Source: an uncultured virus (IMG/VR IMGVR_UViG_3300042691_054280) (lineage: Duplodnaviria; Heunggongvirae; Uroviricota; Caudoviricetes; Crassvirales). Taken from it: a stretch of DNA of 64,000 nucleotides. Under the pieces are notes generated by a model. The model did no database searches and was not told the DNA's origin. It worked only from the letters and a program-made list of their open reading frames with translations. Where the stretch lies: IMG/VR virus record IMGVR_UViG_3300042691_054280, one strand, 5' to 3'. The translations under genes and the position numbers were made by a program. Below are positions 1 to 64,000 of the stretch, piece by piece (position 1 is the stretch's first letter; the number at the start of each line of letters is the position of its first letter).

Positions 1-1
1 T

Positions 2-802
2 GATTGCTTTGATTACATCTGTAAGAAATTCAATCTTACTTTCATTGAAGCATTGAAAGTTGTAGATGCAGATTTTGGGTTAGGGCTTACTACCGGACAG
101 TCGTTAAAACCAGCAGTTGCCATGACTTATGGAAACGTTGAGTACCGACCGCCGGTAGAGACTAAGTTGCAAAAAAGACAGCGGCCGTGGATCCAGGCAG
201 ACAAGGATTACTGGGCACAGTTTGGAATCAGTATTGAGTTGTTGGAAGCGTATAACGTAGAAGCAATAGATCATTACTGGATCAACGATGACCGGTACAA
301 ATGCAAAAGCCTTGGCTATGCCTACAAATTCGGTCCAAGAATGAAAATCTATCAGCCTTTGGAGAGCAGAGAAAAGAAGTGGATAAGCAACACTAAAAAA
401 ACGGATTTGCAGGGGTACGAACAGTTACCTGCAACCGGAGAATTGGTTTTACTTGCCTCATCTTTAAAAGATGTGATGACACTACGGTCTCTTGGGTATT
501 ATGCAATTGCAATGCAGGGAGAATCGATTGTTCCTGATGTAGAGTTGATCCATAGATTGCAGCAACGATTTAAGTTGGTAGCAGTTCTTTACGATAACGA
601 CTTTACCAAAACGGACAATCCTGGGCAAACCATTGCCAATAAGGTATGTGCAACATATCACTTGCTGAACATTGTATTACCATCACATTACAAATCCAAA
701 GACATCTCTGACTTTGTTCGAGATCATGGAAAACAGGCGGCCCTTCGTATCATTCGTATTCAGTTACCAATTACAATCTATGAGAACGAAGAACTACCGT
801 AA
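2..802 (+). CDS. DNA primase (DnaG/TOPRIM type), 5'-truncated by the window edge
   Basis: Frame is open from base 2 (DCFDYICKKFNLTFIEALKVVDADFGL, tail of a CHC2-type zinc-finger region). TOPRIM motifs SSLKDVM, YDND and KDISD are present. Confidence 0.85.
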   Translation, partial: DCFDYICKKFNLTFIEALKVVDADFGLGLTTGQSLKPAVAMTYGNVEYRPPVETKLQKRQRPWIQADKDYWAQFGISIELLEAYNVEAIDHYWINDDRYKCKSLGYAYKFGPRMKIYQPLESREKKWISNTKKTDLQGYEQLPATGELVLLASSLKDVMTLRSLGYYAIAMQGESIVPDVELIHRLQQRFKLVAVLYDNDFTKTDNPGQTIANKVCATYHLLNIVLPSHYKSKDISDFVRDHGKQAALRIIRIQLPITIYENEELP

Positions 803-1322
803 CAGCCGCAACAAAGGACAACTGCGTGCCACCAAAAAAGATCAGGCCCTGCCAAGCAAAAAGAACAAGAAGATCAAAAATGCTCAGGCTCTGACTGTAG
901 ATGGGATTGAATTCAAATCCCGTCTCGAAGTTTATACCTACCAGCAGCTTTTGAAGTATAACCTGGTTGCTGATTACGAACAGCATAAGTTTCAACTCGT
1001 GGAAGGGTTTCATTACTCCGGACCATGCCTTGAAAATACTGTTCGTGGAGTACTTCAGGACAATTGCTCTGGCGGTAAGAAAACTTTGGGGATCACGTAT
1101 AAACCGGACTTTGTTTGTGTGGATCCGGATACCAAGAAAATCCGATGGGTAATTGAATGTAAGGGTTATCAAAATGATAGGTTTCCACTTGTATGGAAAA
1201 TGTTCAAAAGGCTGTTCATCGAACAGGAGAACCCCTGTCCTCTTTTCAAGCCCAGAAATCAGTCTCAAGTCAATCAGTGCATTAAGATGATTCTGGAATA
1301 CGAAGCATCTCTCAAAACTTAA
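780..1322 (+). CDS. PD-(D/E)xK endonuclease (DUF1064-like)
   Basis: DGIEFKSRLE...YKPDFV...VIECKG motifs. ATG 780 is preferred over the listed start at 672. Confidence 0.75.
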   Translation: MRTKNYRNSRNKGQLRATKKDQALPSKKNKKIKNAQALTVDGIEFKSRLEVYTYQQLLKYNLVADYEQHKFQLVEGFHYSGPCLENTVRGVLQDNCSGGKKTLGITYKPDFVCVDPDTKKIRWVIECKGYQNDRFPLVWKMFKRLFIEQENPCPLFKPRNQSQVNQCIKMILEYEASLKT

Positions 1323-1342
1323 TTCATACCAGACACCTCACT

Positions 1343-4300
1343 ATGAGTGTAAAAACCATTGAAGAGGAGTATATTGGTAAAGACACTGGAGTTGCAAAGA
1401 AGATTAATGCCGGCGCCACACGTTTGGTCTTTGATATTTTGCAGTCAACTCAGTATTCTACACCCATACCCTCAACTGTTCGAGAGCTGGTGGTCAATGC
1501 ATTTGACTCTCAGCGTGAAAAAGAAATTGCGATTGAAATTCTTACCGGCCAGAAAAAAGTAGAAGACTACTACATTACCCGGGAAGGAGAGCAATACGCT
1601 GACTCTAACTTCAATCCTGACTATTACGATCTCAGCCGATTGGATACAGTAAACAATACAGTCGAAGTTGTGTACGAGCACAACCCGGGCGTAGGTTACT
1701 GTGATCGTTTTCGGATTAAGGATTATGGTGTTGGAATTGGAGCGCGTCGTTTAGAAGGTGTCCTCGAGCTTGGATATTCTACTAAACGCAATACATCTGA
1801 GAACTTTGGTGCATTCGGGTTAGGGGCAAAAGTTGCTCTTTCAACCGGAGTGGATTATTATGTTCTCGAAAGTGTGTACAATGGCAAACGAGTGAAAGCT
1901 CATTGCTTCAATTACAAGACTGACTTTGTAATTCCCAGATTTCGTGCAGATGGCACGGAGAATCCAAAAATGACTTTGAGTGATGGTACCACCATTTACT
2001 ACGAAGAAGTCGATGGGTGCAACTGGACAGAGATCAGTTTTGGTGTTAAGAAACACAATTCTGTAAGGTTCAAAGAATCTGTTGTAGAGCAGTTGAACTA
2101 TCTTCAGAATGTACGTTTCTGGGAACGACTGGAGTCTGGTGCAATGCAGGAAGTCTATTTTAAAACTTCTGTGCTGTACGATTCAGAAACCATGATCGTC
2201 AGCAAAAGCACAGGGCTCGCCCGGCCCCACATCGTTATCGTTAAAGGAAAGAATTCCAGCAGCGGTATCAATTATGGGTATGTGGATTTCAAAGAGCTCG
2301 AAATGGAAGAGCTTTTCGGGCCGGTAGGGTTTAAGTGCCCTATTCGACAGACCTACGTGAATGATGATGGAGAAGTGGTAGTTGTTCAGGACGGTGTAGA
2401 TGTGACTCCATCTCGGGAAAAAGTAATCTGGAGTGAATCCACGAAAGCTTTTGTCCAGGATATGTTGCGCCGGGCTGCGGCAGAAGTATCAGAACTTGTG
2501 AGTACAGAGCTCAGTCAAACAGACTTCCTCAAGTGGCTTGAAGCAGCCATGGCAGTAGCTAATGGGCGCAGTAAAACTTCTGACAAGTCTGAGGCTATTC
2601 TGGTTACTCTTTCAAGGGTAATCGATACTAAAAGCTTGAGGCTGCAGTACAGCGGTTCTAAGGGAATTTACTTTACCAACACACTGAATTTGTTTCAGTA
2701 TTTTGATGTAAAGATTCACAGACTTGTTCCTGCAAGTTTCAATGCCTATGATGTAATCGAAGAACTCGAAGGAGATGTTTCAGAGCATGAAAGCATTGCT
2801 GAGGATGGTGAGTCCGGGTTAAAAGGATTCAAACTGATTTCCAAAACCTACTCCACCAAATCAGATCCTCCACTTACAGCGGAGCATATCTTCCACCGTG
2901 AAAAAATTGTCTCTAAGCTGCGAAGTCATTACATTCTCAACGAGTATTTGAAAAAGACTACTGGCAGCACTTCGGACTACTACATTACAATTCGAAGAAA
3001 AGCAACAGGAAGCTTTCTTACGGATATTCTGCCCGAGAATCGAAAGACTTACGAAGAGGGAATTGTGAAGCAGCAAGATCTGATTGAAAGCTTACTCAGC
3101 AAATCTTCACACTACAAGTTTCTGGATGACATTGAAGTTCCTGAGGAATATAAGGATGTGTTTAAAACAGCCGCTGCAGCTGAAGAGCATAAGCAAGCTA
3201 TGAAAAACATGAGTCCTGCTGAAATCAGGGAAATGTTTGAAGAGATAGTTTGTTACACAGTTCGTCCTGAGCATCTTAGAACTCGTCATTATGATATGAA
3301 GGATCTTGAAGATTCTTTTGTGTGGGACAAAATAGAACTTCCGTTCAAATCCCTTTTGGAGTGTAAGAGTACAATTTACTACGGTACTAATGAAGATGAG
3401 CTGCTTTTGAAAAAAGTAGCTGCCATTATTCAACCTTCAGCGCCGTCTGTTGCAGACATCTACAAAGATTCATCATCCAAATTTAGCTTGCGCACTTCAA
3501 GTGATAACAACCCAAAATTGTTCTTTTACGAATATCCGCCGTCTCGACTGCGATTGGGTGTAGACTCTGAAGGATTCTTAACGTGGCAGGACGGTGGTAG
3601 CCCCACAGACGTAGGAACGCAGCTCTCTAAAACACCTATCAAAGCATCTCAGGTTTTGAAGGTTAATACTGCACTTGCAGCAAAGCTGAGCAAATTAAAT
3701 CTGCCGCACCTTCGTCCTGTTGATGAATTCTTTTTGGCCGAAAATGAAAAAGGAGAACTTACATGTGCTCCTGAAATGAAACAGTTTCTGACTGCATACT
3801 ACATACAGAAAATTTTCCCAGAGCACACTGAAATAGAAAGGTTTACACAAGTCTTTGATGTACCGTATCTCAACGAGAACTATCCCGTTGCGTACAAAAT
3901 CATTAAAAGATTTGTAGCAGAAATATTTGAGTATGACACTTATTTCCGGATTCAAATTCTTTTGCGAACTCCGGAATTTATGTCTACTTTCGAGAAGTAT
4001 ATCAAGTTCCAACTCTTTTGTGCCATGCCTGAAGATCAGCAGGAAGGGTATGGAGGAAAGGAACAGGTTTCGGAAGAACTTTTTGTGCTTTCTGACATTC
4101 CCGGGGCAGACTTTATCAGCCTTGACATAGTTCAGGTTTCTGAATTCTGCGAAGAGTTTTCACAAAGTGCAAAGTACTTACTCGGTAGAGTTGAAAATGG
4201 AGAAAGCGCTGCACTTTACGGCGACTACACCTCAACTGAATACCAGAAGCAAGTTGAAACGTACCTTAAAGCTGTGGGTGCGTTGGCAGTTGAACTTCCG

Positions 4301-4345
4301 TTGACAGCAATAGAAAATCTCAAAAAGCAACACCCTGACTTATGA
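1343..4345 (+). CDS. rIIA: rIIA-like protein with N-terminal GHKL (Hsp90-like) ATPase
   Basis: GHKL boxes VRELVVNAFDS, DYGVGIG and STKRNTSENFGAFGLGAK, plus VTPSREKV. Directly upstream of an rIIB-like gene with ATGA overlap. Confidence 0.8.
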   Translation: MSVKTIEEEYIGKDTGVAKKINAGATRLVFDILQSTQYSTPIPSTVRELVVNAFDSQREKEIAIEILTGQKKVEDYYITREGEQYADSNFNPDYYDLSRLDTVNNTVEVVYEHNPGVGYCDRFRIKDYGVGIGARRLEGVLELGYSTKRNTSENFGAFGLGAKVALSTGVDYYVLESVYNGKRVKAHCFNYKTDFVIPRFRADGTENPKMTLSDGTTIYYEEVDGCNWTEISFGVKKHNSVRFKESVVEQLNYLQNVRFWERLESGAMQEVYFKTSVLYDSETMIVSKSTGLARPHIVIVKGKNSSSGINYGYVDFKELEMEELFGPVGFKCPIRQTYVNDDGEVVVVQDGVDVTPSREKVIWSESTKAFVQDMLRRAAAEVSELVSTELSQTDFLKWLEAAMAVANGRSKTSDKSEAILVTLSRVIDTKSLRLQYSGSKGIYFTNTLNLFQYFDVKIHRLVPASFNAYDVIEELEGDVSEHESIAEDGESGLKGFKLISKTYSTKSDPPLTAEHIFHREKIVSKLRSHYILNEYLKKTTGSTSDYYITIRRKATGSFLTDILPENRKTYEEGIVKQQDLIESLLSKSSHYKFLDDIEVPEEYKDVFKTAAAAEEHKQAMKNMSPAEIREMFEEIVCYTVRPEHLRTRHYDMKDLEDSFVWDKIELPFKSLLECKSTIYYGTNEDELLLKKVAAIIQPSAPSVADIYKDSSSKFSLRTSSDNNPKLFFYEYPPSRLRLGVDSEGFLTWQDGGSPTDVGTQLSKTPIKASQVLKVNTALAAKLSKLNLPHLRPVDEFFLAENEKGELTCAPEMKQFLTAYYIQKIFPEHTEIERFTQVFDVPYLNENYPVAYKIIKRFVAEIFEYDTYFRIQILLRTPEFMSTFEKYIKFQLFCAMPEDQQEGYGGKEQVSEELFVLSDIPGADFISLDIVQVSEFCEEFSQSAKYLLGRVENGESAALYGDYTSTEYQKQVETYLKAVGALAVELPLTAIENLKKQHPDL

Positions 4346-5511
4346 TCACCATCAATGTGATTGATAATCAAATTGTAGGTTCTTGCGGAGAAGAAGCGTT
4401 TACCGTTCCTTTTACCAAAGAGCTTTACGAAAAGATTCAGCACCTTGCCGAAAAAGGCAATACTGCTGAAAACATGGCAGATTACACTGCTGTGGTAGCG
4501 GAAATTACAGAGCTCACAAAATATGACGCTTCTCAGAAAATTCAGGACCGGCATCCGAACATTTATGTTCAGCCGGGCACCGGAAAGTTTTTCCTGAAGA
4601 ATGGAGATGTAGTTTCGTCTGTGCCAATGCCAAAACCATTGGTGGATCGTATTTACGATTCCATGGACAAAGACATCGACTTCGATCCACTGATCAAAAT
4701 GTGGGTGCGTTGGATGCGTAACCCAATCCTGCACAAGAAGATGAAAGCCGGCACAGGAGAACGCTTCTCTGCACGCTTCTTTTCTTTCGTGAATGCAAAG
4801 TACATGCACCCGGGGCTGAAAGCCAAGCTCATGAAAGAGCATGGATATTCTGAAGAAGTGGCAGCAGAAAAAGCTACCATCTATCAAATGAAGATCACTG
4901 CAGAAGGTCTTCTCAATGGTTATAAAGTATCCAAAGAGATCCTGGAAAAATTCAATCCGGAGACCGGTGAAAAAGAGCCACGCTACAAGCGTACTTTCAA
5001 CATCAACACCGGAGAAATTGAATCTGACGGACTTCCAGAATTCGTGGAAAATCGTCTGTTTCAACCCGCTGTTATGGGTACTAATGGGGATCCTTTTTGG
5101 TGCATAGGTATAAATGGATTCAAAAAGCCAGGACATTTTATCCGTGTCGGATGTGTACACCGTCTTGACAGTTGGGATCAGGTAAACACAAATGATGAAG
5201 CCGCTTGCGTAAAAGGCCTTCATGTTGGTGGCCTTATCTACATCAACAACTACTCTGGAGAAGTCCATAATATTTTCGTGGATCCTATGCACATTGGTGC
5301 AGTTCCGGAAGGTGGTGATGGTGCCATCCGTTGCATTCAGTACTTCGTGCATTCCAGCTTGGCTGGGGTGAATGGTTCCATTTACCATTCGTCCAAGTAT
5401 GCCAACATGACTGATGCTGAGTGGAATGACATGCGTACTGTAGCCATTGCAGAAATGGAGGCAGCATCTGCAAAAATCGAAGGTGAAAAGCAGGAACTGA
5501 CAAGCCTTTAA
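4342..5511 (+). CDS. rIIB: rIIB-like protein
   Basis: C-terminal rIIB-type signature ACVKGLHVGG..Y...VDPMHIGAVP...IRCIQY; paired with rIIA. Confidence 0.75.
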   Translation: MITINVIDNQIVGSCGEEAFTVPFTKELYEKIQHLAEKGNTAENMADYTAVVAEITELTKYDASQKIQDRHPNIYVQPGTGKFFLKNGDVVSSVPMPKPLVDRIYDSMDKDIDFDPLIKMWVRWMRNPILHKKMKAGTGERFSARFFSFVNAKYMHPGLKAKLMKEHGYSEEVAAEKATIYQMKITAEGLLNGYKVSKEILEKFNPETGEKEPRYKRTFNINTGEIESDGLPEFVENRLFQPAVMGTNGDPFWCIGINGFKKPGHFIRVGCVHRLDSWDQVNTNDEAACVKGLHVGGLIYINNYSGEVHNIFVDPMHIGAVPEGGDGAIRCIQYFVHSSLAGVNGSIYHSSKYANMTDAEWNDMRTVAIAEMEAASAKIEGEKQELTSL

Positions 5512-5522
5512 TCCTTTCTATT

Positions 5523-6320
5523 ATGGACACACCTGTGAGTGAGACTCGTGAGAACGTGTGCCTTATAGATGGAGATAGCTTGATCTACTATGAAATGGGT
5601 AGCTCGACTTTGGAAATGGCCATATCTGGTTTCAACTCCAGAGTCGAGACTATTCTGCATGCCTGCTCGACAACCAAGTATGTAGGATTTCTTACATCTA
5701 CTGAGAAGTTTCGTACTAAAGTCGCAACTTCATACAAAGCAAATCGAGTACACAAACCAAAACCTCCAATCTTTTATGCATTGCAAAAGCATGCGGAGCA
5801 GTTCTGGAGGTTTAAGTACTTTGATGGGCTCGAAGCTGATGACTTAGTAGCGTACTATAAATACTCAAGTGGTGTAGACCCTACAAAAGCGATTATCTGT
5901 TCTCCAGACAAGGACGTTCTTTACCAATGTTCCGGAGAGCACTACAATTATCGTACAATGGAGATCGTTAAAACGACTCCTGAAGAAGCTGTGAGATTTT
6001 TGTGGAAGCAAGTTTTAATGGGTGATGCAACAGATTGCATAGGTGGACTACCAGGTATAGGAGATAAAACCTCTGAGAACTGGTTAGCCGGCCGAACCAA
6101 GGAGTTCGAAACCTTTGCATTGAAAAAGTATGTTGAGAAGTTCGGAGTAGTAGATGGACTCTTTGAGTTTCATAAAACTTTCCGACTTGTCTACTTGTTG
6201 AGAACACCTACCGATATTCTTCGTGAAGTCGGTTATGCGCTCCCGCCAATATCTGATTTAATTAATCAAACTCCCGATTCCAATGAATCCGATGAATCCT
6301 GGTCCGAGTCTCCATGGTAG
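5523..6320 (+). CDS. 5'-3' exonuclease / flap endonuclease (phage RNase H-like)
   Basis: LIDGDSLIY, YKANR, LEADD, SPDKD and the helix-hairpin-helix motif GDATDCIGGLPGIGDKT. Confidence 0.9.
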   Translation: MDTPVSETRENVCLIDGDSLIYYEMGSSTLEMAISGFNSRVETILHACSTTKYVGFLTSTEKFRTKVATSYKANRVHKPKPPIFYALQKHAEQFWRFKYFDGLEADDLVAYYKYSSGVDPTKAIICSPDKDVLYQCSGEHYNYRTMEIVKTTPEEAVRFLWKQVLMGDATDCIGGLPGIGDKTSENWLAGRTKEFETFALKKYVEKFGVVDGLFEFHKTFRLVYLLRTPTDILREVGYALPPISDLINQTPDSNESDESWSESPW

Positions 6321-7101
6321 TATTTCTTACCGTGTGCTCAATCCAAGAATTGTTCAGATTTCTGGACCGGTATCCTTATTCAATAAGGAGCTGAATGAGT
6401 CGGGTGAGATTGTAAGAATCTTCAGACAAGATGGAGAAGATTTTAAGGTTCCTGGGATAGTGCTTCCAAAACCAAAGACTCCATTTCGGATAAACCATAT
6501 CGATCAAATCTCTGCCGGAGGTAAAGTTGTAGTTCCTGTGAACTTCAACCTGATTGTTGCGCGGGCCACTAAAAGCATGACATTTCTCTTGCCTTTATTA
6601 GGTGGCTACGCTGCATCGTACATGAATAAATCCCATCTGGTAAATGTGTTTATGGGAATTGATGGTGGTCCTGAAGAATGCATTGCACTACTCTATCGAT
6701 TCTCGGCTACTGCTGAATTTGCAAAGCTTGAAGCAAGACTCAAAAGTTACAAGAACTTTCTGTATGTAAAAGACACTGATCCACATCATGTGCTTTACGT
6801 ATTTGAAGTTCCTGATACTGGAAAGAATAGCTATACAGCTTTCAGAGAGGGAAAGTACTCAGAGATGGATGACATGACAAAACTTGGCATTTTACGCTTT
6901 CACAATTATGACATGAAAGGTGAGACTGCTGCAGTGCTGTTCAAACATCCTGAGCGCCGGGAACAGCTGAACGAAATGTTGGGTGCGACCCTTCCGGAGG
7001 ATGCAGAGCTTTTATCTGCACCCAGTTTAGAACAAGAAATTTTCCGAGCAGAATTTTATCACACAAAAACCTATAAATCCAATAAACATGGCTTTGATTG
7101 A
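6283..7101 (+). CDS. hypothetical protein
   Basis: 272-aa ORF overlapping both neighbours in the operon; no recognisable motif. Confidence 0.7.
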   Translation: MNPMNPGPSLHGSISYRVLNPRIVQISGPVSLFNKELNESGEIVRIFRQDGEDFKVPGIVLPKPKTPFRINHIDQISAGGKVVVPVNFNLIVARATKSMTFLLPLLGGYAASYMNKSHLVNVFMGIDGGPEECIALLYRFSATAEFAKLEARLKSYKNFLYVKDTDPHHVLYVFEVPDTGKNSYTAFREGKYSEMDDMTKLGILRFHNYDMKGETAAVLFKHPERREQLNEMLGATLPEDAELLSAPSLEQEIFRAEFYHTKTYKSNKHGFD

Positions 7102-7816
7102 CCAATTAGGGGACTGGGCTCCGGTATATGCAAAAGTTGTTGCAGAAAACCAGGAGCAATTCAATCGCCTGACGTCAGTAGTAAAAGCCGCGAGGACCTC
7201 AACCACTGTCTATCCGGACAGTGGTGAGGTACTTCGTGCTTTCAAACTGACACAACTTAAAAATGTCAAAATTGTGATCATTGGACAAGATCCATATCAC
7301 AACGGTGCAGCAACAGGGCTGGCTTTTGGTGTACGCCAGGGATTTAAAATCAACCCAAGTCTTCAGATTATTTACCGGGAATTGCTGAGAAGTCATTCTT
7401 TGGAAAGCTTTGAAAACTTCGATTACAGTTTGGAGCACTGGGCCAGGCAAGGTGTACTGTTGCTGAATACCACACTCACGGTAGAAAAAGGCAGACCGAA
7501 TATTCATCAATCACATTGGGAATGGTTTACAAAAGCCATGATCAAAGAACTTACTGTACGAAGATCCGGATTGATTTTTATGCTGTGGGGAAAGTATGCC
7601 AAAGAAGCGTTTTTGCCGATTATCAAAGAAGCAAACGAGCTTGAAGCTGCTAATCACATTACTCTTCTTGCCGGGCACCCAGCTGCTGAGGTATACAATC
7701 CCGGAAGCAAACTGTTTTACGGCACTAACTGCTTTGTAAAAGCAAACGAAATTCTTTCAACTGACCCATTGGCCACTCAAATCGATTGGCTTGGTGGTAA
7801 CAATCCTACACTGTAA
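7088..7816 (+). CDS. ung: uracil-DNA glycosylase (family 1)
   Basis: GQDPYH catalytic motif, PSL, WARQGVLLLN, LWG, and a variant HP loop (HPAAE). Confidence 0.92.
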   Translation: MALIDQLGDWAPVYAKVVAENQEQFNRLTSVVKAARTSTTVYPDSGEVLRAFKLTQLKNVKIVIIGQDPYHNGAATGLAFGVRQGFKINPSLQIIYRELLRSHSLESFENFDYSLEHWARQGVLLLNTTLTVEKGRPNIHQSHWEWFTKAMIKELTVRRSGLIFMLWGKYAKEAFLPIIKEANELEAANHITLLAGHPAAEVYNPGSKLFYGTNCFVKANEILSTDPLATQIDWLGGNNPTL

Positions 7817-8055
7817 TGCAAGTAACTGTTTGTTTACTGTTGTGCACAGGTCTACCGGAAGAATGGCTTGTGACTGAATCTCCTGAAAAAGCTGCACGTT
7901 GGGTACGCACTCAAATTGCAGAAAGACTTGCCAGGCCTTGGCTCATGCCCGGGACAAAGGCAACGGCAGAAGATTTGGCCGAATGGTTCAATAGCAGGTA
8001 CTCAGAAGGAGGCGGTAAATACGAACTGCATGTCCATCAAACAGTTGTGCAGTAA
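7816..8055 (+). CDS. hypothetical protein
   Basis: 79-aa ORF coupled to ung by a TAATG overlap. Confidence 0.6.
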   Translation: MQVTVCLLLCTGLPEEWLVTESPEKAARWVRTQIAERLARPWLMPGTKATAEDLAEWFNSRYSEGGGKYELHVHQTVVQ

Positions 8056-8071
8056 TTTCAGAAATTTCTAA

Positions 8072-8079
8072 TACCTTTA
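8072..8079 (+). promoter_or_regulatory. possible Bacteroidota -7 box variant (TACCTTTA) upstream of yopX
   Basis: One mismatch to TAnnTTTG, 7 nt before ATG 8087; no clear -33 element. Confidence 0.35.
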
Positions 8080-8086
8080 CATCAAC

Positions 8087-8473
8087 ATGAACAGAGAGAT
8101 ATTGTTTCGCGGTCTTCGGACTGACGGTAAGGGATGGGTGTATGGATGTCTTGTTATCGTTGAGCAATCTTGCTTTATTCACCGATCCGAAAAAAGAAAA
8201 GGTAGTCTTGACGATTTTATTTGGCAAGAAAGCGTCGAAGTCCTCCCCTCCTCAGTAGGTCAGTTCACCGGAGCGCCCGGTAAAAACGTGGACAAGGTTT
8301 GGAAAGGCGACAAGGTAGATGTTGGTGACGGAGTGACTCGTGTGGTGGTTTGGGACGATTACGATTACGGGTTCACGCTTTCGCCTATTTACGAGGCGCT
8401 AACATTTGGCGATTTGGCCGCAAGAAACAGACTTTATGTGACCGGCAACATTCACGAAGGAGGTAATCCATGA
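8087..8473 (+). CDS. YopX family protein
   Basis: MNREILFRG...GWVYG...VGQFTG...VTGNIHE pattern typical of phage YopX. Confidence 0.85.
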   Translation: MNREILFRGLRTDGKGWVYGCLVIVEQSCFIHRSEKRKGSLDDFIWQESVEVLPSSVGQFTGAPGKNVDKVWKGDKVDVGDGVTRVVVWDDYDYGFTLSPIYEALTFGDLAARNRLYVTGNIHEGGNP

Positions 8474-8982
8474 ACTACGAACAAATCAAAGAAACCCTCG
8501 TTGCGCGGGGAAAAGAAAAAAGCGCGTGTGCCGATCAGTACAAAAGACTACTCAAAGCCTCTAATATCCAAGAGGTATTAAAAGTCGTCGCAGACAACTT
8601 CGTTTGGTGCTGCAATCACGGCGTTATCGAACCGGAATTGCTTACAGCTATCGGAAACGAGGAGCTGAACAAGGCTAACATTTGGTTCAACCAAAACGCA
8701 AACAGCGGGTATTTGTACGCCTACGGTTCAGCAACGGTCAGAGCCTACGGTTCAGCAACGGTCAGAGCCTACGGTTCAGCAACGGTCATAGCCTCCGATT
8801 CAGCAACGGTCATAGCCTCCGATTCAGCAACGGTCGAAGCCTCCGGTTCAGCATATATCAACTCATACTCAAACGTTGAACACAAGGTGTCTGATAAGGC
8901 TATTTTGAGGTATTACTACACCGGACGGATAGTTCTTGGTGACGGGTTGAAAAAAGAAAACGTGACGGGAGGACAGCCATGA
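8470..8982 (+). CDS. hypothetical protein with 8-aa tandem repeats (likely beta-solenoid)
   Basis: Repeats AYGSATVR / ASDSATVI; ATGA overlaps at both ends. Confidence 0.75.
   Translation: MNYEQIKETLVARGKEKSACADQYKRLLKASNIQEVLKVVADNFVWCCNHGVIEPELLTAIGNEELNKANIWFNQNANSGYLYAYGSATVRAYGSATVRAYGSATVIASDSATVIASDSATVEASGSAYINSYSNVEHKVSDKAILRYYYTGRIVLGDGLKKENVTGGQP
8719..8853 (+). repeat. 24-bp tandem repeat, ~5.6 copies
   Basis: Unit GCCT(A/C)CG(G/A)TTCAGCAACGGTC(AGA/ATA/GAA) starts at 8719, 8743, 8767, 8791, 8815 and 8839. Confidence 0.95.
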
Positions 8983-9260
8983 CCGACCAACGACTACCAA
9001 TTTCCTTATGGAAATACTACCGGATGAATTATCTTGTGCACGCTATTGTGCTTTTGGTAATTCTTGTGTTTGCTGCTGCTGAGCAGAACTTTGTAATCGT
9101 TGGATTCTGCACACTGGCTATTGTCACAACAATCATTGGCGCCTGGCTTAAACACACTCCAGACTCTGATGGAAGCAACAAAATTTTTATTCTGGCTACT
9201 TTTTGTAGTGATATCAGCCATAGCCGAAGCGGTGATATTTCATCACTTCTATACTGGTAG
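8979..9260 (+). CDS. small membrane protein (2 TM)
   Basis: Two hydrophobic stretches; ATGA overlap with the upstream gene. Confidence 0.55.
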   Translation: MTDQRLPISLWKYYRMNYLVHAIVLLVILVFAAAEQNFVIVGFCTLAIVTTIIGAWLKHTPDSDGSNKIFILATFCSDISHSRSGDISSLLYW

Positions 9261-9585
9261 TAAACCACACAAAGAAAAGCCTCGTATTGATGAACACGTG
9301 TGGCTTAGCTTGCTGCTGGCAGCAGTGTTTATCGGAATTTTCATCGACTTTAAGCCGATACCAAACTTGATCATTTGCATGCTGACATTTCCGTTCATTC
9401 ACGACGGAATCTACTACGAAGTTCGAAACTTCATGAACCCACACATTTTCCAAAAAGGCTTTTTGGATCAGTCAACTACGACAGATGCAACTATAAGCCT
9501 TGGTCCAGCAGCCAGAATCTGGCTTTTTTGTATGGGAATTTTGGCATTCATAGTAGAGTACTGGCAAGTAAAAGAAATTTTGTAA
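9169..9585 (+). CDS. multi-pass membrane protein
   Basis: Start re-assigned to ATG 9169 (MEATKFLFWLL); about 4 hydrophobic segments and an FIHDGIYY motif. Confidence 0.65.
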   Translation: MEATKFLFWLLFVVISAIAEAVIFHHFYTGSKPHKEKPRIDEHVWLSLLLAAVFIGIFIDFKPIPNLIICMLTFPFIHDGIYYEVRNFMNPHIFQKGFLDQSTTTDATISLGPAARIWLFCMGILAFIVEYWQVKEIL

Positions 9586-9586
9586 T

Positions 9587-9670
9587 ATGGATAAAGAAAT
9601 ATTCTTCATCATCGTGGCTATTGTCGCGGTTGTGCTTTACAAGAACAGAAAAACTCCAATGGACGAATAA
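9587..9670 (+). CDS. 27-aa single-TM peptide
   Basis: MDKEIFFIIVAIVAVVLYKNRKTPMDE; starts 1 nt after the previous stop; not in the ORF track. Confidence 0.5.
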   Translation: MDKEIFFIIVAIVAVVLYKNRKTPMDE

Positions 9671-9722
9671 CTGCTATGAAGAACATCGTGGATACTGATG
9701 CATGATCATCGTACAAAACTAT

Positions 9723-9747
9723 AAAAGGGGCGAAAGCCCCTTTTTTT
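9723..9747. terminator. bidirectional intrinsic terminator
   Basis: AAAAGGGGC-GAAA-GCCCCTTTTTTT perfect stem with A/T tails, at the convergence point of the + and - modules. Confidence 0.92.
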
Positions 9748-9771
9748 ATGCCCCTGGCAGCAAGAAGTAGA

Positions 9772-12700
9772 TTACTTCGATGCTCCGATAGGAAGTTCGA
9801 ACCATTTTGCAGCGTCTTCAGGAGTCCTGGATTTTTCGATACCATTGACAATTGGAAGAAGCTTCTCAAGCTTGGCCAGAAATTTACTGTCTCCTTTCTC
9901 GTGAGTGCCTGATGCACGTTGATAGTACAGTCCGGAATCGTCTCCGGTTACAAGTGCCGGCACCTGTTCGTACATGATGTGGTGCACAAGATCCGCGGTA
10001 GCTTGTATAGGTCTTACTGCAGCTGACGGGGACACTGCCATTCGAAGAAATTCCATCGGCTTGATAAATTGCGTCAATTCAGTCTGCATTCGAAGGGCCT
10101 GGTAAAGCACGAAGTTTTCTGCATAACTCAATTCTTCATCTTCGTCATCACCGGTAAGTGCCATTATGATAACTGCACATGTCAGGTAAAAAGAAGCTTG
10201 TACACTGAGACGTTTTACATTCTGCTTCTCCATGTCTGTCATCATGTTGTATACAGAGATGAAATTGCCACTTTTTTTATAGCTCTCTTTCATGAGCCGG
10301 CCAAAGGTGTGAAGCAAGCCTTCATTCAACGTGCCGAGTTCGAGATCTCTGTGTATCCCGGCCCCCATTCCATGTCCATGTCCCCAGTACTTTCGAAGCG
10401 TAGGTTGAAAGTATCTCCGAAACAGAAGCATCAACTTTCCATACCAACGTCTTTGCAGTACAGCATTGTCAAATTTCTGCTTTACCTGGTTGGTTTTCTT
10501 TGTCAGTCCGGATATCCGGTCTCGAATCTGAATTCGAATAGCTTTAGCGTTGGCCACTTTGTCCGAAATTTTGAATCGACCAGTCTTTTCATCTTTCTCG
10601 AAAACATCCCATACACTGGCCGGCTGACCTTTTTCATTCATGATCACTTTACCGTCAGCGGCTTTCAGTTTTCCAGTGTACGAATGCAGGATTGCAAGCA
10701 TTCGAGTTACTGATGTTTCGTTTTCTACTACAGCCTGCAAAGACATTGGGATTTTGCCGGCAAGTTTGAGTGCTCTGGGACCAGTCTTTTTTTCCATACT
10801 GACTCCTAACACTTCTCCAAGAGCATCGAAGTACTCAACAGCTTGTCCAAGCTTCGAGTTCGGAAAAAATGCACCAAGATCTTTCACCTGTGACATTCCT
10901 GAAAGACCTAAGTGGTATTCAGATTTGGCCCAAGCAAGGTCCTTGTTACTGAAATACTGACTTGACACAGACTCTTCTAAAAGACGAACGTTGTCAAGTA
11001 ATAATTGGTTTGTTGTCTGCAGTGTGTTAAAAGCCAGGTTGTTCATGGCTGTGTACCCTGCAACTTTTCCAGCAAGCTTGTTACCTTCCCATTGCTTCCC
11101 GAGAAACTCAAAGTTAGATCGGATATCCTGCTCGTTAAAGAACATGGAATCTATCCATTCAGATAAATGTTTGAAGTTGTAACTTGCATCTAGCTTAGTC
11201 TGATGTTTTACTCCTGCAATTTTTTCTGAGAGCCTGTAAGCAATTGGATTGTTGGCAGTATTTACTTCAAGAGTTTCTCGCTTTTCAATAATATCTCTCA
11301 TCAGCATTACAGATCCGTGAATTTCGGACTTGTGCTTATAGAGATTGGCCATTCCGGAGAACATTACTACTGAAGTAGCAATGTCCCTGGAAACTTCTTT
11401 AGAGCTCATAGGCTGCGTAAAGAACACCGGTACTTGCTTGTGCCTTGCTTCCCGGTTAATGTTGATCACATCTCCATAGTTTACGTCAGAAGCAAGAAAC
11501 TGTGTAGCTTCTCGAGCCTGAAGCTTTGCAGTGGAAATAGCGCCTTTGCTTTGTACTTGCTCAATTGCGCCAGTCAAAATGCTGGGAACCACATAGGAGA
11601 ATTCATCCCAGCTGTTTTTGACCATTCGGTTTTTACCAATGATTTTCTGAGAAGCTTTGTACTGATCAAGTAATGTATTGTAGTATGCAAACGCTGCCGG
11701 ATTGTTTTTGAGAGCTTCGTACTTTGGATTGAGGTATTTGTCGTTTGGTCGAACTGCCCAACTCTTGAATTGTTTGCCGGAAGGAGAGTAGATTTTAGAG
11801 ATCATGGAATTGACCTCTTGCAACTCTTGGGTGTAATATGATGCCGCCTCTGGGCTATTGCCCGGCTTACGAAGTTGCTCTTTTATATGCTCTACTTTAC
11901 GAAGCAACTTTTGCAATTGCTCTTTTGCATGCTCAGTAGGCTCACTGTTCTCTTTGTACCAAGCTGCAACATCGGCATAGTAGAATCGTACTGCAGTCTT
12001 ATTCTTCAGCCACTCTTCCATTCCCTCTCTGTCTTCAGGCTTTTTCCATTTAGCGGCAAGAGCTTTGTACATGTCACTTTCAGCCTTCTTGTATTTGTCC
12101 ACATCGTATGGCTGGACAAATGTGACCATTTCGATTTCATCGTATTCTTCAGTGCCGTAATTTTTTATCCGGTAGGTTTTTGTTTCCAGAATGTCTTCAT
12201 TGAACTTTTCTGGGTTGACGTCCATACCTTTTACTTCTGAAAACTTTCGATAGGCCTCACCAACAGCATGAATGGTTTCCTGAGTGTCATCGTTTGCCTC
12301 GTAGAATTTTGTTTTTACGAGTTTGGTGAAAAGTTGCAAACCGGCTTGCGATGAATAAATCAAAGGATCCATCAGGTAACTGTACCGGGACTTATCCTTT
12401 TGAGCCTCTCGTAATTCGTTTATGAGCGTGGCCCGACCAATACGTTTGTTTTCTAGTTGCTGTATGTTGAGTTCGATTTTCAGATCGAATGCTTCTTCAT
12501 CTGTAATCTTTTTTTCTTTCCGGGCTTTCTCAATTGCAATGAATTCATCGTCTTTCTCGATTGCAATCAATCGTCGGTTCTTCTTGATGTTGTCTTGCAG
12601 CTCTTTTATCTGATCGTTGATTTCCGGGGTATGATATTCCAGAATCAAATCTACAATCAGGGGTATGGCAGATTTTACATACTTGTTGTGCACTTGTTGC

Positions 12701-14358
12701 ATACCATCGATCGAATAGACCAATCGATTTTCAAGTGTATTTACAGCCTCAAGCTCTTCAGCACTGGCAGGAGTTTGATTTCTACCCATAGCTGCTTTCT
12801 TTTCAGCGACCAGATTTCGAATCTTGGTCATAATGCTTTTCTCCGGATCCATTCCCCCATAAAAGTCAGAGATGTATCCACTGATTGTGTGCAGCTGTGT
12901 AATAAGCTCAAGTCTTTCCTCCTCGCTGATGTTTGGTTTTTCATCATTTGGTGTGTCAAGTGGATATACCTGTTCAACACGTTCCAGTCGGTTCTTTGAA
13001 GCCTCAAGAAGTTTGGAGCTGTACTCCACAAATTCAGAAAGGTGCATGACGTCTTTTACAGTCGCCAACTTTGTTTTCATAATATTGAGAGCGTCCGATA
13101 CTTTTTCATTGCCCTCAGTTCTTTCGAGTTTCATAATTGCACCATTGAGTGCAAACTCAACGTCTTTTACTACACTCTGCAGATTAGATTCATTTCCAGC
13201 ACCGCGGCTGTCTGCGGCCAGGCTTTCAAGTGATCCATAAAACTCTGATCGATTGAAGCGTCCCTGCAAAAGCTTTTTGGTCAATGCCTCTACGGCCGAC
13301 TCTTTTGTAGGAATTCCAAGTGCTTCGGACAGTGCACGGACAATTCGATTGAAAATGCGTTGAAACAGATTCGGATTTTTACGATTCAGTCTGGCACCTG
13401 ACAATCCCATGGCAGTAACAACTACCTCTTTGTCCAATCCTTCTCCGGACAATTCCGGATAAGCTTTTTGTACTTGTCTGTACAGTTCAGTACCACGGAG
13501 TTCAGAGATTGCTGCAGCTACAGCAGGATGTGACACACTTAAAAGCTCTACCAGAATGTGTGCAGGCTCGTGAATGTGAGTGTCATCCTGCATTTTGAGT
13601 GGATTCAGTCGAATGACTGCTCCGGTAGCAGACGTAGCTTCAACCCGGCCAAGCACAGGAAGCTCCGGATCGACGATGATCTGAACTTCAATTCCCTGCT
13701 CAGCAAATGCGTTCTGCATGAAAGCAATCTGTCCTGCTACATCTTCTGGAAACTCGGTAGAAGTAGTAGCAACAGATTTTTCAGTATCAAAACTATCTAC
13801 TTGATTGCCTACAAATCGCTGTACAATCTGCCCCTCTCTCAGCGCTGCCGGGGCTTTAGCCTTTGCTGCAGCATCGATGTATCTGCGATCGTATCGTGTC
13901 TTTGTATCGTTAATGACTTCTATGGCTGCAGGTCCTACTTGAGCAGGTGTCAGAATTGACATTACTTGCCCGGAAAGACTTTCCAGTACAGACTCATTTA
14001 CGTATACATGGAACCCATGGCTTGCTATAAGTCCATTTGCACTACGGATATAGGGTACATCTGCAATGTTGGACATTTTACCCACAAAACCCTTTAAGGT
14101 AATAAGAGGCTTTTGAACATTATAGTTCGTGGTGATCAAAGCATTGACTGTTGCAACAGCGTGCACTGTCTCGAGCTTATCAAGAACTTGTCCTTTTGGA
14201 GTAACCAGCGCTGCGTCTACGAGAGGTTTGAGCACCTCTTTAGCTGTAGGAATTTGCCGTGCATTAACTGCATCTACCACAGCAGACATCATCCTGCTGA
14301 CAATTGGATTTTCTTTCAGCTGACCGTTAGGGTCCAGATACTTAATTGAGCATGCCAT
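9772..14358 (-). CDS. giant virion cargo protein with zincin-like HExxH motif
   Basis: 1528 aa; HIHEPAH plus downstream acidic residues; C-terminal hydrophobic segment; last gene of the cargo cluster. Confidence 0.75.
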   Translation of the reverse strand: MACSIKYLDPNGQLKENPIVSRMMSAVVDAVNARQIPTAKEVLKPLVDAALVTPKGQVLDKLETVHAVATVNALITTNYNVQKPLITLKGFVGKMSNIADVPYIRSANGLIASHGFHVYVNESVLESLSGQVMSILTPAQVGPAAIEVINDTKTRYDRRYIDAAAKAKAPAALREGQIVQRFVGNQVDSFDTEKSVATTSTEFPEDVAGQIAFMQNAFAEQGIEVQIIVDPELPVLGRVEATSATGAVIRLNPLKMQDDTHIHEPAHILVELLSVSHPAVAAAISELRGTELYRQVQKAYPELSGEGLDKEVVVTAMGLSGARLNRKNPNLFQRIFNRIVRALSEALGIPTKESAVEALTKKLLQGRFNRSEFYGSLESLAADSRGAGNESNLQSVVKDVEFALNGAIMKLERTEGNEKVSDALNIMKTKLATVKDVMHLSEFVEYSSKLLEASKNRLERVEQVYPLDTPNDEKPNISEEERLELITQLHTISGYISDFYGGMDPEKSIMTKIRNLVAEKKAAMGRNQTPASAEELEAVNTLENRLVYSIDGMQQVHNKYVKSAIPLIVDLILEYHTPEINDQIKELQDNIKKNRRLIAIEKDDEFIAIEKARKEKKITDEEAFDLKIELNIQQLENKRIGRATLINELREAQKDKSRYSYLMDPLIYSSQAGLQLFTKLVKTKFYEANDDTQETIHAVGEAYRKFSEVKGMDVNPEKFNEDILETKTYRIKNYGTEEYDEIEMVTFVQPYDVDKYKKAESDMYKALAAKWKKPEDREGMEEWLKNKTAVRFYYADVAAWYKENSEPTEHAKEQLQKLLRKVEHIKEQLRKPGNSPEAASYYTQELQEVNSMISKIYSPSGKQFKSWAVRPNDKYLNPKYEALKNNPAAFAYYNTLLDQYKASQKIIGKNRMVKNSWDEFSYVVPSILTGAIEQVQSKGAISTAKLQAREATQFLASDVNYGDVININREARHKQVPVFFTQPMSSKEVSRDIATSVVMFSGMANLYKHKSEIHGSVMLMRDIIEKRETLEVNTANNPIAYRLSEKIAGVKHQTKLDASYNFKHLSEWIDSMFFNEQDIRSNFEFLGKQWEGNKLAGKVAGYTAMNNLAFNTLQTTNQLLLDNVRLLEESVSSQYFSNKDLAWAKSEYHLGLSGMSQVKDLGAFFPNSKLGQAVEYFDALGEVLGVSMEKKTGPRALKLAGKIPMSLQAVVENETSVTRMLAILHSYTGKLKAADGKVIMNEKGQPASVWDVFEKDEKTGRFKISDKVANAKAIRIQIRDRISGLTKKTNQVKQKFDNAVLQRRWYGKLMLLFRRYFQPTLRKYWGHGHGMGAGIHRDLELGTLNEGLLHTFGRLMKESYKKSGNFISVYNMMTDMEKQNVKRLSVQASFYLTCAVIIMALTGDDEDEELSYAENFVLYQALRMQTELTQFIKPMEFLRMAVSPSAAVRPIQATADLVHHIMYEQVPALVTGDDSGLYYQRASGTHEKGDSKFLAKLEKLLPIVNGIEKSRTPEDAAKWFELPIGASK

Positions 14359-14362
14359 GAGA

Positions 14363-14370
14363 CAAAGGTA
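14363..14370 (-). promoter_or_regulatory. Bacteroidota sigma-A -7 box (TACCTTTG), 4 nt before ATG
   Basis: Minus strand reads TACCTTTG-TCTC-ATG. Confidence 0.7.
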
Positions 14371-14385
14371 GAGGTTCGGTAAAGG

Positions 14386-17300
14386 TTATTTGCAGCCTGA
14401 GATAGGAAGATTTTTGATGTACCTGGGCTTCAGAGAATTTTGAATCATGTCCTGAACCATAGTTACGTGGTAACTTCTTTCAGCTCGAGGTTCTGCTGTG
14501 ATAGCTGGTACTGCATAGATAGCTTTTCCGGTAAAGTAGCTCTGCACAGGTAAGTACAGATTTCTACCATCTTTTCCAGAAGGGCCTTTAATGAAGATTC
14601 CCCACTTTTTGGTCTTACGATTTGTGACCATAATTACAGGTTCGTAATTTGAAAGTAGCAGCTCAGTTGTAGCTTCAGGACTGTACACTTTGCTGTTTGC
14701 CCGGCTCAGTAGTGGGCGCCCAGCAGCTTTCATAGGACCAAACATCTGCATGAAAGTAAGCAAATCTTCTGAAGTAAAGAAGTTTTCGTCCTGCATCTGA
14801 GAAGCCATATTATGTAAGTACTCCGAGATGCTAATCTGGCTTCCATCGTCAAGTGTCTGTTTGATGTGGAAGAACTCAGGTGGAATCAAATCTGTAAAAG
14901 ATGATGGACTTTTACGAAATGCATTCGTAAGAAAGTTATGCATTACAAGTGCAATTCCAAGCCGCTTTATTTCTCTGGTCGCTTTTTCCACTTCCGGATT
15001 GTCAAACTTACCATTGGTCATAGTTTTCATTGAATCCGGCATGTTTACATACAACTTTGGATTGAAAAGAAGTGTGGTGATTGCTGCAGTGTAAGCATCT
15101 TTTTCTGGACGAGACATGCCTTCTACAGAATTGAACTTTACACTGTAAAGGCTATTGCTTGGATCTACCACTTGTTCAAAGTTGCTGATGAACTTGTTAC
15201 CTTTCAACAATGGATACGTAGCTTTCATGGTAGCCATGTACGTTCCCAAGTTACTTTTTGAATCAGTGTACATTTCAATTGCATACTGCTCATTTGTGTA
15301 TCGGTAGAATGGAGAGTCCGGACGAATCATCAGAAGAAATACAATGTTGCTATCGATGAGCTCATGCATTTCCGGAGTAAGCTCTGTTTTGCCGGCCAGC
15401 TCCATAATGCGACTTTTAAACATGCCAAATGCAGGACTTGTCCTCATTGGGAAATAGTATGAAGCTACTTCCATTGCTTTGGACATGAGTTTTTCGTAAC
15501 CACGTTCAAGGCCAAATACAGAATTTTCACCAATAAACTGGCTCACTACATTCTCTGCCGGATTGTTTGTAGTAAACATGGCCAACTGTTTTACAGTGCC
15601 ATCTTCATTCAGCAGACTTGTAAATTGCCGGTCCCTGTCAGCGTACGATTGAATATTGCTGATCCGGTTCAATCCGTCCATGGAGTCGGGAGTGATCCGT
15701 TTGTATAGATTCAAAAGCTGTCGGCCGGCCCGGTAGAAAGCGTAGAAGTTATTGAGCATGTTGAGTTGCTCCATGGTATTTCTAGCTGCCAGATCCTGTC
15801 CAAGATTTTCAAGTTCTCCAGGCTTCATTGAAACCGATTTTTTACCATCCAGGTTTGCAGCTTCTGCACGATGAGTGTCTTTAGCAATCATGCCTTTTGC
15901 GGCATTGAAAGCTTTTGTGATGTGTCTCAGATCACCACCATACTTCTCTTCAATAATTTTGACCATCAACCTCACGGCTGGCTGATTGAGCAGATTGGTA
16001 CAAGTTTCAGAACCGTACTCATCGTGATAAGCAATAAACAATGCTCTTACTGGCACAGTAATCAAATTGTCATTGAGCTCGAGTTGGAGAGGCTCTTTAC
16101 CAGCGTCAACTGCAGCTGAAAGAAAGAGTGAGCCTACTTTATCTGTTGGAATTCCTTCTTTCGTATGCTCACGGTAGGTTTTATACGTGGTTGTACTACC
16201 GTCTGGCTGCTCGATTTTTATGGCGTAATCTTCGTTGAGATTTACTACACCGTGAATAGCTACGTTTCGGCCGGCAATAATGTTGGCATATACACCACGA
16301 AGCTTATTACCTGCCTGGTTCCGAAGCATAATGTTTGTTTCAGTAGCAGGATCGTTCCAGTCGAGCGCTGTATTGAATTCCGGAATAGCTTTTCGAACAC
16401 GTTCTACTTCCGACCGAAGTGTGACATCATCAAGTGGAGACAGAGCTTCTACAAAGTGTGCCTGGTTTACAAGCACTGCTTCCATTGTATCAAGAATAAC
16501 GTTGTTCAGCTCTGCAGTGCTCAGACTTGAGACTTTAAGCTGACCATTAATCAAAGCTGGATAGTTTGGAACTACTTTTTTGAGGTTGTCATTTTCATCT
16601 GTTTCCACTTCTGGAAACATGAGAAAGAGTTTATCCACGTCAAAGTCAGATCCCATCAACTTAATCAGCTGTCCGGGAACTACAATTGCTTTGGCATAAT
16701 TGGCAGGCAGAATTCGTTTTACAACTAAAGCAACAGAAGAAGCTTTATCCTGGTTTGGAATACGATATCCGATAATTCGACGCAGCTCTTCAGGAACTTC
16801 ATCGAGATTTTGTCCTGGCTGAATGCCAAATTTTCTTGCTACATCTTCTCGAATCTCTACTTCTGCGTGCAGCAGTCTTTTTCCTTTTACGTCGACCCGG
16901 TAGAATTGCAATTCATTGCTCGTAGCATGTCCTCCAATCTGAGCTACCTGCACGGCTTCAAAGCCTTTTACGTTTTGCTTGAACACTTCGTTTTGCAGTA
17001 TGGCCATTATGATGGACTCGTACTTCTTTGCATAGACCGGAAGGTCTAATGGCATAGCAAAACGAAGCTTGCCGGTTTCATCTACTTCAAAGTTTAGTGC
17101 TTGCAAGTACCCGGCTGAAAGATCGCTGTCGTAAATGTTTTGCTCGAGAATCTGACGAATTGTCTTTAGAATTTCATTCTGAGCTTTTTTCAAGTCCTCT
17201 GCTGTGTAAACAGATCCTTCCTTTTTAAGCTGTTCGAGATAGTCAAGCTTCAGACGTTTTTCAACACCCTTGATGTCTTTATCAATTTTAGCTTCAATTG

Positions 17301-20300
17301 CTGCATGGTAAAGTCTTTTGAGATCTGCTCCAGATATCTGAGTTGAAAACCCCAGTCCTGGGTTGTACTCATATACAGTTCCATCTTGAACATTTGAGAC
17401 CATGTTCTTTTTGATCTGTCTGTTCAGTGTAACTTTTGGAGAGCCCTTCATTTCCGGAATTGACTGGGGCTTTCGAAGGCCCCGGGCAGAGTTGATGTTA
17501 AGTTGAAGGGTGTCAAGCTTACCAAGTTCTCCTGGAATTGTAGCAACGTTTTTCTTGGCCAGTTTTTTACCGGACACAAAGTTGGTCACATTGATTGGCT
17601 GCAACCCTGCGTAAACTCCGGTGGCTTCCATCCTGGACAGAAAGTCATTCATAGCCGGATAGTTTTTGGTGTAGCTACGGATAAGAACTGAATATGAGTT
17701 TTTTTCTGATACTACTGCAGCAGTATTCTTTACAAGCTGAAGTTTCTCGTAGTAGGTTTTGATTGGATAGAGCGGAATAGCATCTCCAGCTTTGTTTCCG
17801 GCCGGCGCTGCCCCTTCCTGGTACACAAATTCATCAGTCTCACCTTTCATGTAAGCTTGATAGGCTGGTTCATGAATTTTCATATCCCAATTACCTTCAC
17901 CCATCATCAATCCACGGTACATTGTAAGATTGATATAAGACATTGCATCCGTAGATTCGAACTCAGAAGCCTTGTACTTGTCAGAAATAGTCTTTGCTTT
18001 TTCCGCTGGAACCCCTGAAGCAATTAATCCAAGGCGCATATCTTCAGCTGCACGATTTACTCTTTCTTTTTGTGCAATGTTGTAGTCCAACTTTACATCT
18101 TTGAATGTGGCCTCAGTAAAGGTTGGCATCATTCCGTACGGATCAGTCGAATCTGCAAGCTCTCCTTGGATAGCGTATTTGGAGCCAGGAGTTGTAAGGT
18201 GCCCCATACGTTTGTAGAAGTCTACGAGATTTTTAGAAAGTGCCCGATTTCCTCGGAACAATTTTACTATCTCGTTTCTCATGATGGTCTCTTGCACAAC
18301 AAAAGCTTTGACGAGCTCTTCCTGTTTCAGGTTGGGTACTGAAGCAAAACTTACCCTGGATAAGTTTTGATCTTCCGGATTGCGCTTGAGCAGCTCCAGA
18401 ATTTCTGTTGCTTTCTGCTCGAAGTATTCATTCATTCCGGCAGCCATGTTTTTTAACATGGCATCGATCATTTCAGCTGATTTCTTGTCAAGCTTTCCTT
18501 TTGCGTAGTCCTCAATAACATCACTGAGACGCTTTCCGCCCATACTGTCTTTAGTGAGTTCAACATCAGTTACGATTTGTGCTCCGTTTTTATCCTTGGC
18601 AGTAAATTGAAGGAAATCGTTTTTGAAAGCGTTGCCTGTAAAGACGCTGTCTTTAATCAGTCGATTGACAATTTCTTCCTTCGAAGTGTTTTGGAAATCG
18701 ATTACCGAACCACTGTAGTGGTAATTATGCAGAAGGTTTGAGTAATCGTTTGTCTTGATTGCTTCTCTGACAGTACGTTTGGCTTCGGCAATCCGCAACA
18801 TGTCTTGTACGATTTGTGCAATTACAAGATCATCTTGACGGGTGTCTTGAAGCTTGAAGGCATTACCAAGAACGTTTGGTGTGGCAATAAACGAATACTT
18901 ACTACGATCTGATTGAATCGGTACAGCTATGTAAGAAATACCTTCTCTGAATCCATTGTTAATAAAACCATTTAATCGAATGATGTAAGAATCCAATGCA
19001 TTCATGTCTTCATACGTAGTTGCATCATCAGGCATTTCACCATCACGAAATCCGTCAAAATCACGTACTCCAAAATTGTCCATGAACTCCGGACTTTGAA
19101 GCATGTGTCGCAGCATGATTGATTGATATTTCGGAATGCCCAGGGCAGAAAAGAATGGGTCCGTTCTGTAAATATTCAGCAGTTCTTCATCTCTGCGCTT
19201 GATTCCTACAGCAATCTCTAGCATATGTGACTGCAGATTTGTAGGGTTAATTTGTTTTCCCTCTACGTTTACAAAGCTTTGTCCGGTAATTGCCATTACA
19301 GGAGAGAAGATTGAAGCCAGCTCAAGCATATGCCCTCTTTTCGAAGTGACGTAGTCCTGGCCACCAGCGGCTACGTTTTTCAATTCACCAAGTCGACTGA
19401 ACCGGCTTTCACCTTCAAACTTGCCGATCGATTTGATAATTGGGACCATCATCAAACCAAGTTGAACTATGGCATCAAATCCATCGTACACTCTTCGATT
19501 GTTTTTTGCATCGTACTGCACATAACCAGCATTGACAATTTTCTGAATACTCAGATAAGTATCGTTTGGAAGAATGTTGTCTCCAATGTACAGACCAAGA
19601 TCCCACATAATATCCCCAATCAATTTGGAGTATTCGTGCACCTGATCACCTTTCACGGCAGGCTTACCTGCCCGGGTGTCTACATTCAACACTCTTTTTT
19701 CAAGCTCTCGAAATTTCTCAATGATTTGTGTAAGCTTTTCTTTTCGAATACTTAGACTAAGCGTCTGCGTTTTGTCATCAAGAGTTCTTTCAGTGTAGAG
19801 AGAAGTTGAAGAAACGTCAGTTGCAGCAATCAAATCCTGACGCCATTTATTGATGGTGCGTTCTTCAATGCTTGTACGGTTTGGATTGAAAACGTCTACA
19901 TAGCTTTTTCCATTGGTTTCACGGCTACGCATGAATAAGAACTCAGTAGTGGCCAGGGCAAAGGCGTTGTAGATCATTGCCTGTTCTGGAGAAGACAGCT
20001 TATTCATGAAATCAAGAACCGGCTGCAATTCCGGACGATGCCTTACAGTATTTTCAAGTGCTGCAAGCATCTGTGCAAATGAAGCTTTTTCACTGAAGAT
20101 GTTTAGGAGACTTTTGTACACAAAGTCTTTATCCATGTAGGTATAGTCTCCTATAAAGTTCGGTGCCGTAGATTTGATAGTTGAAAGAAGCTGCTTTACT
20201 TTTCCTGTAAGCCTCTTTGCCGGAGAATCTTCGAGTGCTGATTTACCATAGATTTTTACCAGGGCCTCGTCAGTAGAATCCATGATTGTATCCAGTTCTT

Positions 20301-21564
20301 CCTGCTCTTCTTCGGAGAGGCTCGTATAATCCACACTCGTAAGCTTTCCCTTGCTGTCAACGATTTTGATGCCGGCTTCAGACTTGAGTTTCCATTTTAG
20401 GATCTCTCTCCATCCGTACGTAATGACATTTCCTGTTTTGGGCTCAATGGTGCTATTCCAGTTTTTGTAGAAGTCGAAGAATACGGCCCGGCGCGTTTGA
20501 TGTTCTCCTAATGCAGCAGTTGCTTTAAGCCTGGTAAAAGCTTCAAGTACTTTAGCTCCGTCTTCTTTAGAACGAGTTGTGATGTATGCATTCTCAGCAT
20601 TGAACAACTCTACCAATTCTTCTGAAGTAAGCTCCCTTCCGTCTGTAGATTTGTAAATCCTTGAAAGAGCCCCTTCTGCAATCAGTCCTTTAGTTGTAGA
20701 ATTTCCGAGAAGTTTTGCTGCTATTTCCGTTTCGTTACCGGTGCGCTCAAGATATTTCTTAGTGTCCATGAAGTATGTGAACACTGACATTGCAGCCTCT
20801 TGGAATTCTTTTTCCTTGTAGTCTTGTCGATACATGAAGGCTTTGTCAGTTCCCACGAACTGTTCCGGGTTACGAAACACACCTTTTGAGATAAAGGACT
20901 TGTTCATTCGTCCGGACTCGATCAAACTATACACTTGACGCAATGACCGTTTGTCAGAGAACATTGCTTTTATCCAATTCCATAAATCCTTGAACCACTT
21001 GGCAATCTTTTTTGGAAGAGATTTTTCAGAAGCTTGCTCTGAAAGAACATATTCCCGAAATTGTTCAGCCATACGTTCTTCCAGCACCAAGTTTGAAGCT
21101 TCAGCATCAGTGATATTTGGAAAAGCCTTTCGAACTTTTGTCAGTTCTTCCGCTGTCGGCGTTCCGAGTTTAGATGCCTCGGTATAAAGCTGATCACGTT
21201 CTTCGTTTGAGAGCATTGTACGAAACACCAAGTGGTAAGCTTCGTGATACTCGGTTCCAATTTCGGCTGCACTCCAAAGATGTACAGCTGCATTCTCTAC
21301 ATATCCGTGTACTTCTTCGTCTCCGATCTTTTGAGCAGCGTCAAAAAACTGCACACTTTTTCCAGGAAACCTTGACTCAAGCCAAGTTTTTGCTTCGTAC
21401 ACTCGAGCTTTACGACGTTCTTCCGGATCAACTTCTAAAGGCGCCGTAAAATATTTGTTCGGGACCACCCCTTTGTACAAATTCCACAATGCATAGGCAT
21501 TGGTTTTTCCCTGCATTGCTACAAGGTCTTTCCACTCTTGAGTATTTACGTTTGGACAAAACAT
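14386..21564 (-). CDS. virion-encapsidated two-barrel RNA polymerase (crAss-like vRNAP) with N-terminal zincin-like domain
   Basis: 2392 aa; YRIPNQ and catalytic GSDFDVDKLF (DxDxD) motifs near 16630-16770; N-terminal YHEAYH..F and EE.MAEQF zincin motifs. Confidence 0.9.
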   Translation of the reverse strand: MFCPNVNTQEWKDLVAMQGKTNAYALWNLYKGVVPNKYFTAPLEVDPEERRKARVYEAKTWLESRFPGKSVQFFDAAQKIGDEEVHGYVENAAVHLWSAAEIGTEYHEAYHLVFRTMLSNEERDQLYTEASKLGTPTAEELTKVRKAFPNITDAEASNLVLEERMAEQFREYVLSEQASEKSLPKKIAKWFKDLWNWIKAMFSDKRSLRQVYSLIESGRMNKSFISKGVFRNPEQFVGTDKAFMYRQDYKEKEFQEAAMSVFTYFMDTKKYLERTGNETEIAAKLLGNSTTKGLIAEGALSRIYKSTDGRELTSEELVELFNAENAYITTRSKEDGAKVLEAFTRLKATAALGEHQTRRAVFFDFYKNWNSTIEPKTGNVITYGWREILKWKLKSEAGIKIVDSKGKLTSVDYTSLSEEEQEELDTIMDSTDEALVKIYGKSALEDSPAKRLTGKVKQLLSTIKSTAPNFIGDYTYMDKDFVYKSLLNIFSEKASFAQMLAALENTVRHRPELQPVLDFMNKLSSPEQAMIYNAFALATTEFLFMRSRETNGKSYVDVFNPNRTSIEERTINKWRQDLIAATDVSSTSLYTERTLDDKTQTLSLSIRKEKLTQIIEKFRELEKRVLNVDTRAGKPAVKGDQVHEYSKLIGDIMWDLGLYIGDNILPNDTYLSIQKIVNAGYVQYDAKNNRRVYDGFDAIVQLGLMMVPIIKSIGKFEGESRFSRLGELKNVAAGGQDYVTSKRGHMLELASIFSPVMAITGQSFVNVEGKQINPTNLQSHMLEIAVGIKRRDEELLNIYRTDPFFSALGIPKYQSIMLRHMLQSPEFMDNFGVRDFDGFRDGEMPDDATTYEDMNALDSYIIRLNGFINNGFREGISYIAVPIQSDRSKYSFIATPNVLGNAFKLQDTRQDDLVIAQIVQDMLRIAEAKRTVREAIKTNDYSNLLHNYHYSGSVIDFQNTSKEEIVNRLIKDSVFTGNAFKNDFLQFTAKDKNGAQIVTDVELTKDSMGGKRLSDVIEDYAKGKLDKKSAEMIDAMLKNMAAGMNEYFEQKATEILELLKRNPEDQNLSRVSFASVPNLKQEELVKAFVVQETIMRNEIVKLFRGNRALSKNLVDFYKRMGHLTTPGSKYAIQGELADSTDPYGMMPTFTEATFKDVKLDYNIAQKERVNRAAEDMRLGLIASGVPAEKAKTISDKYKASEFESTDAMSYINLTMYRGLMMGEGNWDMKIHEPAYQAYMKGETDEFVYQEGAAPAGNKAGDAIPLYPIKTYYEKLQLVKNTAAVVSEKNSYSVLIRSYTKNYPAMNDFLSRMEATGVYAGLQPINVTNFVSGKKLAKKNVATIPGELGKLDTLQLNINSARGLRKPQSIPEMKGSPKVTLNRQIKKNMVSNVQDGTVYEYNPGLGFSTQISGADLKRLYHAAIEAKIDKDIKGVEKRLKLDYLEQLKKEGSVYTAEDLKKAQNEILKTIRQILEQNIYDSDLSAGYLQALNFEVDETGKLRFAMPLDLPVYAKKYESIIMAILQNEVFKQNVKGFEAVQVAQIGGHATSNELQFYRVDVKGKRLLHAEVEIREDVARKFGIQPGQNLDEVPEELRRIIGYRIPNQDKASSVALVVKRILPANYAKAIVVPGQLIKLMGSDFDVDKLFLMFPEVETDENDNLKKVVPNYPALINGQLKVSSLSTAELNNVILDTMEAVLVNQAHFVEALSPLDDVTLRSEVERVRKAIPEFNTALDWNDPATETNIMLRNQAGNKLRGVYANIIAGRNVAIHGVVNLNEDYAIKIEQPDGSTTTYKTYREHTKEGIPTDKVGSLFLSAAVDAGKEPLQLELNDNLITVPVRALFIAYHDEYGSETCTNLLNQPAVRLMVKIIEEKYGGDLRHITKAFNAAKGMIAKDTHRAEAANLDGKKSVSMKPGELENLGQDLAARNTMEQLNMLNNFYAFYRAGRQLLNLYKRITPDSMDGLNRISNIQSYADRDRQFTSLLNEDGTVKQLAMFTTNNPAENVVSQFIGENSVFGLERGYEKLMSKAMEVASYYFPMRTSPAFGMFKSRIMELAGKTELTPEMHELIDSNIVFLLMIRPDSPFYRYTNEQYAIEMYTDSKSNLGTYMATMKATYPLLKGNKFISNFEQVVDPSNSLYSVKFNSVEGMSRPEKDAYTAAITTLLFNPKLYVNMPDSMKTMTNGKFDNPEVEKATREIKRLGIALVMHNFLTNAFRKSPSSFTDLIPPEFFHIKQTLDDGSQISISEYLHNMASQMQDENFFTSEDLLTFMQMFGPMKAAGRPLLSRANSKVYSPEATTELLLSNYEPVIMVTNRKTKKWGIFIKGPSGKDGRNLYLPVQSYFTGKAIYAVPAITAEPRAERSYHVTMVQDMIQNSLKPRYIKNLPISGCK

Positions 21565-21579
21565 GCGATCGCGGAAATT

Positions 21580-24500
21580 TTATGAGTTACAATTCTTTTC
21601 AGCTTGCTCTCCAAGCTTTTTCATCATGTCAGCAAATGTAGTAGGTCTTTGCCCGTCAGGACCTCTTTCTTCATCTAGCATCAGCCCGGCTTCTCGGTCA
21701 AGTCTTGCAATTTCTGCAGGATCTGTGATTATTTTGGCTGCTAGGAAAGCAGGTAATCCAGTTCCTAGATCACTACTTACACTTGCAGGTTTAGAAGGTG
21801 CCGGCATTTCAGTATTACCAGTGTTAGCCAATAACTCAAAAATTGCATTTGCGTCTGTCGGAACACCAGTGTCATTTGCAAGCTTAGTTCCTTCTTCAAC
21901 TGGGATGGTAGGAGCAGCTTCTATAACTGTACTACTTGAAGGTGCAGGTACTCTTCCTTCTCGTGCAGCTGCTTCTTCAGCATCAAGTAGGGCACGTAAA
22001 TCTGGAGGTAAATCTTCGGCAGAGCGTCCAAATTCGGAAGAATTACTTTTTTGCCTCTCAACAGGTGCTGATTCCCAAGGAGCAGGTGTTGCCTCAGGGG
22101 CTGGCTCCATTTGTACGTTTCTGGGCCTGTAAACATCAGCAGCTTTCTGATTGCCGCTGGTAGTGCCTGGTGATTTAAACTCAAGTCCTACATCAAAGAA
22201 TACAGATCCGGCAGTGTTTGGTGCAAAATCTGTTCTGAGGATTGCTGTAGACCCAGCTCCTTCTGTCAAATCACCGATAGTACTTTCTGCAGTCAGGTAA
22301 TCGTAGTACGTATTGAATACTTTTCCGTCAACCGGAGAAGTGTATGGTTCAGTATTAGAAAGCCGGGCAGCATCTACTTGCATCTTTTTAAGCATAGTAG
22401 CGGCACGGAATTCATTTCCGAGATTTTTGGCAATGCTTGTGTAAGCAGCTTCTCCTTCCTTCTTTACAATCTGGATTTGTTTGTAACCTTTTTCATTCAA
22501 GGCCACTTCAACAAATGAAAACATTGGTGCACCACCAAGCAGACCAAATTTCAGTTCTTCAGCGTTTATCCTTACCAGGGAATTTGCTGAAGGAGACCAG
22601 AAGGTGAAAAGTACTTTTCCGTTTGGAAGTACGTCCATGTGAATGAACTTGGCTAGATCCCCGGGAAGCGCCGCTTCTGCTTCCAAAACAGCCTCCGGTT
22701 GTAGCGCAGTATCCATGTTTTCACTTTCGTGAAGGAGTACGTTACATCCTACAATCTCTCCGTATTTGAGTGGATCCGGTTCTTCTTTTGTAATGTGATT
22801 GAAAGCTGCTGTAGCCGCCAAAGTATTCACATCTCGAGTAGAGGCTGGTAAAATTAAACCTCTTCCATCAGGCGCCTGTACCAGAATTCCGATTTGTCCA
22901 AGTGTGTTGTTACCAGGAAACTTGGAAGCATCTTGAGCAAGTTGTTCTTGTTCTGGAGCAATGATTGCCGGTTTCCAAGTCGGAAGTTGGTTTTCAATTC
23001 CCAGATACATAATGGTAGGTGTACCGTTGGCCGGAGCCATTACACTGGCAGGGTAGAAGAAAACTTGTCCGTCAGCAGTACGGGTATTGGCAATGTTACC
23101 ACCGGCACTGGTCTGAAATTTTTTCATTCCGATAACGGCCTCTACCTTCTCACCACGTTTGTGGGCGTCGTAGATCATTTTTCGGTCTTTACCCGAAGTC
23201 TGACCTGAGGACTGCAGTAATCCAATACGCTCTCCGGTCTCTTTGTTGATTACAAAGATTGGAACACTGTCTGCATGCAGTACTTCTGGAAGCGCTACCC
23301 CATTTTCTTTCCACCAATCAGTGTCTTCACGAACTTCAAACACTACAATTGTACCTGGCTTTGCATATTCCGGGTCACTCAGTTTCTCCGGGTGAGTTTC
23401 TATCGGAGTACCGTTTACAGTTTGCAATACAAGATTGTTAGCTGTAGGAGCTTGCGTTTCAGGGTCAACGATTACGTTGAAATTCTCATTTGTAAGTAGC
23501 TCTCCTTTGGTAAGACGAATATCCATTGCCGTTCCATCCGGAATAGTTTGAATTACTGGCGCAGGACCAATTACTGGTACAATGGGACTAGGCAATATTG
23601 GCGGTTCTACATTTTGTCGCTGCTCTGCAAGTTGCGCAGTTTGTCTACGCTGTTCTTCAATCGCAGCTACATCTTCTGCAGTTAAGGTTGCAGCCACTTC
23701 TTCTGGAGCAGACTGGCTTCCAGGATCGAGATCTTTTCCTGCAGTGACTTCTCCTTCAGTTTGGCTTGGAGCTCCTGAGGGATCTGTTTGCTCTTGGAGA
23801 AGTCTTTGAGATTCATCATACTCATTTTCTACTCGGGTTAAAAGGTTTTTACGTTTGGTGATTTTTGCTTTGAGCGCTCCTCGTTTCCGATTGAGCGTTT
23901 TAAGCGCGGCACGTGCAGCATCGATATCCTGGTTTGGATATTTGCCGTTTATGATGTCTTGGTATACTTTCTGAAGTTCATCAGTTTCTGCCAATTCATT
24001 TTGTAGAGCTTCAATTTCAGGATCGATGCTGGAATGTAAAAGTGATACGTCAGTGTCTTGAACTTCAGCACTCATTTCTTCTTTGGCCGGCTCAGACAAA
24101 TCTGTGGTAGCATCACGCTTTCTTGCAGCTAACTCTTTGATTTTCTTTTTCAAGAGTTGACCTATTCTTTTCCTGAGTTCTTTAAGCTCTACAATTGAAG
24201 GATCTTTCTCAAACTCAGCTTTTGAAAAACCGGCTTCCATGGCCAGCTGCCTTTCACTAGCCATTATTTCTTCGAGCTCTATAAGATCTTGCTTGAGTAT
24301 TTCTACTTGGGCACGAAGTTGCTCTGAAGTGAGTCCTGCAGTTTTAGACATTTGCATGTCTTCAAGCCTTTGGTCTTCTTCAGTTACAACAGAAGTTTCG
24401 GCAATTTCAATAGCAGCAAAGTCTTCTTTGAGTGCTGTAGCTTTGATTGCTTGTTCTTCTTTTGCTTCAGCCACAGACACCCCAGCAGAAGTCCTTGTAG

Positions 24501-27500
24501 AGTTGGCCTGCAGAAGCAAAATGTAAGTCACCAGATCTATGAAAGCATTGTCTTCTTCCAGAGTGTCTACCGTACGACTGAGTTTTCTGGCGTCTTCCCA
24601 CTCCAGGGTTGGAGGATTTGGATTTTTTGTATGGTTTTCTGAATTTCTTGGATCAAGCAGTTTCCATGTAATTACATTACCGGTCTGCATGTCAATAAGA
24701 CGAAGTCCTGTTCTTACTCGAACGTCTACTTGCCCTTTTACTGCGACACCTTCATACAGGATAGCGTCAAGAGGATCACTTTCAGGATCTACGGTATACC
24801 AGCGGTCTTTCCATTTAAAAGATGTTCCGGAATCACTTACTGTCAGCCCGTTTGCAACAGTTAGCTCAGCCCAACTCAAATCATCGGCAGTTACTACTTT
24901 GGTTGTAGCCGGATCAATTTCTTGAGTTGGAGATCCTTCTACCGTTCTTTCAAATTTTGATTGCTCTGCTTTGGCTTCTTCCTTACGAATTTGAAGCCTT
25001 TCGTAAGCAGCTCTTTCAGTAGGAGTCAGCGTATCTGGATCCAGTCCGTCAAATTCTTCATCTGTAAGCGCTGTGAATTTTTCTTCTGCAGCACGCTCTT
25101 CTTTTTCCAGCCGATCTCGTTTTTCTGATGCAGCCAGTTTGTCTTCTTCAGAAGCTCCTTCTGGAAATGCTGAATTCAGTTCATCTGCAGTTTCAGCATT
25201 TGCAATTGCTGCCTCTGCTGCTTTTTTAGTAGCATCATTTTTCAATGCCTCCCGGGCAGCAAGCTCAGCTTCGACAAAGAGGTCCATTTTTTCAGGAGAC
25301 GCCATCATGCTGTTAAAGGCCTCCAGTGTACTTGCCCGACGCATGGCAAGATTGCTGATGTTTTTCAGCTTCTTGGACAACTCAATAGCATCAAGTGGAT
25401 TAAGGACATACATTGCCTTAATCACTTCGTCCATCTGTTGTCCGGCTTTATCACTCCATTTTCCGCGGACCTCTGGAGAGATAGTAATGTTGCCGGCTTC
25501 GTTAAGAGCTACGTTTCCGAGCTTGATTTCAACTGCCAGATCTTCGACAGGAATTTTTGCCAACTCCGGAGCTACCTTCAAAACGTCAGTAATGGCAGCA
25601 TCCAGCTGTTCATCAATCACATCTACGTCAAGCATTTGCTCGGTGAGAATAGTAGCGTACGTTCTCCGAGCCATGTCTTCAAACTGACGCATGCGTTCTG
25701 TCTCAGGACTGCCTTTCAGAATAGCCCGGGCAAGGACTGACTGGCCTTGTGGTCTGGCATTTCTCAGAATTTCCTCAACTTGCTCACGGCGCTTGACAGT
25801 TTTTTGAAGCCTATCTTTTACATCCTGGACAAGGGCAGATTGTGACTTTCCGGTCTGCTCTTCCAGAGTTTTGTTCATGTCATATCCCCAGCGTTTTTTG
25901 AACTCAGTCTCATCCATGAGCTGGAGATCATCAAGAGCTTCCATGGCATAATCCAGGGCTCCGGCGGAACGGAAGCGTTCGGCTTCGTTGGCAATCAGTC
26001 TGAATCGAAACTGTTCAGCTTTCAACATGTCTCCGGCTTCGATGGCTTTGTTCATGCCGGAAAGAAGCTGAAGATTACGTTCACTCTTTTCGAGGTTTTC
26101 GAGAACGTTAGAGAATGCTCCTGAGTTCAGGATCTCAATTGTCTTTGCAGTATTGGCACTTTTTTGCGCCAGTAGCTTCTTTTCTGCCCCGGCCAATCTG
26201 GATACGGCTCCGGTACCACCACCAATGAGTGCACCAATAAGCATGCTTTCCAGACCTTCCTTACTTCCAAATGTGGCAGAGAGACCTTCACCCATTGATT
26301 TGATCAGATCTCCATGGCCATCCATGTAATCTGAGAAATAATCGATCGATCCTTCGGACGCTGCAAATTGAGTTCCCTCTTGAAAGCTTTCACTTAATGC
26401 ATTCTTTGCTGGTTTTCCAAAGATGCGTTGTGACTTTACAATGGCTTTTCCAAACCCTGAATTTGGAAGCGCCTCTTGCCAAGTAGTCCCAATTTTTTTG
26501 ATTGGGTTAATACGGGCTTCGGCAATTGGTGCACGTTTAAGAAGCATGCCACCAAAAGAGATCATGTTGGTAGCCGCAAGTACCGGAAGGTTGATTGCAA
26601 AAACTGCATTACCGGCAGCTTCAGCATTTTTCTGAATGTCTTCGTATACGTCTGTCGGAATGCTTTGGCCAGGATTGTTTGCTTGCCATTCAGCTTCTTT
26701 TTCTTCAACAAAACGGCGCTTAGTTTCCCGGGCCTCAACAGAAGCCTCTGCCAATGACATTTGAACACCTGTCATCAGGTTCTGCCCGGCCGTCATTACA
26801 CGACCTTTCCACATTGCAGCATCAAGACCAGAGTCAACCACAGAAGCGACGTTCTTTCCATTCTTCCCCATCTGCATTACCTTGATGGCTTTGTACAGAT
26901 TGGCAGCACGACTTCCTTTTTCTACTGCTGCTGCAGTTGTAAGCGCTGTTTCAGTGGCTGCAAGTTTTCCGACAGTACCCACTTTAGAAGCTACCGATGC
27001 AGATCCCACACCAGCAGTAAGCCAGGCAGTAGCTAAAGAACCGATCGTATATCCGAGGCCGTTGGCAAATTTGTCTGCCCAGAAATTGGCAGTTCCGAGG
27101 TTGCTCAGCAGACTGCCTTGGATTTCTCCTTGAGTGTAATAATTGGGCATTGTTTCCTGAGCCCATGCATTCATATCATCCAGAGCGTTACCAAGAGCGT
27201 TGTCATAGTAACTACCTCCAGTGGCCAAAGAACCAAGTCCAAACAGAACTCCGACTGTGTTTTCAGTAAAAGCTCCGAAAGCAGTAAGTCCGGCTTTGGT
27301 CAAACCATTGGTCCATTTTTCAAACGTGGACTGATTCTGAGCACGCTGCTCATTCCAGTCTGAAAACGGATTCAATCGTACACCGTACTCTCGATAATTT
27401 TCTATCGGTTCCGGATAAACTGCAGACAGATCTATTTGCCTGGAAGCAATTTCTCCAGGAGAAAAGAAGTTTGGATTCTGAGTAAGATTGATTTTCTTAC

Positions 27501-27624
27501 CAGTATATTCTTCAAGCTGTGTTACAAATGGCTTCTCTTTCGGAGGTTGCACTTTGTCAACTGGCAGTCCCGTGTAATCAGACAGCGACAGCAAAAAGTC
27601 CGGAGTTGTAGTTTTTTCACTCAT
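21580..27624 (-). CDS. giant virion cargo/ejection protein with hydrophobic Gly/Ala-rich segments
   Basis: 2014 aa; N-terminal third has several TM-like segments (e.g. LESMLIGALIGGGTG); long coiled coils; lies before the vRNAP gene. Confidence 0.7.
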   Translation of the reverse strand: MSEKTTTPDFLLSLSDYTGLPVDKVQPPKEKPFVTQLEEYTGKKINLTQNPNFFSPGEIASRQIDLSAVYPEPIENYREYGVRLNPFSDWNEQRAQNQSTFEKWTNGLTKAGLTAFGAFTENTVGVLFGLGSLATGGSYYDNALGNALDDMNAWAQETMPNYYTQGEIQGSLLSNLGTANFWADKFANGLGYTIGSLATAWLTAGVGSASVASKVGTVGKLAATETALTTAAAVEKGSRAANLYKAIKVMQMGKNGKNVASVVDSGLDAAMWKGRVMTAGQNLMTGVQMSLAEASVEARETKRRFVEEKEAEWQANNPGQSIPTDVYEDIQKNAEAAGNAVFAINLPVLAATNMISFGGMLLKRAPIAEARINPIKKIGTTWQEALPNSGFGKAIVKSQRIFGKPAKNALSESFQEGTQFAASEGSIDYFSDYMDGHGDLIKSMGEGLSATFGSKEGLESMLIGALIGGGTGAVSRLAGAEKKLLAQKSANTAKTIEILNSGAFSNVLENLEKSERNLQLLSGMNKAIEAGDMLKAEQFRFRLIANEAERFRSAGALDYAMEALDDLQLMDETEFKKRWGYDMNKTLEEQTGKSQSALVQDVKDRLQKTVKRREQVEEILRNARPQGQSVLARAILKGSPETERMRQFEDMARRTYATILTEQMLDVDVIDEQLDAAITDVLKVAPELAKIPVEDLAVEIKLGNVALNEAGNITISPEVRGKWSDKAGQQMDEVIKAMYVLNPLDAIELSKKLKNISNLAMRRASTLEAFNSMMASPEKMDLFVEAELAAREALKNDATKKAAEAAIANAETADELNSAFPEGASEEDKLAASEKRDRLEKEERAAEEKFTALTDEEFDGLDPDTLTPTERAAYERLQIRKEEAKAEQSKFERTVEGSPTQEIDPATTKVVTADDLSWAELTVANGLTVSDSGTSFKWKDRWYTVDPESDPLDAILYEGVAVKGQVDVRVRTGLRLIDMQTGNVITWKLLDPRNSENHTKNPNPPTLEWEDARKLSRTVDTLEEDNAFIDLVTYILLLQANSTRTSAGVSVAEAKEEQAIKATALKEDFAAIEIAETSVVTEEDQRLEDMQMSKTAGLTSEQLRAQVEILKQDLIELEEIMASERQLAMEAGFSKAEFEKDPSIVELKELRKRIGQLLKKKIKELAARKRDATTDLSEPAKEEMSAEVQDTDVSLLHSSIDPEIEALQNELAETDELQKVYQDIINGKYPNQDIDAARAALKTLNRKRGALKAKITKRKNLLTRVENEYDESQRLLQEQTDPSGAPSQTEGEVTAGKDLDPGSQSAPEEVAATLTAEDVAAIEEQRRQTAQLAEQRQNVEPPILPSPIVPVIGPAPVIQTIPDGTAMDIRLTKGELLTNENFNVIVDPETQAPTANNLVLQTVNGTPIETHPEKLSDPEYAKPGTIVVFEVREDTDWWKENGVALPEVLHADSVPIFVINKETGERIGLLQSSGQTSGKDRKMIYDAHKRGEKVEAVIGMKKFQTSAGGNIANTRTADGQVFFYPASVMAPANGTPTIMYLGIENQLPTWKPAIIAPEQEQLAQDASKFPGNNTLGQIGILVQAPDGRGLILPASTRDVNTLAATAAFNHITKEEPDPLKYGEIVGCNVLLHESENMDTALQPEAVLEAEAALPGDLAKFIHMDVLPNGKVLFTFWSPSANSLVRINAEELKFGLLGGAPMFSFVEVALNEKGYKQIQIVKKEGEAAYTSIAKNLGNEFRAATMLKKMQVDAARLSNTEPYTSPVDGKVFNTYYDYLTAESTIGDLTEGAGSTAILRTDFAPNTAGSVFFDVGLEFKSPGTTSGNQKAADVYRPRNVQMEPAPEATPAPWESAPVERQKSNSSEFGRSAEDLPPDLRALLDAEEAAAREGRVPAPSSSTVIEAAPTIPVEEGTKLANDTGVPTDANAIFELLANTGNTEMPAPSKPASVSSDLGTGLPAFLAAKIITDPAEIARLDREAGLMLDEERGPDGQRPTTFADMMKKLGEQAEKNCNS

Positions 27625-27626
27625 GC

Positions 27627-29873
27627 TTAATCAAGTGCCATTTCAAGTGTATAAATGAGAGCTTGCATTTCAGGTTCTTCCATTCCTCTTTTTACAATTT
27701 TCTTATCAAAGTACGGAGTGCCATCTGGAAAAGTAATCCAAACTAAAGGCCCGTTTGTACCTCTGGATTCGATATTCAACTTTAAAAGTGTTGTTTTGCC
27801 TTGAACCGTTCCAGTGATGTCTAGAGAGTTTATAGCGCCGTTGGTCTGAGGCTTAAATTTAGATACGATTCCTGCAAATCGAACTTCTGGTCGGCTAAGA
27901 ACAGCTTCTAGTTGAGGATTTGAAATTTGTCCAGTACTAACTGTTACAATTTTCGAATAAGAATTGTCTTTACCTTCAAGATGTAGTGACCATGTATCTG
28001 TCATAGGATCATAGCCTCTTGCAACAACCGTTGCGTCAGCATAATCACTTCCAAATCGTTCTTGACCATCAGACCCATCTATTACAAGTAAAGTTGGATG
28101 TAATGGTTTGCCTAGAAAAAATTCGTCAGCAGCTTTTGTAACTGCTTGAGTTTGATCTCCAGCTTCTACATCTCCAAAATTATAGAGATTGCTATTTTTT
28201 ATTTCAATGAACTTTTTATTTACCTTTAAATCAAATTTATTCATAAACATAGAGGCAACATTTCCAAAAGTTGGAGGATATTTTGATTCTGCATGTAACC
28301 CAGGAGACAGCATTAATGGTGCTGCTATAGCTCCGGGGGGAAGTTTTTCTTGAGATTTTGGGCCAGAAGTGTGTACTTCAAATGCTCCAGGTCCGTAATA
28401 TCGATTAAATTCTTTTTGTACTTGTGCAATAACTGTAGGGTCATCGGAAATAAGTTTAGAATACAACTCTCCTGCAGTAACATTTGGAAAAAGTTTTCTG
28501 TATACACCTACCAGTTTTGGATCGACAGCTGTTATTTCAGATACTGTAAGTGCCATTTCTGCGGCTTGTGCAATTTGATTTTTAATTGTAGTTTTAGTTC
28601 CAGCAAGTGCAAATTTTTGATGTCTTGCCTTTGCTTTTTGATCATTACTTATATTAGGGTTGTTAATTGTAGCATCGAGCTCTTTAAGTTGTGCGTCTAT
28701 TTCTAGGATATTAGACTGTTTTTCTCCTACAGATCTTCCAAAAACTTTGTCTGCTGTAACATCAACGTTTGTGTAGAACGGAGTACCGGTTGCATTTTTG
28801 AGGCGCTCAGTTTCCTTAGCCATCCAGTACTTGTCGTAGTCCTGGGCATACTCAGTAGTATTTTCGAACACACCAGCTTTAAGTGATGCAAAGTCACGAA
28901 GAGGCTGTACGATTTCCTGAGCAAACTTTGACTTCAGGTAATCATAGGCCATGGCAGGATCGGTAGATGACATTGTGGCATCGAGCTTAGCTAGCTCTGC
29001 CTCCATTTGCTTTTTCATTTCCCCAACTTGCTTCTTTTGCCCGGCCGAATACTTCTTGCTGTTTTCAACCTGAGTAAGCTGGTCGATGTTTTTGACAATA
29101 GCTGCACGTTGAGAATTCAACATTTCAACTTGCTTACCACTCGAAGAGACATTGTACGCTTTCATGTCAGCAAGCTGTGACACATATGCCTGGACATCTG
29201 GCTCCTGAAGTACGGCATTCAGTACTTCTTCAACATCTTCCTGAGGGATTTGAGAGACTGTGTTGCCTACCGTTTCAGTGTACTTACCATCCGGTCCAAC
29301 CCCAATTTTGGTAATTTTGCTACCGGTTTTCTTTTCTCGAAGAATCTGAAGGCGTTCAGTAAGTCGATCCATGGTCTTTGGATCTTTGTACACTGTCTTC
29401 GGAGAGAACATAGTTCCTTCTTTCGGACGTCCTGTTTCAGGATCTTCTTCAAATCCTTTGTAGCCTCCTACCATCCATGCTGGGGCAAGAGCGTATTGTT
29501 CTGGATTGATTTCTCCTTTATCGAGCCGTTCTTTCAATCCTGAAAGTGCACCTTGATAAGCTTCGTAGTTTTGCTTGATTGGTGCGTATTTGGTTGAGAA
29601 TCTTTTAGCCGCGGCATGGACCTGAAATCCAAGATTATGGAAATCTCCACGTTCGGACAACAGTGCAAGATTGTTTTCAATCTCACGTTGCAGTTCTCGT
29701 TTGCGTTGTACATCTTTTTCAAACGGCAGTGCAGCCTGCATTTGTTCTACTGCCATTGACAGAGAATCGTTGGCCTTGAAAGCCTCGAGAAATCGATCTT
29801 GCAAATGGGTAGATATCGTAACCGACTGCGGGTCGACGTATGTACTTACGTAGTCGTTAAATCTGTACGGCAT
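27627..29873 (-). CDS. putative virion cargo protein
   Basis: 748-aa helical protein between the first cargo gene and the giant cargo genes, as in Crassvirales gene order. Confidence 0.6.
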   Translation of the reverse strand: MPYRFNDYVSTYVDPQSVTISTHLQDRFLEAFKANDSLSMAVEQMQAALPFEKDVQRKRELQREIENNLALLSERGDFHNLGFQVHAAAKRFSTKYAPIKQNYEAYQGALSGLKERLDKGEINPEQYALAPAWMVGGYKGFEEDPETGRPKEGTMFSPKTVYKDPKTMDRLTERLQILREKKTGSKITKIGVGPDGKYTETVGNTVSQIPQEDVEEVLNAVLQEPDVQAYVSQLADMKAYNVSSSGKQVEMLNSQRAAIVKNIDQLTQVENSKKYSAGQKKQVGEMKKQMEAELAKLDATMSSTDPAMAYDYLKSKFAQEIVQPLRDFASLKAGVFENTTEYAQDYDKYWMAKETERLKNATGTPFYTNVDVTADKVFGRSVGEKQSNILEIDAQLKELDATINNPNISNDQKAKARHQKFALAGTKTTIKNQIAQAAEMALTVSEITAVDPKLVGVYRKLFPNVTAGELYSKLISDDPTVIAQVQKEFNRYYGPGAFEVHTSGPKSQEKLPPGAIAAPLMLSPGLHAESKYPPTFGNVASMFMNKFDLKVNKKFIEIKNSNLYNFGDVEAGDQTQAVTKAADEFFLGKPLHPTLLVIDGSDGQERFGSDYADATVVARGYDPMTDTWSLHLEGKDNSYSKIVTVSTGQISNPQLEAVLSRPEVRFAGIVSKFKPQTNGAINSLDITGTVQGKTTLLKLNIESRGTNGPLVWITFPDGTPYFDKKIVKRGMEEPEMQALIYTLEMALD

Positions 29874-29880
29874 TTTACTG

Positions 29881-32391
29881 TCAGGATTTCTTTGTGGTGA
29901 GTAATTCTGGAGAGCTTATGTATTTACGAGCTCCTCCAGTTTTCTTTTCTTTTTTCTCTTCTGGCATAACGATATTTGGATCTCCGTACAGCTGCTTTTT
30001 ATAGGCCGCGGCAACGGCCCGAATTTGAGCTTTGGTCATTCCATAGTACTGAGATTTTTTACGCTTAGCTTCTTTCAAAAGCGCTTCTTCAATTTTGAAA
30101 GTTTCATAGGCACCTGTCTGATCAAGTGCTGAAGCCAAACGTTCTTGAGATTTGAACGAACGATCGTCTTTAACAATGCCGGCAATACGGGAAACTGCAG
30201 CATCAAGTGCACCAAGCTTTTCTTCCCGGGCATATTGTTTTTCTTGAATACGTGCAGCCATATTGACTCTTTGAACATTGGCTTCCTGCTCGGCATTAAA
30301 CATTCCGGATTGCAGTCCCAGTTTTGCTTCCTCTGCTGCCAAAGCTTTATTTGCTTCCTGTTCAGCATTGGAAACTCGGAGAAGTTGCTCTGCAGTTTTT
30401 GACCGGCTTGCAAGTTTGAGTGCCATTGATTGTGGGCCGGCCATATTATCAGTGGCTTCATTGAAAGCAGCTTCACTGGCTTGCACGGCCGCTCGTTCAG
30501 CATTCATGTTAACCCTTGGCATAAGTGGTCCACGAATTCCAGGAGTTCCCATCATGCCGGCATCCCGTCTATACGGATTCATGAAAGCGTATGCAGGAGG
30601 AACCAGTTGCAATAACCCGGGCACCAAAGAGGATGGAGTTTTTACCATCGGCGCATCACCAGGTAACGGTGTGCACTCTCCAGTCATCGGATCTACATAG
30701 TGACCTTCAGGACATGGCTGTCGTTTGTCAGACAAAGGAGTTGGCTCAGGTTCAGTTTTGCCGTCTGCAGCAGGAGTTGGAGTAGTTGCGGGAACTACTG
30801 GGCTAGGATCCGGAGTTATACCTGCAAGAAGTGCACGGTGAAATGGTCCGATTTGCTTGTCAGTACCTTCAGCTATAAGAATTTCACGAAGTTTTTTTAC
30901 GTCTCCACCTGCTTTATCAAGTCGAGCAGCAATAGCTTTTTGCTCTGCAGCGTCTACTCCGGTATAAGCTCTCATTCGAGTGACGGCTTCCATAACAGCA
31001 CCATCGTCAGCAAGACTTTGATTTACCAATGGAATCCACTTTGCATCGTAGTTTGCCCCTTGCCAATATTCGTGTTCAGCATTTGCCTGAGGAGTATACG
31101 AAAGCATGCCTGGTGTCTGAGCCGTATGTTGAAATTGTCCGAGTTGATCAACTTTTACACCAGCAGTTTGGTACTGTTTTGGTCCACCATATCGGGCAAT
31201 AAGTCCAGGGCCGCGGTCTTTTTCTCCGGACTTGGCAGCTGCACGTTCCTGTAGTTTTGCCAGTTGCTGAATACGAATTTCCTTTTCAGCTTTTGGCAGT
31301 TTGGATTTCACAATTTCTTTGTGGCGCTCAGCATACGACTTTCCATTGAGTTTGAGATGCTCAGAGAAAAAGTAGTCGGCTTCCTGACCGTCACTCATTG
31401 TCACTTTATCCATGGTCTCTTTGTGCTCGACCTCAGTGTTGGGATCCAGCATAATTCCACCTTCTTCGTGAGTTTTGCCCTTGAATTGTACAGCCCCGTC
31501 TCCAATATGCTCCATGGTTCCCCCGGGCAAGGGCCTGGCGCCACCTTTCTCGAGTCGGGTGGATTGCATATTCATGTTGGTAGAAGTATTGAAACCAAAG
31601 CCAGTTTGCATGCCAGTAAGTCGGCTGTCAAGATATTGTTGCCGAAATCGATTGTGCCGAGCAGCGGATTCAGCTTGAAGTGCATTAGCAGTTTCTTTGC
31701 TGGCTTTGTTTTCTCGGGAGGCTTTCCAGGCTCCAACTCCGGCACCTACCACTCCCCCGATTGCGGCACCTACGGGTCCACCAATTGTAAATCCAAGTCC
31801 GGCCATTGATCCGGCTCCTTTAAGCATTTCACCAGCAGTATTTCCAGCTGCTTCTTTTTTGGTGAACCGACGATCAGATCCATCATCAGTTGCAGACTCT
31901 GTAATTTGCCCGGCTATTCCAGCGGCAGTTCCAATTGCTGCCATTTGGTTCCCAGTCAACCCTTCTCCACCAGTAAGTGGTGCCCCAGGAGTCGTTCCTT
32001 GGCTTACATCTGGAAGCTCAATTTCTGGGCCACCGGTAACATATTTTTTGACACCACCAAGTTTTCTGCGTACGCCAGCAATTTCATCTGGAGCAGGATC
32101 AGTTTTAAACATTGGATTGCCTTCAGCATCTTTTGCATCATCTGGAAGTTGCAATACCGGTTTGTCGGTTTTGAAATACTCGGGCTTCCGGGGTCTGTTG
32201 TTTCGAAGAACAACAGTTCGTGCAGCATCAGCTGCAAATTTCTGGAGCTCTCCTCCGGTTTGAAGAAGCTTTTTGGCAGTCTTTTTTGACGTAGCTGCAG
32301 CAGCTTTTTCACTGGCAATGTGCACAGCAGTAGCTGCAGAAGAATTCCACACCTTGGGTGTGGGCGCATATTTACTCAAGGTGCCTTTCAT
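29881..32391 (-). CDS. putative cargo protein 1-like internal virion protein
   Basis: 836 aa, directly after the muzzle-like gene; GKTHEEGG motif, Gly-zipper hydrophobic segment and repeated xxxGG motifs. Confidence 0.65.
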   Translation of the reverse strand: MKGTLSKYAPTPKVWNSSAATAVHIASEKAAAATSKKTAKKLLQTGGELQKFAADAARTVVLRNNRPRKPEYFKTDKPVLQLPDDAKDAEGNPMFKTDPAPDEIAGVRRKLGGVKKYVTGGPEIELPDVSQGTTPGAPLTGGEGLTGNQMAAIGTAAGIAGQITESATDDGSDRRFTKKEAAGNTAGEMLKGAGSMAGLGFTIGGPVGAAIGGVVGAGVGAWKASRENKASKETANALQAESAARHNRFRQQYLDSRLTGMQTGFGFNTSTNMNMQSTRLEKGGARPLPGGTMEHIGDGAVQFKGKTHEEGGIMLDPNTEVEHKETMDKVTMSDGQEADYFFSEHLKLNGKSYAERHKEIVKSKLPKAEKEIRIQQLAKLQERAAAKSGEKDRGPGLIARYGGPKQYQTAGVKVDQLGQFQHTAQTPGMLSYTPQANAEHEYWQGANYDAKWIPLVNQSLADDGAVMEAVTRMRAYTGVDAAEQKAIAARLDKAGGDVKKLREILIAEGTDKQIGPFHRALLAGITPDPSPVVPATTPTPAADGKTEPEPTPLSDKRQPCPEGHYVDPMTGECTPLPGDAPMVKTPSSLVPGLLQLVPPAYAFMNPYRRDAGMMGTPGIRGPLMPRVNMNAERAAVQASEAAFNEATDNMAGPQSMALKLASRSKTAEQLLRVSNAEQEANKALAAEEAKLGLQSGMFNAEQEANVQRVNMAARIQEKQYAREEKLGALDAAVSRIAGIVKDDRSFKSQERLASALDQTGAYETFKIEEALLKEAKRKKSQYYGMTKAQIRAVAAAYKKQLYGDPNIVMPEEKKEKKTGGARKYISSPELLTTKKS

Positions 32392-32403
32392 CTGAGAGGG
32401 TGT

Positions 32404-35400
32404 TTATCTGGGTGAGATTCTGGATGCTGCTTGTACACTGTACAAACTTACCAAATTTCGAGATACGTTATTACTTATCAAGCGAAGTCCAAGAAATTTA
32501 TCTTCGAACTTCTTTCTTTCATACCAAGGTTTAGTAGAGTCTATAAAGTTCGGGTTTATAATTCCCTCCTGTAAGAACATTCCTTCTACTGAGCTTGGTG
32601 CTGTGGTGCCGGTGTAAAAATCTCCATGGACATTTACCTGTCCGGCAGCCAGTTGTGTTTGAAACGAATGGCGGCCAAGGTCTCTGAAGTCATTGGTAAC
32701 CCAGTCCTGACCGACTTTTCTGAGATTGTTCAGATACACAAGTGGGATTTCTCCGGAGATCTGATTTGTGTTGTAGACATAGAAGCTTGTAAACCCGGGG
32801 CTGAATTGCTGTACAACAGCTTGCAGGTTCGGGTAGGATTTTACATTGACTTCTGTGTGAAAGCTTACGGCGCTGAAAACTTTGGTGTATTCAGACAATT
32901 TTGAGGCCCCCTGCGCAGTACGAACAGTTTCTCCAAGGAAGATTGCATCAATCTCAAAATTGTAGACAGTTCCGTAGAACCTTCCTGGATTCATAAGGTC
33001 GTCGTGCACATAGATGTCTTCAGCATTTCCTGGATTGAAGCTGTACATCAACTTTGTATTGAACATGTACAGCGGTGGAATATACGAGTGTCGACTTGCC
33101 CAAACTTTTGAGTAGGTAGAAAATGATAATGTCCACCCACCACGTTTGAAATGAGTTCCTGGTTTAACTAGAATTTGCTTCTGCGGTTGCCCGGGCACAC
33201 CTGTTTCAAATTGGTTGATAGTAGCATTATACCAAATTGTGCCGGTAGGATATTCTCCAGGAAAAGACGGTGGTCCAGTTGTCACAAAATTGTTGATGAA
33301 TACTTGTGTCGGAACAAGCTCTCGTTTTGTGATGATGATTCGTTTGAACAGAGGATCGTACGTAGTGTGAAATCCGAATGAAGCAGTCGGTGCGTCTATA
33401 AACACTTCTCCTTCTTCTACGTTATATCCGTAGTACTCGAGCTGGAATGGAATGTTCTCTCGGCACCAGGTATCGAGGCCCATTTGAGAAAGATCCATTA
33501 CTCCTTCTCCGATAAGAAAGATTTTACGTGCTTTCCGATTGACAAACACGTATCCATCTTTTGTAACGAGCGCAGACATTTTATTTGTCAGTCCAAGATG
33601 ACCTTCCTGAGTAGGGATTATTTCATCTGGAGTCTGTGCAAAAATGTCACCTGTTCCAACGTAGGCCTGAGTACCATCTTCAAGCTGCATTGTCTGCTTG
33701 CCTTTTGTAGCAAACAGTCCACGTTCAGTGTGCACATACAACAGGCTGTTCAGATTGAAGATGTTATTAATTGGGCCTTTAGCCTGAGCAAAGTCTTTAT
33801 AAGACAGTGGGAGAAATGCTCGATAGGCATCTGTGAAAGTTCCGTCCTGCGTCAGTGAGCGAACTACTCTGTTTGGAAAGAAGTTTGTTGACTTCTCTTT
33901 TTTCGGGAACGGACTTGTACTGCGCAAATCGTTGACCATGGAGTAATGATCCTCATAAAGGATATTGTCCATTTTTGTGTGGTCGTAAATAGGACTCTTA
34001 AACAGAACGTCGGCTGCGACGTATTTGTCAAAGAACATGCTTGAAGGAATGTTTACTCCTTTTTCCGTATCTCCTGCGTGCCGGAAATTGATGTTGTCAT
34101 CTGATTCTACAATGAAGTGGAATAATGTAGCGATCGGAGTTACAGATCCAGCGCTCCAGTTTGCAGGATTTTGAACAGTTGCAAGTCTTTGCGCTGAATT
34201 GCCAAAGTTCATTACTGGGGTAGTTCCTGTTCTACCTGTGCTTATAGAGAGTGGAATGTCTCCAAAAATGTAGTCGTCAGTAGCGTTTGTAAGAGTTCCT
34301 GAATTTGCATTGACGTCTCGTTGGAAATAGTTTATTCCAAAACTCTGAGAAGTCATTCGATATGCATATCTGGTGATGTATGTATCGCCACCAAAAATTA
34401 CTGCAGACTCGTTGTTTCCAGTATAATAGTTTCCTGTACCTTTTACATCTTCTCCGGTCGTCAGATTTACTCCAAGTAAACTTTGGTAATGTCCGGTCCA
34501 AACTAAGGTCTGTTGGTCGAACGGTTCAAACACGTCAGTTTTTGAAGAACAGAGATTGACAAGGTAGATATTTGGGCGCCCGAGATCTTCTGGTTCTTTT
34601 GCCAGACTTTCATGACCCAGGGCAAAGAGCATGGCTCGGGCAACTTTATAATTTGGAACAACACTTGGAACAGTGTCAGCAATTTTATTGTTGAAGTGAT
34701 CTAGCGTCCATTCAATGTTTCGATATCCACCTAATACTGGAAGACCTGATGTGAGTCCAAGACTTATGGCTGATTCTCCACTTGGATTGTAGAGATACGT
34801 GGCGCCCTTAAATGCTGTTGACGATTCAGTTTTTAGGATCGACTTTCCAGACAGGTAGGTTGCCCCATCTGTCTCCAGCATGAATATGGTCTGGTGATTT
34901 GAAAGAAGTTGGTCTTGACCACCGGTAATTACGTTGTTCGGAGGCACACCCATCCAAGTTCCTAATGAAGGTCCGCCGGCAAGATCTCCAACTGCTCCGA
35001 CATCGGTACCTGTTTGCCCGGGAGTATTGTATCTGGCGCCTACAAGAACCTGTCCCCAAAGGACGCTTGGTCCCCATACATCGTATCCATTTTGATCTTC
35101 GTCATAGTTTGGATTGATAGTGTTTCCAAGCTCAGGATGTATCCATGCAACTTCCTCATCCCCATGGCCAGCTCGAAAAGTCTTGTAGTAAAACTCTCCG
35201 AAGTCTAGTGAAGTGTTTCCAGTGGTTGACTTATAGCCGCCTCTCCAATTCTGCATAGTAACGATGTATTGTACATCGATGTGAGTAGCGGTTGCAACAG
35301 TATGCTTTTTTCGAAGCAAATTGAAGTCATGGAACTTTACTACCGGCTGAGCCAAGTACTTTCTCCCACCAGGAGTCCACAGAGGATCATAGTGAGCAAG

Positions 35401-37542
35401 TCCATTACCACGAGGATTGGCATTGAAATACCAGAGGTTGAAGTATGGACCGTAAACGGCATCATCTAGTTTTCCGGAAAGGTTGGCAGCGAGAAAAGGA
35501 GTTGCTGCGTGTGCACCCGATTGACCAATGATGGTCTTATTTCCTTGTTCTCGTTTGGCGTAGTAAACCTTGTATCCTTGGATCTGCTCAAGAATGAATT
35601 TTGGAATGAAGATGTTCTTCAGTTTAAACCCAAGAATACGTACAGTTTCAGTGAATTGCACTGCGCCAAGGTCAGTTGTATTATTGTCCAACCCAGGATT
35701 ACTAAAGTCTGTATCTCGGAGGATATAGCTGAAATCCGGATTGTGATTTGATGGCATTTTGTGATGCCGAATGTTCAGGTTGGCCAGAGACTGTCCGGTA
35801 AATGCAGGTTCACCAGTACTTACCGTTTGCCAGATTTCGAAGTCCGCAGTATTTGGGTAAGCCTCACTTTGGTTTTCCCAGTAACCGGTATTTAGCGGTG
35901 TAAGTTGACTTCCGTCCAAGTATTGAAATACTCGAGCTTCCGGATCCGAAGTGACTATTTCTCCTGGGTTAAACGGTTCGTTGCCCACTCCATTGAACTG
36001 GCTTGGAAGCGTAGGTGAATCTGCAAATCGTGTACGTTCCCAAGTACCTACTACATCTCTGCCGGGGATGTGGTATCCGTAAGTTTCAGTACCATCGTGA
36101 AAAACCAACGATATGAAAAAGCTATAAACCTCTCCACGACGGAAAGTCTTTTTGCCAAAAAGCATGTCTTCCGGATCACGGTACCCTTTTGGAGTATTGT
36201 GTTGCAGCGGATAGATTACGGTGTTGATGTATGAATCGATTACACCATCCCGACTGGTTCGAAATTCATTTGGCATTCCACCTGCTGGCCAGTCTCCACC
36301 ACCAAACTGACTGAACGGACTTGGGTATAAAAGCTTGGCATAGCCTTCATTCAAGTTGTAGACGTCGTAATGCCGCGGATCAAAGTCTTCAACTTCTTCT
36401 ACCACACATTCGAGCTGAATGCTGTTGGCAAATCGCTGAAATCCGATATCTTTTCTGGCAGTCAAATTTGCCAGATACAATTGATTGTCAAGTTGGGTCA
36501 GAGCCCGGGCAGTGAGGTAGTGTACACGATCGAGGATCACGTCCTCTACGGATGAGCGGGCAGCCTTTTCCAGTCCGTTATAAATGACTGTTGTTTCTGG
36601 ATTTGCAAAATCGACTTCGATTGGTTCAAGCCTGTAAGCAAATCGAGCAGTTCCAATTGTCTGGATTACGTACGGGACTACAAATCTGTAATCGGTATTC
36701 AGCGTAGTTGTATCCAGCTTCCAAAGAATTGACTTATTGGTCTGAGTTTCTTTTGGATTCCCGGTAATCATTTCTCTCGGATACGAATCCTCGTCGGAAT
36801 CCGTGATGTAAACCGGATTTGCAACAGTCAAGACGTTTGTCTCTGTGAGCTCATTGTCAGCGTACGCTACAGCCAAAGAATAGGCGCCAGTCACAACACC
36901 TCCACCTCGAAGAATCTTTACTCCCAGGAATTCCGGCATAGAGCCGGCATGCATGAAGATGTTCAGAGACGCAATTGTATGAGCGTTGGTCTGATCATAC
37001 AAGGAATTATTAAATCCACCATTTGCCAGGTGCCGCAATTGTCGACTTACGTTCAGTAGTCTTGGTGGATTGTACTCACTGATATATTCAATGCTGGTAG
37101 GACCGTCAGTAACAGCGGTGTATTTGTTGTCAGTAAAATATACCAGCACATCTCCGGTAGGAGAAAGTCTGAATTCTCCAGTAACAGGGTAGTTCAGGTC
37201 AAAGTTGAGATTACCGGTAGCAGAAATTCCAGCAGTTACAAGAATCGGAGTTGCGGTCAGTGCTGTGATGTCTACATAGAAAACAGCTGAAAAGTTTGCA
37301 TTGTTCTCAGACACTGTAGCCACAAAAAAGTCATCGTTTGGAAGCGCTACATACCCAACAGGGAGCATTGGGTTATTAGCGTATACCATAGAATCAATGA
37401 TACGATTGCCGTATTCATTGCTTACGCTGCCTTTTACATCTTCCAAGACAGCATTCAAAGCGTCACGAAAAGTCATATCCGGCTGATCTTTTCGGCCGGT
37501 ATCTTTGAACATGCCTTTCAGAAACTTCAGTTGGTCTGCCAT
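32404..37542 (-). CDS. tail stabilisation / muzzle protein
   Basis: About 1710 aa, beta-rich; start re-assigned to MADQLKFLKGMFKD (tail-tubular-B-like N-terminus); follows a ring protein gene. Confidence 0.75.
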   Translation of the reverse strand: MADQLKFLKGMFKDTGRKDQPDMTFRDALNAVLEDVKGSVSNEYGNRIIDSMVYANNPMLPVGYVALPNDDFFVATVSENNANFSAVFYVDITALTATPILVTAGISATGNLNFDLNYPVTGEFRLSPTGDVLVYFTDNKYTAVTDGPTSIEYISEYNPPRLLNVSRQLRHLANGGFNNSLYDQTNAHTIASLNIFMHAGSMPEFLGVKILRGGGVVTGAYSLAVAYADNELTETNVLTVANPVYITDSDEDSYPREMITGNPKETQTNKSILWKLDTTTLNTDYRFVVPYVIQTIGTARFAYRLEPIEVDFANPETTVIYNGLEKAARSSVEDVILDRVHYLTARALTQLDNQLYLANLTARKDIGFQRFANSIQLECVVEEVEDFDPRHYDVYNLNEGYAKLLYPSPFSQFGGGDWPAGGMPNEFRTSRDGVIDSYINTVIYPLQHNTPKGYRDPEDMLFGKKTFRRGEVYSFFISLVFHDGTETYGYHIPGRDVVGTWERTRFADSPTLPSQFNGVGNEPFNPGEIVTSDPEARVFQYLDGSQLTPLNTGYWENQSEAYPNTADFEIWQTVSTGEPAFTGQSLANLNIRHHKMPSNHNPDFSYILRDTDFSNPGLDNNTTDLGAVQFTETVRILGFKLKNIFIPKFILEQIQGYKVYYAKREQGNKTIIGQSGAHAATPFLAANLSGKLDDAVYGPYFNLWYFNANPRGNGLAHYDPLWTPGGRKYLAQPVVKFHDFNLLRKKHTVATATHIDVQYIVTMQNWRGGYKSTTGNTSLDFGEFYYKTFRAGHGDEEVAWIHPELGNTINPNYDEDQNGYDVWGPSVLWGQVLVGARYNTPGQTGTDVGAVGDLAGGPSLGTWMGVPPNNVITGGQDQLLSNHQTIFMLETDGATYLSGKSILKTESSTAFKGATYLYNPSGESAISLGLTSGLPVLGGYRNIEWTLDHFNNKIADTVPSVVPNYKVARAMLFALGHESLAKEPEDLGRPNIYLVNLCSSKTDVFEPFDQQTLVWTGHYQSLLGVNLTTGEDVKGTGNYYTGNNESAVIFGGDTYITRYAYRMTSQSFGINYFQRDVNANSGTLTNATDDYIFGDIPLSISTGRTGTTPVMNFGNSAQRLATVQNPANWSAGSVTPIATLFHFIVESDDNINFRHAGDTEKGVNIPSSMFFDKYVAADVLFKSPIYDHTKMDNILYEDHYSMVNDLRSTSPFPKKEKSTNFFPNRVVRSLTQDGTFTDAYRAFLPLSYKDFAQAKGPINNIFNLNSLLYVHTERGLFATKGKQTMQLEDGTQAYVGTGDIFAQTPDEIIPTQEGHLGLTNKMSALVTKDGYVFVNRKARKIFLIGEGVMDLSQMGLDTWCRENIPFQLEYYGYNVEEGEVFIDAPTASFGFHTTYDPLFKRIIITKRELVPTQVFINNFVTTGPPSFPGEYPTGTIWYNATINQFETGVPGQPQKQILVKPGTHFKRGGWTLSFSTYSKVWASRHSYIPPLYMFNTKLMYSFNPGNAEDIYVHDDLMNPGRFYGTVYNFEIDAIFLGETVRTAQGASKLSEYTKVFSAVSFHTEVNVKSYPNLQAVVQQFSPGFTSFYVYNTNQISGEIPLVYLNNLRKVGQDWVTNDFRDLGRHSFQTQLAAGQVNVHGDFYTGTTAPSSVEGMFLQEGIINPNFIDSTKPWYERKKFEDKFLGLRLISNNVSRNLVSLYSVQAASRISPR

Positions 37543-37553
37543 GGATGTATTAA

Positions 37554-38447
37554 TCAAAAGTTGTCAGCTGCAAACCTACCACGATTTAAGTTTTCTCGGG
37601 TATTGAGATTTTCGAAAAACTCTGCATGCCTGTTGATGTTTGGAATGAGTCGTACCCATTGATCCATGAATGACTCGTACTTATCGATGCTTGGCATGGT
37701 GGCCTGGTTTCTTGCCTGGGTGCAGTAAAATCTCCATTTAGCGTCTGCAAAGTTGTAATCAATGCCATTCATCGATGGAGTATAGCCGCTGAGCAGCATT
37801 TGCTTGTAGCAGTACCAGAACAATGCTTCTTTGAAGCTGATATCATCCGGAATTAATGGATAGCAATCATCGTCGATTGGGTAAGCTTTGTAGCTCAAGC
37901 AAACTCTTCCCGATTCAAAACTTGTTTTGATATAGTCTCCATCAATAATGTAGCTGACTTTTCGTACACTCTGGTTTTCTTTGCATTCCTCACAGTTACC
38001 ACTTTGATGAAAAGTTGATGTGCCGTAAGTCATAGCTTGGAGCCCGGCAGAGTCGTTGAGGTAGTACCCTTCGAGTACCGTCATTCGGGCATTCAAATCC
38101 CGTAGTTGGTAGTTGAAGCTTATTGCATCATCCGGATTGCTTTGGATCAATGCATTAAGTTCATCAATTTTTTCAATGAGTTCATCCAGCTCTGTGGCTA
38201 CTGCAGGAGACACTGAATTACTTACAGCTGCTTGCTCGAGGTAAAACAAATCGTTTGGAAGCAGTGCTTTGTGTCCTACAACTTTCAGTACACATGTTTT
38301 TTGAAGCAGTTGCGCAGGAGTACCTATATGAGCAAGCGCCTCTCCCATCCATTCGATAGAATCATCCAACCAGTTATCTCCTGGTGGCCGGAGATCTCTC
38401 ATGATCTTTCGGATGACTACTTTTGAGGATACGTTTTTGTAGATCAT
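37554..38447 (-). CDS. tail ring / tubular protein
   Basis: IEWMGEAL, YIKTSFESG..LSYKAYPIDDDCYPLIPD and W.FYC.QA motifs; immediately before the muzzle-like gene. Confidence 0.75.
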   Translation of the reverse strand: MIYKNVSSKVVIRKIMRDLRPPGDNWLDDSIEWMGEALAHIGTPAQLLQKTCVLKVVGHKALLPNDLFYLEQAAVSNSVSPAVATELDELIEKIDELNALIQSNPDDAISFNYQLRDLNARMTVLEGYYLNDSAGLQAMTYGTSTFHQSGNCEECKENQSVRKVSYIIDGDYIKTSFESGRVCLSYKAYPIDDDCYPLIPDDISFKEALFWYCYKQMLLSGYTPSMNGIDYNFADAKWRFYCTQARNQATMPSIDKYESFMDQWVRLIPNINRHAEFFENLNTRENLNRGRFAADNF

Positions 38448-38962
38448 GCTGAGAATCTTTGGCTGGGGTTATACTTTTTGAAATTTAGGTATGCAATGTC
38501 ATTGCTTTGCAGCAACCGTTTCAGTTTCTCTTTGTTGCCTTTTACACCCCGTGTGAAATCAAATCTGTAGCCTGATTTGTTTTTCACCGAAGAAAGCCCT
38601 TTTGTCCAGAAGAATCTGCAGTAGTACGAATTTGTAAAATACACGTGCCATTTGACTCCTTTTCCAGTGTCTTTATCATAAAGGGAAGTTCCGGCTACAA
38701 GTAACTCCTCTTTATACTTTTTGGACTCTGCCCAGTCAATGGCCGGGTACCTGGGATCTCTGTCTACTCGGCGTATACCAAGATACCCAAGATTGAATCC
38801 CATATTGAAGTCTTGCCCTTTGAGCATAAGGTCTACTATTCCAGAGTTGAACTCAGCACAGATTGCTGAAAAATTCTTTTTCTGAATTTTCTCACCGTAT
38901 GCACGTTGGTAGAACCTGTGCACATCATCCAAAGTGTATGCAGCAGATTTACTCATTTCCAA
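38444..38962 (-). CDS. IHF/HU-like conserved crAss-like protein
   Basis: FNMGFNLGYLGIRR, IDWAESKK, YCRFFW.K and KNKSGYRFDFTR; conserved position in the tail module. Confidence 0.65.
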   Translation of the reverse strand: MEMSKSAAYTLDDVHRFYQRAYGEKIQKKNFSAICAEFNSGIVDLMLKGQDFNMGFNLGYLGIRRVDRDPRYPAIDWAESKKYKEELLVAGTSLYDKDTGKGVKWHVYFTNSYYCRFFWTKGLSSVKNKSGYRFDFTRGVKGNKEKLKRLLQSNDIAYLNFKKYNPSQRFSA

Positions 38963-39191
38963 ATTTCAGTTCCGGACCTTCTTCCAAAAATGATGATACT
39001 TTTTGAGATGCAACCAGCTGTTCTTTCGCGGCTTTCTGTACATCCTTCATAAGCTTTTTGTCTGAAGCCGCTTCAGTAAGAGTGCGCATTGCACGAAGAG
39101 TATCTTCGACTTTCCAGCGGTACTCCCGCTGAGCATCGGTTTCAATTTTAGGCTTGCTTTTAGATGCTGTCGTTGTGTTCTTTTTTGCCAT
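38949..39191 (-). CDS. hypothetical protein
   Basis: 80-aa basic ORF overlapping the downstream gene. Confidence 0.6.
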   Translation of the reverse strand: MAKKNTTTASKSKPKIETDAQREYRWKVEDTLRAMRTLTEAASDKKLMKDVQKAAKEQLVASQKVSSFLEEGPELKFGNE

Positions 39192-39202
39192 GGTAGTAAG
39201 TA

Positions 39203-39469
39203 TTATTCTTCGTCTTCTTCTGCTTTTTGTTTCTTTTTATGAAGACGCAGATCCATTTCAAAGTGTTTCTTGGACTGATGCCTGTCCTGCCTGGCTTTAA
39301 GAGCTCGTTCGATATTAAACCATATCAGGGTAACAGCTCCAATAACTGCTAGTCCCCAAGTTATAGTATTGGTAAACAAGGCCCAGGACAGTACGCCCCA
39401 AGCCAGATTTAATCCAAACCAGTCTGCTATCTGAGAGATTTTTTCCATATTCACATTGCCTAGATTCAT
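39203..39469 (-). CDS. small holin-like membrane protein
   Basis: Start re-assigned to ATG 39469 (ATGA overlap); 88 aa, two hydrophobic segments and a highly charged C-terminus. Confidence 0.55.
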   Translation of the reverse strand: MNLGNVNMEKISQIADWFGLNLAWGVLSWALFTNTITWGLAVIGAVTLIWFNIERALKARQDRHQSKKHFEMDLRLHKKKQKAEEDEE

Positions 39470-40182
39470 TGTTGATCGTAATTGGTTGGGGCTTGTGGAG
39501 TGGAAGGAGCTGATGGACCAGCGTCCTGCATACGATCTGCGGTAGTGTCCGGGAAAGTCCCGGCCAAGAGCCGAAGTTCTCCGTTGATCATACCCATCGT
39601 AATAGCCTGCACCATATCCATAGGCATTGGAAATGGAGATGCGTCTGTGTAACATGGAAGGCCAGAGCAATCTGAGAATTTAGAGACTTCCTCAGGATCT
39701 TCAAACACTCCTCTCACGTTTACATATTCGGCACCTTTGTGATTCAGCACGTACAAATAATCCTCAATCATGTAAGCCTTCATGTTTGAGCCAGTGTATT
39801 TGTCAGCTGAAATGTACGCTACCTCGTACGGTTTTATGAGTTGAATCCTGCCGGTCCCGGTGATGTCTCCGACATACGTAATTGCCTCTTCGAAATTGAA
39901 CCTAACGGTTCTTGGTAGTTTCTTTTTGCTTCTCCAGGCCGGGCAATTGATATTGATGTTGCAGCATTTGGAAAGATCTACTTTTTCAAGTTCTACACAT
40001 CGAAGGTCTTGCTCAAGGTGTCGAGTGATTAAACCGTTTCTGGCAAAATCCCGTCGAATGAATACTGCACGGTAATGTTTTACATTGAACTTAATTTGAT
40101 CAATGGAAATGTTCTCATCCTGAGAAGTTCTTCCTCCCCGGAATGCATTCAGCAGGTTGTATGCAATTTCGTCCAGTGTCAT
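39466..40182 (-). CDS. tail ring protein
   Basis: MTLDEIAYNL...QIKF...YRA, YLYV..., GVFEDP and FPMP pattern of Crassvirales ring proteins. Confidence 0.75.
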   Translation of the reverse strand: MTLDEIAYNLLNAFRGGRTSQDENISIDQIKFNVKHYRAVFIRRDFARNGLITRHLEQDLRCVELEKVDLSKCCNININCPAWRSKKKLPRTVRFNFEEAITYVGDITGTGRIQLIKPYEVAYISADKYTGSNMKAYMIEDYLYVLNHKGAEYVNVRGVFEDPEEVSKFSDCSGLPCYTDASPFPMPMDMVQAITMGMINGELRLLAGTFPDTTADRMQDAGPSAPSTPQAPTNYDQQ

Positions 40183-40472
40183 TTTCCAAAGAGTTCAATG
40201 TCAGTTTTTACTTTGAGGAGCTCTGTACATTTTTCGTACTCCTCTATTCGTTCGAAGTAATCGATCATAAGATCAGCTACATTTAAAAACGTCTCTCTTT
40301 TTCGAGGGTTGAACGGAAAGTTGACTATAAACTTTTCCTGAACCAGGTCAGCTACAGTCTTCTTTCCGGTGATCAGCTCATATCCGTTGTGAAAAGTTTC
40401 GTGAATTCCTTCCATCTCAAACAGTATTTTGCTGAGCTCTTCAACACTCATATTTTGATCAAACTCGATCAA
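40179..40472 (-). CDS. hypothetical protein with UVR-like C-terminal helix
   Basis: YFERIEEYEKCTELL motif; overlaps both neighbours. Confidence 0.55.
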   Translation of the reverse strand: MIEFDQNMSVEELSKILFEMEGIHETFHNGYELITGKKTVADLVQEKFIVNFPFNPRKRETFLNVADLMIDYFERIEEYEKCTELLKVKTDIELFGK

Positions 40473-40885
40473 AGCAGCAATGACAGTTTTTCCATTACTT
40501 CTGCAGACAGTGAATCTGGCAACAAGTTTTCTGTAAGTCGGAACAGCTCTACTTCAGCTGGTTGATCAAGAAGTTTGTTTACCTCTTCCATTTGCTGCTT
40601 ACGTTCTTCCATCAACTCTGGATTTTCTTTTTCCAGAGCCTCTACACCGGCTGAATCTTTTTTCTTTATCAGCTCCTGAGCTTTCAACGAGAGCTCCATG
40701 AATGCTTCCGAAGGTTTTGCTTTAGCATCGATTGGAGCAATGTGTTTATTCAGGATTGCTTGGTTTTTCAGAATCAAAAGCGCAAAGCCTGTGTGAGGAA
40801 TGCCTTTACATGCCTGCAGAGTTTGGCTTAGTTCAAGCAAGCCTCGGTTTGTGCTTGCTACAATGATTTTTTCAGTGGGTTGCAT
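40469..40885 (-). CDS. hypothetical protein (possible fibre chaperone)
   Basis: Start re-assigned to MQPTEK; helical; directly follows a fibre-like gene. Confidence 0.55.
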   Translation of the reverse strand: MQPTEKIIVASTNRGLLELSQTLQACKGIPHTGFALLILKNQAILNKHIAPIDAKAKPSEAFMELSLKAQELIKKKDSAGVEALEKENPELMEERKQQMEEVNKLLDQPAEVELFRLTENLLPDSLSAEVMEKLSLLL

Positions 40886-40912
40886 AATGTGTATGGTTTG
40901 CAATTGAGTTTA

Positions 40913-42190
40913 TTATTCGGCTGTGTCGTAAAGTCGGATCCAGCGAACAGTGCCGTTTACTTTTACTTGGATGGCTCCGACTTTTGTGCCGGCTGTAGCT
41001 GATGAACTGGAAATAGAATTTGCACTGGCAGCTCCGCTTGTGCCAATAAAGTTTATGAAGGATTCTCCTGTATCAAGTTGTTCAACTCCTATTACAGGAA
41101 GGTTTGCAGCTGCATCGCTTTGTTTAACGTGAAGAGTAAAGTCTGGCGAGTCTTCATTTACACCAAACCTTTTTGTCCTTCCATCGAAACGAGCAATTTC
41201 TTGTAAAACTGCTGCAGTACTGTACCCAAAAAGGATAATATTTCCGGACGTACCACTTCCATCGTGGTTCCCTGGGAAAAGCAAAATATTTCCGCCGTCT
41301 TTACTTCCCATGGAACCTCCTGCTCGAAGTTCAACATTACCTCCGGCATTGACAGTTGTAGCTGCACTTCCTGCAAGTATAAACTCAACAGGAGTAGCTG
41401 CATCTGCAGCTTTAATTGTTTGTACGAGTCCCCCTTGGAGGTAGATGTTTTGCTGTACGTTGAGGTCAGCTGCAAAAAATGGTGTAGGTGTGTTGGATCC
41501 TACAAAAATTCTTCCGGTGCTGTCGAGTTGAAGTCCTTCATTATTACCATTCCCACTCAACCATTTCAATCCGTACAAATTGAAGTTATTTGCATTGATG
41601 TTTTGTGTGAATGTTGTAAATCCGGCATTAATTGTAATCGAACCGGATGCATTGACAATTGATACATTTGTTCCAGCTGTCAAAGTAGCCATTACTGGTG
41701 CCAAACCTGAACGACCGATTGGGATTTGGCCATTAGCTCCCGGGCCAAGAAGAGAAGGTGCTCCTGTTTCATTCCCCACCAGAAATGCTCCGGCTGTAAT
41801 TGAAGCAAGTCCTGTTCCTCCGTTTGCGACTGGCAGTATTCCGGTGACGTTACTTGTAAGAGCGACAGAGCTCAGGAATTGTGACGCAGTGTTGTCACAA
41901 GTTGCAAGATTAATGTTGCGAGGATCTACAGTCAGCAGAATGTTATTGTGAACAGTACTTACAGTAAGCAGATTGCTTGCTGAAGCAATTCCTTTGAAGT
42001 TCAGAACATTTTTGTTTGTAATGCTGATGAATAAAGATTCACTGCCGGTGCCGAGTGTAGTAAGACTTGGAAACAAGTCCTGAGCAGCAAGTTTGTAATT
42101 GGCATTTCCGGCAGTGTCTGCTATTACCAACCAGTGGTTCGCAGTTACACTAGTTTTTGCCAAAGTTGAGAGTGAACCAATTGTAGGCAT
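40913..42190 (-). CDS. tail fibre-like structural protein
   Basis: Ser/Thr/Gly-rich; LNFKGI, GILPVANGGTG and TLTAGTNVSI fibre motifs; C-terminal IQVKVNGTVRWIRLY. Confidence 0.7.
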   Translation of the reverse strand: MPTIGSLSTLAKTSVTANHWLVIADTAGNANYKLAAQDLFPSLTTLGTGSESLFISITNKNVLNFKGIASASNLLTVSTVHNNILLTVDPRNINLATCDNTASQFLSSVALTSNVTGILPVANGGTGLASITAGAFLVGNETGAPSLLGPGANGQIPIGRSGLAPVMATLTAGTNVSIVNASGSITINAGFTTFTQNINANNFNLYGLKWLSGNGNNEGLQLDSTGRIFVGSNTPTPFFAADLNVQQNIYLQGGLVQTIKAADAATPVEFILAGSAATTVNAGGNVELRAGGSMGSKDGGNILLFPGNHDGSGTSGNIILFGYSTAAVLQEIARFDGRTKRFGVNEDSPDFTLHVKQSDAAANLPVIGVEQLDTGESFINFIGTSGAASANSISSSSATAGTKVGAIQVKVNGTVRWIRLYDTAE

Positions 42191-42960
42191 CAGAGTTCGA
42201 TGTTATTACCGTTTTCCAGAGTAATAGCTCCGCCAGCTTCTCCTTCGAGGTAGGTTATTGTTGGTGTTGGCGCTGGTGCGCCTGGGGTCGAAGTTACAAT
42301 ACAATCGGTACAAAACCGAGTTGCAAAGTCAATGAATGTTTCAAGGTAGGTATTGGAATTCAGTTCCGGAGTGTAATCGCAGTATTGAATTCCCGGAAAT
42401 GGTTTTCCGTTAAACACACACTCGAGGCCGGATTCTGAATCTTTTTGCTCGAGTAAATCGATTATCAGATTGAGTTTTACAAGTTCGAGGTGATTGCATT
42501 GAACGGCACCTCTAATTTTAGCCAGGAAATCTGTAGATTTTGAGGCCAGACAATCTTTGAAAGACGTTAGGAGTGTAGAAAGTGAAACCCCATTGATTGT
42601 GTCCACACAAATAGGTGGCTCTACAAAAATTTCAGCTGAAATAACTCGATATTTTCCGGGCTCTCCAACTGTATCGTAATCCCAAACTATATTATCTTCT
42701 GGAAACGGTGGACACTGTCCACTCCAAGATGCAACACTTTCTACAACAGCTCCAGGACTTCCAATAAGCGCATCGGAAGTTACCACCCATTTGTTATTGC
42801 CGTTGTATGCTATATAAAGCTGTGGAGCGCTTAGCCCAACATTGGGTGGAATAATATAATAGCTGGCACCATTTAAAGTTCCGGCCGGAGATAAGGTGTT
42901 TTCGTATGTTAGAAAATTCCCATTTATCTCTATCGTTACAAGGAGATCACTACATGCCAT
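42190..42960 (-). CDS. putative tail hub / structural protein
   Basis: 256-aa Cys-containing ORF at the tail-hub position. Confidence 0.5.
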   Translation of the reverse strand: MACSDLLVTIEINGNFLTYENTLSPAGTLNGASYYIIPPNVGLSAPQLYIAYNGNNKWVVTSDALIGSPGAVVESVASWSGQCPPFPEDNIVWDYDTVGEPGKYRVISAEIFVEPPICVDTINGVSLSTLLTSFKDCLASKSTDFLAKIRGAVQCNHLELVKLNLIIDLLEQKDSESGLECVFNGKPFPGIQYCDYTPELNSNTYLETFIDFATRFCTDCIVTSTPGAPAPTPTITYLEGEAGGAITLENGNNIEL

Positions 42961-42972
42961 GACGGTAATGAA

Positions 42973-43449
42973 TTAGCAGCCACAGGCACAGACAGCTGTG
43001 CAAAACTCCTTGGCTTTGTTGTACTTATTTACTGCATCGACAATGTTTGACGTTGAGTAAGCTGAATGTTCGGCTCCTGATATCAGGATTCGAATTTTTT
43101 CAGCTTTCCGGAGATCTTCTTCACATTTGTCGCAGTGGCAGTGGCAGTCAATTGCCGATTGGACTAGTGCTGCAATGCAGCATCGGATCTCACAGCTTCC
43201 TACTACGTATCCTGCCAGGGTATCTTCTTCTACATTGATCTCAAGGATGCCATTAAAGTTTTCACCTGCTGTTTCTGAATCAAGTTCCCATGTAACAATT
43301 CCTTCATTTGGAGTCAATGGGTCAGACTGCACTTCGACTTCAGTAATGTGATTGATATAGTTTAGGGTGATATTACCCACAACTTCTTCAAGCACTACTG
43401 TGAGAGTTTTGCAATCTTTTGAGACGGTGATGGAGGAGATAGTTGCCAT
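42973..43449 (-). CDS. putative tail hub protein with Cys-rich C-terminus
   Basis: CEIRCC, CHCHCDKC and FCTAVCACGC; follows the auxiliary capsid gene. Confidence 0.55.
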   Translation of the reverse strand: MATISSITVSKDCKTLTVVLEEVVGNITLNYINHITEVEVQSDPLTPNEGIVTWELDSETAGENFNGILEINVEEDTLAGYVVGSCEIRCCIAALVQSAIDCHCHCDKCEEDLRKAEKIRILISGAEHSAYSTSNIVDAVNKYNKAKEFCTAVCACGC

Positions 43450-43476
43450 GATGGGTGTAAAGATAAACTTGATTCA

Positions 43477-43508
43477 GAAAAGAGGGGGACCGAAATCCCC
43501 TTCTTTTC
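43477..43508 (-). terminator. intrinsic terminator after the auxiliary capsid gene
   Basis: Minus strand GAAAAGAAGGGGA-TTTCGG-TCCCCCTCTTTTC. Confidence 0.75.
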
Positions 43509-43517
43509 AGGTTAGAA

Positions 43518-44525
43518 TCAATAGTGGTCTTCTTCGTTTGCAGAGCCCCAAGTGCCAATTCCGAATACGGCGTCTGCCACAGTGTTGGCTGCAACAGCCA
43601 CTCTTTGGTAGATACGAATGGTATTCATTTCACCCGGGCGAGCGATGCCGGTGTCAGCTGGATGGTCGTGCAGGTACTGAATTTCGACTACTTCGTAGGT
43701 GTTACCAGGAACTGCAAAAGTCGGAAAATTCAGCGGCAACCATGAACGGTTGTGGTTACCGTACTTGGCACGGCAAGCTTTCTCATCAGAGATAACTTGC
43801 CAGTAGTTTCCGGCACCAGCGTCAAAACCGGTTTCAGTTTGGCCGGTAAGGATACCAGAATCATCGCTGTAAGTAACAACTACGTCGAAGATCACACCTG
43901 GGTGACGGGCAGTGATATCGAGTGTAGAAGTGTTGTCGGTTGTTGACAGAATTGCGTTCAGAGTTTTGTTCTGAGCAATTCGTGTTACGATGAAATCGTA
44001 CAGAGTTGCTTCAGTTGCAGCATGCTCTGATGCCAGAACTTCAACGTTGAACAGGGTGCGGCCGGAAGAAAAGTTTCCGAGAATTGGAAATACAAATCCA
44101 CCACCAGACAGGTCCAGATTCGGATCGTTGGGGTCAACGAAATTCTGGTAGTTAGTGGGGGAAGTACGGATAGCGATCTTTACGTTCACAGCCTTGCCAG
44201 CAGCAGGGTTGCCTACGTCCAGACGTATGTTGTGACGTACAGTCGCTGCGTACCGAGTGTACTTGACGCGTTTGATTGCTTTTACGTCAATCAGCGGAGA
44301 TGCGATCGGCCAGCCGGAAGGCATGGTTTGTACGATTTGCAGAGGTCCAGCGGCAGACATCATAGCAGTGGTGAGGTACGCATTTGTAGCTGCGTTCCAT
44401 ACACCAACCAGGCTATTGCCAACAGCGGCGCTCACGGCAAAAGTTGAACCGTCCAGCATTGTACCGTTAACGACGTCGCTGATATCGTTAGCGACAAACA
44501 CTTGGGACAAATTTTGAGGTGCCAT
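43518..44525 (-). CDS. auxiliary capsid / decoration protein
   Basis: 335 aa, beta-rich, GFDAGAGNYWQV motif; syntenic position; followed by its own terminator, as expected for an abundant protein. Confidence 0.6.
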   Translation of the reverse strand: MAPQNLSQVFVANDISDVVNGTMLDGSTFAVSAAVGNSLVGVWNAATNAYLTTAMMSAAGPLQIVQTMPSGWPIASPLIDVKAIKRVKYTRYAATVRHNIRLDVGNPAAGKAVNVKIAIRTSPTNYQNFVDPNDPNLDLSGGGFVFPILGNFSSGRTLFNVEVLASEHAATEATLYDFIVTRIAQNKTLNAILSTTDNTSTLDITARHPGVIFDVVVTYSDDSGILTGQTETGFDAGAGNYWQVISDEKACRAKYGNHNRSWLPLNFPTFAVPGNTYEVVEIQYLHDHPADTGIARPGEMNTIRIYQRVAVAANTVADAVFGIGTWGSANEEDHY

Positions 44526-44561
44526 TTCTTGTTTGAATTTGTGGCGTTAATAATTGATGAA

Positions 44562-45683
44562 CTATTCACTCTGCAACGTTTCCGCTGCCTGAGTTTGGTA
44601 CCTGCGGGCTTCAATTCCCTCAAGTATGCTTTTCACTGCCAAATCTACGATTTCTTGGTGCATGTGATCCGGTAATTCACTACCGATTCCCAAACTTTTT
44701 GAAATCGTAACTGGTTTACGAATGTATTTGATACGTACAGCACTTATTACAAATTCGTTGTTAGTGTGCACGTCAATGTAACGTTCTTCGATGGTGTACA
44801 ATGGCCGTTTGTAATCCGTCTTGTTAAACGGGTCGTCCATCATATGAATGATATCATCGTGCTGAGCATAAGTGCACAGCACTCTTCGGAATTCTCCGGT
44901 AGACGAGTAGCGGTTTGTCTTTGTCTTTACTCGAAGTGTGGAGTTATACGTGTAGACTGCATCTGCCATGGTACCATTGCTTGGAATCCATGTAAGTCTT
45001 ACGTAACCCTCAGTTGTCAACTGCCATCCGGAGTTAAAAAGCGTCAGGTAAATTCTGTTGCTGTGCTGCACCGGAGTTTCGTGTGCAGTTTGAGCATACG
45101 AAAATTCATCCGGGAAAGTCATATATGGGAAGATGGCAAAAAAGTAGTTGTTACTGTTTGTCCATTGATCTTCTACAATCTCCTGCCCGAGCGGCAAGTT
45201 TATAATGCTTTCCCAGCTGGAGCCTCCCCAGCGATCCATCCCTACCAAGATGTAGCCATCTTGAGGTGGAGTAAGATTGACTTCTACTGAATTGAACTGC
45301 AGTGTGGTTGTATTTACCGTGATTGGTGCATTGCATTCGTAGTAGATATCTCCTCTTACTGAGATCAGAAACAGGTAGTCGAGCGGAAAGGTGTACCGGT
45401 CAACATAAATCGGGGAGTAATTCGAATTGTAAATTTCTCCTTCGTATGTTGTAGGACCTGTATGCTCGACTACCAGGTTTCTCAAATCATCGATCCGTTT
45501 TTGAGATTGCTCAAAGCCGCGGCCATACCGGTTTCCCATAGGCACAAACCTGTGCTTGATGATTCGTTCTTGGGCTCGATTGAGCTCAAAATCGATTTCT
45601 TCCGGCAACAGGTTGTCACTTTGGAAAGATGCAATTTTCTGCACTCCCAAATTCACAGCTATATGCAATTCAGAGACGGTCAT
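44562..45683 (-). CDS. tail ring protein
   Basis: PEEIDFELNRAQ, GFEQSQKRIDDLRNLV and YIRKP...ELPDHMHQEIVDLAV motifs. Confidence 0.8.
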   Translation of the reverse strand: MTVSELHIAVNLGVQKIASFQSDNLLPEEIDFELNRAQERIIKHRFVPMGNRYGRGFEQSQKRIDDLRNLVVEHTGPTTYEGEIYNSNYSPIYVDRYTFPLDYLFLISVRGDIYYECNAPITVNTTTLQFNSVEVNLTPPQDGYILVGMDRWGGSSWESIINLPLGQEIVEDQWTNSNNYFFAIFPYMTFPDEFSYAQTAHETPVQHSNRIYLTLFNSGWQLTTEGYVRLTWIPSNGTMADAVYTYNSTLRVKTKTNRYSSTGEFRRVLCTYAQHDDIIHMMDDPFNKTDYKRPLYTIEERYIDVHTNNEFVISAVRIKYIRKPVTISKSLGIGSELPDHMHQEIVDLAVKSILEGIEARRYQTQAAETLQSE

Positions 45684-45685
45684 TC

Positions 45686-46561
45686 TTATTCTTCGTCAAC
45701 TTCTTTTTTCTCAGCAACAGGCGCAGCTTCAGCTTCAGCGTAAAACTTGCCTGTGATTTCACGCAGTCGTGCTCTCATGACGTTTACCTGACCTGAATTT
45801 CGGCGATTTTTGAAGTAGACGATGGTGTCTTTCATATCTTGACCAATTGTTTCGTCTCCGAAAATCACTTGGTTGCCAATTCGGCGCAGGATACCTTCTT
45901 CTACCAGCTCTTCAATTTCTGCCTGGGTGTCCAGGTTTTCGTCAGTAGCATACCGGAGGAATGTCTTTGGACGCTTTTCTTTCTCTTCGTAAAGAGCATT
46001 TTCTACGTCCATATCCATCATCTTGTCCGGGTTTGTACCGGGAACACATACACGGAGCAGCTTACGCATTCGTGAATAATCCCCGTCCAATTTCAGGAAT
46101 TCCTTGTCTGCATCCTTTTTGAATTTGACAAGTTCGTTCCGTTTTACCTTTTCACGTTCCGGATCGTAGATGTAGAATCGCTTTTCAGCGTTATCGAGCA
46201 TCAGCGTTTCGGTTTCGGCTACATGCTTGTGACGCTGAATCCAGCGCCAGTAGATGTAATCCATGGGATTGATCGGAGATTTATCGTCACGGAGTCCTAC
46301 TTCCAACTCACGTCCTTCGAACGGAACCAAGAGACTGAGGCTTGCCCAAAAATCGTGGGCTTTTTGCGGCCAGTCCTGGTGGGTTGGTGGTACATTCAAA
46401 ATTGGTCGAAGCAGTTGCGCTTCTTCCTCTCCTTCTACTCCTTTGAGTGGAAGTCGGTTTACGAAAATCGATCCAATTCGGATCTTTGCAGCTGCCCGGA
46501 TTTCTTTCGGGAGGTGCCCCATCGTTTCGCGGCGACGGACATAGATTTTTTTCGAAGTCAT
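45686..46561 (-). CDS. conserved post-capsid protein
   Basis: 291 aa directly after the major capsid gene; PINPMDYI.W and RFYIYD motifs. Confidence 0.65.
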   Translation of the reverse strand: MTSKKIYVRRRETMGHLPKEIRAAAKIRIGSIFVNRLPLKGVEGEEEAQLLRPILNVPPTHQDWPQKAHDFWASLSLLVPFEGRELEVGLRDDKSPINPMDYIYWRWIQRHKHVAETETLMLDNAEKRFYIYDPEREKVKRNELVKFKKDADKEFLKLDGDYSRMRKLLRVCVPGTNPDKMMDMDVENALYEEKEKRPKTFLRYATDENLDTQAEIEELVEEGILRRIGNQVIFGDETIGQDMKDTIVYFKNRRNSGQVNVMRARLREITGKFYAEAEAAPVAEKKEVDEE

Positions 46562-46634
46562 TGAATATTGTTCTTCTTGTTTGTGTAAGACTTCTCTGAG
46601 TAGAAGAATAGCTCTTGAGTTGTCTGTTATGGAA

Positions 46635-46668
46635 GCCGGGGAAAGCTTTTACACTTTCCCCGGTTTTT
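46635..46668. terminator. stem-loop downstream of the major capsid gene
   Basis: CCGGGGAAAG-8nt-CTTTCCCCGG; the U-tract is strong only on the + strand. Confidence 0.7.
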
Positions 46669-46682
46669 GCAATCCATACATG

Positions 46683-48107
46683 TCACGAAGCAACACACTG
46701 GAGGTCAAGGCTGGTATCAAAGCGGCGGAGCAAGATACCGGCAGTCTTCAGCATGTGAACTGACGCGCCGTCGATGTCACTGGCACGGGTAGAAGATTCG
46801 GTGAATCCACGTGGGACCACAGAACCTGCAACGCACCAGCGGAGCATTTCACGTTTTGCCTTGTTGATCATCTGTACGTTGTTTTCACCGTCGTAAGCCG
46901 ACTGGTCAACGAACACCATACGGTAAGACTCCATAGGCAGGCCTGAAGAAGGATGCTTTTTGGAGGCTTGAGCAACCGGACCGTGGTCAAACATCGGAAC
47001 TTTCACGACATTCACACGGTGACCGTCAACGTGGTCATAACTTGTGAAGTAACCAGTGAGTCCGAGGTTGCGGCCGGTACCAGTGATGAACTTGGCATCA
47101 GCAGTCTGCAGGAAGGCGTTTGCTCCGTAGTAAGACTTGAGAGCGCGGTCGAACTCACGTGCACCACCGGTACCAGTGTACAGGGTGATTTGCTTGTCCG
47201 TAGCGTCGGTCATACCGTAGAACAGATCTCCTACGACTTCTTCAATTTTGTTCGTGGTCAAAGTTGAGTAGGTATCCTTGTTGATTACCTGCTCGAGAAG
47301 ACCAGGTCCAGATACAACTGGCTGACCGTTCTCATCGAGCATGGTGGTTGTGCCACTTGCATCGTGAGTTTTCTGGCCGTACCAGTAGTACATTTCACAC
47401 TCTTCTTTGAACTTGAGCATGTGGCGGTACTCTTCGTAGTCCATCCACAGCTTGGTCTTTGAGCCGTCCTTGAGAGGAAGTTCAAATTGTGCAACGTAGT
47501 CTTTGGCATTTCCGGAGAAGTGATAAGACTTACGAATGGTACCGATCTTCGAACGAACCAGGCCGGGAGCGGTCCAGTTTGACGCGTTTCCACGTGAGAA
47601 GTCGATACCTACGTTAGCGTACAGCTGCCCCCAGAGGGCGCCGTCTGCCAAATCACCACCGGCACCAGCTGAGAGTGCAGATGCATCCGGAGAAACCAGA
47701 CGCAGAGTGTACTTCCAACCGTTGCCGTCAGCAACTGGTTCATTCATGATACGTGCCAGAATACCTGATTGAGAAACCAGGGTGTACGGAAACACGAACC
47801 ATTTGTCAGGGAACGTCACTGTGAAAACTGATCCACCAGCACCAGTGCCGGAAGATGCAATTACAGGACGTACGTTGATTTCGTGTGTTTTCACACGGTA
47901 CTCGTACTCGAACCGATCGATGGACTTTGTGTTTCCGACACCTTCTGTGAGAAAAGTGAGAGGAAACTTTTTGTCTTCACGGCCGGCCAAATGCGTGATG
48001 ATCGGAGAGATCTCCGCGGGACGATCCATGAGAGCGTTGACGAGCGAGTTAGTGTCGGTCATCTGCTGATCATTGTAGAACGTCTTCAGAACTTGCATAA
48101 GAGCCAT
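46683..48107 (-). CDS. major capsid protein
   Basis: 474 aa; FPLTFLTEG, IRKSYHFSGN, GPGLLEQ, LYTGTGG and ESYRMVFVD motifs of the crAss-like MCP; portal-scaffold-MCP order. Confidence 0.9.
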   Translation of the reverse strand: MALMQVLKTFYNDQQMTDTNSLVNALMDRPAEISPIITHLAGREDKKFPLTFLTEGVGNTKSIDRFEYEYRVKTHEINVRPVIASSGTGAGGSVFTVTFPDKWFVFPYTLVSQSGILARIMNEPVADGNGWKYTLRLVSPDASALSAGAGGDLADGALWGQLYANVGIDFSRGNASNWTAPGLVRSKIGTIRKSYHFSGNAKDYVAQFELPLKDGSKTKLWMDYEEYRHMLKFKEECEMYYWYGQKTHDASGTTTMLDENGQPVVSGPGLLEQVINKDTYSTLTTNKIEEVVGDLFYGMTDATDKQITLYTGTGGAREFDRALKSYYGANAFLQTADAKFITGTGRNLGLTGYFTSYDHVDGHRVNVVKVPMFDHGPVAQASKKHPSSGLPMESYRMVFVDQSAYDGENNVQMINKAKREMLRWCVAGSVVPRGFTESSTRASDIDGASVHMLKTAGILLRRFDTSLDLQCVAS

Positions 48108-48149
48108 TGTCGTTGTCGTTTTGAAGGGTTATAGTTGCCCGGGAGGTTA

Positions 48150-49331
48150 TTAACCTAATCCGAACAATGTTGCGCTGTCCACTTGTTGTGGATCGAATCG
48201 TTTTGTTTTGTCTACCGGCGCTTGCTTTCCGGATACGGCTGCGGTATCCTTGAGTTTTGACCGGAGAGTTCTTGCAGCCTTTGTATCTGCTTTGGTCTCC
48301 ACCAAAGTTTTCAGATCAAGGCCTTTGTACAGAATGTAGTCCAGTGCCAGGCGCTGTTCTACCGGAATTTTAGCAAGTGCTTCATCCCGTTTGCTTTTTC
48401 CACTTGCAGTTTTCACTGCAATGAATTCAAAGAACGAGGCCTTTTCCTTAGCAGGAATTTGCAAACCTGCAAACTCTTCCTTGGTTGCCAGGGTCTGCTG
48501 AACTGTATTCCAGTACTGCAGCTCTTTGTCAACTTTAGCCTGATGCTCAGCCTGCTGTTCTTTGAGCAACTTTTCACGTTGCTCTCCTTGAAGCTTAGCA
48601 AGCTCTTTTTGGATCACGGCAGCTTTATCGAAAAGCTTTCCGGTATCCTCGTACTCCGTAAGGGTGTCTTTGATGAAGGCTTCATCATGACCTTTTGCTT
48701 TGAAGTACTCAGTTACAATTGAGCGCTGAACAGCAACATCTTCTTTTGCCAGTTCAAGCTTGCTGTAATCTTGAGTTCCACCAAACGTTTGAAAGAACTT
48801 ATCCGGATCACCCCCGGCAAGGACGTAGTCGAGGTGTTTTTGAATCGATGGGTGTTGGCTGAAAATTCTTTCGAGTTCATTTTCGGCCATGGTAACTGCG
48901 ATTTCCCGGGTAAGTTTTGTCAGACCTTGTTCGGTGTCCTCGAACTCTTCTTCGCGCTCACCAAGATCAAATCCCAATGCTGTAGCAATTGATTTGACCA
49001 TGGGCTCTTCACCCCCGTCGTCTTCAGAACCGTCTCCGTCTCCGGCACCTTTGCCGGTTTTTCCTTTCGGTTTTCCGTTACCAGGTTCATCATCGCCATC
49101 TGGATCATCATTTTCTTCTTCCTCTTCTTCTTCCTCTTCCTCTTCTTTCTCCTCGTTTCCTTTTGGAGCGGGAGAAGGATTGTTTTTTCCAGCAGCTGGT
49201 TTTTCCTTTCCTCCCGGAGGATCAATTGGGTCAAGTCCACCGGCACCGCCTCCGGCTTCTTCTGACAAGAGTGACTCCATCGAGATATCCTCGAGGTTCA
49301 GTTTGTCGTCGTTTTCATTTTTGGATTGCAT
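48150..49331 (-). CDS. acidic scaffold-like protein
   Basis: 393 aa; acidic, disordered N-terminus with a poly-Glu tract and helical C-terminus; directly upstream of MCP. Confidence 0.7.
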   Translation of the reverse strand: MQSKNENDDKLNLEDISMESLLSEEAGGGAGGLDPIDPPGGKEKPAAGKNNPSPAPKGNEEKEEEEEEEEEEENDDPDGDDEPGNGKPKGKTGKGAGDGDGSEDDGGEEPMVKSIATALGFDLGEREEEFEDTEQGLTKLTREIAVTMAENELERIFSQHPSIQKHLDYVLAGGDPDKFFQTFGGTQDYSKLELAKEDVAVQRSIVTEYFKAKGHDEAFIKDTLTEYEDTGKLFDKAAVIQKELAKLQGEQREKLLKEQQAEHQAKVDKELQYWNTVQQTLATKEEFAGLQIPAKEKASFFEFIAVKTASGKSKRDEALAKIPVEQRLALDYILYKGLDLKTLVETKADTKAARTLRSKLKDTAAVSGKQAPVDKTKRFDPQQVDSATLFGLG

Positions 49332-49335
49332 GTTA

Positions 49336-49343
49336 CAAAGGTA
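49336..49343 (-). promoter_or_regulatory. -7 box (TACCTTTG), 4 nt before the scaffold ATG
   Basis: Minus strand reads TACCTTTG-TAAC-ATG. Confidence 0.75.
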
Positions 49344-49400
49344 TTTGTGGGTTTTTCTTTCTACACTGTAAAGTTAATTTTTACACCGTGCTTTACAGTA

Positions 49401-49880
49401 TTACATTTTTTGCCAAAATCCACCACAACTGTAGCAGTATTTTGAAAGCTTATTTTGTTGGCGCAGCTTAATTTTTTCTGCTACTCCGCCGGTTTGAAAA
49501 GTTTTGGCTGGAGTTTCAATTACGGTACCGCGGTTAGGGCCGGTCGGAAGGTTGACAATTCCAGGAGGAACTGATTTGTAGGACTCCACAACATTGCCAC
49601 GATCGTCCACTTTTGTAATGTCGATCGGAGCTTTCAACCCGACTGTGGTCATTGGTTGATTTGGAGGCAGGTCCGGAAATACCATGGATGCTCCAGTGTT
49701 TCCAGCTTGATGCGCCGGAATAAGGCCAGCTTGTTGCTGTTCAGGAGTCGTTGCCACCGGCATGCTTTGTGACAGGATGTCTACTCCTTGCCGGTGTGCA
49801 GAGAAAACATCCAGGATGCTTCCCTGGTAACCTGATTCCCGGGCACGAGTGAGGAGTTCTCTGCGTTCTGCGTTTGTCAT
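49401..49880 (-). CDS. hypothetical protein with FQTGG motif
   Basis: 159 aa; ATGA overlap with the portal gene. Confidence 0.65.
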   Translation of the reverse strand: MTNAERRELLTRARESGYQGSILDVFSAHRQGVDILSQSMPVATTPEQQQAGLIPAHQAGNTGASMVFPDLPPNQPMTTVGLKAPIDITKVDDRGNVVESYKSVPPGIVNLPTGPNRGTVIETPAKTFQTGGVAEKIKLRQQNKLSKYCYSCGGFWQKM

Positions 49881-52093
49881 TCTGTGCCTTTGTCAGTTAT
49901 AGCAGCTTGGTGCTTCAGTGTAATCTCTTTTTCTTTCAGAGCAAGCGCTTCTTTTTTCACTTCGAGATCTTCCATTGCTTTCTTTAGGTCAGCTGCATTC
50001 GAAGATTCGTCTGACTCTGCTTTGATAAGCGCAAGTTCAATTGCAAGCTGCCGGTCTTTTTCTTTGTCAACTGCCTGCATATCAGTTTGATATTTTATAG
50101 TTGCCGCCTGCTCTTCAGCCTTGGCTCTTTCAGCTTCAGCGACAGCTTTTTCAAGCTCGGCCTGTGCACGCTCAACTTCTTTGATCTTCTGCTCGATCTG
50201 TGCAAAGCTTTCGTTTTTGAAGATTGAAGCAATGGTTGAAATTGGTACTCCATTTTGGACCATTGCTTGCGACAGCGCCTCAAGCTTTTCCTTGCGTTCA
50301 ATGTCTTTACCGGAGTCAGATACAAAGATCCCGAATTCACACTCAGAGTAAATGAGGGAATCAATGTCCAGAAAGTTTGTGGTTCCATCCGGCATAATGT
50401 ACATAGACTTTTTGCCGTTCAGCCATGCCTCTTTTGAGTAATCAAGTAGGCCTTGAAGCTCCCGTTGTTCGAAGTGAGAAAACTTTCGGAAGATATCTTC
50501 TGTGATGTGAGATGACTGGACGATCGACTGCTGACTGGTTGCCTTTCCTTCGTGCACACCCATCTGGCCTTGGCGCTGACGTGTAACTCCGGATACTTTT
50601 TCCCACTCGAGAACAATTGAATCAAGCAGAGACAAGTACTGAGAAATTGTCTTGATTGACATGTCCAGTACTGACTGGTGCTGAGGAGAAAGAGTGATAC
50701 CTTCTTTGTTGTAGTCGACCCATGCAATACCGGTACCTTCTACAAAGTACATGAATTTGTCCATGTCCCAGTTTTTGGGAATCATGTTTATGTCGAACTG
50801 AGCAATGATGTCTTTGCTTCGAGCAATGGCAAGCTCAAGTCGATACTTGTAGATGTTGTAGTTGAGCTGGTAGGGAATTCCCAGGCTGACCAATGAGATA
50901 TTCTGGGAGTTTACATCCGAATACTTGCGGCCGTTGATAGGCAACTTGCAAAGTGATGGATTGTCGAGGCTTTTTCTTTGAGTTGGTACCGGTCCGAGAT
51001 CTACGTAAAATCTGCCATCGATTTGAGTTCCCTGTCGGACTTCATTTCCCCATTCATATGTGAGAACAGCGCCTAACTGGGCATTTTCCGGAGTAAGCTT
51101 GTAGTTTTCCGGAACGATTGTTTCTTCAACAGAGCCTGTCGCAGGGTCCGTATACTTCAAAAATGCATATCGTTTCCGAGTTTTCCAATAAACAGTAATG
51201 ACTTCGGTCAGTCGGTTCCGGGCCAGATTTGGATCCGGGCCAGTACTTTCCATCTTGTACAGCAAGAATACATCAGAGGTAGTTTGCTCCGGAGTTTCCA
51301 GTGCCAGCACTTGCTCGGCTGTCAGCTTGTCCCCGTAAGCATCAATGATAGAGGATGCGTGAGCAAATCTTCTACGAAGCGCAAAGTCCCCGTCTTCAAT
51401 GAATTCCACATCCGGATCCTTATCATAATCCACGTCCATTGGATTAATGATGTCGTAGAATACTTCACCTCTTCGTACACCTTTTTCAGAGAAAACTTCT
51501 CCGGCTGTAAGGAAGTGGAAAAACTGCTTTTGGAGTTTGTCGTAGAGCTCATTGAAGTACATTATATAGTTCAACGCAGCTTGGCCCCGAATTGCCCGAT
51601 TGTCTACGTAACTCATATCAAACTCTTTGACGAGCTGATCTGGCATCTGGACTTCCTGCTCTGGTGCATCAACAACTCCCTGTTCAGCAAGTTCATTAAT
51701 GAACATGGCTTTGATGTTCTCCAGAATCCTTGCTTTTTTCTGCTCCTCCTTGATACTGATTGAGTCACTGTTCTGAACTGTGACTGTATACTCGAGCGGG
51801 CGCTTTGATTTTTCCCCAAGTAAAAGGTCAATGATCGGTTTTATGATTGGGTAGTTGCGCATCTTCGAAGGGAAGTTGCTGCGGGTTTTACCATACGGCC
51901 GAAGTACATAATCGTAATCCTCTTCGTCAATGATCCCGTTGTAGAAATCATAGAGAGATTTCAGATAGGATCTCCGATCAGTTGTCCCGAATCTGGACAT
52001 GCTGATAAAGGCCTTGACATTTTCAATATGCCAGCTTTCAGTCTTTTGGGACTCTGGAATTCGTTGTTTCGGGAGTGGTGTGAAGTTGACCAT
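49877..52093 (-). CDS. portal protein
   Basis: Start re-assigned to MVNFTPLPKQ; NYPIIKPIIDLLLGE, KLPINGR, YQLNYNI..YRLE and SGVTRQRQG motifs; follows terL. Confidence 0.9.
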   Translation of the reverse strand: MVNFTPLPKQRIPESQKTESWHIENVKAFISMSRFGTTDRRSYLKSLYDFYNGIIDEEDYDYVLRPYGKTRSNFPSKMRNYPIIKPIIDLLLGEKSKRPLEYTVTVQNSDSISIKEEQKKARILENIKAMFINELAEQGVVDAPEQEVQMPDQLVKEFDMSYVDNRAIRGQAALNYIMYFNELYDKLQKQFFHFLTAGEVFSEKGVRRGEVFYDIINPMDVDYDKDPDVEFIEDGDFALRRRFAHASSIIDAYGDKLTAEQVLALETPEQTTSDVFLLYKMESTGPDPNLARNRLTEVITVYWKTRKRYAFLKYTDPATGSVEETIVPENYKLTPENAQLGAVLTYEWGNEVRQGTQIDGRFYVDLGPVPTQRKSLDNPSLCKLPINGRKYSDVNSQNISLVSLGIPYQLNYNIYKYRLELAIARSKDIIAQFDINMIPKNWDMDKFMYFVEGTGIAWVDYNKEGITLSPQHQSVLDMSIKTISQYLSLLDSIVLEWEKVSGVTRQRQGQMGVHEGKATSQQSIVQSSHITEDIFRKFSHFEQRELQGLLDYSKEAWLNGKKSMYIMPDGTTNFLDIDSLIYSECEFGIFVSDSGKDIERKEKLEALSQAMVQNGVPISTIASIFKNESFAQIEQKIKEVERAQAELEKAVAEAERAKAEEQAATIKYQTDMQAVDKEKDRQLAIELALIKAESDESSNAADLKKAMEDLEVKKEALALKEKEITLKHQAAITDKGTE

Positions 52094-52097
52094 AGCA

Positions 52098-52105
52098 CAA
52101 AGATA
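52098..52105 (-). promoter_or_regulatory. -7 box (TATCTTTG), 4 nt before the portal ATG
   Basis: Minus strand reads TATCTTTG-TGCT-ATG. Confidence 0.75.
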
Positions 52106-52124
52106 GTAGTGAGTTTGGTACTTT

Positions 52125-54137
52125 TTACTTATAGATTCTATCGAACCATTCGTTTGAGCTATTGTCTTTTGTTGCAAAAGTCAGCTCTTTGTTGTGAAGT
52201 TCCCTGATGTGATACATGGCTATCATAAGTGCCATGACTCGGTCAAAGTTTCCCTTTCGGTTAAACTTGATCAGCTCCTGCAGCAATGCCGTGTCATAAA
52301 TCTTCTGAAGGTTTAGCGTAATTTCCCCATCTTCATTGGCGCCGCGGCCTGAGACCAACCAGTCCCGGATGTAGATTTCACCCTGGCCTTTTCGTTGTTC
52401 GGTCATGTGCATGCCGTACTGCCGCTTGACAGTTTTACTTTGCAGGTCTTTTTTGTCCAGCATTTCGAACTCTTCCTGCAGCAAATGCAGCTTCCTGAAA
52501 CGTTTTGCGTACGGAATTACTTCTCCGCGGTCGTTCTCAAATCCGATTTTGGCGTTGTAGTATTCCGCCAGCATAAACAGGGTGTAGTTGTAGTCATCCT
52601 GGTTTTCCGGCCGGCCTACGTATGAGGCCACAATTAAATCATCGGGTTTACTGAGGTTATTCGGGACCTTGAGAACGTACGCAGCACCCAAAGAGATTTC
52701 GTTGCTGGTTTTACCATGGGCGTACGGGTCGTGTCCAAGGATGTACAGGTTTTTCGGAGTTATCCCAACTTTTATCCCGTTGTCATCTATGTCGGCTTTG
52801 AACGGAGGTTCGTATATTACTACGGCTCCCGTAAGATTATCCCCTTTTCTGTGAGGATAAGCTTTAATAGCACGTGCTTCAGAGTCTGGCCGGAACTTTA
52901 CTTTTCCGGAAACGTCCCGATATAGTACTCCAACCACACCGATTTTATCCAGGTTGCCGGCAACTACCCGGTTGTATTGTTCTTTTAGCGACGTGACATC
53001 AAAGTAGTTGGCTGTTACCTGAAGAGTTGCTTCTTGAGGATTGAATGGGTGTTCAGCAATGTACTGATCGTATGATTTTGGATCACCGGCTTTTTTCTTG
53101 TTCTCTCGTTGACTTTCCTCGTACTCGATCGCCGATTCCTCGAGACTATTACCGTTTTTGTCTATGAATCCATCCAGATTTTTGGTAATAGGCACGAAGA
53201 AACCACATTCCGTACCCATGGCGCCCGGGTCCCACACGTTTTCAAATGCCATGCAGTCATAAGCTTCCGGATGATAGAACAGTTCTTCAAGGCCTTCAAA
53301 TCCAGGACCTTCTTCACCACCGGTACCAAAAGCAATCATGGTTCCAAGTGTTTTTGAACCTTGCCTCATGGTAGGCATGGCAATTTCCCATGCTTTTAAG
53401 AGCCCGGTAAAAGATCCGGCTTCTTCAAAGAACATCAGCTCACCGGCTTTACCACGAATTTTGTTGGGATTGTCCTTTAGCGACAGACCTATAATCTGGG
53501 ATTTGAACCCCATGGTTACATCGGAGCCGTTGATGTTCCGTTTGTAGCCGGCTTGCTTGTGAAGATCCCGGTCTTTTACTCGAGGTTGTCTCCAGGCCGT
53601 GTGCTCATCGTTAAATGAGAGCATTTCCCACGTTTTTGACAGAATACCGTCCCCCGTAAGGTACTCTTTCTGCTCAGCTACTACAAAATTTCTGGAATTG
53701 CGCAGATGGTAGTAGTTTCTGGCCATCATCGAAGCCGCTTTGTAGGAATATCCTTTTCGGCGGGCCTTTAATACTGCAATGTGCTTGTTCGTTTTTCGAG
53801 CTTTGTCAATTGCATGGAAAAATTCCCAGTCTCCGTCGTAAAATCGTGGAAAATCATACTCACGAGTGGACACAATTGAGCCATCTGGCTGCTCTTCGTC
53901 TGAAACTAGTGCAATCGGACAGTAGTTGAGGTAGAAATAGTGGTATCCGGTAATGGTTATGCCGGCTGCAGTGTAACCATGCAGGCATCTATGCTGCTCT
54001 TCTTCCCAGAATTCCAGATACTGCTTTGTTCCCTCAATTGCCTTGGTGTATTTACCCATTTCTCTAAATGCCGCAGCGGCAGGACTGAGAAGATGGGTGT
54101 CAACAAAGTTGTATTTGGTCAGAATCGGAAGACTCAT
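52125..54137 (-). CDS. terL: terminase large subunit
   Basis: ITGYHYFYLNY, Walker A KARRKGYS, Walker B FFEEAG, FGTGG, and nuclease GHDPY and NFDRVMA motifs. Confidence 0.95.
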   Translation of the reverse strand: MSLPILTKYNFVDTHLLSPAAAAFREMGKYTKAIEGTKQYLEFWEEEQHRCLHGYTAAGITITGYHYFYLNYCPIALVSDEEQPDGSIVSTREYDFPRFYDGDWEFFHAIDKARKTNKHIAVLKARRKGYSYKAASMMARNYYHLRNSRNFVVAEQKEYLTGDGILSKTWEMLSFNDEHTAWRQPRVKDRDLHKQAGYKRNINGSDVTMGFKSQIIGLSLKDNPNKIRGKAGELMFFEEAGSFTGLLKAWEIAMPTMRQGSKTLGTMIAFGTGGEEGPGFEGLEELFYHPEAYDCMAFENVWDPGAMGTECGFFVPITKNLDGFIDKNGNSLEESAIEYEESQRENKKKAGDPKSYDQYIAEHPFNPQEATLQVTANYFDVTSLKEQYNRVVAGNLDKIGVVGVLYRDVSGKVKFRPDSEARAIKAYPHRKGDNLTGAVVIYEPPFKADIDDNGIKVGITPKNLYILGHDPYAHGKTSNEISLGAAYVLKVPNNLSKPDDLIVASYVGRPENQDDYNYTLFMLAEYYNAKIGFENDRGEVIPYAKRFRKLHLLQEEFEMLDKKDLQSKTVKRQYGMHMTEQRKGQGEIYIRDWLVSGRGANEDGEITLNLQKIYDTALLQELIKFNRKGNFDRVMALMIAMYHIRELHNKELTFATKDNSSNEWFDRIYK

Positions 54138-54634
54138 TCACTGAATTTATTGACCTTTACTCCCCCACGGTTTGGGCCCTCAATTGTAGCTTCTTTTCGA
54201 ACAAGTTCCTCAAGGGCTTGAAGGCCTTCCACAACTTCTCCGAGTTTTGTGAGGTTTGCTACAAGGTCTCGGGCTGTAAAAATAGGAGTTCCACGTTCAT
54301 TGAGCTGCGTAAGATCAATTTCTCGAAGGTATTCTTCCAATCTATTGACTGATTCCCGGGCCGCCACCAACAGTCGGATTGAGTGAGTTTCTGAAAGCTG
54401 CCTGTATTTATCAATTGCAGCCTGCAACTGCTTTGAAACGGACTTAATTTTGAAATCCTCGAGTAATATTTTCAATCGCTCGTCTTCTGTGTACGCTGAA
54501 TACGGGGATCTGTAATCGCAGAAAAAGTAAACGAAACCGAGTTCGTTCGGAGAAAGCTTAGCAAACTCTGAGATCAGCTTTGCATATGGACTTATTACTA
54601 CATTATCATTCTCCAGAGCTACCAGATTCTTCAT
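54134..54634 (-). CDS. conserved protein upstream of terL (terminase small subunit candidate)
   Basis: FVYFFCDYRSPY motif; ATGA overlap with terL. The TerS role is inferred from position only. Confidence 0.5.
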   Translation of the reverse strand: MKNLVALENDNVVISPYAKLISEFAKLSPNELGFVYFFCDYRSPYSAYTEDERLKILLEDFKIKSVSKQLQAAIDKYRQLSETHSIRLLVAARESVNRLEEYLREIDLTQLNERGTPIFTARDLVANLTKLGEVVEGLQALEELVRKEATIEGPNRGGVKVNKFSE

Positions 54635-54863
54635 TTTCTTCCTCTTTTTTCTTTCGTTTGGCGCTTAGGTGCTCCAATCGTTTTGGGTTTGCCGAAAATT
54701 TTCCGAGATATGCCAATCGAATAGCCTTAAACTCGCCACTGGCAATTTTTTCGGCCGAAAATTTGAATTGCGACATTACAATTTCCTCAATTTTTCTCAA
54801 TGGGAGATTGTATTTTGTCGCAATTCTTTGAATCAGCGCTTTCTGATCAGAGGTCAGTGACAT
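54606..54863 (-). CDS. HU/IHF-like DNA-binding protein
   Basis: LIQRIATKYNLP...IEEIV...IRLAYLGKF; start re-assigned to ATG 54863. Confidence 0.7.
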   Translation of the reverse strand: MSLTSDQKALIQRIATKYNLPLRKIEEIVMSQFKFSAEKIASGEFKAIRLAYLGKFSANPKRLEHLSAKRKKKEEENEESGSSGE

Positions 54864-55149
54864 TGTCGGACTTTTTCTTGAGTTCAAGTTCTGCTACTTT
54901 CCATCTTGAGGGATTGTCAGGACAATCTGCTGTTGCCCATTGTCCTTTATGAAACACATAGCAGCCACACAGTGAGCATCGATCGTCTTTTGCAATTCGA
55001 AGTTCACATTTTTGGCATGCTTCCATTCTGGTTTTATAAACTTCCGGGCTTACCGCAGGCATGCCTTCTGCGATGTATTCCACAGAAGACTTCACGAAGT
55101 TTTTGACCATGGTTGCAAAAGAAGGAAGTTTTGGAGTTTCGTCATTCAT
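54847..55149 (-). CDS. small zinc-binding protein
   Basis: R...CQKC, RCSLCGC and CP...W; start re-assigned to MNDETP. Confidence 0.7.
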   Translation of the reverse strand: MNDETPKLPSFATMVKNFVKSSVEYIAEGMPAVSPEVYKTRMEACQKCELRIAKDDRCSLCGCYVFHKGQWATADCPDNPSRWKVAELELKKKSDNVTDL

Positions 55150-55270
55150 TTGGCAAGAATTCAAGTAAGTCAATTTGTTCTACACTACCGTAACCGTCTT
55201 GTTGTATTACAAGTAGCGCATTTTGCAATTGGTGCACTGTGCATACGGCATTTTCACGAAGCAGGAGCAT
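55142..55270 (-). CDS. 42-aa hypothetical protein
   Basis: MLLLRENAVCTVHQLQNALLVIQQDGYGSVEQIDLLEFLPNE fills the gap and overlaps both neighbours; not in the ORF track. Confidence 0.4.
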   Translation of the reverse strand: MLLLRENAVCTVHQLQNALLVIQQDGYGSVEQIDLLEFLPNE

Positions 55271-55592
55271 TCTCGGGAGTTGTAATTTCAATTCGGACCA
55301 ACGTTTTTTTAGGTCTCAGCAGATCAGTTATTTCATAGCCATCCTTTGTTTTGTAGATGGCTTTTTTCTGTTTGAGTATCCGTACGTAATTGTTAAGAGT
55401 ATTGAAATCTTTGATTTTCAAAGCTTCTGCAACTCTCCGTTTGTTCGTGGCGGAACACAAATTTACGGTTTCTCGGAGATCGTAGAGCTTGGCAAGCACA
55501 CGAATTTCCATGTCAGTCAGCTCAAAAAAGCTGTTGAAGAATTTGATGTACTTGTATGTGGTCGTCGCCCGGACCGTTATTGTTGCACTCAT
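55254..55592 (-). CDS. winged-helix-like DNA-binding protein
   Basis: LTDMEIRVLA...VAEALKI...LNNYVRILKQKKAI pattern. Confidence 0.6.
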   Translation of the reverse strand: MSATITVRATTTYKYIKFFNSFFELTDMEIRVLAKLYDLRETVNLCSATNKRRVAEALKIKDFNTLNNYVRILKQKKAIYKTKDGYEITDLLRPKKTLVRIEITTPENAPAS

Positions 55593-55843
55593 TTGGCAGG
55601 AATTAGACGAAGTCCTTTCTCTTTGTCCAGCTCCATTTTGATGAACTGGGACTGATTGTTGAACATTTCGATGTGTCGCTGCATGTCAACTGTATTGCTG
55701 ATATAGCGTAGGAAGACTTCCACTTCTTGGATGCTTTTAGTCAGCCGTTGTTCTTTAAGCTCTTTTTCGACTGCAGTTTTTCGTAAAGCGTCAAAATCGT
55801 GCACGGTAATAGTAACCGTGCCCGGAATCGTCATTGGATCCAT
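55589..55843 (-). CDS. hypothetical protein
   Basis: 84-aa ORF tightly packed in the operon. Confidence 0.6.
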   Translation of the reverse strand: MDPMTIPGTVTITVHDFDALRKTAVEKELKEQRLTKSIQEVEVFLRYISNTVDMQRHIEMFNNQSQFIKMELDKEKGLRLIPAK

Positions 55844-55845
55844 AA

Positions 55846-56181
55846 TCAGCTTGTGTATTTACCGAGAATGTAAGAGCGCTGAATTTGGGCATACTTTCGC
55901 TCTCCGATAATAATGACTGTCGCTTCTGCATTTGGATGCACCTTTACGGTGTCGCCAGGCTTGTAAAGAGGATATGAATCCTGGCCAACTGCCATTACTT
56001 TCAAATCGTTGCTCTGTCGTGCTACGATGTGCTCCGGAATTACAAGGCCGGCAGCAGTCTTTTTTTCTTCAGGGTGCTCTACAACCACATGATATGGATC
56101 AGGAATGTATCCAATTGTGGTCAGATAAGATTCTGGGAATTCTGAAGCTTGAACTCCAACGTGTTCTTTTTCGTTTGACAT
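55846..56181 (-). CDS. groES: GroES/Cpn10-like co-chaperonin
   Basis: P...HVVVE, mobile loop EKKTAAGLVIPE, VMAVG, KPGDTV and ILGK; start re-assigned to MSNEKEH. Confidence 0.8.
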   Translation of the reverse strand: MSNEKEHVGVQASEFPESYLTTIGYIPDPYHVVVEHPEEKKTAAGLVIPEHIVARQSNDLKVMAVGQDSYPLYKPGDTVKVHPNAEATVIIIGERKYAQIQRSYILGKYTS

Positions 56182-56199
56182 GTGTATGGTTTTGCATGT

Positions 56200-56230
56200 C
56201 AAATGTAAGAAGACTTTTTATAAAGTCAAG
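56200..56230 (-). promoter_or_regulatory. full Bacteroidota sigma-A promoter for the groES-terL operon
   Basis: Minus strand CTTG-19 nt-TACATTTG. Confidence 0.75.
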
Positions 56231-56247
56231 AGAAATAGTAGATTTTT

Positions 56248-56721
56248 CTAACTCTTTAGAAGTAAGGTAATTACTACAGTTTCGATACCGATTATTCCAG
56301 CTTCAATTATCGCTACTCTGCGCCACCACTTCTTTTTCGTTACTTCTTTATTATACTTTACCGACCATTTCTGTGTCTCTGCTTTTTGTTCTTCATACAG
56401 TGCTTTGAACTGTTCATACAGCCCGCTGGAGATTCGTTCTTGATACTCGAGCTTGGCAATGTCAATATTTTTTCGATCGATCAACTTGTCCTTAGCAGCA
56501 ATTAAGGTGTCCTGCTTGGCCACTTTTTTTTCAAGCTCGTAGTTCTTGAACTCTAGGTTATCCCAAAGAATGAGAACTCGCTGGATAGCTTCCAGCTGTT
56601 CCATGTCGAATGCTACTACGGTAGTCCCGTCAGGGAGTTTTAGGTACCGTGGAAAGTCTTTCTGCGACATCCCTGAGACGCTCATCAGGAGACATACCAG
56701 CAGCGCGGCGAAGTTCTTCAT
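56248..56721 (-). CDS. spanin-like coiled-coil protein with signal peptide and C-terminal TM
   Basis: Start re-assigned to MKNFAALLVCLLMSVSGMSQ; coiled coil; KKKWWRR followed by a hydrophobic tail; overlaps the upstream gene. Confidence 0.5.
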   Translation of the reverse strand: MKNFAALLVCLLMSVSGMSQKDFPRYLKLPDGTTVVAFDMEQLEAIQRVLILWDNLEFKNYELEKKVAKQDTLIAAKDKLIDRKNIDIAKLEYQERISSGLYEQFKALYEEQKAETQKWSVKYNKEVTKKKWWRRVAIIEAGIIGIETVVITLLLKS

Positions 56722-56992
56722 CGAGTTTACGTTTAAGTTTGTTGATATTCTTGTCAGAAAGCTCAATATCTTCTTCAAGTTTTGATATCTGAAGCATAAG
56801 CTTTTCCTCTTCTTTTTTGAGAGAATCTCTTTCTGCCTGAATTCGATCGTACTCCTGCAGCAATTCTGTTGGGTATGACTGGTAGGTTTCTAGAACTTTT
56901 TGGACCTTGTGGCGCTGTCTGATTTGATAAATAGCAATTCCTCCCATTAGTAGAAAGATTGAGAATACAGCTATAATGCAGTTCTTAGTCAT
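56630..56992 (-). CDS. i-spanin-like protein
   Basis: N-terminal TM followed by a coiled coil; directly downstream of the endolysin. Confidence 0.55.
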   Translation of the reverse strand: MTKNCIIAVFSIFLLMGGIAIYQIRQRHKVQKVLETYQSYPTELLQEYDRIQAERDSLKKEEEKLMLQISKLEEDIELSDKNINKLKRKLDEELRRAAGMSPDERLRDVAERLSTVPKTP

Positions 56993-57632
56993 AGATCCAG
57001 GAGCTTATGTTGTGAATGGTTTTGACCGGCCGAAAGGTAAGGTAAACTCCGTCACCGTCTCGGCTTTTTCCATCGGTGTTTCCTTCTACAGCTTGCATCA
57101 TAGTGCCATCGTTGTAGATTTTGTCTACAAAACCTGTATGACCTATCCGCTCAAGCTTTGGGTAGTATAGGGTAAAAACATCTCCGTGGCGCCCCTCTCG
57201 AATCCATTGTCGATCGACGTATACCGGATTGCGCCGGTTAAAAGCAGTCGGGGACCAAGCTGTAACCCGACTTTCTACGCCGGCTGAATCCAGACACCAT
57301 CTTACATAGGCAGCGCACCACGGATTTCCTTTTCCAAGATTGGTAGCTCTGAGGTACATTTCTACTTCCGGGCCGTCATTTTTCCCGGTAGCTTCTCGTA
57401 CACCTATTTGAGAGGTGTAGATTTTTTGGAGCAGATCCCGTCGATTTACCGGCTTCTGTACTGGTTTTTGGACCGGTTTTTCTACTACAATTGGCTGAGG
57501 CTCAGCTGTAAGCTCAGATATCGGAGTTTTTCCAGTCGGAGCAATGCTCGTCAGATCAGGGCCGCAACCAAGCAGCAGAACAGCACAAGCAAAAAGGCTC
57601 CATACAATGGAACGAATAGAAGTTGTAGCCAT
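56985..57632 (-). CDS. CHAP-domain endolysin with lipoprotein signal
   Basis: IGVRE...PWCAAYV, GHTGFV and VEGNT CHAP motifs; N-terminal hydrophobic stretch ending in LLGC. Confidence 0.8.
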   Translation of the reverse strand: MATTSIRSIVWSLFACAVLLLGCGPDLTSIAPTGKTPISELTAEPQPIVVEKPVQKPVQKPVNRRDLLQKIYTSQIGVREATGKNDGPEVEMYLRATNLGKGNPWCAAYVRWCLDSAGVESRVTAWSPTAFNRRNPVYVDRQWIREGRHGDVFTLYYPKLERIGHTGFVDKIYNDGTMMQAVEGNTDGKSRDGDGVYLTFRPVKTIHNISSWIYD

Positions 57633-57955
57633 GGTGGTAAGTGTGTAAGAAGGTACTTACGAGTATCTTTCAGTTTACGGGAGTAGTAAATTTTGAACCA
57701 CCCGCGGTGTCCAAAAAAGATGATGATGTTCACTACTGTGGTACCAGTCAAAAGGTAAAAAGCAGCAAGAAGGCCGGCATTGAGAAGTCCTGGAGGAAAC
57801 ACCCCGACTGCAGGTCCGTATTGTTCTACAAGCCAACGGCTGATCCACACGATCGCGGCAATCATGAGGGGAAGTGTCCAGATAGCGTCCCATAATTGCA
57901 GCCAGCGAAGCACGGCCCAAGCTAGATTTTTGAAAAAGGATTTGATTTTCATCAT
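57551..57955 (-). CDS. holin-like multi-pass membrane protein
   Basis: 134 aa, about 3 TM segments; first gene of the lysis cassette; overlaps the endolysin. Confidence 0.6.
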   Translation of the reverse strand: MMKIKSFFKNLAWAVLRWLQLWDAIWTLPLMIAAIVWISRWLVEQYGPAVGVFPPGLLNAGLLAAFYLLTGTTVVNIIIFFGHRGWFKIYYSRKLKDTRKYLLTHLPPWLQLLFVPLYGAFLLVLFCCLVAALI

Positions 57956-57968
57956 AGTGAGTTTGGTA

Positions 57969-57999
57969 CAAATATAAGGGCCTCCTGCTCGTATGCAAG
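57969..57999 (-). promoter_or_regulatory. full sigma-A promoter for the lysis cassette
   Basis: Minus strand CTTG-19 nt-TATATTTG. Confidence 0.65.
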
Positions 58000-58005
58000 A
58001 GGCCC
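57970..58005 (-). terminator. intrinsic terminator after the 356-aa gene
   Basis: Minus strand GGGCCTCTTGC-ATACGA-GCAGGAGGCCC-TTATATTT, with one G-U pair. Confidence 0.7.
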
Positions 58006-58047
58006 CTCACTAAACCTTAACCAAATTCTACTCGAATGAGTAGTCAG

Positions 58048-59118
58048 TTACAAAAATACTACATTGTCCGGAGTCCGCATAGCAGGCTCGAACAAAAGTG
58101 TTCGGGTCTTCATGTCAAAGTAGGCATGGTAAATCAGGTTTTTACCCTGTGCCGGCAGCTCTTCAATTTGCAATTCGAGAATTGCGAATTCTCTGTCGTA
58201 CTGCGGAACAAATACCCGTGGATTTTGTTCATCACCAGACTGCATTGGCCCTACGAGTTCGCAAAGCCCATAATTTCCGGCTTCAGATCCTCCGTTTACT
58301 GCTGTTTCTTTGGTGCAATCGTTGTACATCTTCCAACGTGCCACATAATCACTTCCAGTTTTCCCCACAGCAGTGACGTAGTTTCCGTAACCTGTTCCCG
58401 AGAACGGTTTTCCATTGATGTAAACCTGCCCGGCGTACACGTTGAGGGAATCTCCGGAATTGAAGATTTCGAGAAATATACTTGTGATGTGTGTTTCCGG
58501 ATCACGCTCTACACCGTAGTAGTAATCAGTGTCCCACTGATAAATTGTCTCGACACTGACTTTGGCCATGGCTGCCAGCTCTTCAACTGCGAACTCTCTT
58601 CGGACAGTAATCTGTCGTGAGTTTGAAGCGCTTACCGGCCGTGTCGGGTCAAAGTTTGGGTTGGCTTCACGAACGAGAAACGTGTAGCTGTCTGGACGAC
58701 TTTGCATTTCGAACACCCATTTGCTCAGCTGCGGACTGAAATATACGTACATGCGTCCTTCCGGAGTAGTGTGGATTTTTGTAGTGCCATTTGTAGTCAT
58801 TGCAAACGACACTTCCGGATTTACCCATTCGAGTTTTCCGGTTTCCAGGTTTTCTCCAACGTAGGCGTAGTTGCGTTCGTGCTGATAGGTTTCTACGAAA
58901 TTCAATGCATAATCTCCGGCACGCTGATATTTGCTTTGTCGTACCACACGGTAGTACTGCAACTCGAGCTGACCAGTGGTTTGATTGCGTTTGCTCACTG
59001 GCTGCAGACCGAACGAGTTTACGCGCATTTCCTGCACTACTACATTGGCTAGTTTAGTGATAACATCTGTTTCAAGGCCTGACAGGCTTTTGATTTTTTC
59101 GATTTCTACTTGGGTCAT
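58048..59118 (-). CDS. hypothetical protein (possibly structural)
   Basis: 356-aa beta-rich ORF followed by a terminator. Confidence 0.7.
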   Translation of the reverse strand: MTQVEIEKIKSLSGLETDVITKLANVVVQEMRVNSFGLQPVSKRNQTTGQLELQYYRVVRQSKYQRAGDYALNFVETYQHERNYAYVGENLETGKLEWVNPEVSFAMTTNGTTKIHTTPEGRMYVYFSPQLSKWVFEMQSRPDSYTFLVREANPNFDPTRPVSASNSRQITVRREFAVEELAAMAKVSVETIYQWDTDYYYGVERDPETHITSIFLEIFNSGDSLNVYAGQVYINGKPFSGTGYGNYVTAVGKTGSDYVARWKMYNDCTKETAVNGGSEAGNYGLCELVGPMQSGDEQNPRVFVPQYDREFAILELQIEELPAQGKNLIYHAYFDMKTRTLLFEPAMRTPDNVVFL

Positions 59119-59149
59119 GGGTTATAGTTTTCAGCTAAAGTAGCCAATT

Positions 59150-59437
59150 TTATTCAATCGGTGGTTCTTCTACCGGAATTTCTGAATCCACCTCAAATTC
59201 GTTAGGACCTCTGATGATCGCGTTATACTGAGATAGCGTAAGAGTTGTAGTGGTTTCGACCCGGGCAGCAGCAGGAGGGAGGATTCCGTCGTTTATAACT
59301 ATTTGCTGCTTTGCTATAATCCTACTTTCTTCGACGCTGGCTGTAAAATCAGCATTTTCGGCCTGTCTGGTAAGAGTTACTCTGGCCAGCATTCCAGATG
59401 GATTTGTGTACGCTATTCTGAATTGGTAGTAGATCAT
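59150..59437 (-). CDS. hypothetical protein
   Basis: 95 aa; ATGA overlap with the fibre-like gene. Confidence 0.6.
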   Translation of the reverse strand: MIYYQFRIAYTNPSGMLARVTLTRQAENADFTASVEESRIIAKQQIVINDGILPPAAARVETTTTLTLSQYNAIIRGPNEFEVDSEIPVEEPPIE

Positions 59438-61056
59438 CGCTTCTGATTTAGTGACACTCCGAGCATGTGAGCTGTCCAGTTTTTTGGAGTCGTTCCAACT
59501 AGACTACTTATCCTTATTTTAGGATAGCCGGCAAAGTTGTTTGATACTCTTGTAAACCTGTAAACTGCAGAGTATGTAATTCCGTTAGTAGAACTGAAAA
59601 ACGTCACGTTTCCATTATTGCCATGGTTCCAGATCCCTAGATACTGTTTTGTAGTAGTCGCTACTGCAGTTACCACGTTTACAGCCAATCCTCCACCGGT
59701 ATTAATGACGTCAATTTCCCACACGTTTGCAAACGTAGCAAATGCTGGAGTTTTCCATATGTAACCATTCCCTACCCAACTTCCAGAGTTACTCTCAAGG
59801 CCTACCCCACAAACTACATCTTGCAAAGCAGTTGGAGTTGGGGTGGCATCTACAATGGCCAGCATAACCATCGGGAATTGACCATTCAAGTTTAAAGCAT
59901 TGTTACCACTTCCATGTCTGATTGCCATTCCCCCTACTGTATTACCAGTTACAGTTGAACCGGTGCTTAACTGCACACCACCCAGATCAAAGTTTCCAAG
60001 GTTACCGCTACTCTGTATTCCGGAAGCAGCTCCGGAAGATATCCAAGACATGTAGGTAGTACTGAATACAACAGTAGGGCTTACCCTGTTCTGAGGACCT
60101 GAAGTAAAGTGATCCACCACATCCAAACCTCCCCAATTACCATAAGACATTTGACTCCACCTGGTGCCGTTGTACAAAAACGTGATGTCCCGGCCAGGAA
60201 GTAAGAAGTAAGAAGTTTGATGTTGTAGCCTGAACCTGTTAGCTGCAGTACTCGTTGGAGAGTCGTGATCAATAATCAGCAGCTGATCAGTTGCCGCATT
60301 GACAATTGTAACCATTTGGCCGGCAACCCCATTTGTCAATCCCCCGATCGACACAATGTTATTGGCATTGGTCGGAGTAATCCGTATGACTTTTGTAATA
60401 GTCGTAGTTCCTGGCCAACCAGCTGGTGTGTAATTATCTTCCCGGGCATTCGCTGTACTCACCGAAATTACACCCGGGTCCGTAACCACAGTCAGATCAG
60501 CCAGAGTCAGCGCTCGAAATGTTGGGATTGCTGCACTACCTGAGCTAGGCCCTGCAAACACAAGATTGGCTGCCTGTGTATTGAGCCCAATTGTAATAGT
60601 CCCTGATGTGCTAATTGGATTTCCGGCAAGACTGAAAATAGACGGTACTGCCAAGTTTACACTTGTAACCGTACCCGTACCACCCGTCGGAAAAGTCTGC
60701 AGATTACCAGTCCCATCAATGTATTGTGCACTAGTGCCGGCTCCGGTAACCGTAAAAGTCCCTGATCCTACAACCGGACTGCCCACAACTGTAAAAGCCG
60801 GTGGAAGACTCAATCCGATCGTTCCGCCGCCTCCTGAAGAGTTTATTGTCAGGGTCCCATCCGAATTCTGAACAAGAGTTACATTACTACCGGCAACCAA
60901 CAAATCAGTCAAGTACTTGAACACAAACGTTTTTGGACGTGATGTCTTCGAGTAAGCCGTAAGTATTTGATTGTGCCGAATGTTATCCGGACGATCGACA
61001 TTAAAGTTCGACTTATCCAGATCGATCAGATCTTTCAGGCTCAGCGATTTTGCCAT
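59434..61056 (-). CDS. fibre-like structural protein
   Basis: 540 aa, Gly/Ser/Thr-rich; GTVTSVNL...GNPISTSGTIT...VFAGPSSGSAAIPTFRAL fibre repeats; beta-rich C-terminal domain. Confidence 0.7.
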   Translation of the reverse strand: MAKSLSLKDLIDLDKSNFNVDRPDNIRHNQILTAYSKTSRPKTFVFKYLTDLLVAGSNVTLVQNSDGTLTINSSGGGGTIGLSLPPAFTVVGSPVVGSGTFTVTGAGTSAQYIDGTGNLQTFPTGGTGTVTSVNLAVPSIFSLAGNPISTSGTITIGLNTQAANLVFAGPSSGSAAIPTFRALTLADLTVVTDPGVISVSTANAREDNYTPAGWPGTTTITKVIRITPTNANNIVSIGGLTNGVAGQMVTIVNAATDQLLIIDHDSPTSTAANRFRLQHQTSYFLLPGRDITFLYNGTRWSQMSYGNWGGLDVVDHFTSGPQNRVSPTVVFSTTYMSWISSGAASGIQSSGNLGNFDLGGVQLSTGSTVTGNTVGGMAIRHGSGNNALNLNGQFPMVMLAIVDATPTPTALQDVVCGVGLESNSGSWVGNGYIWKTPAFATFANVWEIDVINTGGGLAVNVVTAVATTTKQYLGIWNHGNNGNVTFFSSTNGITYSAVYRFTRVSNNFAGYPKIRISSLVGTTPKNWTAHMLGVSLNQKR

Positions 61057-61060
61057 ATTG

Positions 61061-61068
61061 CAAATCTA
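61061..61068 (-). promoter_or_regulatory. -7 box (TAGATTTG), 4 nt before the first late-module ATG
   Basis: Minus strand reads TAGATTTG-CAAT-ATG. Confidence 0.7.
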
Positions 61069-61376
61069 CGATGTTCTTTCCTTCTCGGGCACACCTCTCC
61101 CCTTGGGATTTTTGAGGTTTCACAACAGATTTTGTAAGGTGCCGTTTTGAGCCTTCGAGGGGGCATTTCTGTCAGCCTGTAGCCTTATTCCCTCCCACCC
61201 TACTATACTATTGCCGTTTTTGCTCCTATCGGGGACAACTTCCAGTAACTATGTAGGTAAAACGTTACCGGTAGAACCCGACTTCTGCCCCTCTAACTAC
61301 CTGACTGGCCATCAAGGGGGATCGATTGGAATCGGAAGCAGTGCCAAATATACTCCAAAAAATTTCTCGAGCAACA

Positions 61377-61407
61377 CTTGACTTTCAAAAAATATTGATT
61401 ACATTTG
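61377..61407 (+). promoter_or_regulatory. full Bacteroidota sigma-A promoter
   Basis: CTTG-19 nt-TACATTTG; closely resembles the groES promoter. Confidence 0.75.
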
Positions 61408-61410
61408 TAT

Positions 61411-61481
61411 CCCACTCTACATATACGGCCATCGTATGTGAACCGAACTAGCCCTGAATCAGCCCGGGGCTTTTTCGTTTT
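61411..61481 (+). ncRNA. candidate ~70-nt two-hairpin small RNA
   Basis: Promoter, then hairpin CATATACG-GCCAT-CGTATGTG, AACCGAA linker, and terminator AGCCCTG-8nt-CGGGGCT-TTTT; no ORF. Confidence 0.65.
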
Positions 61482-61657
61482 CTGGACTTTCCATTCCGGC
61501 AAGGCTTTCAGAGAACTCACCTCCCAAAATTTTCCCCAAAATTTTTTTCGGAACCGGTTTTGAAAATTTGATCTGTGGTTTTGAGTGTGGGTACCTACGT
61601 ATTCAAAGACCCCGGCTAACAAGGGAGCGGGCAAACATCCCCCGTTCCCAACAAACC

Positions 61658-61813
61658 ATGTGGACAGTTTTCCTCTCGCCGAAAACCGGCATTCTCATCT
61701 TCACTCAACGTCAATGGACCAAGGACGGTCCCGTTGAGTCCAAGATCTACGTCGATCCCAACGACAAGGATCGAGCAAAGGCCGAGGCCTTTGCAGCGAC
61801 GCTCAACCCATAA
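61658..61813 (+). CDS. 51-aa protein, first gene of the + strand early-type block
   Basis: ATG after an A/C-rich leader (ACAAACC); GC3-rich codons; flanked by hairpins. Confidence 0.55.
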   Translation: MWTVFLSPKTGILIFTQRQWTKDGPVESKIYVDPNDKDRAKAEAFAATLNP

Positions 61814-61814
61814 G

Positions 61815-62460
61815 GGTTGGGCTTCGCCCATTGGGGGCAAGTCTGAATTAACTACGGTTAGTTCAGGCTTGCTCTTTGTCCTAGAACTGTAGTACAAGAG
61901 ACTAGGGTAAGCTCCCTTACACTTGTTGTACAAAGTGATACAATTACATTGGCTTATTGTTATGATTGTTTGTGAAGGCAATCATCAATGTAGTATTACA
62001 GTTCACTCTTCTGCCTGGCTTGGGTGAGTACTTTGTATTCACTCAAGCTATGGCATTTGGGTTCTGAGTTAACAACTGAGTTAGCTTCCGAGTTATATCG
62101 TGAGTTAAGTTGTGAGTTGACCAGGAATCCCTTCACCATTTTCGAGGTCTCAGCCATACCTCGAATTCCAAATGGTTATTCTATGGCACTTTAACTAACC
62201 TAACCAATAGCCTGGTGGCATCACTGGCAGTTTTCAACTCAGCCTCGAGCAAGCTGAGCCATTTTACACAAACTACTAGCTCTCTAATTAACTCTTTAAC
62301 CTCTCACAGATGAAAGAACTTATTAAAGTCTGTGACCATGGCACAGATCGGGATAGCTGGTAGTCCTTACCCAAACTCTATCACTCAGCATAAAGCAGAT
62401 TCTCCGCGATCTGTGTCTCGTTAATAGCCCGAGATTATGCTGGTGATAGAGTTTACTTTG
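61815..62460 (+). ncRNA. candidate structured RNA tract
   Basis: At least six long stems whose mismatches are G-U on the + strand; cUACGg and GUGA tetraloops; no ORF of 60 aa or more on + in the track. Confidence 0.5.
62064..62120. repeat. five GAGTT(A/G) cores at exact 12-bp period
   Basis: GAGTT at 62066, 62078, 62090, 62102 and 62114 with variable spacers. Confidence 0.9.
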
Positions 62461-62482
62461 TATTCCACTTAACTTCAATTAC

Positions 62483-62821
62483 ATGAAACCACGGTACTGG
62501 AAATACTACTGCATTTTAAACGGTGATTCAGAGGTAAAAGTGTATCGACATATAGTTGAAGGCAACAATGTCAATCATCTTAAACCTTTGAAAGGTGCAA
62601 ACAGACAAGCAAAAGAGCTTGTAACAGTGATTACTGTCAAAGTTCCCATGGAGACATTTGAAGCCTTCAAAGAAATGTTTGACTCTTCTGGACTTCAAAC
62701 AGATGATCGGTTTTTCACTGCATCTTTTGGTCTGCATAAAAGGCCAATTGCAATGGAGTGGGAAAAAATCAAATCTGAAATTCTACAAAAATTTCCTTTA
62801 ACACCAATTCTTACATCATGA
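62483..62821 (+). CDS. hypothetical early protein
   Basis: 112-aa ORF with an AT-rich leader. Confidence 0.6.
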   Translation: MKPRYWKYYCILNGDSEVKVYRHIVEGNNVNHLKPLKGANRQAKELVTVITVKVPMETFEAFKEMFDSSGLQTDDRFFTASFGLHKRPIAMEWEKIKSEILQKFPLTPILTS

Positions 62822-62952
62822 AAAAACTCATCCTTTTGGTACTCGTTGCTATCATGGCTACATCGTGCGCTACTACTAAGCGTGGCTATGATTACAAAGC
62901 GCACCAAAAACGTTCTCAGCAATTCAAGAAGCATGCTGGGTGCTGGCATTAA
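62818..62952 (+). CDS. 44-aa lipoprotein
   Basis: MKKLILLVLVAIMATSC lipobox; ATGA overlap; not in the ORF track. Confidence 0.7.
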   Translation: MKKLILLVLVAIMATSCATTKRGYDYKAHQKRSQQFKKHAGCWH

Positions 62953-62981
62953 TCTGCTTCTCAACCAAATTCCATCTCACA

Positions 62982-63245
62982 ATGAAAAAGATTTTGCTCT
63001 TTCTTCTGCTTTTGGCCGGCATGGCCTCTTGCAACATTAATCCGGAACGTCCTGTCCGGATTCTCTACACAGGTGAAAAAGCCTTTGTGGAATTGCCTCA
63101 CGATTTGTATCGGCCAACCGATACATTAGTTGTGACCTATGATGTCCCACTGGACAAATGGAAAGTGGACACTTACTGGCAAAAATTTGCCGGTAACCGC
63201 AATCCAAGCGGAACGTGTTTCAAAGCAGTATTCATCCAAAACTAA
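62982..63245 (+). CDS. small lipoprotein
   Basis: MKKILLFLLLLAGMASC lipobox; start re-assigned. Confidence 0.75.
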   Translation: MKKILLFLLLLAGMASCNINPERPVRILYTGEKAFVELPHDLYRPTDTLVVTYDVPLDKWKVDTYWQKFAGNRNPSGTCFKAVFIQN

Positions 63246-63253
63246 ATACTGCA

Positions 63254-63472
63254 ATGAACATTACTATTCTCAGACCGTATTATCTTAACGGTCGAACCGA
63301 GTTCCTGAAAGTAGGCGCTGTGGTTGCGGATAATGCTGAACAAGCAATCCGCGGGATGAGCCGCCGGTTCAATCGTACTACTGCCCATCCAATTGAGGAT
63401 GGGATTGTACTCGGTTTCCCTGACGGAAGCCGCTATCAGGTCCACGACGAACAGCTGCTCCCTGTCACGTGA
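63254..63472 (+). CDS. hypothetical protein
   Basis: Start re-assigned to MNITILRP. Confidence 0.55.
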   Translation: MNITILRPYYLNGRTEFLKVGAVVADNAEQAIRGMSRRFNRTTAHPIEDGIVLGFPDGSRYQVHDEQLLPVT

Positions 63473-63548
63473 ACCTACCATTTTCAAAAGCCTCGGTGAT
63501 AGCAATATCACTGGGGCTTTGCTTTATTCACCAATTTTCTCTCTCCAA

Positions 63549-63878
63549 ATGAAAACAAATCTTTACGAAGCCGATTCTTATCTTGCCAATGCGCGGGATA
63601 AGATCGCAACCAAGCACAATCGAAAAATTCTGACTTGGTTCACATTGAATCTGATCGTTATGATCACATTCTGCATTTTTATGGCCATGCATGTCAAAAA
63701 CAATGACATTCCTGGTTGGCTGGGCTTTCTCCTCTTTGTTGTAGGAGTATATCAGGCAGTATTGACTGCTGAACTTGCACTCAAATTGCAGGTAAAAAGA
63801 CGAAAGAGTAAATCGACTCTCATACGTAATAAACCCAGCCAGACAGAAGTGAAGCTCAAGCATTGGCTTCCAAATTGA
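63549..63878 (+). CDS. 2-TM membrane protein
   Basis: Start re-assigned to MKTNLYE; two hydrophobic helices and a basic tail. Confidence 0.6.
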   Translation: MKTNLYEADSYLANARDKIATKHNRKILTWFTLNLIVMITFCIFMAMHVKNNDIPGWLGFLLFVVGVYQAVLTAELALKLQVKRRKSKSTLIRNKPSQTEVKLKHWLPN

Positions 63879-64000
63879 CAAAAGTCTGGGGCTGGGAGAG
63901 GTACTCGTTCCCGGCGAGGATGGAATTCAGCACTCCATACACCTCTTCACGATTTTTTATGTGAGTTTCAACCGCTACACGTAAGAATCTGAGCATCATA

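Follow-up and report, generated by a model that had tools for sequence, protein, structure and literature searches.

A compact non-coding unit, made up of a Bacteroidota-type promoter, a short hairpin and an intrinsic terminator, lies in the strand-switch region of an uncultured crAss-like phage, and we read it, with a probability of about 0.5, as a gene-less cargo cassette occupying a recombination-prone slot, its terminator shielding a conserved element of the rightward genome arm (block B). Next to the unit, on the opposite strand, begins a second and broader subject of this analysis, a conserved structured RNA (block A) that likely represents a new RNA family of Crassvirales and Bacteroidota mobile elements, as judged from comparative sequence analysis. 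Throughout, the window denotes the whole 64,000-nt stretch of DNA analysed, from IMG/VR record IMGVR_UViG_3300042691_054280; the coordinates of all main features are collected in Table 1.

A promoter, hairpin and terminator between two gene arms

The window belongs to a Crassvirales phage, and PHROG profiles recognised in it the major head protein, portal, large terminase and rIIA/rIIB; the placement is backed by the TerL, portal and MCP matches. Its terminase is ~40% identical to the terminases of gut crAss-like phages, with none of the 164 GenBank phage records that it matched reaching 60% identity. DNA nearly identical to positions 60000-63000 was present in 20 public DNA runs, which come from 10 studies and mostly carry a freshwater metagenome label; none of the 22 runs found is recorded as RNA. 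Searches for tRNA and tmRNA genes in the window found none. Since the structural genes occupy the minus strand (9772-61056) and plus-strand genes resume after ~61650, the flagged stretch falls in the strand-switch region. The first gene on the minus-strand side encodes a 540-aa protein that is poorly conserved among relatives and is likely a receptor-binding or depolymerase protein; the -7 box of this gene, TAGATTTG at 61068-61061 (-), ends 4 nt before the ATG.

A first reading of the unit, made from the sequence only, had proposed a full host-type promoter, and this description holds well. Both boxes agree with the Bacteroidota sigma-A consensus, which is given as TAnnTTTG at -7 and a TTG-type -33 element (PMC7366714, excerpt), and transcription is predicted to start near 61414-61416. 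The 16 core bases of the promoter recur at matching spacing exactly once more in the window, as a twin placed 2 nt upstream of the ATG of a Cpn10/GroES-like gene. By our own arithmetic, a second exact 16-base match is expected ~3e-5 times in 128 kb of two-strand sequence; the chance figure of the motif tool covers matches with up to 3 mismatches (mean 1.36; two or more in 39 of 100 shuffles) and does not address exactness. TAnnTTTG boxes 2-4 nt upstream of the ATG were seen in at least six minus-strand genes (61068, 56207, 52105, 49343, 14370 and 9721), a gap which implies putatively leaderless or near-leaderless mRNAs for the structural genes. For Bacteroides thetaiotaomicron, only ~3.7% of 5′ UTRs are listed as shorter than 10 nt (PMC7366714, excerpt).

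Downstream of the predicted start site, the proposed 8-bp hairpin with its G-U pair is indeed present (hairpin 1). It is single in the window at up to 3 mismatches and single in a 47.7-kb identical IMG/VR record, and as DNA it forms an imperfect palindrome. Equally present is the proposed intrinsic terminator, whose 7-bp stem with five G-C pairs encloses an 8-nt loop and is followed by TTTTCGTTTT to position 61481. A generic terminator scan of the window gave no enrichment (3 found versus 3.2 expected); a stricter scan returned 8 sites versus 2.05 ± 1.43 in 20 shuffles, and the terminator of the unit is among these 8, together with sites at operon ends. Folded as a 72-nt RNA, the plus strand reaches -25 kcal/mol (z -4.59; none of 200 shuffles as good), and the minus strand of the unit gives z -0.42. 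The minimum-energy fold is also the centroid and accounts for 33% of the ensemble. A pseudoknot between the linker and CGG at the hairpin loop, which had also been suggested, found no support: the CGG spans two stem bases and one loop base instead of lying in the loop, and in the minimum-energy fold the CGAA of the linker is taken up by the U-tract.

The RNA from this unit is predicted to be ~65-70 nt long and non-coding. Three mechanically called ORFs overlap the unit, the longer two at 61405-61563 (+) and 61293-61634 (-). In a natural strain with ~99% identity, a 1-nt insertion at 61525 would put both out of frame, and we therefore consider the ORFs across the unit not credible; no ORF was found between the predicted start site and the terminator, so that the original claim of a unit free of ORFs stands. 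Over positions 60900-61900 this strain differs from the window by 10 substitutions and the one insertion, none of which falls inside 61378-61481, a constancy that says little, since at this divergence a stretch of 105 nt should carry only ~1 change. Of the 10 substitutions, five are clustered at 61681-61696, inside the first rightward ORF.

Table 1. Position and strand of features in and around the strand switch; positions are those of the window unless a locus is named.
Feature	Position	Strand	Remarks
First minus-strand gene, 540 aa	59434-61056	-	phage-depolymerase C-terminal beta-sandwich domain, E 5.7e-07
Twin promoter	56200-56229	-	TTGACTTT, 14-nt spacer, TACATTTG; before Cpn10/GroES-like gene 55846-56202
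Block A, ~250-nt structured RNA	~61338-61085	-	adjoins unit, opposite strand
Block A helix H1	61319-61314 with 61293-61288
Block A helix H1b	61309-61307 with 61301-61299
Block A helix H2	61282-61277 with 61233-61228
Block A helix H3	61271-61264 with 61249-61242		by eye, window sequence
Block A helix H4	61214-61208 with 61128-61122
Block A helix H5	61203-61196 with 61141-61134		by eye, window sequence
Block A helix H6	61194-61190 with 61161-61157
Block A promoter, -7 box TATATTTG	61345-61352	-	divergent from unit
Variable cargo slot	61353-61578		between block A promoter and block B; in the window holds only the flagged unit
Unit promoter	61378-61408	+	-33 TTGACTTT 61378-61385; 15-nt spacer; -7 TACATTTG 61401-61408
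Hairpin 1	61420-61440	+	61420-61427 pairs with 61433-61440; 8 bp, one U-G pair, GCCAU loop
Linker AACCGAACT	61441-61449	+	in the minimum-energy fold its CGAA is paired with UUCG of the U-tract, lengthening the terminator stem
Intrinsic terminator	61450-61481	+	stem 61450-61456 with 61465-61471; U-tract 61472-61481
Block B	61579-61645	+	conserved element and covarying-looking hairpin, upstream of first rightward ORF
First rightward ORF, 51 aa from ATG	61659-61813	+	hairpin follows
44-aa basic protein gene	L014:1991-2125; L163:1924-2058	+; -	also in 14 further phage loci

The variable slot and the distribution of the unit

The unit sits between two conserved landmarks, the promoter of block A and block B, and what lies between them differs widely among relatives. 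We examined 112 slots, that is, the window and 111 relatives, with block B recognised by profile in 35 of the 112; in the 35 loci with both blocks recognised, the distance from the 5′ end of block A to block B ranges from 58 to 1168 nt. The window is the only one of the 112 in which a plus-strand TAnnTTTG promoter is followed by a terminator with no ORF between. The slot is empty in four loci (L060, L072, L074 and L080), holds an AT-rich spacer in three (L033, L038 and L040) and a Cys-rich small ORF in four more (L077, L079, L083 and L070). In L054, L014 and L008, which are among the closest relatives by terminase and block A, it contains the gene of a 44-aa basic protein, two small plus-strand genes, which by our reading of the translations appear Ig-like, and a terminator. 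A further slot (L047) starts in the same way, its contig ending inside the first of the two small plus-strand genes.

The terminator itself links the window to these gene-bearing slots. Its stem, AGCCCUG...CCGGGGCU, aligns with that of the cassette terminator in L008, AGCCCUG...CUGGGGCU, and the distance from terminator to block B is 107 nt in the window versus 97 nt in L008. The likeness extends over the 22-nt stem-loop, and the flanks give no convincing alignment.

Block B, on the far side of the slot, has a consensus of roughly TTTTGAGnGTG...CAAAGACCCC, followed by a hairpin, with the first rightward ORF starting 15-80 nt downstream. The window has a single copy of block B, which is 80-88% identical in several relatives by blastn and is kept in relatives with or without cargo in the slot; we presume that it may serve as the promoter or 5′ leader of the rightward arm. 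As relatives that lack the unit still conserve block B, the rightward genes have no need of the unit promoter, and for this reason the terminator is best read as an insulator for block B. Farther into the rightward arm, non-coding DNA ahead of the gene at 62483 contains a TGAGTTA-type unit repeated about three to five times at 12-nt spacing (62065-62118, +), and TACTTTGTATTC occurs exactly twice, at 62029 and at 62454, the latter copy being 17 nt before the ATG of the same gene.

The unit proved far more restricted than its surroundings. An exact 30-mer of the unit hit one IMG/VR stretch, 100% identical, and blastn with the unit against GenBank phages returned none. The nearest record (G001) lacks the region of the unit. 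With the 540-aa neighbour as anchor, three loci were recovered, one identical and two non-syntenic, and no further copy of the unit. Using the terminase as anchor, we fetched 80 of 538 relatives detected, at 62-78% identity except for one 100%-identical copy. When positions 61057-62482 were compared by blastn with 81 TerL-anchored loci (identical copies dropped), alignments covered only query positions 14-318 and 457-589, with nothing over the unit (query 321-425). Similarly, a metagenome scan found block A in 16 of 102 stretches. One of these 16 has the unit, once more as a 100% identical copy; in the remaining 15, which do not have it, block A identity is 73% at most. The unit is also absent from the 111 related phage loci. 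Every copy found is thus 100% identical (one IMG/VR contig and one metagenome contig), and among everything searched the unit was found only in this one phage species or lineage.

Known RNA families did not account for the unit either. The whole window gave 0 matches to Rfam 15 at gathering score, as did both strands of 61000-62100 at E<=10 against 4227 families, presumably including Flavo-1. The likeness to the Flavo-1 motif that the sequence-only reading had suggested is therefore left without a match, and Flavo-1, or any other Rfam family, was rejected as an identity for the unit, no covariance model having matched; the Bacteroidota setting is the sole link between the two. Covarying homologs, whose absence had been named beforehand as one of two signs against an RNA gene, were found neither in phages nor in metagenomes nor in the sampled bacteria.

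What the unit may be

Phage morons consist of a promoter, a cargo gene and a terminator inserted between conserved genes, as in lambdoid and HK97-like phages. The unit shares much of this layout: it has a host-type promoter and a factor-independent terminator of its own, and it lies at a variable site between conserved neighbours, in a slot whose content varies among syntenic relatives and which their protein-coding cassettes occupy. Unlike a moron, it has no protein-coding gene as cargo, and only ~35 nt of hairpin and linker separate the predicted start from the terminator. In the closest relatives, a promoter in the slot precedes one to three small genes, and a terminator follows them ~100 nt short of block B; in the window the slot comprises promoter, hairpin and terminator only. 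In the cassette reading, host RNA polymerase would transcribe the unit from its strong Bacteroidota sigma-A-type promoter, and the efficient-looking terminator would release a non-coding RNA of ~65-70 nt. The same terminator would stop host-polymerase transcripts of the slot from entering block B and the rightward genes, and the short RNA would be a by-product or a very young, species-specific RNA. Some points weigh on the other side. The terminator link to L008 depends on one short stem-loop, no ancestral cassette can be reconstructed for this lineage, whose nearest block A relatives are only ~72% identical, and the perfect consensus promoter, exact twin of that of the Cpn10-like gene, together with the clean hairpin, argues against a decaying remnant; the unit may be selected for its RNA.

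If so, the unit could encode a functional trans-acting phage sRNA, acting as a regulator or a decoy or by mimicking a host RNA (for instance, a CRISPR-repeat-like decoy), an explanation we consider unlikely, though with several features to its credit. The fold is stable, the promoter has been kept perfect, and the phage recurs in runs from 10 studies, with contigs from four DNA runs showing no change inside the unit where it was covered. Moreover, the unit has a strong promoter of its own and an intrinsic terminator, the two features that typify validated Bacteroides intergenic sRNAs such as GibS; in these, too, a TAnnTTTG promoter and an intrinsic terminator surround a short non-coding stretch (PMC7366714, excerpt). 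GibS, though, is described as conserved within its genus and has mapped targets (PMC7366714, excerpt), whereas the unit, known from sequence alone, has neither a homolog nor a predicted target in the window. Of the features expected of a canonical Bacteroidota sRNA, the sigma-A-type promoter and the 3′ intrinsic terminator are present, and conservation with stem covariation is not; as the unit lacks homologs in everything searched, nothing can covary, and Rfam gave no match. In a k-mer test limited to perfect matches within the 64-kb window, complementarity of the unit RNA was at chance (29 versus 28.5 expected for 9-mers, 7 versus 7.4 for 10-mers and 1 versus 2.0 for 11-mers), and the 32-nt hairpin plus linker occurred at up to 3 mismatches in 0 of 401 sampled Bacteroidota genomes. 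A decoy or antitoxin mimic, as first envisaged, draws no support from these two results. Of the broader proposal of a phage-borne sRNA, the self-contained, non-coding promoter-terminator unit in a Crassvirales strand switch is borne out, and a functional RNA finds no support beyond this architecture.

With 8 nt on either side of a 21-nt stem-loop, the unit presumably resembles class 1 CRISPR repeats and RNA anti-CRISPRs in layout. One could thus imagine that the slot carries RNA payloads too, its ~68-nt product being a species-specific "RNA moron" that would act as a decoy against host defence (an RNA anti-CRISPR or an antitoxin mimic), an idea that we regard as speculative and improbable.

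The remaining explanations place the function in cis. Lambda PR′-tR′, with its 6S transcript, and oop RNA are short terminated phage transcripts, and the unit recalls them by its constitutive-looking promoter, by a terminator within ~70 nt and by a position upstream of a gene block. Modelled on the lambda PR′-tR′ unit or on put-type antitermination, the unit would be a leader or attenuator whose promoter feeds the rightward genes once a phage or host factor overrides the terminator. It does face these genes, ~100 nt before block B and ~180 nt before the first plus-strand ORF. Yet its relatives retain block B and the rightward genes without the promoter-terminator pair, and where they have an equivalent terminator, it ends a gene cassette, not a leader. 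In addition, the single dominant fold (33% of the ensemble) leaves no alternative antiterminator fold, there is no sign of an antiterminator or of read-through control, and co-conservation with downstream genes, another mark of an attenuator or antitermination leader, is likewise missing, all of which makes a leader improbable. We give a similarly low rating to a DNA-level operator, in which the imperfect 8-bp palindrome at ~+6 to +26 would bind a repressor of the slot promoter and the RNA would be incidental. The inverted repeat is well placed for such a role, directly downstream of the predicted start site, but both the window and the 47.7-kb identical record contain the palindrome a single time, so that it belongs to no operator family. 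A looser core, ATACG-N5-CGTAT, has 3 matches at up to 1 mismatch versus 0.6 expected, the other two lying inside genes, and no candidate repressor was identified.

Returning to the cassette reading, the unit taken alone is a modest curiosity, a near-empty promoter-terminator pair at a gene-exchange hot spot of an uncultured freshwater Crassvirales phage. Should it make a working RNA, such slots would be able to carry RNA payloads besides genes.

Block A, a candidate RNA family of phages and mobile elements

Block A, the other neighbour of the slot, is the more widespread element. At the DNA level it is 65-75% identical in relatives whose flanking proteins, where they can be aligned, share only 23-59% identity, and its nearest relatives reach only ~72% identity to the window. 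In all phages with it, block A stands at the head of the structural-gene strand, and a TAnnTTTG-like box precedes it at a matching fixed distance in most of 23 aligned relatives. An iterated nhmmer profile detected it in 151 of 199 sequences including the window (118 unique sequences), and a strict two-part pattern matched at least 119 IMG/VR stretches.

Several lines of evidence point to a conserved RNA structure. Many G-U pairs of block A suit the minus strand only. In a structure-independent MAFFT alignment of 69 distinct 5′ domains (A2; three helices, 15 pairs), 95.5% of cells were paired versus 84.1% in shuffles, and double-change cells numbered 136 versus 47.3, a value that none of 500 shuffles reached; slid controls of this alignment gave 31-53% paired. 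A covariance model matched once in each of 78 sources. The resulting model-fitted alignment of 77 distinct phage and bacterial sequences (A3), although biased towards the structure used in fitting, showed 95.8% paired and 171 double-change cells versus 55.7. RNAalifold on 24 full-length sequences added helices H4 and H6, both with compensatory changes.

Searches for a known identity of block A covered the window, 8 phage relatives and 26 bacterial loci (6 of these 26 also at E<=1) and gave no Rfam match. By eye, parts of block A had looked like conserved regions of RNase P or elements of group I introns; both were rejected, since the helix topology differs and no model matched. Three reference Crassvirales phages, crAss001, cr115_1 and phi14:2, gave no block A match, phi14:2 having been checked by nhmmer on its first 9 kb, by the pattern on its whole genome and by the covariance model. 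This last phage is described as producing abundant long non-coding RNAs of unknown function from long intergenic regions (bioRxiv 10.1101/2020.03.07.982082, excerpt). As non-coding RNAs of Crassvirales, these are the nearest comparison for block A, though not for the unit, and have no detectable relation to it.

In bacteria, the block A pattern matched 116 stretches among species-representative prokaryote genomes, roughly as many as expected by chance on our own arithmetic. Even so, nhmmer supports 64 of these 116 as block A-like, most of them Bacteroidota by record titles. Four of five bacterial genomes tested have a single copy. Among 151 sampled Bacteroidota genomes, two carry block A, one of them being the centre genome (G002), an already known carrier, a count that is a weak lower bound given that only 27 candidates were scored per genome under heavy filtering. 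Two metagenome-assembled genomes contain 8 to 14 copies on separate contigs and are, according to a partial check, probably bins of phage contigs. A bacterial copy compared with GenBank phages by blastn gave nothing.

Bacterial block A is a stand-alone gene, flanked in some loci by ordinary chromosomal genes and in some copies followed by convergent genes. On two bacterial chromosomes, the gene directly downstream of the block A-like RNA encodes an endonuclease, namely a GIY-YIG homing endonuclease (NUMOD) at L377:1649-2302 (-), with a Sak4-like protein nearby, and an HNH endonuclease with NUMOD4 at L359:3011-3535 (+). Other neighbours include an integrase (L309) as well as a primase-like protein and an excisionase-like HTH protein (L343). 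Block A also occurs beside tRNA genes or an array of 12 tRNAs (L316:2281-2616, L320:2466-5030 and L380, binned with bacterial genomes). Spread over at least 151 phage loci and 64 bacterial-genome stretches, several of them beside an integrase or homing endonuclease, and absent from Rfam 15, block A is a testable candidate for a new RNA family of phages and mobile elements, and in this respect of larger value than the unit.

In 16 relatives, the gene of the 44-aa, very basic protein mentioned above lies directly upstream of block A on the same strand. The protein has no Pfam or PHROG match, and its gene is missing from the window; it is a possible protein partner of the block A RNA. Lastly, three of the six near genome-length contigs (at least 90 kb) among the matches listed, L101, L122 and L128 (IMG/VR, 92-100 kb), end within ~500 nt of block A, so that the genome may have a physical end, or assemblies a break point, in or close to the variable slot.

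Follow-up and report, generated by a model that had tools for sequence, protein, structure and literature searches.

A chain of about nine stem-loop domains in the early region of a crAss-like phage most likely works as RNA, since its long hairpins fit one strand only. The chain, here called the array, extends over ~660 nt from 61796 to 62454 on the + strand of the window, that is, of the whole 64,000-nt stretch of uncultured virus DNA that was analysed. Folding energy, strand bias and the context of the phage family support an RNA-level element of the early region. As for function, we tentatively place first a role as cis-acting duplex hairpins, which would process or stabilize the rightward early transcript in an RNase III-like manner.

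The phage and its late/early switch region

Few known viruses are as abundant as the crAss-like phages, and little is understood of the early programme that their virion-packaged RNA polymerase runs. The window carries a structural gene block on the - strand, including the terminase (52125-54137), the portal, the major head protein and giant proteins of 1528-2392 aa, and small genes on the + strand. The terminase shares ~40% identity with terminases of Bacteroides, Flavobacterium and Cellulophaga crAss-like phages (164 matching records, all at <60% identity), and terminases with 62-78% identity are found in >500 environmental viral contigs. The stretch is present in 20 sequencing runs, and its sequence is unchanged in freshwater runs from 11 studies. 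Judging from the terminase relatives and the unchanged sequence in freshwater runs, the phage is a freshwater member of the Crassvirales. The terminase relatives and promoter-like TAnnTTTG motifs point to a Bacteroidota host.

Contigs from the four runs examined are identical to the window, and the population is clonal over the parts covered. The lower word shares of runs reflect patchy cover and not divergence, and thus there are no population variants to compare. The clear RNA library X20 yielded a single 151-nt phage contig (60977-61127), and contigs of this kind cannot show transcription. Contigs from X19 and X20, which are RNA or possibly DNA libraries, cover 60977-61189 only, and the array lies outside the covered part.

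A gene of 540 aa closes the structural block on the - strand, with its start at 61056. The late/early switch region comprises the 1.4 kb from 61056 to 62483. It is the only large non-coding gap that separates divergently oriented gene blocks. It begins with a conserved non-coding element (61085-61365), followed by two promoter-like sites placed back to back (61374-61345 on the - strand and 61378-61407 on the + strand) and by a small hairpin with a terminator-like site on the + strand (61450-61471 plus a T-run). A conserved stretch that is 84-88% identical in relatives (61579-61645) lies 5' of a 51-aa early gene on the + strand (61658-61813), which is directly upstream of the array. The hairpins occupy an untranslated gap of 669 nt on the + strand, between 61813 and 62483. 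The gap is closed by a 112-aa orphan gene, also on the + strand (62483-62821), with an ATG at 62483 and a TGA stop. The array thus lies in the early region, in sense orientation to the early genes.

The 51-aa protein has 52-aa homologues in the related contigs L118 and L166, with 31-33% identity and 15 invariant columns. The alignment has no gaps within the 51 residues, and the homologues carry one extra C-terminal residue. With these homologues, the 51-aa ORF is a real conserved early gene, separate from the ncRNA. The 112-aa protein matched only itself among 5.8 billion protein clusters and had no PHROG or Pfam match.

Extent and folding of the array

The original prediction was a dense run of RNA-type hairpins at 61815-62260, with six named elements. 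Five of the six are present and better than shuffles, and the array is wider than first stated. The stretch 61815-62260 folds better than dinucleotide shuffles on both strands, with -168 kcal/mol and z -7.53 on + (0/100 shuffles as good) and -131 kcal/mol and z -4.14 on -. When 61690-62490 was folded with a span limit of 150 nt, structures extended beyond 61815-62260 on both sides, and the array was delimited as 61796-62454 because of these extra domains. Absent from the original list were the hairpin at 61796-61827, the 12-bp stem that closes 61884-62004, the hairpin at 62059-62130, and the domains at 62272-62364 and 62373-62454. Over this extent, the energy is -246.7 kcal/mol (z -12.3) on + and -211.8 kcal/mol (z -5.3) on - (20 shuffles each). 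In 120-nt sliding windows, the array reaches -62.8 kcal/mol. The background of 267 such windows over the whole 64 kb has a mean of -26.9, an sd of 5.8 and a minimum of -44.4.

The first domain is a 13-bp GC-rich hairpin (61796-61827, +). The 51-aa gene ends within its AUAA loop, which contains the stop codon. The hairpin has an energy of -21.7 kcal/mol with z -6.75 on + and of -18.4 with z -4.83 on -. A hairpin across the stop codon of the small gene is also present in the relatives L118 and L166. Next comes a 20-bp hairpin (61833-61876, +), which has G.U pairs on + only and is capped by a cUACGg tetraloop. It folds at -29.5 kcal/mol (z -10.87) on + and at -14.4 (z -5.88) on -. Its core of 18 ungapped pairs (61835-61874), with 3 G.T and 0 A.C and with a UACG loop closed by C-G, agrees with the original description.

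The following domain has three branches and spans 121 nt (61884-62004, +), with a 12-bp closing stem at 61884-95/61993-62004 (-37.8 kcal/mol, z -4.0 on +; -28.7, z -3.24 on -). The short stems that had been listed at 61880-61937 are weak alone and hold only as part of this domain. The predicted 10-bp hairpin with a GUGA loop (61962-71/61976-85) is found here, nested in TACATTG/CAATGTA (61945-61992). We take the two tetraloop-type loops of the array to be of the UNCG and GNRA classes.

A second 20-bp hairpin is located at 62012-62055 (+), where a stem of ~20 bp with G-U pairs had been expected. It has 20 pairs, 3 of them G.U, and a UUU loop, with ACTTTGTATTC at the apex (-28.6 kcal/mol, z -8.29 on +; -16.8, z -5.03 on -). 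Exact copies of ACTTTGTATTC occur only twice in the window, at 62030 and 62455. The second copy lies immediately 3' of the last domain and 18 nt upstream of the ATG at 62483.

An imperfect hairpin of 27 pairs (62059-62130), made of five direct (T)GAGTTR repeats with a 12-nt period, forms on the + strand only, with -26.6 kcal/mol and z -4.42 on + and -9.5 and z -0.18 on -. TGAGTTR is not enriched window-wide (21 sites vs 22.9 expected). However, 4 of these 21 sites, all exact copies, lie in a 55-nt part of 62059-62130.

The remaining domains are more even between the strands. A 14-pair hairpin with an internal loop, named in the original prediction, is present at 62135-62176, with no clear preference for either strand (z -4.79 on +, -3.29 on -). 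The weak region at 62183-62262 contains two small hairpins (z -0.05 on +, -1.41 on -). One of them is the predicted CTCAGC/GCTGAG, whose pairing exists, but in a domain for which 91/200 shuffles are as good. A domain with a 13-pair closing stem (62272-62364, +) has modest support (z -2.92 on +, -2.41 on -). The last domain (62373-62454) is Y-shaped, two small hairpins being enclosed by a stem of 19 bp. Its energy is -36.2 kcal/mol (z -8.15) on + and -35.7 (z -7.42) on -. The motif CUUUGU follows or sits in three of the hairpins, at 61833-76, 62012-55 and 62373-454.

Strand bias of the hairpins

To examine strand bias, stems were sought with equal scores for G.T and A.C. Nine were found, with 13 G.T vs 4 A.C. 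In the seven strong stems that are also part of the MFE fold, the count is 12 G.T vs 0 A.C, and all 12 transition mispairs are G.U on the + strand, in line with the claim that the mismatches are G-U on one strand. The rest of the window, divided into 79 chunks, gives 495 G.T vs 419 A.C. The 12:0 count (two-sided binomial ~5e-4) indicates that the G.U strand bias is real and unlikely to be due to chance. For four domains (61833-76, 61884-62004, 62012-55 and 62059-62130), the + strand has the advantage by 9 to 17 kcal/mol. Three domains are strand-symmetric (62135-76, 62272-364 and 62373-454).

Coding potential and known RNA families

The array stretch is non-coding. Its gap has no ATG-started ORF of >=45 aa on the + strand, and the + frames within the array are GTG- or TTG-started only and 32-56 aa long. 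Stop-codon reassignment occurs in some crAss-like lineages and was considered for both codons. Reading TAG as Q adds just a 68-aa frame and was rejected. Reading TGA as W opens a frame of 155 aa in which TGA occurs 6 times, yet TGA terminates the adjacent 112-aa gene, and this code was rejected as well.

A search of Rfam 15, which covers GOLLD, ROOL, Y RNA-like, ribozyme and riboswitch families, with window positions 60500-64000 at E <=10 returned two chance-level rows only, neither of them in 61796-62302. Their scores are 18.1 and 17.5 bits vs gathering scores of 80 and 60. The same search of the identical contig L004 at E <=1 gave no match. No tRNA or tmRNA was found in the array. A repeated mobile element was also rejected, as there is no second copy of the array in the window. 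Intrinsic terminators were sought on the + strand, where sites are found only at 61151 and 61450.

Homologues and the same gap in relatives

No match to 61060-62480 was found by blastn in 50,697 phage records. When 85, and then 176, loci of related phages were compared by blastn and nhmmer, only the identical contig matched beyond 61740. Viral contigs scanned with the 540-aa, 112-aa and 355-aa neighbours yielded the identical contig and two unrelated fibre-domain matches. In a metagenome scan based on the aligned 51-aa protein and its homologues, 530 patterns matched, and the 2 that were confirmed are the identical contig and the L118 contig. G001, the nearest of the virus records compared, is without the array region. 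Within the collections searched, similarity was found in the identical contig only, and the array itself appears to be lineage-specific.

In relatives, the gap after the homologue of the small gene contains a canonical terminator and then a hairpin of ~22 bp. Further on, many contigs have a Y-shaped hairpin followed by TTTGTAT, and then a pseudoknotted module, a tRNA or other non-coding sequence up to the next gene. In L094, the gap contains a tRNA-Gln. The Y-shaped hairpin with TTTGTAT is in the same relative place as the last domain of the array, a positional likeness only. The ~22-bp hairpin was aligned from nine distinct relatives, and 10/22 pairs are changed on both sides. It has 23 G.U cells on + and 0 on -, with an alifold energy of -26.3 on + vs -12.0 on -. 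These observations indicate selection for long RNA hairpins of + sense at the same position across the phage group. By analogy, not by homology, they make the RNA reading of the window array more credible. The hairpin of the relatives, which is conserved in freshwater and marine crAss-like contigs, is like the window stems in its relative position, stem length, small loop and G.U on + only, and U-rich or TTTGTA-type sequence follows it as in the window. However, it has no sequence similarity to the window hairpins, and each relative has one where the window has several.

Two conserved and covarying RNA motifs that are absent from Rfam were seen nearby. One is a late-operon leader and the other is the pseudoknotted module, which precedes early genes. 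The module is also present in the same phage 3.4 kb further right (L004 8350-8451, 76.2 bits, E 2e-17). Its model, R1, consists of P1, P2 and P3, a loop-to-tail pseudoknot and conserved junction sequences. As an identity for the array, this module was rejected, since the best R1 score in 60500-64000 is 5.6 bits (E 2; cmsearch with filters off).

Possible functions of the array

The array is located between two genes of the same orientation and has no terminator before it. In the simplest reading, it belongs to the early transcript and is not translated. Read-through into it is plausible, because there is no canonical terminator on the + strand in 61815-62480. A rightward early transcript from the promoter region of the 51-aa gene would span the hairpins. 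A double-strand-specific RNase of the RNase III type could then cut or bind the long duplexes, and the leftover hairpins may cap the flanking early mRNAs against exonucleases. Such cutting would uncouple the 51-aa and 112-aa genes, and a stable hairpin RNA would remain.

RNase III substrates are RNA duplexes of about two turns, around 20 bp. The hairpins at 61833-76 and 62012-55 have 20 pairs each, the stem at 62373-454 has 19 bp, and 62059-130 has 27 imperfect pairs. In the early-gene spacers of T7, hairpins are cut by RNase III and the remaining stems stabilize the mRNAs. Processing or stabilizing hairpins are placed first because the near-perfect ~20-bp duplexes correspond to this size class and to the T7 hairpins. 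An array of RNase III sites was one of the original suggestions, and among them it seems to fit the ~20-bp duplexes best. The classic RNase III sites of T7, however, have internal loops and are not perfect 20-bp duplexes. Three domains are as stable on the - strand, and 62183-262 is not significant, which also counts against this explanation.

A less probable explanation is an early ncRNA that acts in trans as a sponge, scaffold or decoy, after release from the transcript or after initiation at a start of its own. Titration of an RNA-binding protein by the five (U)GAGUUR repeats would be one example, and occupation of a host dsRNA sensor or nuclease by the duplexes another. The extreme predicted stability of the array is consistent with such an RNA, as are the five same-strand repeats, which have a fixed 12-nt spacing and pair only as + RNA. 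The gap of relatives holds independent RNA genes and modules (the tRNA-Gln of L094 and the pseudoknotted module), and the phage phi14:2, according to the accessible part of its study, makes abundant and persistent early non-coding RNAs (bioRxiv 10.1101/2020.03.07.982082). However, no own promoter or terminator was found in the scans, and conservation was not found beyond one clonal phage. The array is a string of simple hairpins and has neither the multi-stem junctions nor the pseudoknots of the conserved RNAs in its vicinity. Among the neighbours, PHROG and Pfam revealed no gene for an RNA-binding protein. A TROVE/Ro-type partner protein, an idea taken from the accessible part of the crAss001 paper (PMC8375218), was rejected after no Pfam match was found in 11 neighbouring proteins.

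Thus, of the structured ncRNA in the original prediction, the structure stands as beyond chance, strand-specific, non-coding and not in Rfam. A separate ncRNA gene is not supported, since the array lies between two + genes and is without its own promoter or terminator in the scans. Nothing in the analysis speaks for the anti-defence sponge. It is rather unlikely that the array forms a stand-alone, very stable early RNA within minutes of infection and occupies a host factor. In such an RNA, the ~20-bp duplexes would bait a dsRNA nuclease or sensor, and the five evenly spaced repeats would sponge an RNA-binding protein of the Bacteroidota host.

It is less likely again that the hairpins signal termination, pausing or insulation to the early polymerase, possibly the virion RNA polymerase. 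Such signals would time or limit read-through from the 51-aa gene into the next genes. In relatives, the homologue of this gene is followed by the canonical terminator and then by the long hairpin with a U-rich tail, and the CUUUGU after or in three hairpins of the window also favours this reading. In the accessible part of the phi14:2 study, the authors found no common early promoter motif (bioRxiv 10.1101/2020.03.07.982082), which likewise fits such signals. However, the scan finds no stem followed by a T-run on + inside 61815-62480, and the tails of the hairpins are U/C-mixed and not U-runs. Nine consecutive structures also exceed what insulation needs.

Comparably improbable is a function at the DNA level, such as an origin or partition-like site with iterons and cruciforms, operators, or hairpin promoters of the N4 type. 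The position in the only large non-coding gap between divergent gene blocks, the five TGAGTTR direct repeats at a fixed spacing of 12 bp, and the three domains that are equal on both strands would all suit such a site. The phi14:2 virion polymerase transcribes denatured DNA, as described in the part of the study that was accessible (bioRxiv 10.1101/2020.03.07.982082), and the early promoters of N4 are extruded hairpins (PMC4496689, accessible part). A function of double-stranded DNA, however, predicts no strand bias, and the observed G.U count is 12:0 with one hairpin on + only. According to the same part of the N4 paper, the promoters of its virion polymerase are template-strand hairpins with a stem of <=7 bp and a 3-nt loop, just upstream of the start (PMC4496689). 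The array stems have 10-20 bp and are stronger on the non-template (+) strand, and only 62012-55 has a 3-nt loop; N4-type promoters were rejected. A spacing of 12 bp is no helical repeat, and with a GC content of 0.35-0.49 the array region has no marked AT-rich stretch. A genome end or terminal repeat was also rejected, since the conserved motif lies at scattered positions in nine large related contigs, which is weak evidence that there is no fixed or shared terminus at this gap.

Least probable is hairpin-rich filler without selected function, produced by local inverted duplications in a hypervariable region of fast turnover: the array occurs in a single clonal lineage only, relatives carry other content in the corresponding gap and many related contigs break near here, but neutral decay should give A.C as often as G.U where 12:0 was counted, tetraloop-type loops are present, and the hairpin of relatives is kept by compensatory change.

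Comparison with known phage RNAs

Among known systems, processing hairpins of this kind would resemble those of T7. As in T7, long RNA hairpins are found in an untranslated spacer of what would be a polycistronic early phage transcript. The T7 hairpins are single and lie between genes, whereas the array has nine in a row. T7 belongs to another order and infects another host phylum, and there is no sequence relation.

The large phage RNAs GOLLD and ROOL (Rfam) are similar to the array in that they are hundreds of nt long, non-coding and phage-borne. A further likeness is that the region of the array holds tRNAs in relatives. They differ in having junction-rich folds, in contrast to the string of simple hairpins seen here, and the array is without an Rfam match or conservation.

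The closest case in the accessible literature, a positional precedent, is phi14:2, a Cellulophaga phage of the Steigviridae and of the same order. According to the accessible part of its study, rightward transcription of two long early intergenic regions exceeds that of most genes, and the RNAs are still present late (bioRxiv 10.1101/2020.03.07.982082). In the same text, the authors describe the 'functions' of these RNAs as 'to be determined' (bioRxiv 10.1101/2020.03.07.982082). The regions are g004-g005 and g005-g006, and small ORFs once annotated there were later removed by RefSeq (NC_021806). In both phages, a long non-coding stretch lies among small early genes on the sense strand; in the window it is the 669-nt gap between two small + genes beside the late/early switch. 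However, the phi14:2 regions are not unusually structured, with z 0.12 and -1.27 on +, compared with z -12 for the array, and for this reason the precedent is positional only. Expression was shown in phi14:2, whereas for the array it is predicted from sequence. No match between the array and phi14:2 was found by nhmmer. Two short matches by blastn are at chance level (E 0.006 and 0.34) and fall inside annotated genes, outside the two intergenic regions. A full-text search of an open-access library listed no other paper on early non-coding RNAs of crAss-like phages, and the accessible part of the crAss001 transcriptome paper mentions none (PMC8375218).

Taken with these systems, the array is a lineage-specific variant of a loosely known kind, the structured non-coding RNA in phage early regions. 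The surrounding locus is a hot spot of structured RNAs across the phage group. If the array were a stand-alone decoy, the long non-coding RNAs that crAss-like phages make early, so far without explanation, would gain a function. Among such RNAs, the array is an extreme and clearly delimited case in which to ask whether their role is in processing, in stability or as a decoy.

Candidate RNA elements around the start of the late operon

A candidate conserved structured RNA on the minus strand, at 61085-61365, immediately precedes the first late (structural) gene. Sequence comparison with related loci revealed an identity of 65-70% across approximately 20 relatives. Among 35 sequences, 24 of the 34 alifold pairs have changed on both sides, and these include long-range pairs. 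The orientation of the G.U cells (168 vs. 35) favours the minus strand. The alifold energy is -24.8 on this strand compared with -16.3 on the plus strand. An Rfam search gave no match for the element. It reads as a leader, approximately 280 nt long, to the 51-kb late operon, and is possibly an antitermination or regulatory RNA.

Many related viral contigs, such as L097, L100, L119, L120, L141, and L174, begin or stop close to the conserved leader, no more than a few hundred bases away. This clustering of contig ends suggests that assembly is broken by hypervariable sequence on the right of the leader. The phage population itself is widespread and nearly clonal. Contigs of freshwater runs from several studies match window positions 59000-64000 identically over all covered parts; the lone difference is a C>T change at position 59685, seen in a single run.

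Two promoter-like sites of the Bacteroidetes type stand back-to-back at 61374-61345 (minus strand) and 61378-61407 (plus strand). Further downstream on the plus strand lie a small hairpin and a terminator-like site (61450-61471 plus a T-run). The arrangement within 61345-61481 could represent a small RNA of approximately 60 nt or an attenuator. Further along, the segment 61523-61645 contains two 12-nt A/T-tract repeats in tandem and a palindrome. These are followed by a stretch of 41-68 nt with 84-88% identity in relatives, which lies immediately upstream of the small early gene (51 aa, 61658-61813, plus strand). This segment is likely an early promoter with a 5' UTR.

Hairpin and pseudoknotted module of related phages

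In related loci such as L093, L054, L009, L118, and L166, the gap after the small early gene contains a conserved hairpin of approximately 22 bp. Covariation is seen in 10 of its 22 pairs, one G.U pair is invariably retained, and G.U occurs on the plus strand only. Next to the hairpin, on its downstream side, comes a U-rich tail or TTTGTAATCAA.

The phage of the window itself has a pseudoknotted RNA module past the window end, at 8350-8451 of the identical contig L004, approximately 3.4 kb to the right of the hairpin array. The module consists of P1, P2, P3, a loop-to-tail pseudoknot, and a variable insert of tens to approximately 180 nt. In 14 sequences, pairing holds in 95.9% of cells and both sides have changed in 14 of 25 pairs, a number reached by none of 500 shuffles; one pseudoknot pair is AU in eight sequences and CG in six. 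R1, the covariance model built from this module, found 17 matches in 85 sources, namely L004 8350-8451 and 16 others in 13 related loci. The module is without an Rfam counterpart. It usually ends 25-60 nt upstream of a gene start, in one case upstream of a tRNA, and the downstream genes vary between copies. The module may be a ribozyme or an element of a 5' UTR.

tRNA, tRNA-like and ribozyme-like elements in relatives

One relative has a tRNA-Gln (L094 3026-3099, minus strand) in the gap corresponding to the hairpin array. In three others, a conserved 200-aa gene is followed by a tRNA-like gene whose anticodon loop is irregular (L091 4977-5058, L092 4386-4474, and L093 4701-4782). With 49.8 bits (E 2e-8), a score that does not reach the gathering score of 67.2, the minus strand of L129 474-532 in a relative's early region resembles the twister-P1 ribozyme.

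Follow-up and report, generated by a model that had tools for sequence, protein, structure and literature searches.

Short translated leaders that govern the genes behind them occur in the bacterial attenuators (trp, his, pheA and pyrBI), in which a short leader ORF, 14-16 codons long in trp, pheA and his, precedes a stable stem with a U-rich tail, the regulated ORF follows within a few tens of nucleotides, and an alternative helix includes the translated segment. The locus described here has a comparable layout, with a leader ORF that would be translated and a downstream ORF that would be regulated. Phages offer two further points of comparison. The RNase III sites of T7 are unbranched hairpins with an internal loop and a stem of about two helical turns, situated between units of the early transcript, while the promoters of N4-type virion RNA polymerases have a 5-7-bp stem and a 3-nt loop in the template DNA. 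Finally, in the ribosome shunt of the CaMV 35S RNA, a short ORF, whose sequence is arbitrary, stops a few nucleotides short of the base of a highly stable stem, with the next ORF starting soon beyond it. The pararetroviral shunt is eukaryotic and dependent on scanning, and we know of no comparable mechanism that has been established in bacteria.

Among crAss-like phages, the early region of phi14:2 bears most directly on the present case. In the report on that phage (bioRxiv 10.1101/2020.03.07.982082), the intergenic regions of the early genes are described as long and as transcribed rightward, early and at a very high level; the resulting non-coding RNAs are abundant and stable and have no assigned function there, and the early transcripts made by the injected polymerase have no common promoter motif. 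The likeness to our locus is that both phages have non-coding sequence amid their first early genes, transcribed, or here presumably transcribed, in the early direction. We found no similarity of sequence or structure between the phi14:2 early intergenic RNAs and the DNA analysed here, a 64,000-nt stretch that we call the window. The phi14:2 gap at 2905-4601 is not notably structured except at 4471-4590, which overlaps the 3′ end of a tmRNA gene (4031-4500), whereas ARAGORN detects no tmRNA in the window; neither ARAGORN nor Rfam detects anything tRNA-like or tmRNA-like in it. The crAss-like phage literature that we searched, mostly without full texts, yielded no description of an element of the kind reported below.

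The window belongs to a crAss-like phage of fresh water whose circular map measures 85.5 kb. Between the late (-) arm and the early (+) arm is a divergent gap of 1.4 kb, which contains the element, an RNA-like three-way junction (Table 1). Its outer stem ends 28 nt before the first sizeable + strand ORF, and because this interval is too short for a separate promoter 3′ of the stem, the early ORF would most simply be co-transcribed with the element. The product of that ORF had no match in a PHROG search and, among 5.8 billion proteins, fell only within its own cluster. A 2392-aa protein encoded in the window has the motif DFDVD, the signature named for the crAss-like virion RNA polymerase in the phi14:2 report (bioRxiv 10.1101/2020.03.07.982082). 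A search for TTCAYTHAA, together with a comparison of upstream regions, found no motif common to the + arm genes. The element does not have the form of an N4-type hairpin promoter, and only an upstream hairpin (62012-62055) has a 3-nt loop.

The gap has other structure as well. The most structured + strand part of the window is located upstream of the junction, at 61711-62130 (z down to -6.5), and every imperfect pair in it is G.U in the + sense; the fold of 61815-62060 has a z of -9.99 and includes two stems of about 20 bp, at 61833-61876 and 62012-62055. The hairpins neighbouring the junction fold much better on the + than on the - strand. Five YGAGTTR repeats, spaced at exactly 12 bp, lie 250 nt upstream, and as many were found in none of 100 shuffles. 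Compared with its relatives, the window has about 400-600 nt of extra non-coding sequence at this locus. Elsewhere in the + arm of this phage, intergenic hairpins have a terminator-like appearance, with an A-run, a stem and a T-run.

Table 1. Coordinates (window numbering) of the element and of the ORF that follows it
Feature	Position	Strand	Description
Hairpin X	62304-62335	+	8-bp stem, 62304-62311 with 62328-62335; 16-nt loop; in MFE and centroid structures
Leader ORF	62310-62363	+	17 codons plus TAG; product MKELIKVCDHGTDRDSW; ends 9 nt before the outer stem
Competing arm c	62340-62353	+	GGCACAGATCGGGA; within the leader ORF; pairs with 62403-62417
Three-way junction	62373-62454	+	outer stem plus stems II and III; MFE of 98-nt fold -37.0 kcal/mol
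Outer stem, basal helix	62373-62384 with 62443-62454	+	12 Watson-Crick bp
Outer stem, upper helix	62386-62392 with 62436-62442	+	7 bp
Stem II	62395-62401 with 62408-62414	+	7 bp, 2 of them G.U
Arm e, partner of arm c	62403-62417	+	shares bases with the stem II loop, the 3′ half of stem II and the start of stem III
Stem III	62415-62420 with 62430-62435	+	6 bp, 1 of them G.U
U-rich tail	62452-62467	+	TTTACTTTGTATTCCA; contains TACTTTGTATTC (62454-62465)
First sizeable + arm ORF	62483-62821	+	112 aa; presumed early gene; ORFan

A first-pass annotation of this sequence had described a 20-bp stem with one bulge that encloses two hairpins, and the stem and both hairpins are indeed present. The two helices of the outer stem flank a bulged T62385, and A62393-T62435 is a possible 20th pair, giving 19-20 bp around a 41-nt branched interior in which only A62393 and A62394 are unpaired at the junction. 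Four of the 12 basal pairs are G-C. The stability of the 98-nt fold (62365-62462) compares with -16.4 +/- 2.8 kcal/mol for 200 dinucleotide shuffles, none of which was as stable (z -7.39), and in the nested ensemble of 62290-62482 the pair probabilities of all three helices are about 0.9-1.0. The minus strand folds about equally well (-37.5 kcal/mol, z -6.42; DNA folding of the two strands, -23.4 and -23.1), and energy therefore leaves the strand of this element, taken alone, unsettled. All three of the junction's non-Watson-Crick pairs are G.U in the + sense.

Preceding the junction is hairpin X, for which the pair probability is about 0.59. It holds the motif CAGATGAAAGA (at 62307), and the ATG of this motif is the start of the leader ORF, which is present as had been described, with 16 further codons and a TAG. 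The upstream context of the ORF, TTTAACC-N9-ATG, resembles by eye that of the phage's other + arm genes. In the phage genome and 80 related loci, the 11-nt consensus CAGRTGRAAGA occurs seven times against about 3.8 expected, with three of the seven occurrences, those of the window, L023 and L076, at the syntenic place. At the other end of the element, the 12-mer TACTTTGTATTC in the tail exactly repeats 62029-62040 and has just these two copies within the window; when the two regions are aligned locally, the extended repeat around it scores best, and 1 of 500 shuffles reaches that score. Two ideas were set aside. As a promoter, TACTTTGTATTC is one base short of the Bacteroidota -7 box (TAnnTTTG), and the model of the conserved head motif matches neither copy. 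That the junction and the branched fold at 61884-62004 are paralogous is a weak lead: by eye, the outer stems have 8 of 12 pairs in common, with four double changes, but the best alignment of the regions is the 12-mer repeat only.

The junction itself appears to be confined to this phage. Its covariance model (R1) matched only itself among 86 sources (1.03 Mb, including the 80 related loci), an exact 21-mer from the element found only a near-identical contig in an IMG/VR scan, the downstream protein as query found only the same contig in IMG/VR and metagenome contigs, and blastn of 61100-63500 against 50,697 phage records gave no match. Rfam had no match in the whole window at the gathering score; at E <= 10, 61000-62600 gave two chance matches, scoring 18.1 and 16.7 bits for families with gathering scores of 80 and 82, respectively. 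Nineteen listed runs, belonging to 10 named studies, contain the phage sequence, as does one run for which no study is given. Of four runs compared at the locus, X15 and X8, both from freshwater, cover the element and leave it unchanged, X18 and X20 do not cover it, and the sole difference is C>T at 62497; the population is clonal. None of the listed runs is an RNA run containing the element, and one that is labelled RNA-Seq, but is probably DNA, covers only 61057-61189 and a poor 40-nt match. The junction is one lineage's version of a structure and, alone, is not open to validation.

It is the related phages that provide the wider context. Eight related lineages (L023, L060/L100, L076, L092, L099, L102, L107 and L108), of which L023 and L060 are the closest by terminase (75% identity), have a module of hairpin X, a long stem, and CACTTT with a tail of varying U-richness, in this syntenic order. 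The module is located 3′ of a conserved head motif and of the first small ORF with its terminator, and 5′ of the early ORFs; in four lineages the distance from stem to next ORF is 21-32 nt. A start codon lies near the first hairpin in all eight lineages. The arms of the relatives' hairpin X covary by eye (AGAUGG/UCAUCU, AGGUGG/UCACCU, GAGAGG/UCUCUC), and in their long stem, compared over nine sequences, compensatory changes occur in 10 of the 19 predicted pairs; one G.U is invariant in all nine, which fixes the + strand. The window agrees with this module in its place, its X motif, its short ORF ending at the stem and its TTT tail. In structure the two versions differ: in the relatives, an outer helix of 13-15 bp encloses a single inner hairpin and a conserved CATAC internal loop, whereas the window has two inner hairpins within a 19-20-bp stem of unrelated sequence. 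Neither covariance model finds the other version; the relatives' model (R2, hairpin X plus long stem) has no window match at E <= 10 and reaches E < 0.01 for its four seed loci only.

In seven of nine lineages, the window included (six of the eight relatives), a short ORF of 12-17 codons runs from at or near X to a stop 0-9 nt before the stem. By criteria set post hoc (12-20 codons, an ATG or GTG start, a stop 0-9 nt before the stem), such an ORF arises by chance in 2.8-7.9% of dinucleotide shuffles per sequence and at 3.9% of phage genome positions; for the window's upstream region, 127 of 3000 shuffles qualified. The exceptions are L099, in which the ORF reads through the stem, and L102, in which the motif ORF stops after four codons. 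The leader peptides of the lineages are unrelated, their starts vary in frame and position, and neither MKELIKVCDHGTDRDSW nor any relative's peptide has regulatory codon runs or repeated codons. Unconserved peptides and variable starts would be expected where the act of translation, not its product, matters.

The first-pass annotation had further proposed that a segment upstream of the junction (62340-62350) can pair with its interior (62407-62417). This competing pairing is real, and it extends to 14 bp with one bulge; it excludes both inner hairpins, as had been stated, but not the outer stem, which can still form as a pseudoknot. The helix is the MFE structure in every transcript truncated at 62418-62440, and the junction replaces it when the 3′ end is at 62446. 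We regard it as a predicted co-transcriptional intermediate that is thermodynamically real. The duplex of arm c with the inner region has an energy of -28.6 kcal/mol (the 14-bp helix alone, -23.4), a value that 3 of 1000 shuffled upstream sequences reach, as do 24 of the 849 other 100-nt segments of this phage's genome, which makes the helix uncommon rather than exceptional. The nested ensemble assigns a probability of about 1 to the junction and 0 to the competing helix. A pseudoknot combining the outer stem (-23.2 alone) with the competing helix (-23.4), loop penalties excluded, could on these model energies rival the full junction (-36.2 kcal/mol). No conserved counterpart of the helix is found in the relatives. 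A different helix, in which the long stem's 5′ arm pairs with hairpin X through the latter's 3′ arm, was rejected because by eye it occurs in only three of the eight lineages (L023, the L060 type and L107).

Taken together, the element most likely functions at the RNA level, on the + strand and in cis, directly 5′ of the early genes. The recurrence of its layout in several related phages suggests that it probably gates early gene expression, and we infer that the genes under its control are those from 62483. Of the interpretations in the first-pass annotation (a translation-coupled attenuator, a riboswitch-like element or a ribozyme), the translational one gains from the short ORF at the stem foot in seven of nine lineages. 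The other two do not fare well. For a riboswitch there is no Rfam family match and no conserved core, and the junction is absent from the relatives; for a ribozyme there is no Rfam ribozyme match, and the junction, with its two unpaired bases (AA), has no conserved catalytic core.

Our preferred, though tentative, reading is that the junction forms the 3′ portion of a cis-acting, translation-sensitive leader or attenuator of the early operon, contained in the + strand transcript that would continue into that operon. The leader would comprise a hairpin with the start codon (X), a 17-codon ORF whose peptide is unconserved, a very stable terminator-like stem that is simple in the relatives and a three-way junction in this phage, and a U-rich tail followed by the early ORF. 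The long stem would halt or end most transcripts, or block expression otherwise, and ribosomes on the leader ORF would decide whether the stem forms. Where the ORF stops 0-3 nt from the stem, as it does in the relatives, a terminating ribosome would sit over the stem's 5′ arm. In the window, the stop is 9 nt from the stem, and a translating ribosome would instead cover arm c, which would otherwise pair with the junction interior during RNA synthesis. Because of this difference in geometry, the ribosome would have effects of opposite sign under the two sub-mechanisms. In either case, translation of the leader would gate read-through into the early genes. We infer each of its four premises, namely synthesis of the RNA, translation of the ORF, termination of transcription at the stem, and which way the switch works.

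The comparison with the classical attenuators is imperfect. The element's leader is without regulatory codon runs; the alternative helix displaces stems II and III inside the junction, not the 5′ arm of a terminator, so that no antiterminator excludes the putative terminator stem; and the stem, at 19-20 bp, is branched and A/U-rich at its base, and the polymerase that meets it may be the phage virion enzyme. The consensus terminator scan makes no call at the element, since the loop exceeds 8 nt. With the A/U-rich stem base, a moderate tail (UUUACUUUGUAUU, 9 of 13 U) and tails in some relatives that are not U-rich, intrinsic termination is not assured.

The strongest competitor to a translation-sensitive leader, possible although on balance unlikely, is that the element terminates transcription constitutively or protects the 3′ end of a stable non-coding RNA made early. 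Transcripts of 61830-62372 would then end at the junction, with the long stem shielding them against 3′ exonucleases, the start signal of the 62483 gene overlapping the stem, and the short ORF being incidental. Hairpin, long stem and U tail, in that order, is the usual build of small RNAs. The highly structured + strand sequence at 61711-62130, with its imperfect pairs all G.U, would suit such an RNA, as would the terminator-like hairpins elsewhere in the + arm, whose AAA-stem-TTT form and U-rich tail the element shares, and phi14:2 makes abundant stable early non-coding RNAs, with a tmRNA gene in one such region. Such an RNA end would leave unexplained why a short ORF ends at the stem foot in seven of nine lineages, and the 21-32 nt between stem and ORF in four lineages gives little room for an independent promoter; both an A/U-rich base and branching are unusual for an efficient intrinsic terminator.

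We consider it distinctly unlikely that the element is an RNase III processing site or mRNA stabiliser, as in the T7 early RNA. Host RNase III would cut the outer stem of about 20 bp, or the stem would simply block RNases, separating a non-coding leader from the early message and setting half-lives. RNase III substrates are about two helical turns in length, and the outer stem provides this much near-continuous double strand, 19-20 bp with one bulged base; the two stems of about 20 bp upstream are of similar size. The location of the element, at the boundary of leader and first cistron, is one that we take to match the T7 early RNA. The T7 sites resemble it in stem length and position, but the window stem is branched, the relatives' 13-15-bp helix is short for RNase III, and the short ORF is unaccounted for.

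It is improbable that the element has no function of its own and is a lineage-specific insertion or decayed repeat, self-complementary by chance. The junction is a singleton, the locus is longer than in the relatives by the extra non-coding sequence noted above, and the 12-mer TACTTTGTATTC is duplicated. Against this, the fold has a z of -7.4, and the element occupies the exact place of the relatives' covarying stem with the flanking motif, ORF and tail kept; its sequence is identical in the two freshwater runs that cover it, and the phage is present in the listed runs noted above. Nor is it a multicopy mobile element in the 185,579 genomes scanned, where the 20-mer of the 3′ arm had one match, within coding sequence of a Spirochaete MAG, as many as chance would give.

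A bacterial counterpart of the pararetroviral shunt, built from the leader ORF, the long stem and the start codon close behind it, is very improbable. In such a scheme, ribosomes would finish translating the leader ORF 0-9 nt short of the stem foot, the stem would join its flanks, and the ribosomes would cross its base and start at the early ORF 21-32 nt beyond. From what is known of crAss-like phages, we take the host phylum to be Bacteroidota and to be Shine-Dalgarno-poor; the resemblance to CaMV is one of layout only.

Least credible of all is a DNA-level role in the divergent junction, where the element might belong to a replication origin, bind a protein or extrude as a cruciform. The 41-58 nt between the arms disfavour cruciform extrusion, and the three G.U pairs of the inner hairpins become A.C in the complementary strand. 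In the relatives' version, one G.U is invariant and the compensatory changes are of the kind typical of RNA, and the hairpins next to the junction favour the + strand strongly in folding. What speaks for such a role is that the outer stem is perfectly Watson-Crick and both strands fold equally (RNA, -37.0/-37.5; DNA, -23.4/-23.1), that the YGAGTTR repeats are iteron-like, and that a crAss-like virion polymerase prefers single-stranded DNA in vitro (bioRxiv 10.1101/2020.03.07.982082).

Finally, we note what the recurrent module could mean for these phages. With its start codon inside a hairpin, its short ORF that encodes an arbitrary peptide and ends at a long covarying stem, and its tail, the module placed before the early ORFs is a concrete and mutable candidate for early-gene control in the widespread crAss-like group. 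If control is coupled to translation, the module would be a leader-peptide device in phages of assumed Bacteroidota hosts, in which initiation is likewise assumed to be unlike that of E. coli. If instead the shunt were true, it would represent structure-guided loading of ribosomes on the first genes, for phages of presumably Shine-Dalgarno-poor Bacteroidota hosts.

The three-way-junction RNA fold at 62373-62454 (the junction) had been picked out in the first-pass annotation, and all of the features noted there are present in the sequence. For 62365-62462 the fold energy is -37.0 kcal/mol, compared with -16.4 +/- 2.8 for shuffled sequences (z -7.39), and none of 200 shuffles matches it. The outer stem has 12 + 7 pairs with T62385 bulged, and encloses hairpins of 7 and 6 pairs, leaving only two bases unpaired at the junction. 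The fold is kept in both the MFE and the centroid in the context of 62304-62482 (z -4.36), and its pair probabilities are ~0.9-1.0. The outer stem is Watson-Crick throughout, so the minus strand is equally stable (-37.5, z -6.42), and DNA folding is equal for the two strands (-23.4 vs -23.1); three G.U pairs of the inner hairpins would weakly favour the plus strand.

Judged from its gene content, the window is the bulk of one crAss-like phage genome. Matches to crAss-type PHROG families are found for the portal, the major head protein and the terminase, the last of which is ~40% identical to those of gut crAss-like phages and has matches in 164 phage records. When joined to a 100% identical IMG/VR fragment, the window closes into a circular map of 85,455 bp, in which a minus-strand gene arm runs from 61056 down to 9772 and a plus-strand arm from 62483 onward through the remaining genome to about window position 9700. 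The junction is housed in the 1.4-kb gap between the two arms (61057-62482). The DFDVD motif found in a 2392-aa protein is named as the virion RNA polymerase motif for phage phi14:2 in bioRxiv 10.1101/2020.03.07.982082, and this protein, which has no Pfam or PHROG match, is likely the virion-packaged RNA polymerase of the window phage. Among the DNA runs listed, 19 from freshwater or plankton (10 named studies, plus one run without a named study) contain half or more of the words sampled across 61057-63000; no RNA run is among those listed. Several upstream regions in the rest of the genome (L096 and L095, at about 76-78 kb of the circular map) carry tRNA-like T-arm and acceptor ends (GGTTCGAATCCTGTCCTGACTAC and variants), which suggests a tRNA cluster in the gaps among the small plus-arm ORFs there.

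Features of the window and of related phage loci (L-numbers), with the leader peptides encoded upstream of the long stems
Feature	Location	Strand	Remarks
2392-aa protein	14386-21564	-	DFDVD at residue 1640
Terminase	52125-54137	-	match to crAss-type PHROG family
Island A	61085-61336	best on -	conserved structured non-coding element, ~230-250 nt
Island B	61565-61626	+	single-copy motif, roughly TTTTTGAGAGYG-N4-CCTACRTATTCAAAGACCCCGGCTA
Small ORF	61661-61813	+	downstream of island B
G+C-rich 20-bp hairpin	61833-61876	+	after the small ORF
Branched fold	61884-62004	+	closed by 12-bp stem
20-bp hairpin	62012-62055	+	3-nt loop; 12-mer TACTTTGTATTC at apex
tmRNA gene	L013 (Cellulophaga phage phi14:2, NC_021806) 4031-4500	+	ARAGORN; tag peptide GSSVQKLAMVA
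Leader peptide	window		MKELIKVCDHGTDRDSW
Leader peptide	L076		MEDTISVQLISP
Leader peptide	L023		VEETDDSAPTHLIK
Leader peptide	L092		MPRGRTIGFHLSPQ
Leader peptide	L060		MCVGEIDCQYSHTH

The junction matches no Rfam family. Apart from the window, it occurs only in a single contig, found in IMG/VR and among the metagenome contigs, which agrees with the window at 100% over 1844 bases. When a covariance model of the junction was run on 86 sources totalling 1.03 Mb, among them 80 loci chosen through terminases of 65-75% identity, it recovered nothing but the junction. In four freshwater runs aligned to 61057-63000 the sole difference is a C>T change at 62497, and the two runs that span the junction are unchanged there. 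The change falls within the early ORF of 112 codons and is present in all three DNA runs covering that place; the 112-aa product is an ORFan for which no relatives were found. Since neither the model nor the run comparison finds a variant or homologue, there is no covariation evidence for the junction itself, which appears to be a lineage-specific elaboration.

A comparison with related phages places the junction in a wider setting. Between a terminator-like hairpin and the early ORFs, the loci L076, L023, L092 and L060 have a module of three parts: a hairpin (X), whose arms covary when read by eye; a long stem, which encloses one inner hairpin and has CATAC as an internal loop; and CACTTT with a T-rich tail behind it. 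When IMG/VR was scanned for the pattern, eight further module loci came up, giving eight distinct related lineages once L023 is counted with the new loci. In a nine-sequence alignment of the long stem, to which nothing similar exists in Rfam, 10 of the 19 predicted pairs have compensatory changes, and a G.U pair invariant in 9/9 sequences fixes the strand of the relatives' stem as the early (+) one. The order and place of the parts agree in the window, where they are X (62304-62335), a linker, the junction and a tail that reads TTTACTTTG (CTTTACTTTT in L092). At the equivalent spot, the X motif is CAGATGAAAGA in the window, CAGATGGAAGA in L076 and CAGGTGGAAGA in L023; a degenerate 11-mer of X occurs seven times in all sequence searched, compared with ~3.8 expected, and three of the seven are these syntenic occurrences. 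The sequence of the junction is unrelated to that of the relatives' stem, a model of the relatives' module (X plus long stem) has no match in the window, and the junction model has none in any relative; the junction is therefore treated as a positional counterpart, not as a demonstrated family member. Two of the relatives, L023 and L026, carry another long stem (14 and 12 bp) 3′ of the module, with a shared tail (AGTGCAGAGGG), and in L026 a 12-codon ORF stops 1 nt before it, so that short-ORF and long-stem modules may occur in tandem.

In the window and in L076, L023, L092 and L060, an ORF of 12-17 codons spans X and ends 0-9 nt short of the long stem, its start codon (ATG in four cases, GTG in one) lying at or just 5′ of the X 5′ arm. 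The five peptides are mutually unrelated, and the starts in L092 and L060 are at other positions and in other frames; that the ORF recurs in different frames speaks for translation of the stretch being what matters, not the peptide product. Under criteria set after the first cases had been seen, the frequency of such an ORF is 2.8-7.9% in 3000 dinucleotide-shuffled versions of each upstream region and 3.9% over phage genome positions, and under looser criteria it accompanies ~1/9 of the other long stems in these loci (10/88, counted by hand with overlapping stems included). The cases are not independent, because the start motif is common by descent to five of the nine lineages, and the sequence of the X 3′ arm, which is conserved for pairing, also constrains the ORF. 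With the new loci included, the layout is held in 7/9 distinct lineages, and a start codon is within about 10 nt of the X 5′ arm in all nine. The exceptions are L099, where the ORF from the motif ATG runs through the stem, and L102, where the motif ORF is only 4 codons long and another ORF, of 11 codons from a second ATG, has its stop codon within the stem's 5′ arm.

The distance from the long stem to the ATG of the early ORF is 28 nt in the window and 21-32 nt in L060, L092 and L099. With such a short spacing, there would be no place for a separate promoter other than within the stem. Transcription of the early ORF through the module is the simplest reading, and would make the module its 5′ leader. 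The first-pass annotation had proposed a translation-coupled attenuator, a riboswitch-like element or a ribozyme, and is borne out in part. Comparative evidence, which was beyond the reach of that annotation, supports a leader and makes a translation-sensitive leader of the early ORF the best-supported reading, albeit a tentative one; the riboswitch and ribozyme readings are without support. A leader-peptide attenuator is built from a stable stem with a U-rich tail and, upstream of it, a short translated ORF. Given the established size of the ribosome footprint, a ribosome that has reached the stop codon in the relatives, where 0-3 nt separate it from the stem, would mask a large part of the stem's 5′ arm. 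In the window, where the stop is 9 nt from the stem, a translating ribosome would instead cover arm c (62340-62353), which when uncovered could capture the junction interior during RNA synthesis. Translation might either promote or prevent formation of the stem, and the stem itself may terminate transcription, be cut by RNase III or stabilise the RNA.

The pairing of arm c with the junction interior, noted in the first pass as a competing stem, is real and longer than first described: 62340-62353 pairs with 62403-62417 in a helix of 14 bp with one bulge. In a growing-transcript series, this helix is the MFE at 3′ ends 62418, 62425, 62434 and 62440, and the junction replaces it from 62446 onward. 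Forcing it in a nested fold, which is unable to combine it with the outer stem, costs 11 kcal/mol (-42.6 vs -53.6). The separate energies are -23.2 for the outer stem, -36.2 for the full junction and -23.4 for the competing helix before loop penalties, and a pseudoknot of outer stem and competing helix may have an energy similar to that of the junction. Equal pairing with the inner region is reached by 3/1000 shuffled upstream sequences and 24/849 other genomic stretches, and the significance of the helix is moderate. Speaking against a switch, the nested ensemble has a single conformation, the competing helix leaves the outer stem intact, and the relatives have no conserved counterpart; a helix of the X 3′ arm with the 5′ arm of the long stem is seen by eye in only 3/8 related lineages. 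Also against a switch are the A/U-rich base of the stem, tails that are not U-rich in some relatives, and a leader without runs of regulatory codons.

Early non-coding RNAs are known in phi14:2. According to bioRxiv 10.1101/2020.03.07.982082, two long intergenic regions that lie among its first early genes show rightward transcription already at the earliest time point, at levels above most genes and with lasting abundance; the early transcripts are described there as lacking a shared motif upstream, and the virion polymerase as transcribing ssDNA far better than dsDNA. These regions correspond to the gap 2905-4601 in the current record, which is far less structured than the gap of the window. 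Inside this gap, from which a very abundant early 'long non-coding RNA' is reported to derive, lies a tmRNA gene (Rfam RF00023, 46 bits vs a gathering score of 47, E 1.4e-16) that has no annotation in NC_021806 and no mention in the accessible portion of the preprint.

The gap of the window holds other structures upstream of X. Within the window, structure is strongest on the plus strand of 61815-62060 (z -9.99), and all imperfect pairs in its 20-bp hairpins are G.U in the plus sense, which is compatible with a stable plus-strand RNA. The apical 12-mer of the second of these hairpins recurs in the tail of the junction. Just downstream, 62065-62119 (+) contains five YGAGTTR repeats with an exact 12-bp spacing, a number reached in 0/100 shuffles. 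They could be iteron-like protein-binding repeats; alternatively, they could reflect a repeat of four codons (SELT/TELA/SELY/RELS/CELT) within a 56-codon frame, for which the only start is GTG.

Finally, two non-coding islands, A and B, are common to the window and its relatives. Island B, found in 19 relatives' loci at E <= 0.003, is at the head of the plus (early) arm, with some 40-60 nt between it and a small first ORF, which in both window and relatives is followed by a G+C-rich terminator-like hairpin. Island B is a putative early promoter or a start signal of another kind. Island A is found in 24 related loci and adjoins the first minus-strand (late) gene, directly upstream of it. Compensatory changes occur in 17/25 of its predicted pairs, its orientation is indicated by folding energy (minus -71.1 vs -60.1 kcal/mol) and by G.U cells (123 vs 44), and a scan of 61000-62600 gave no Rfam match to it. 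Island A is probably the leader RNA of the 50-kb late (-) operon, not part of the junction element, and may outrank the junction in interest.
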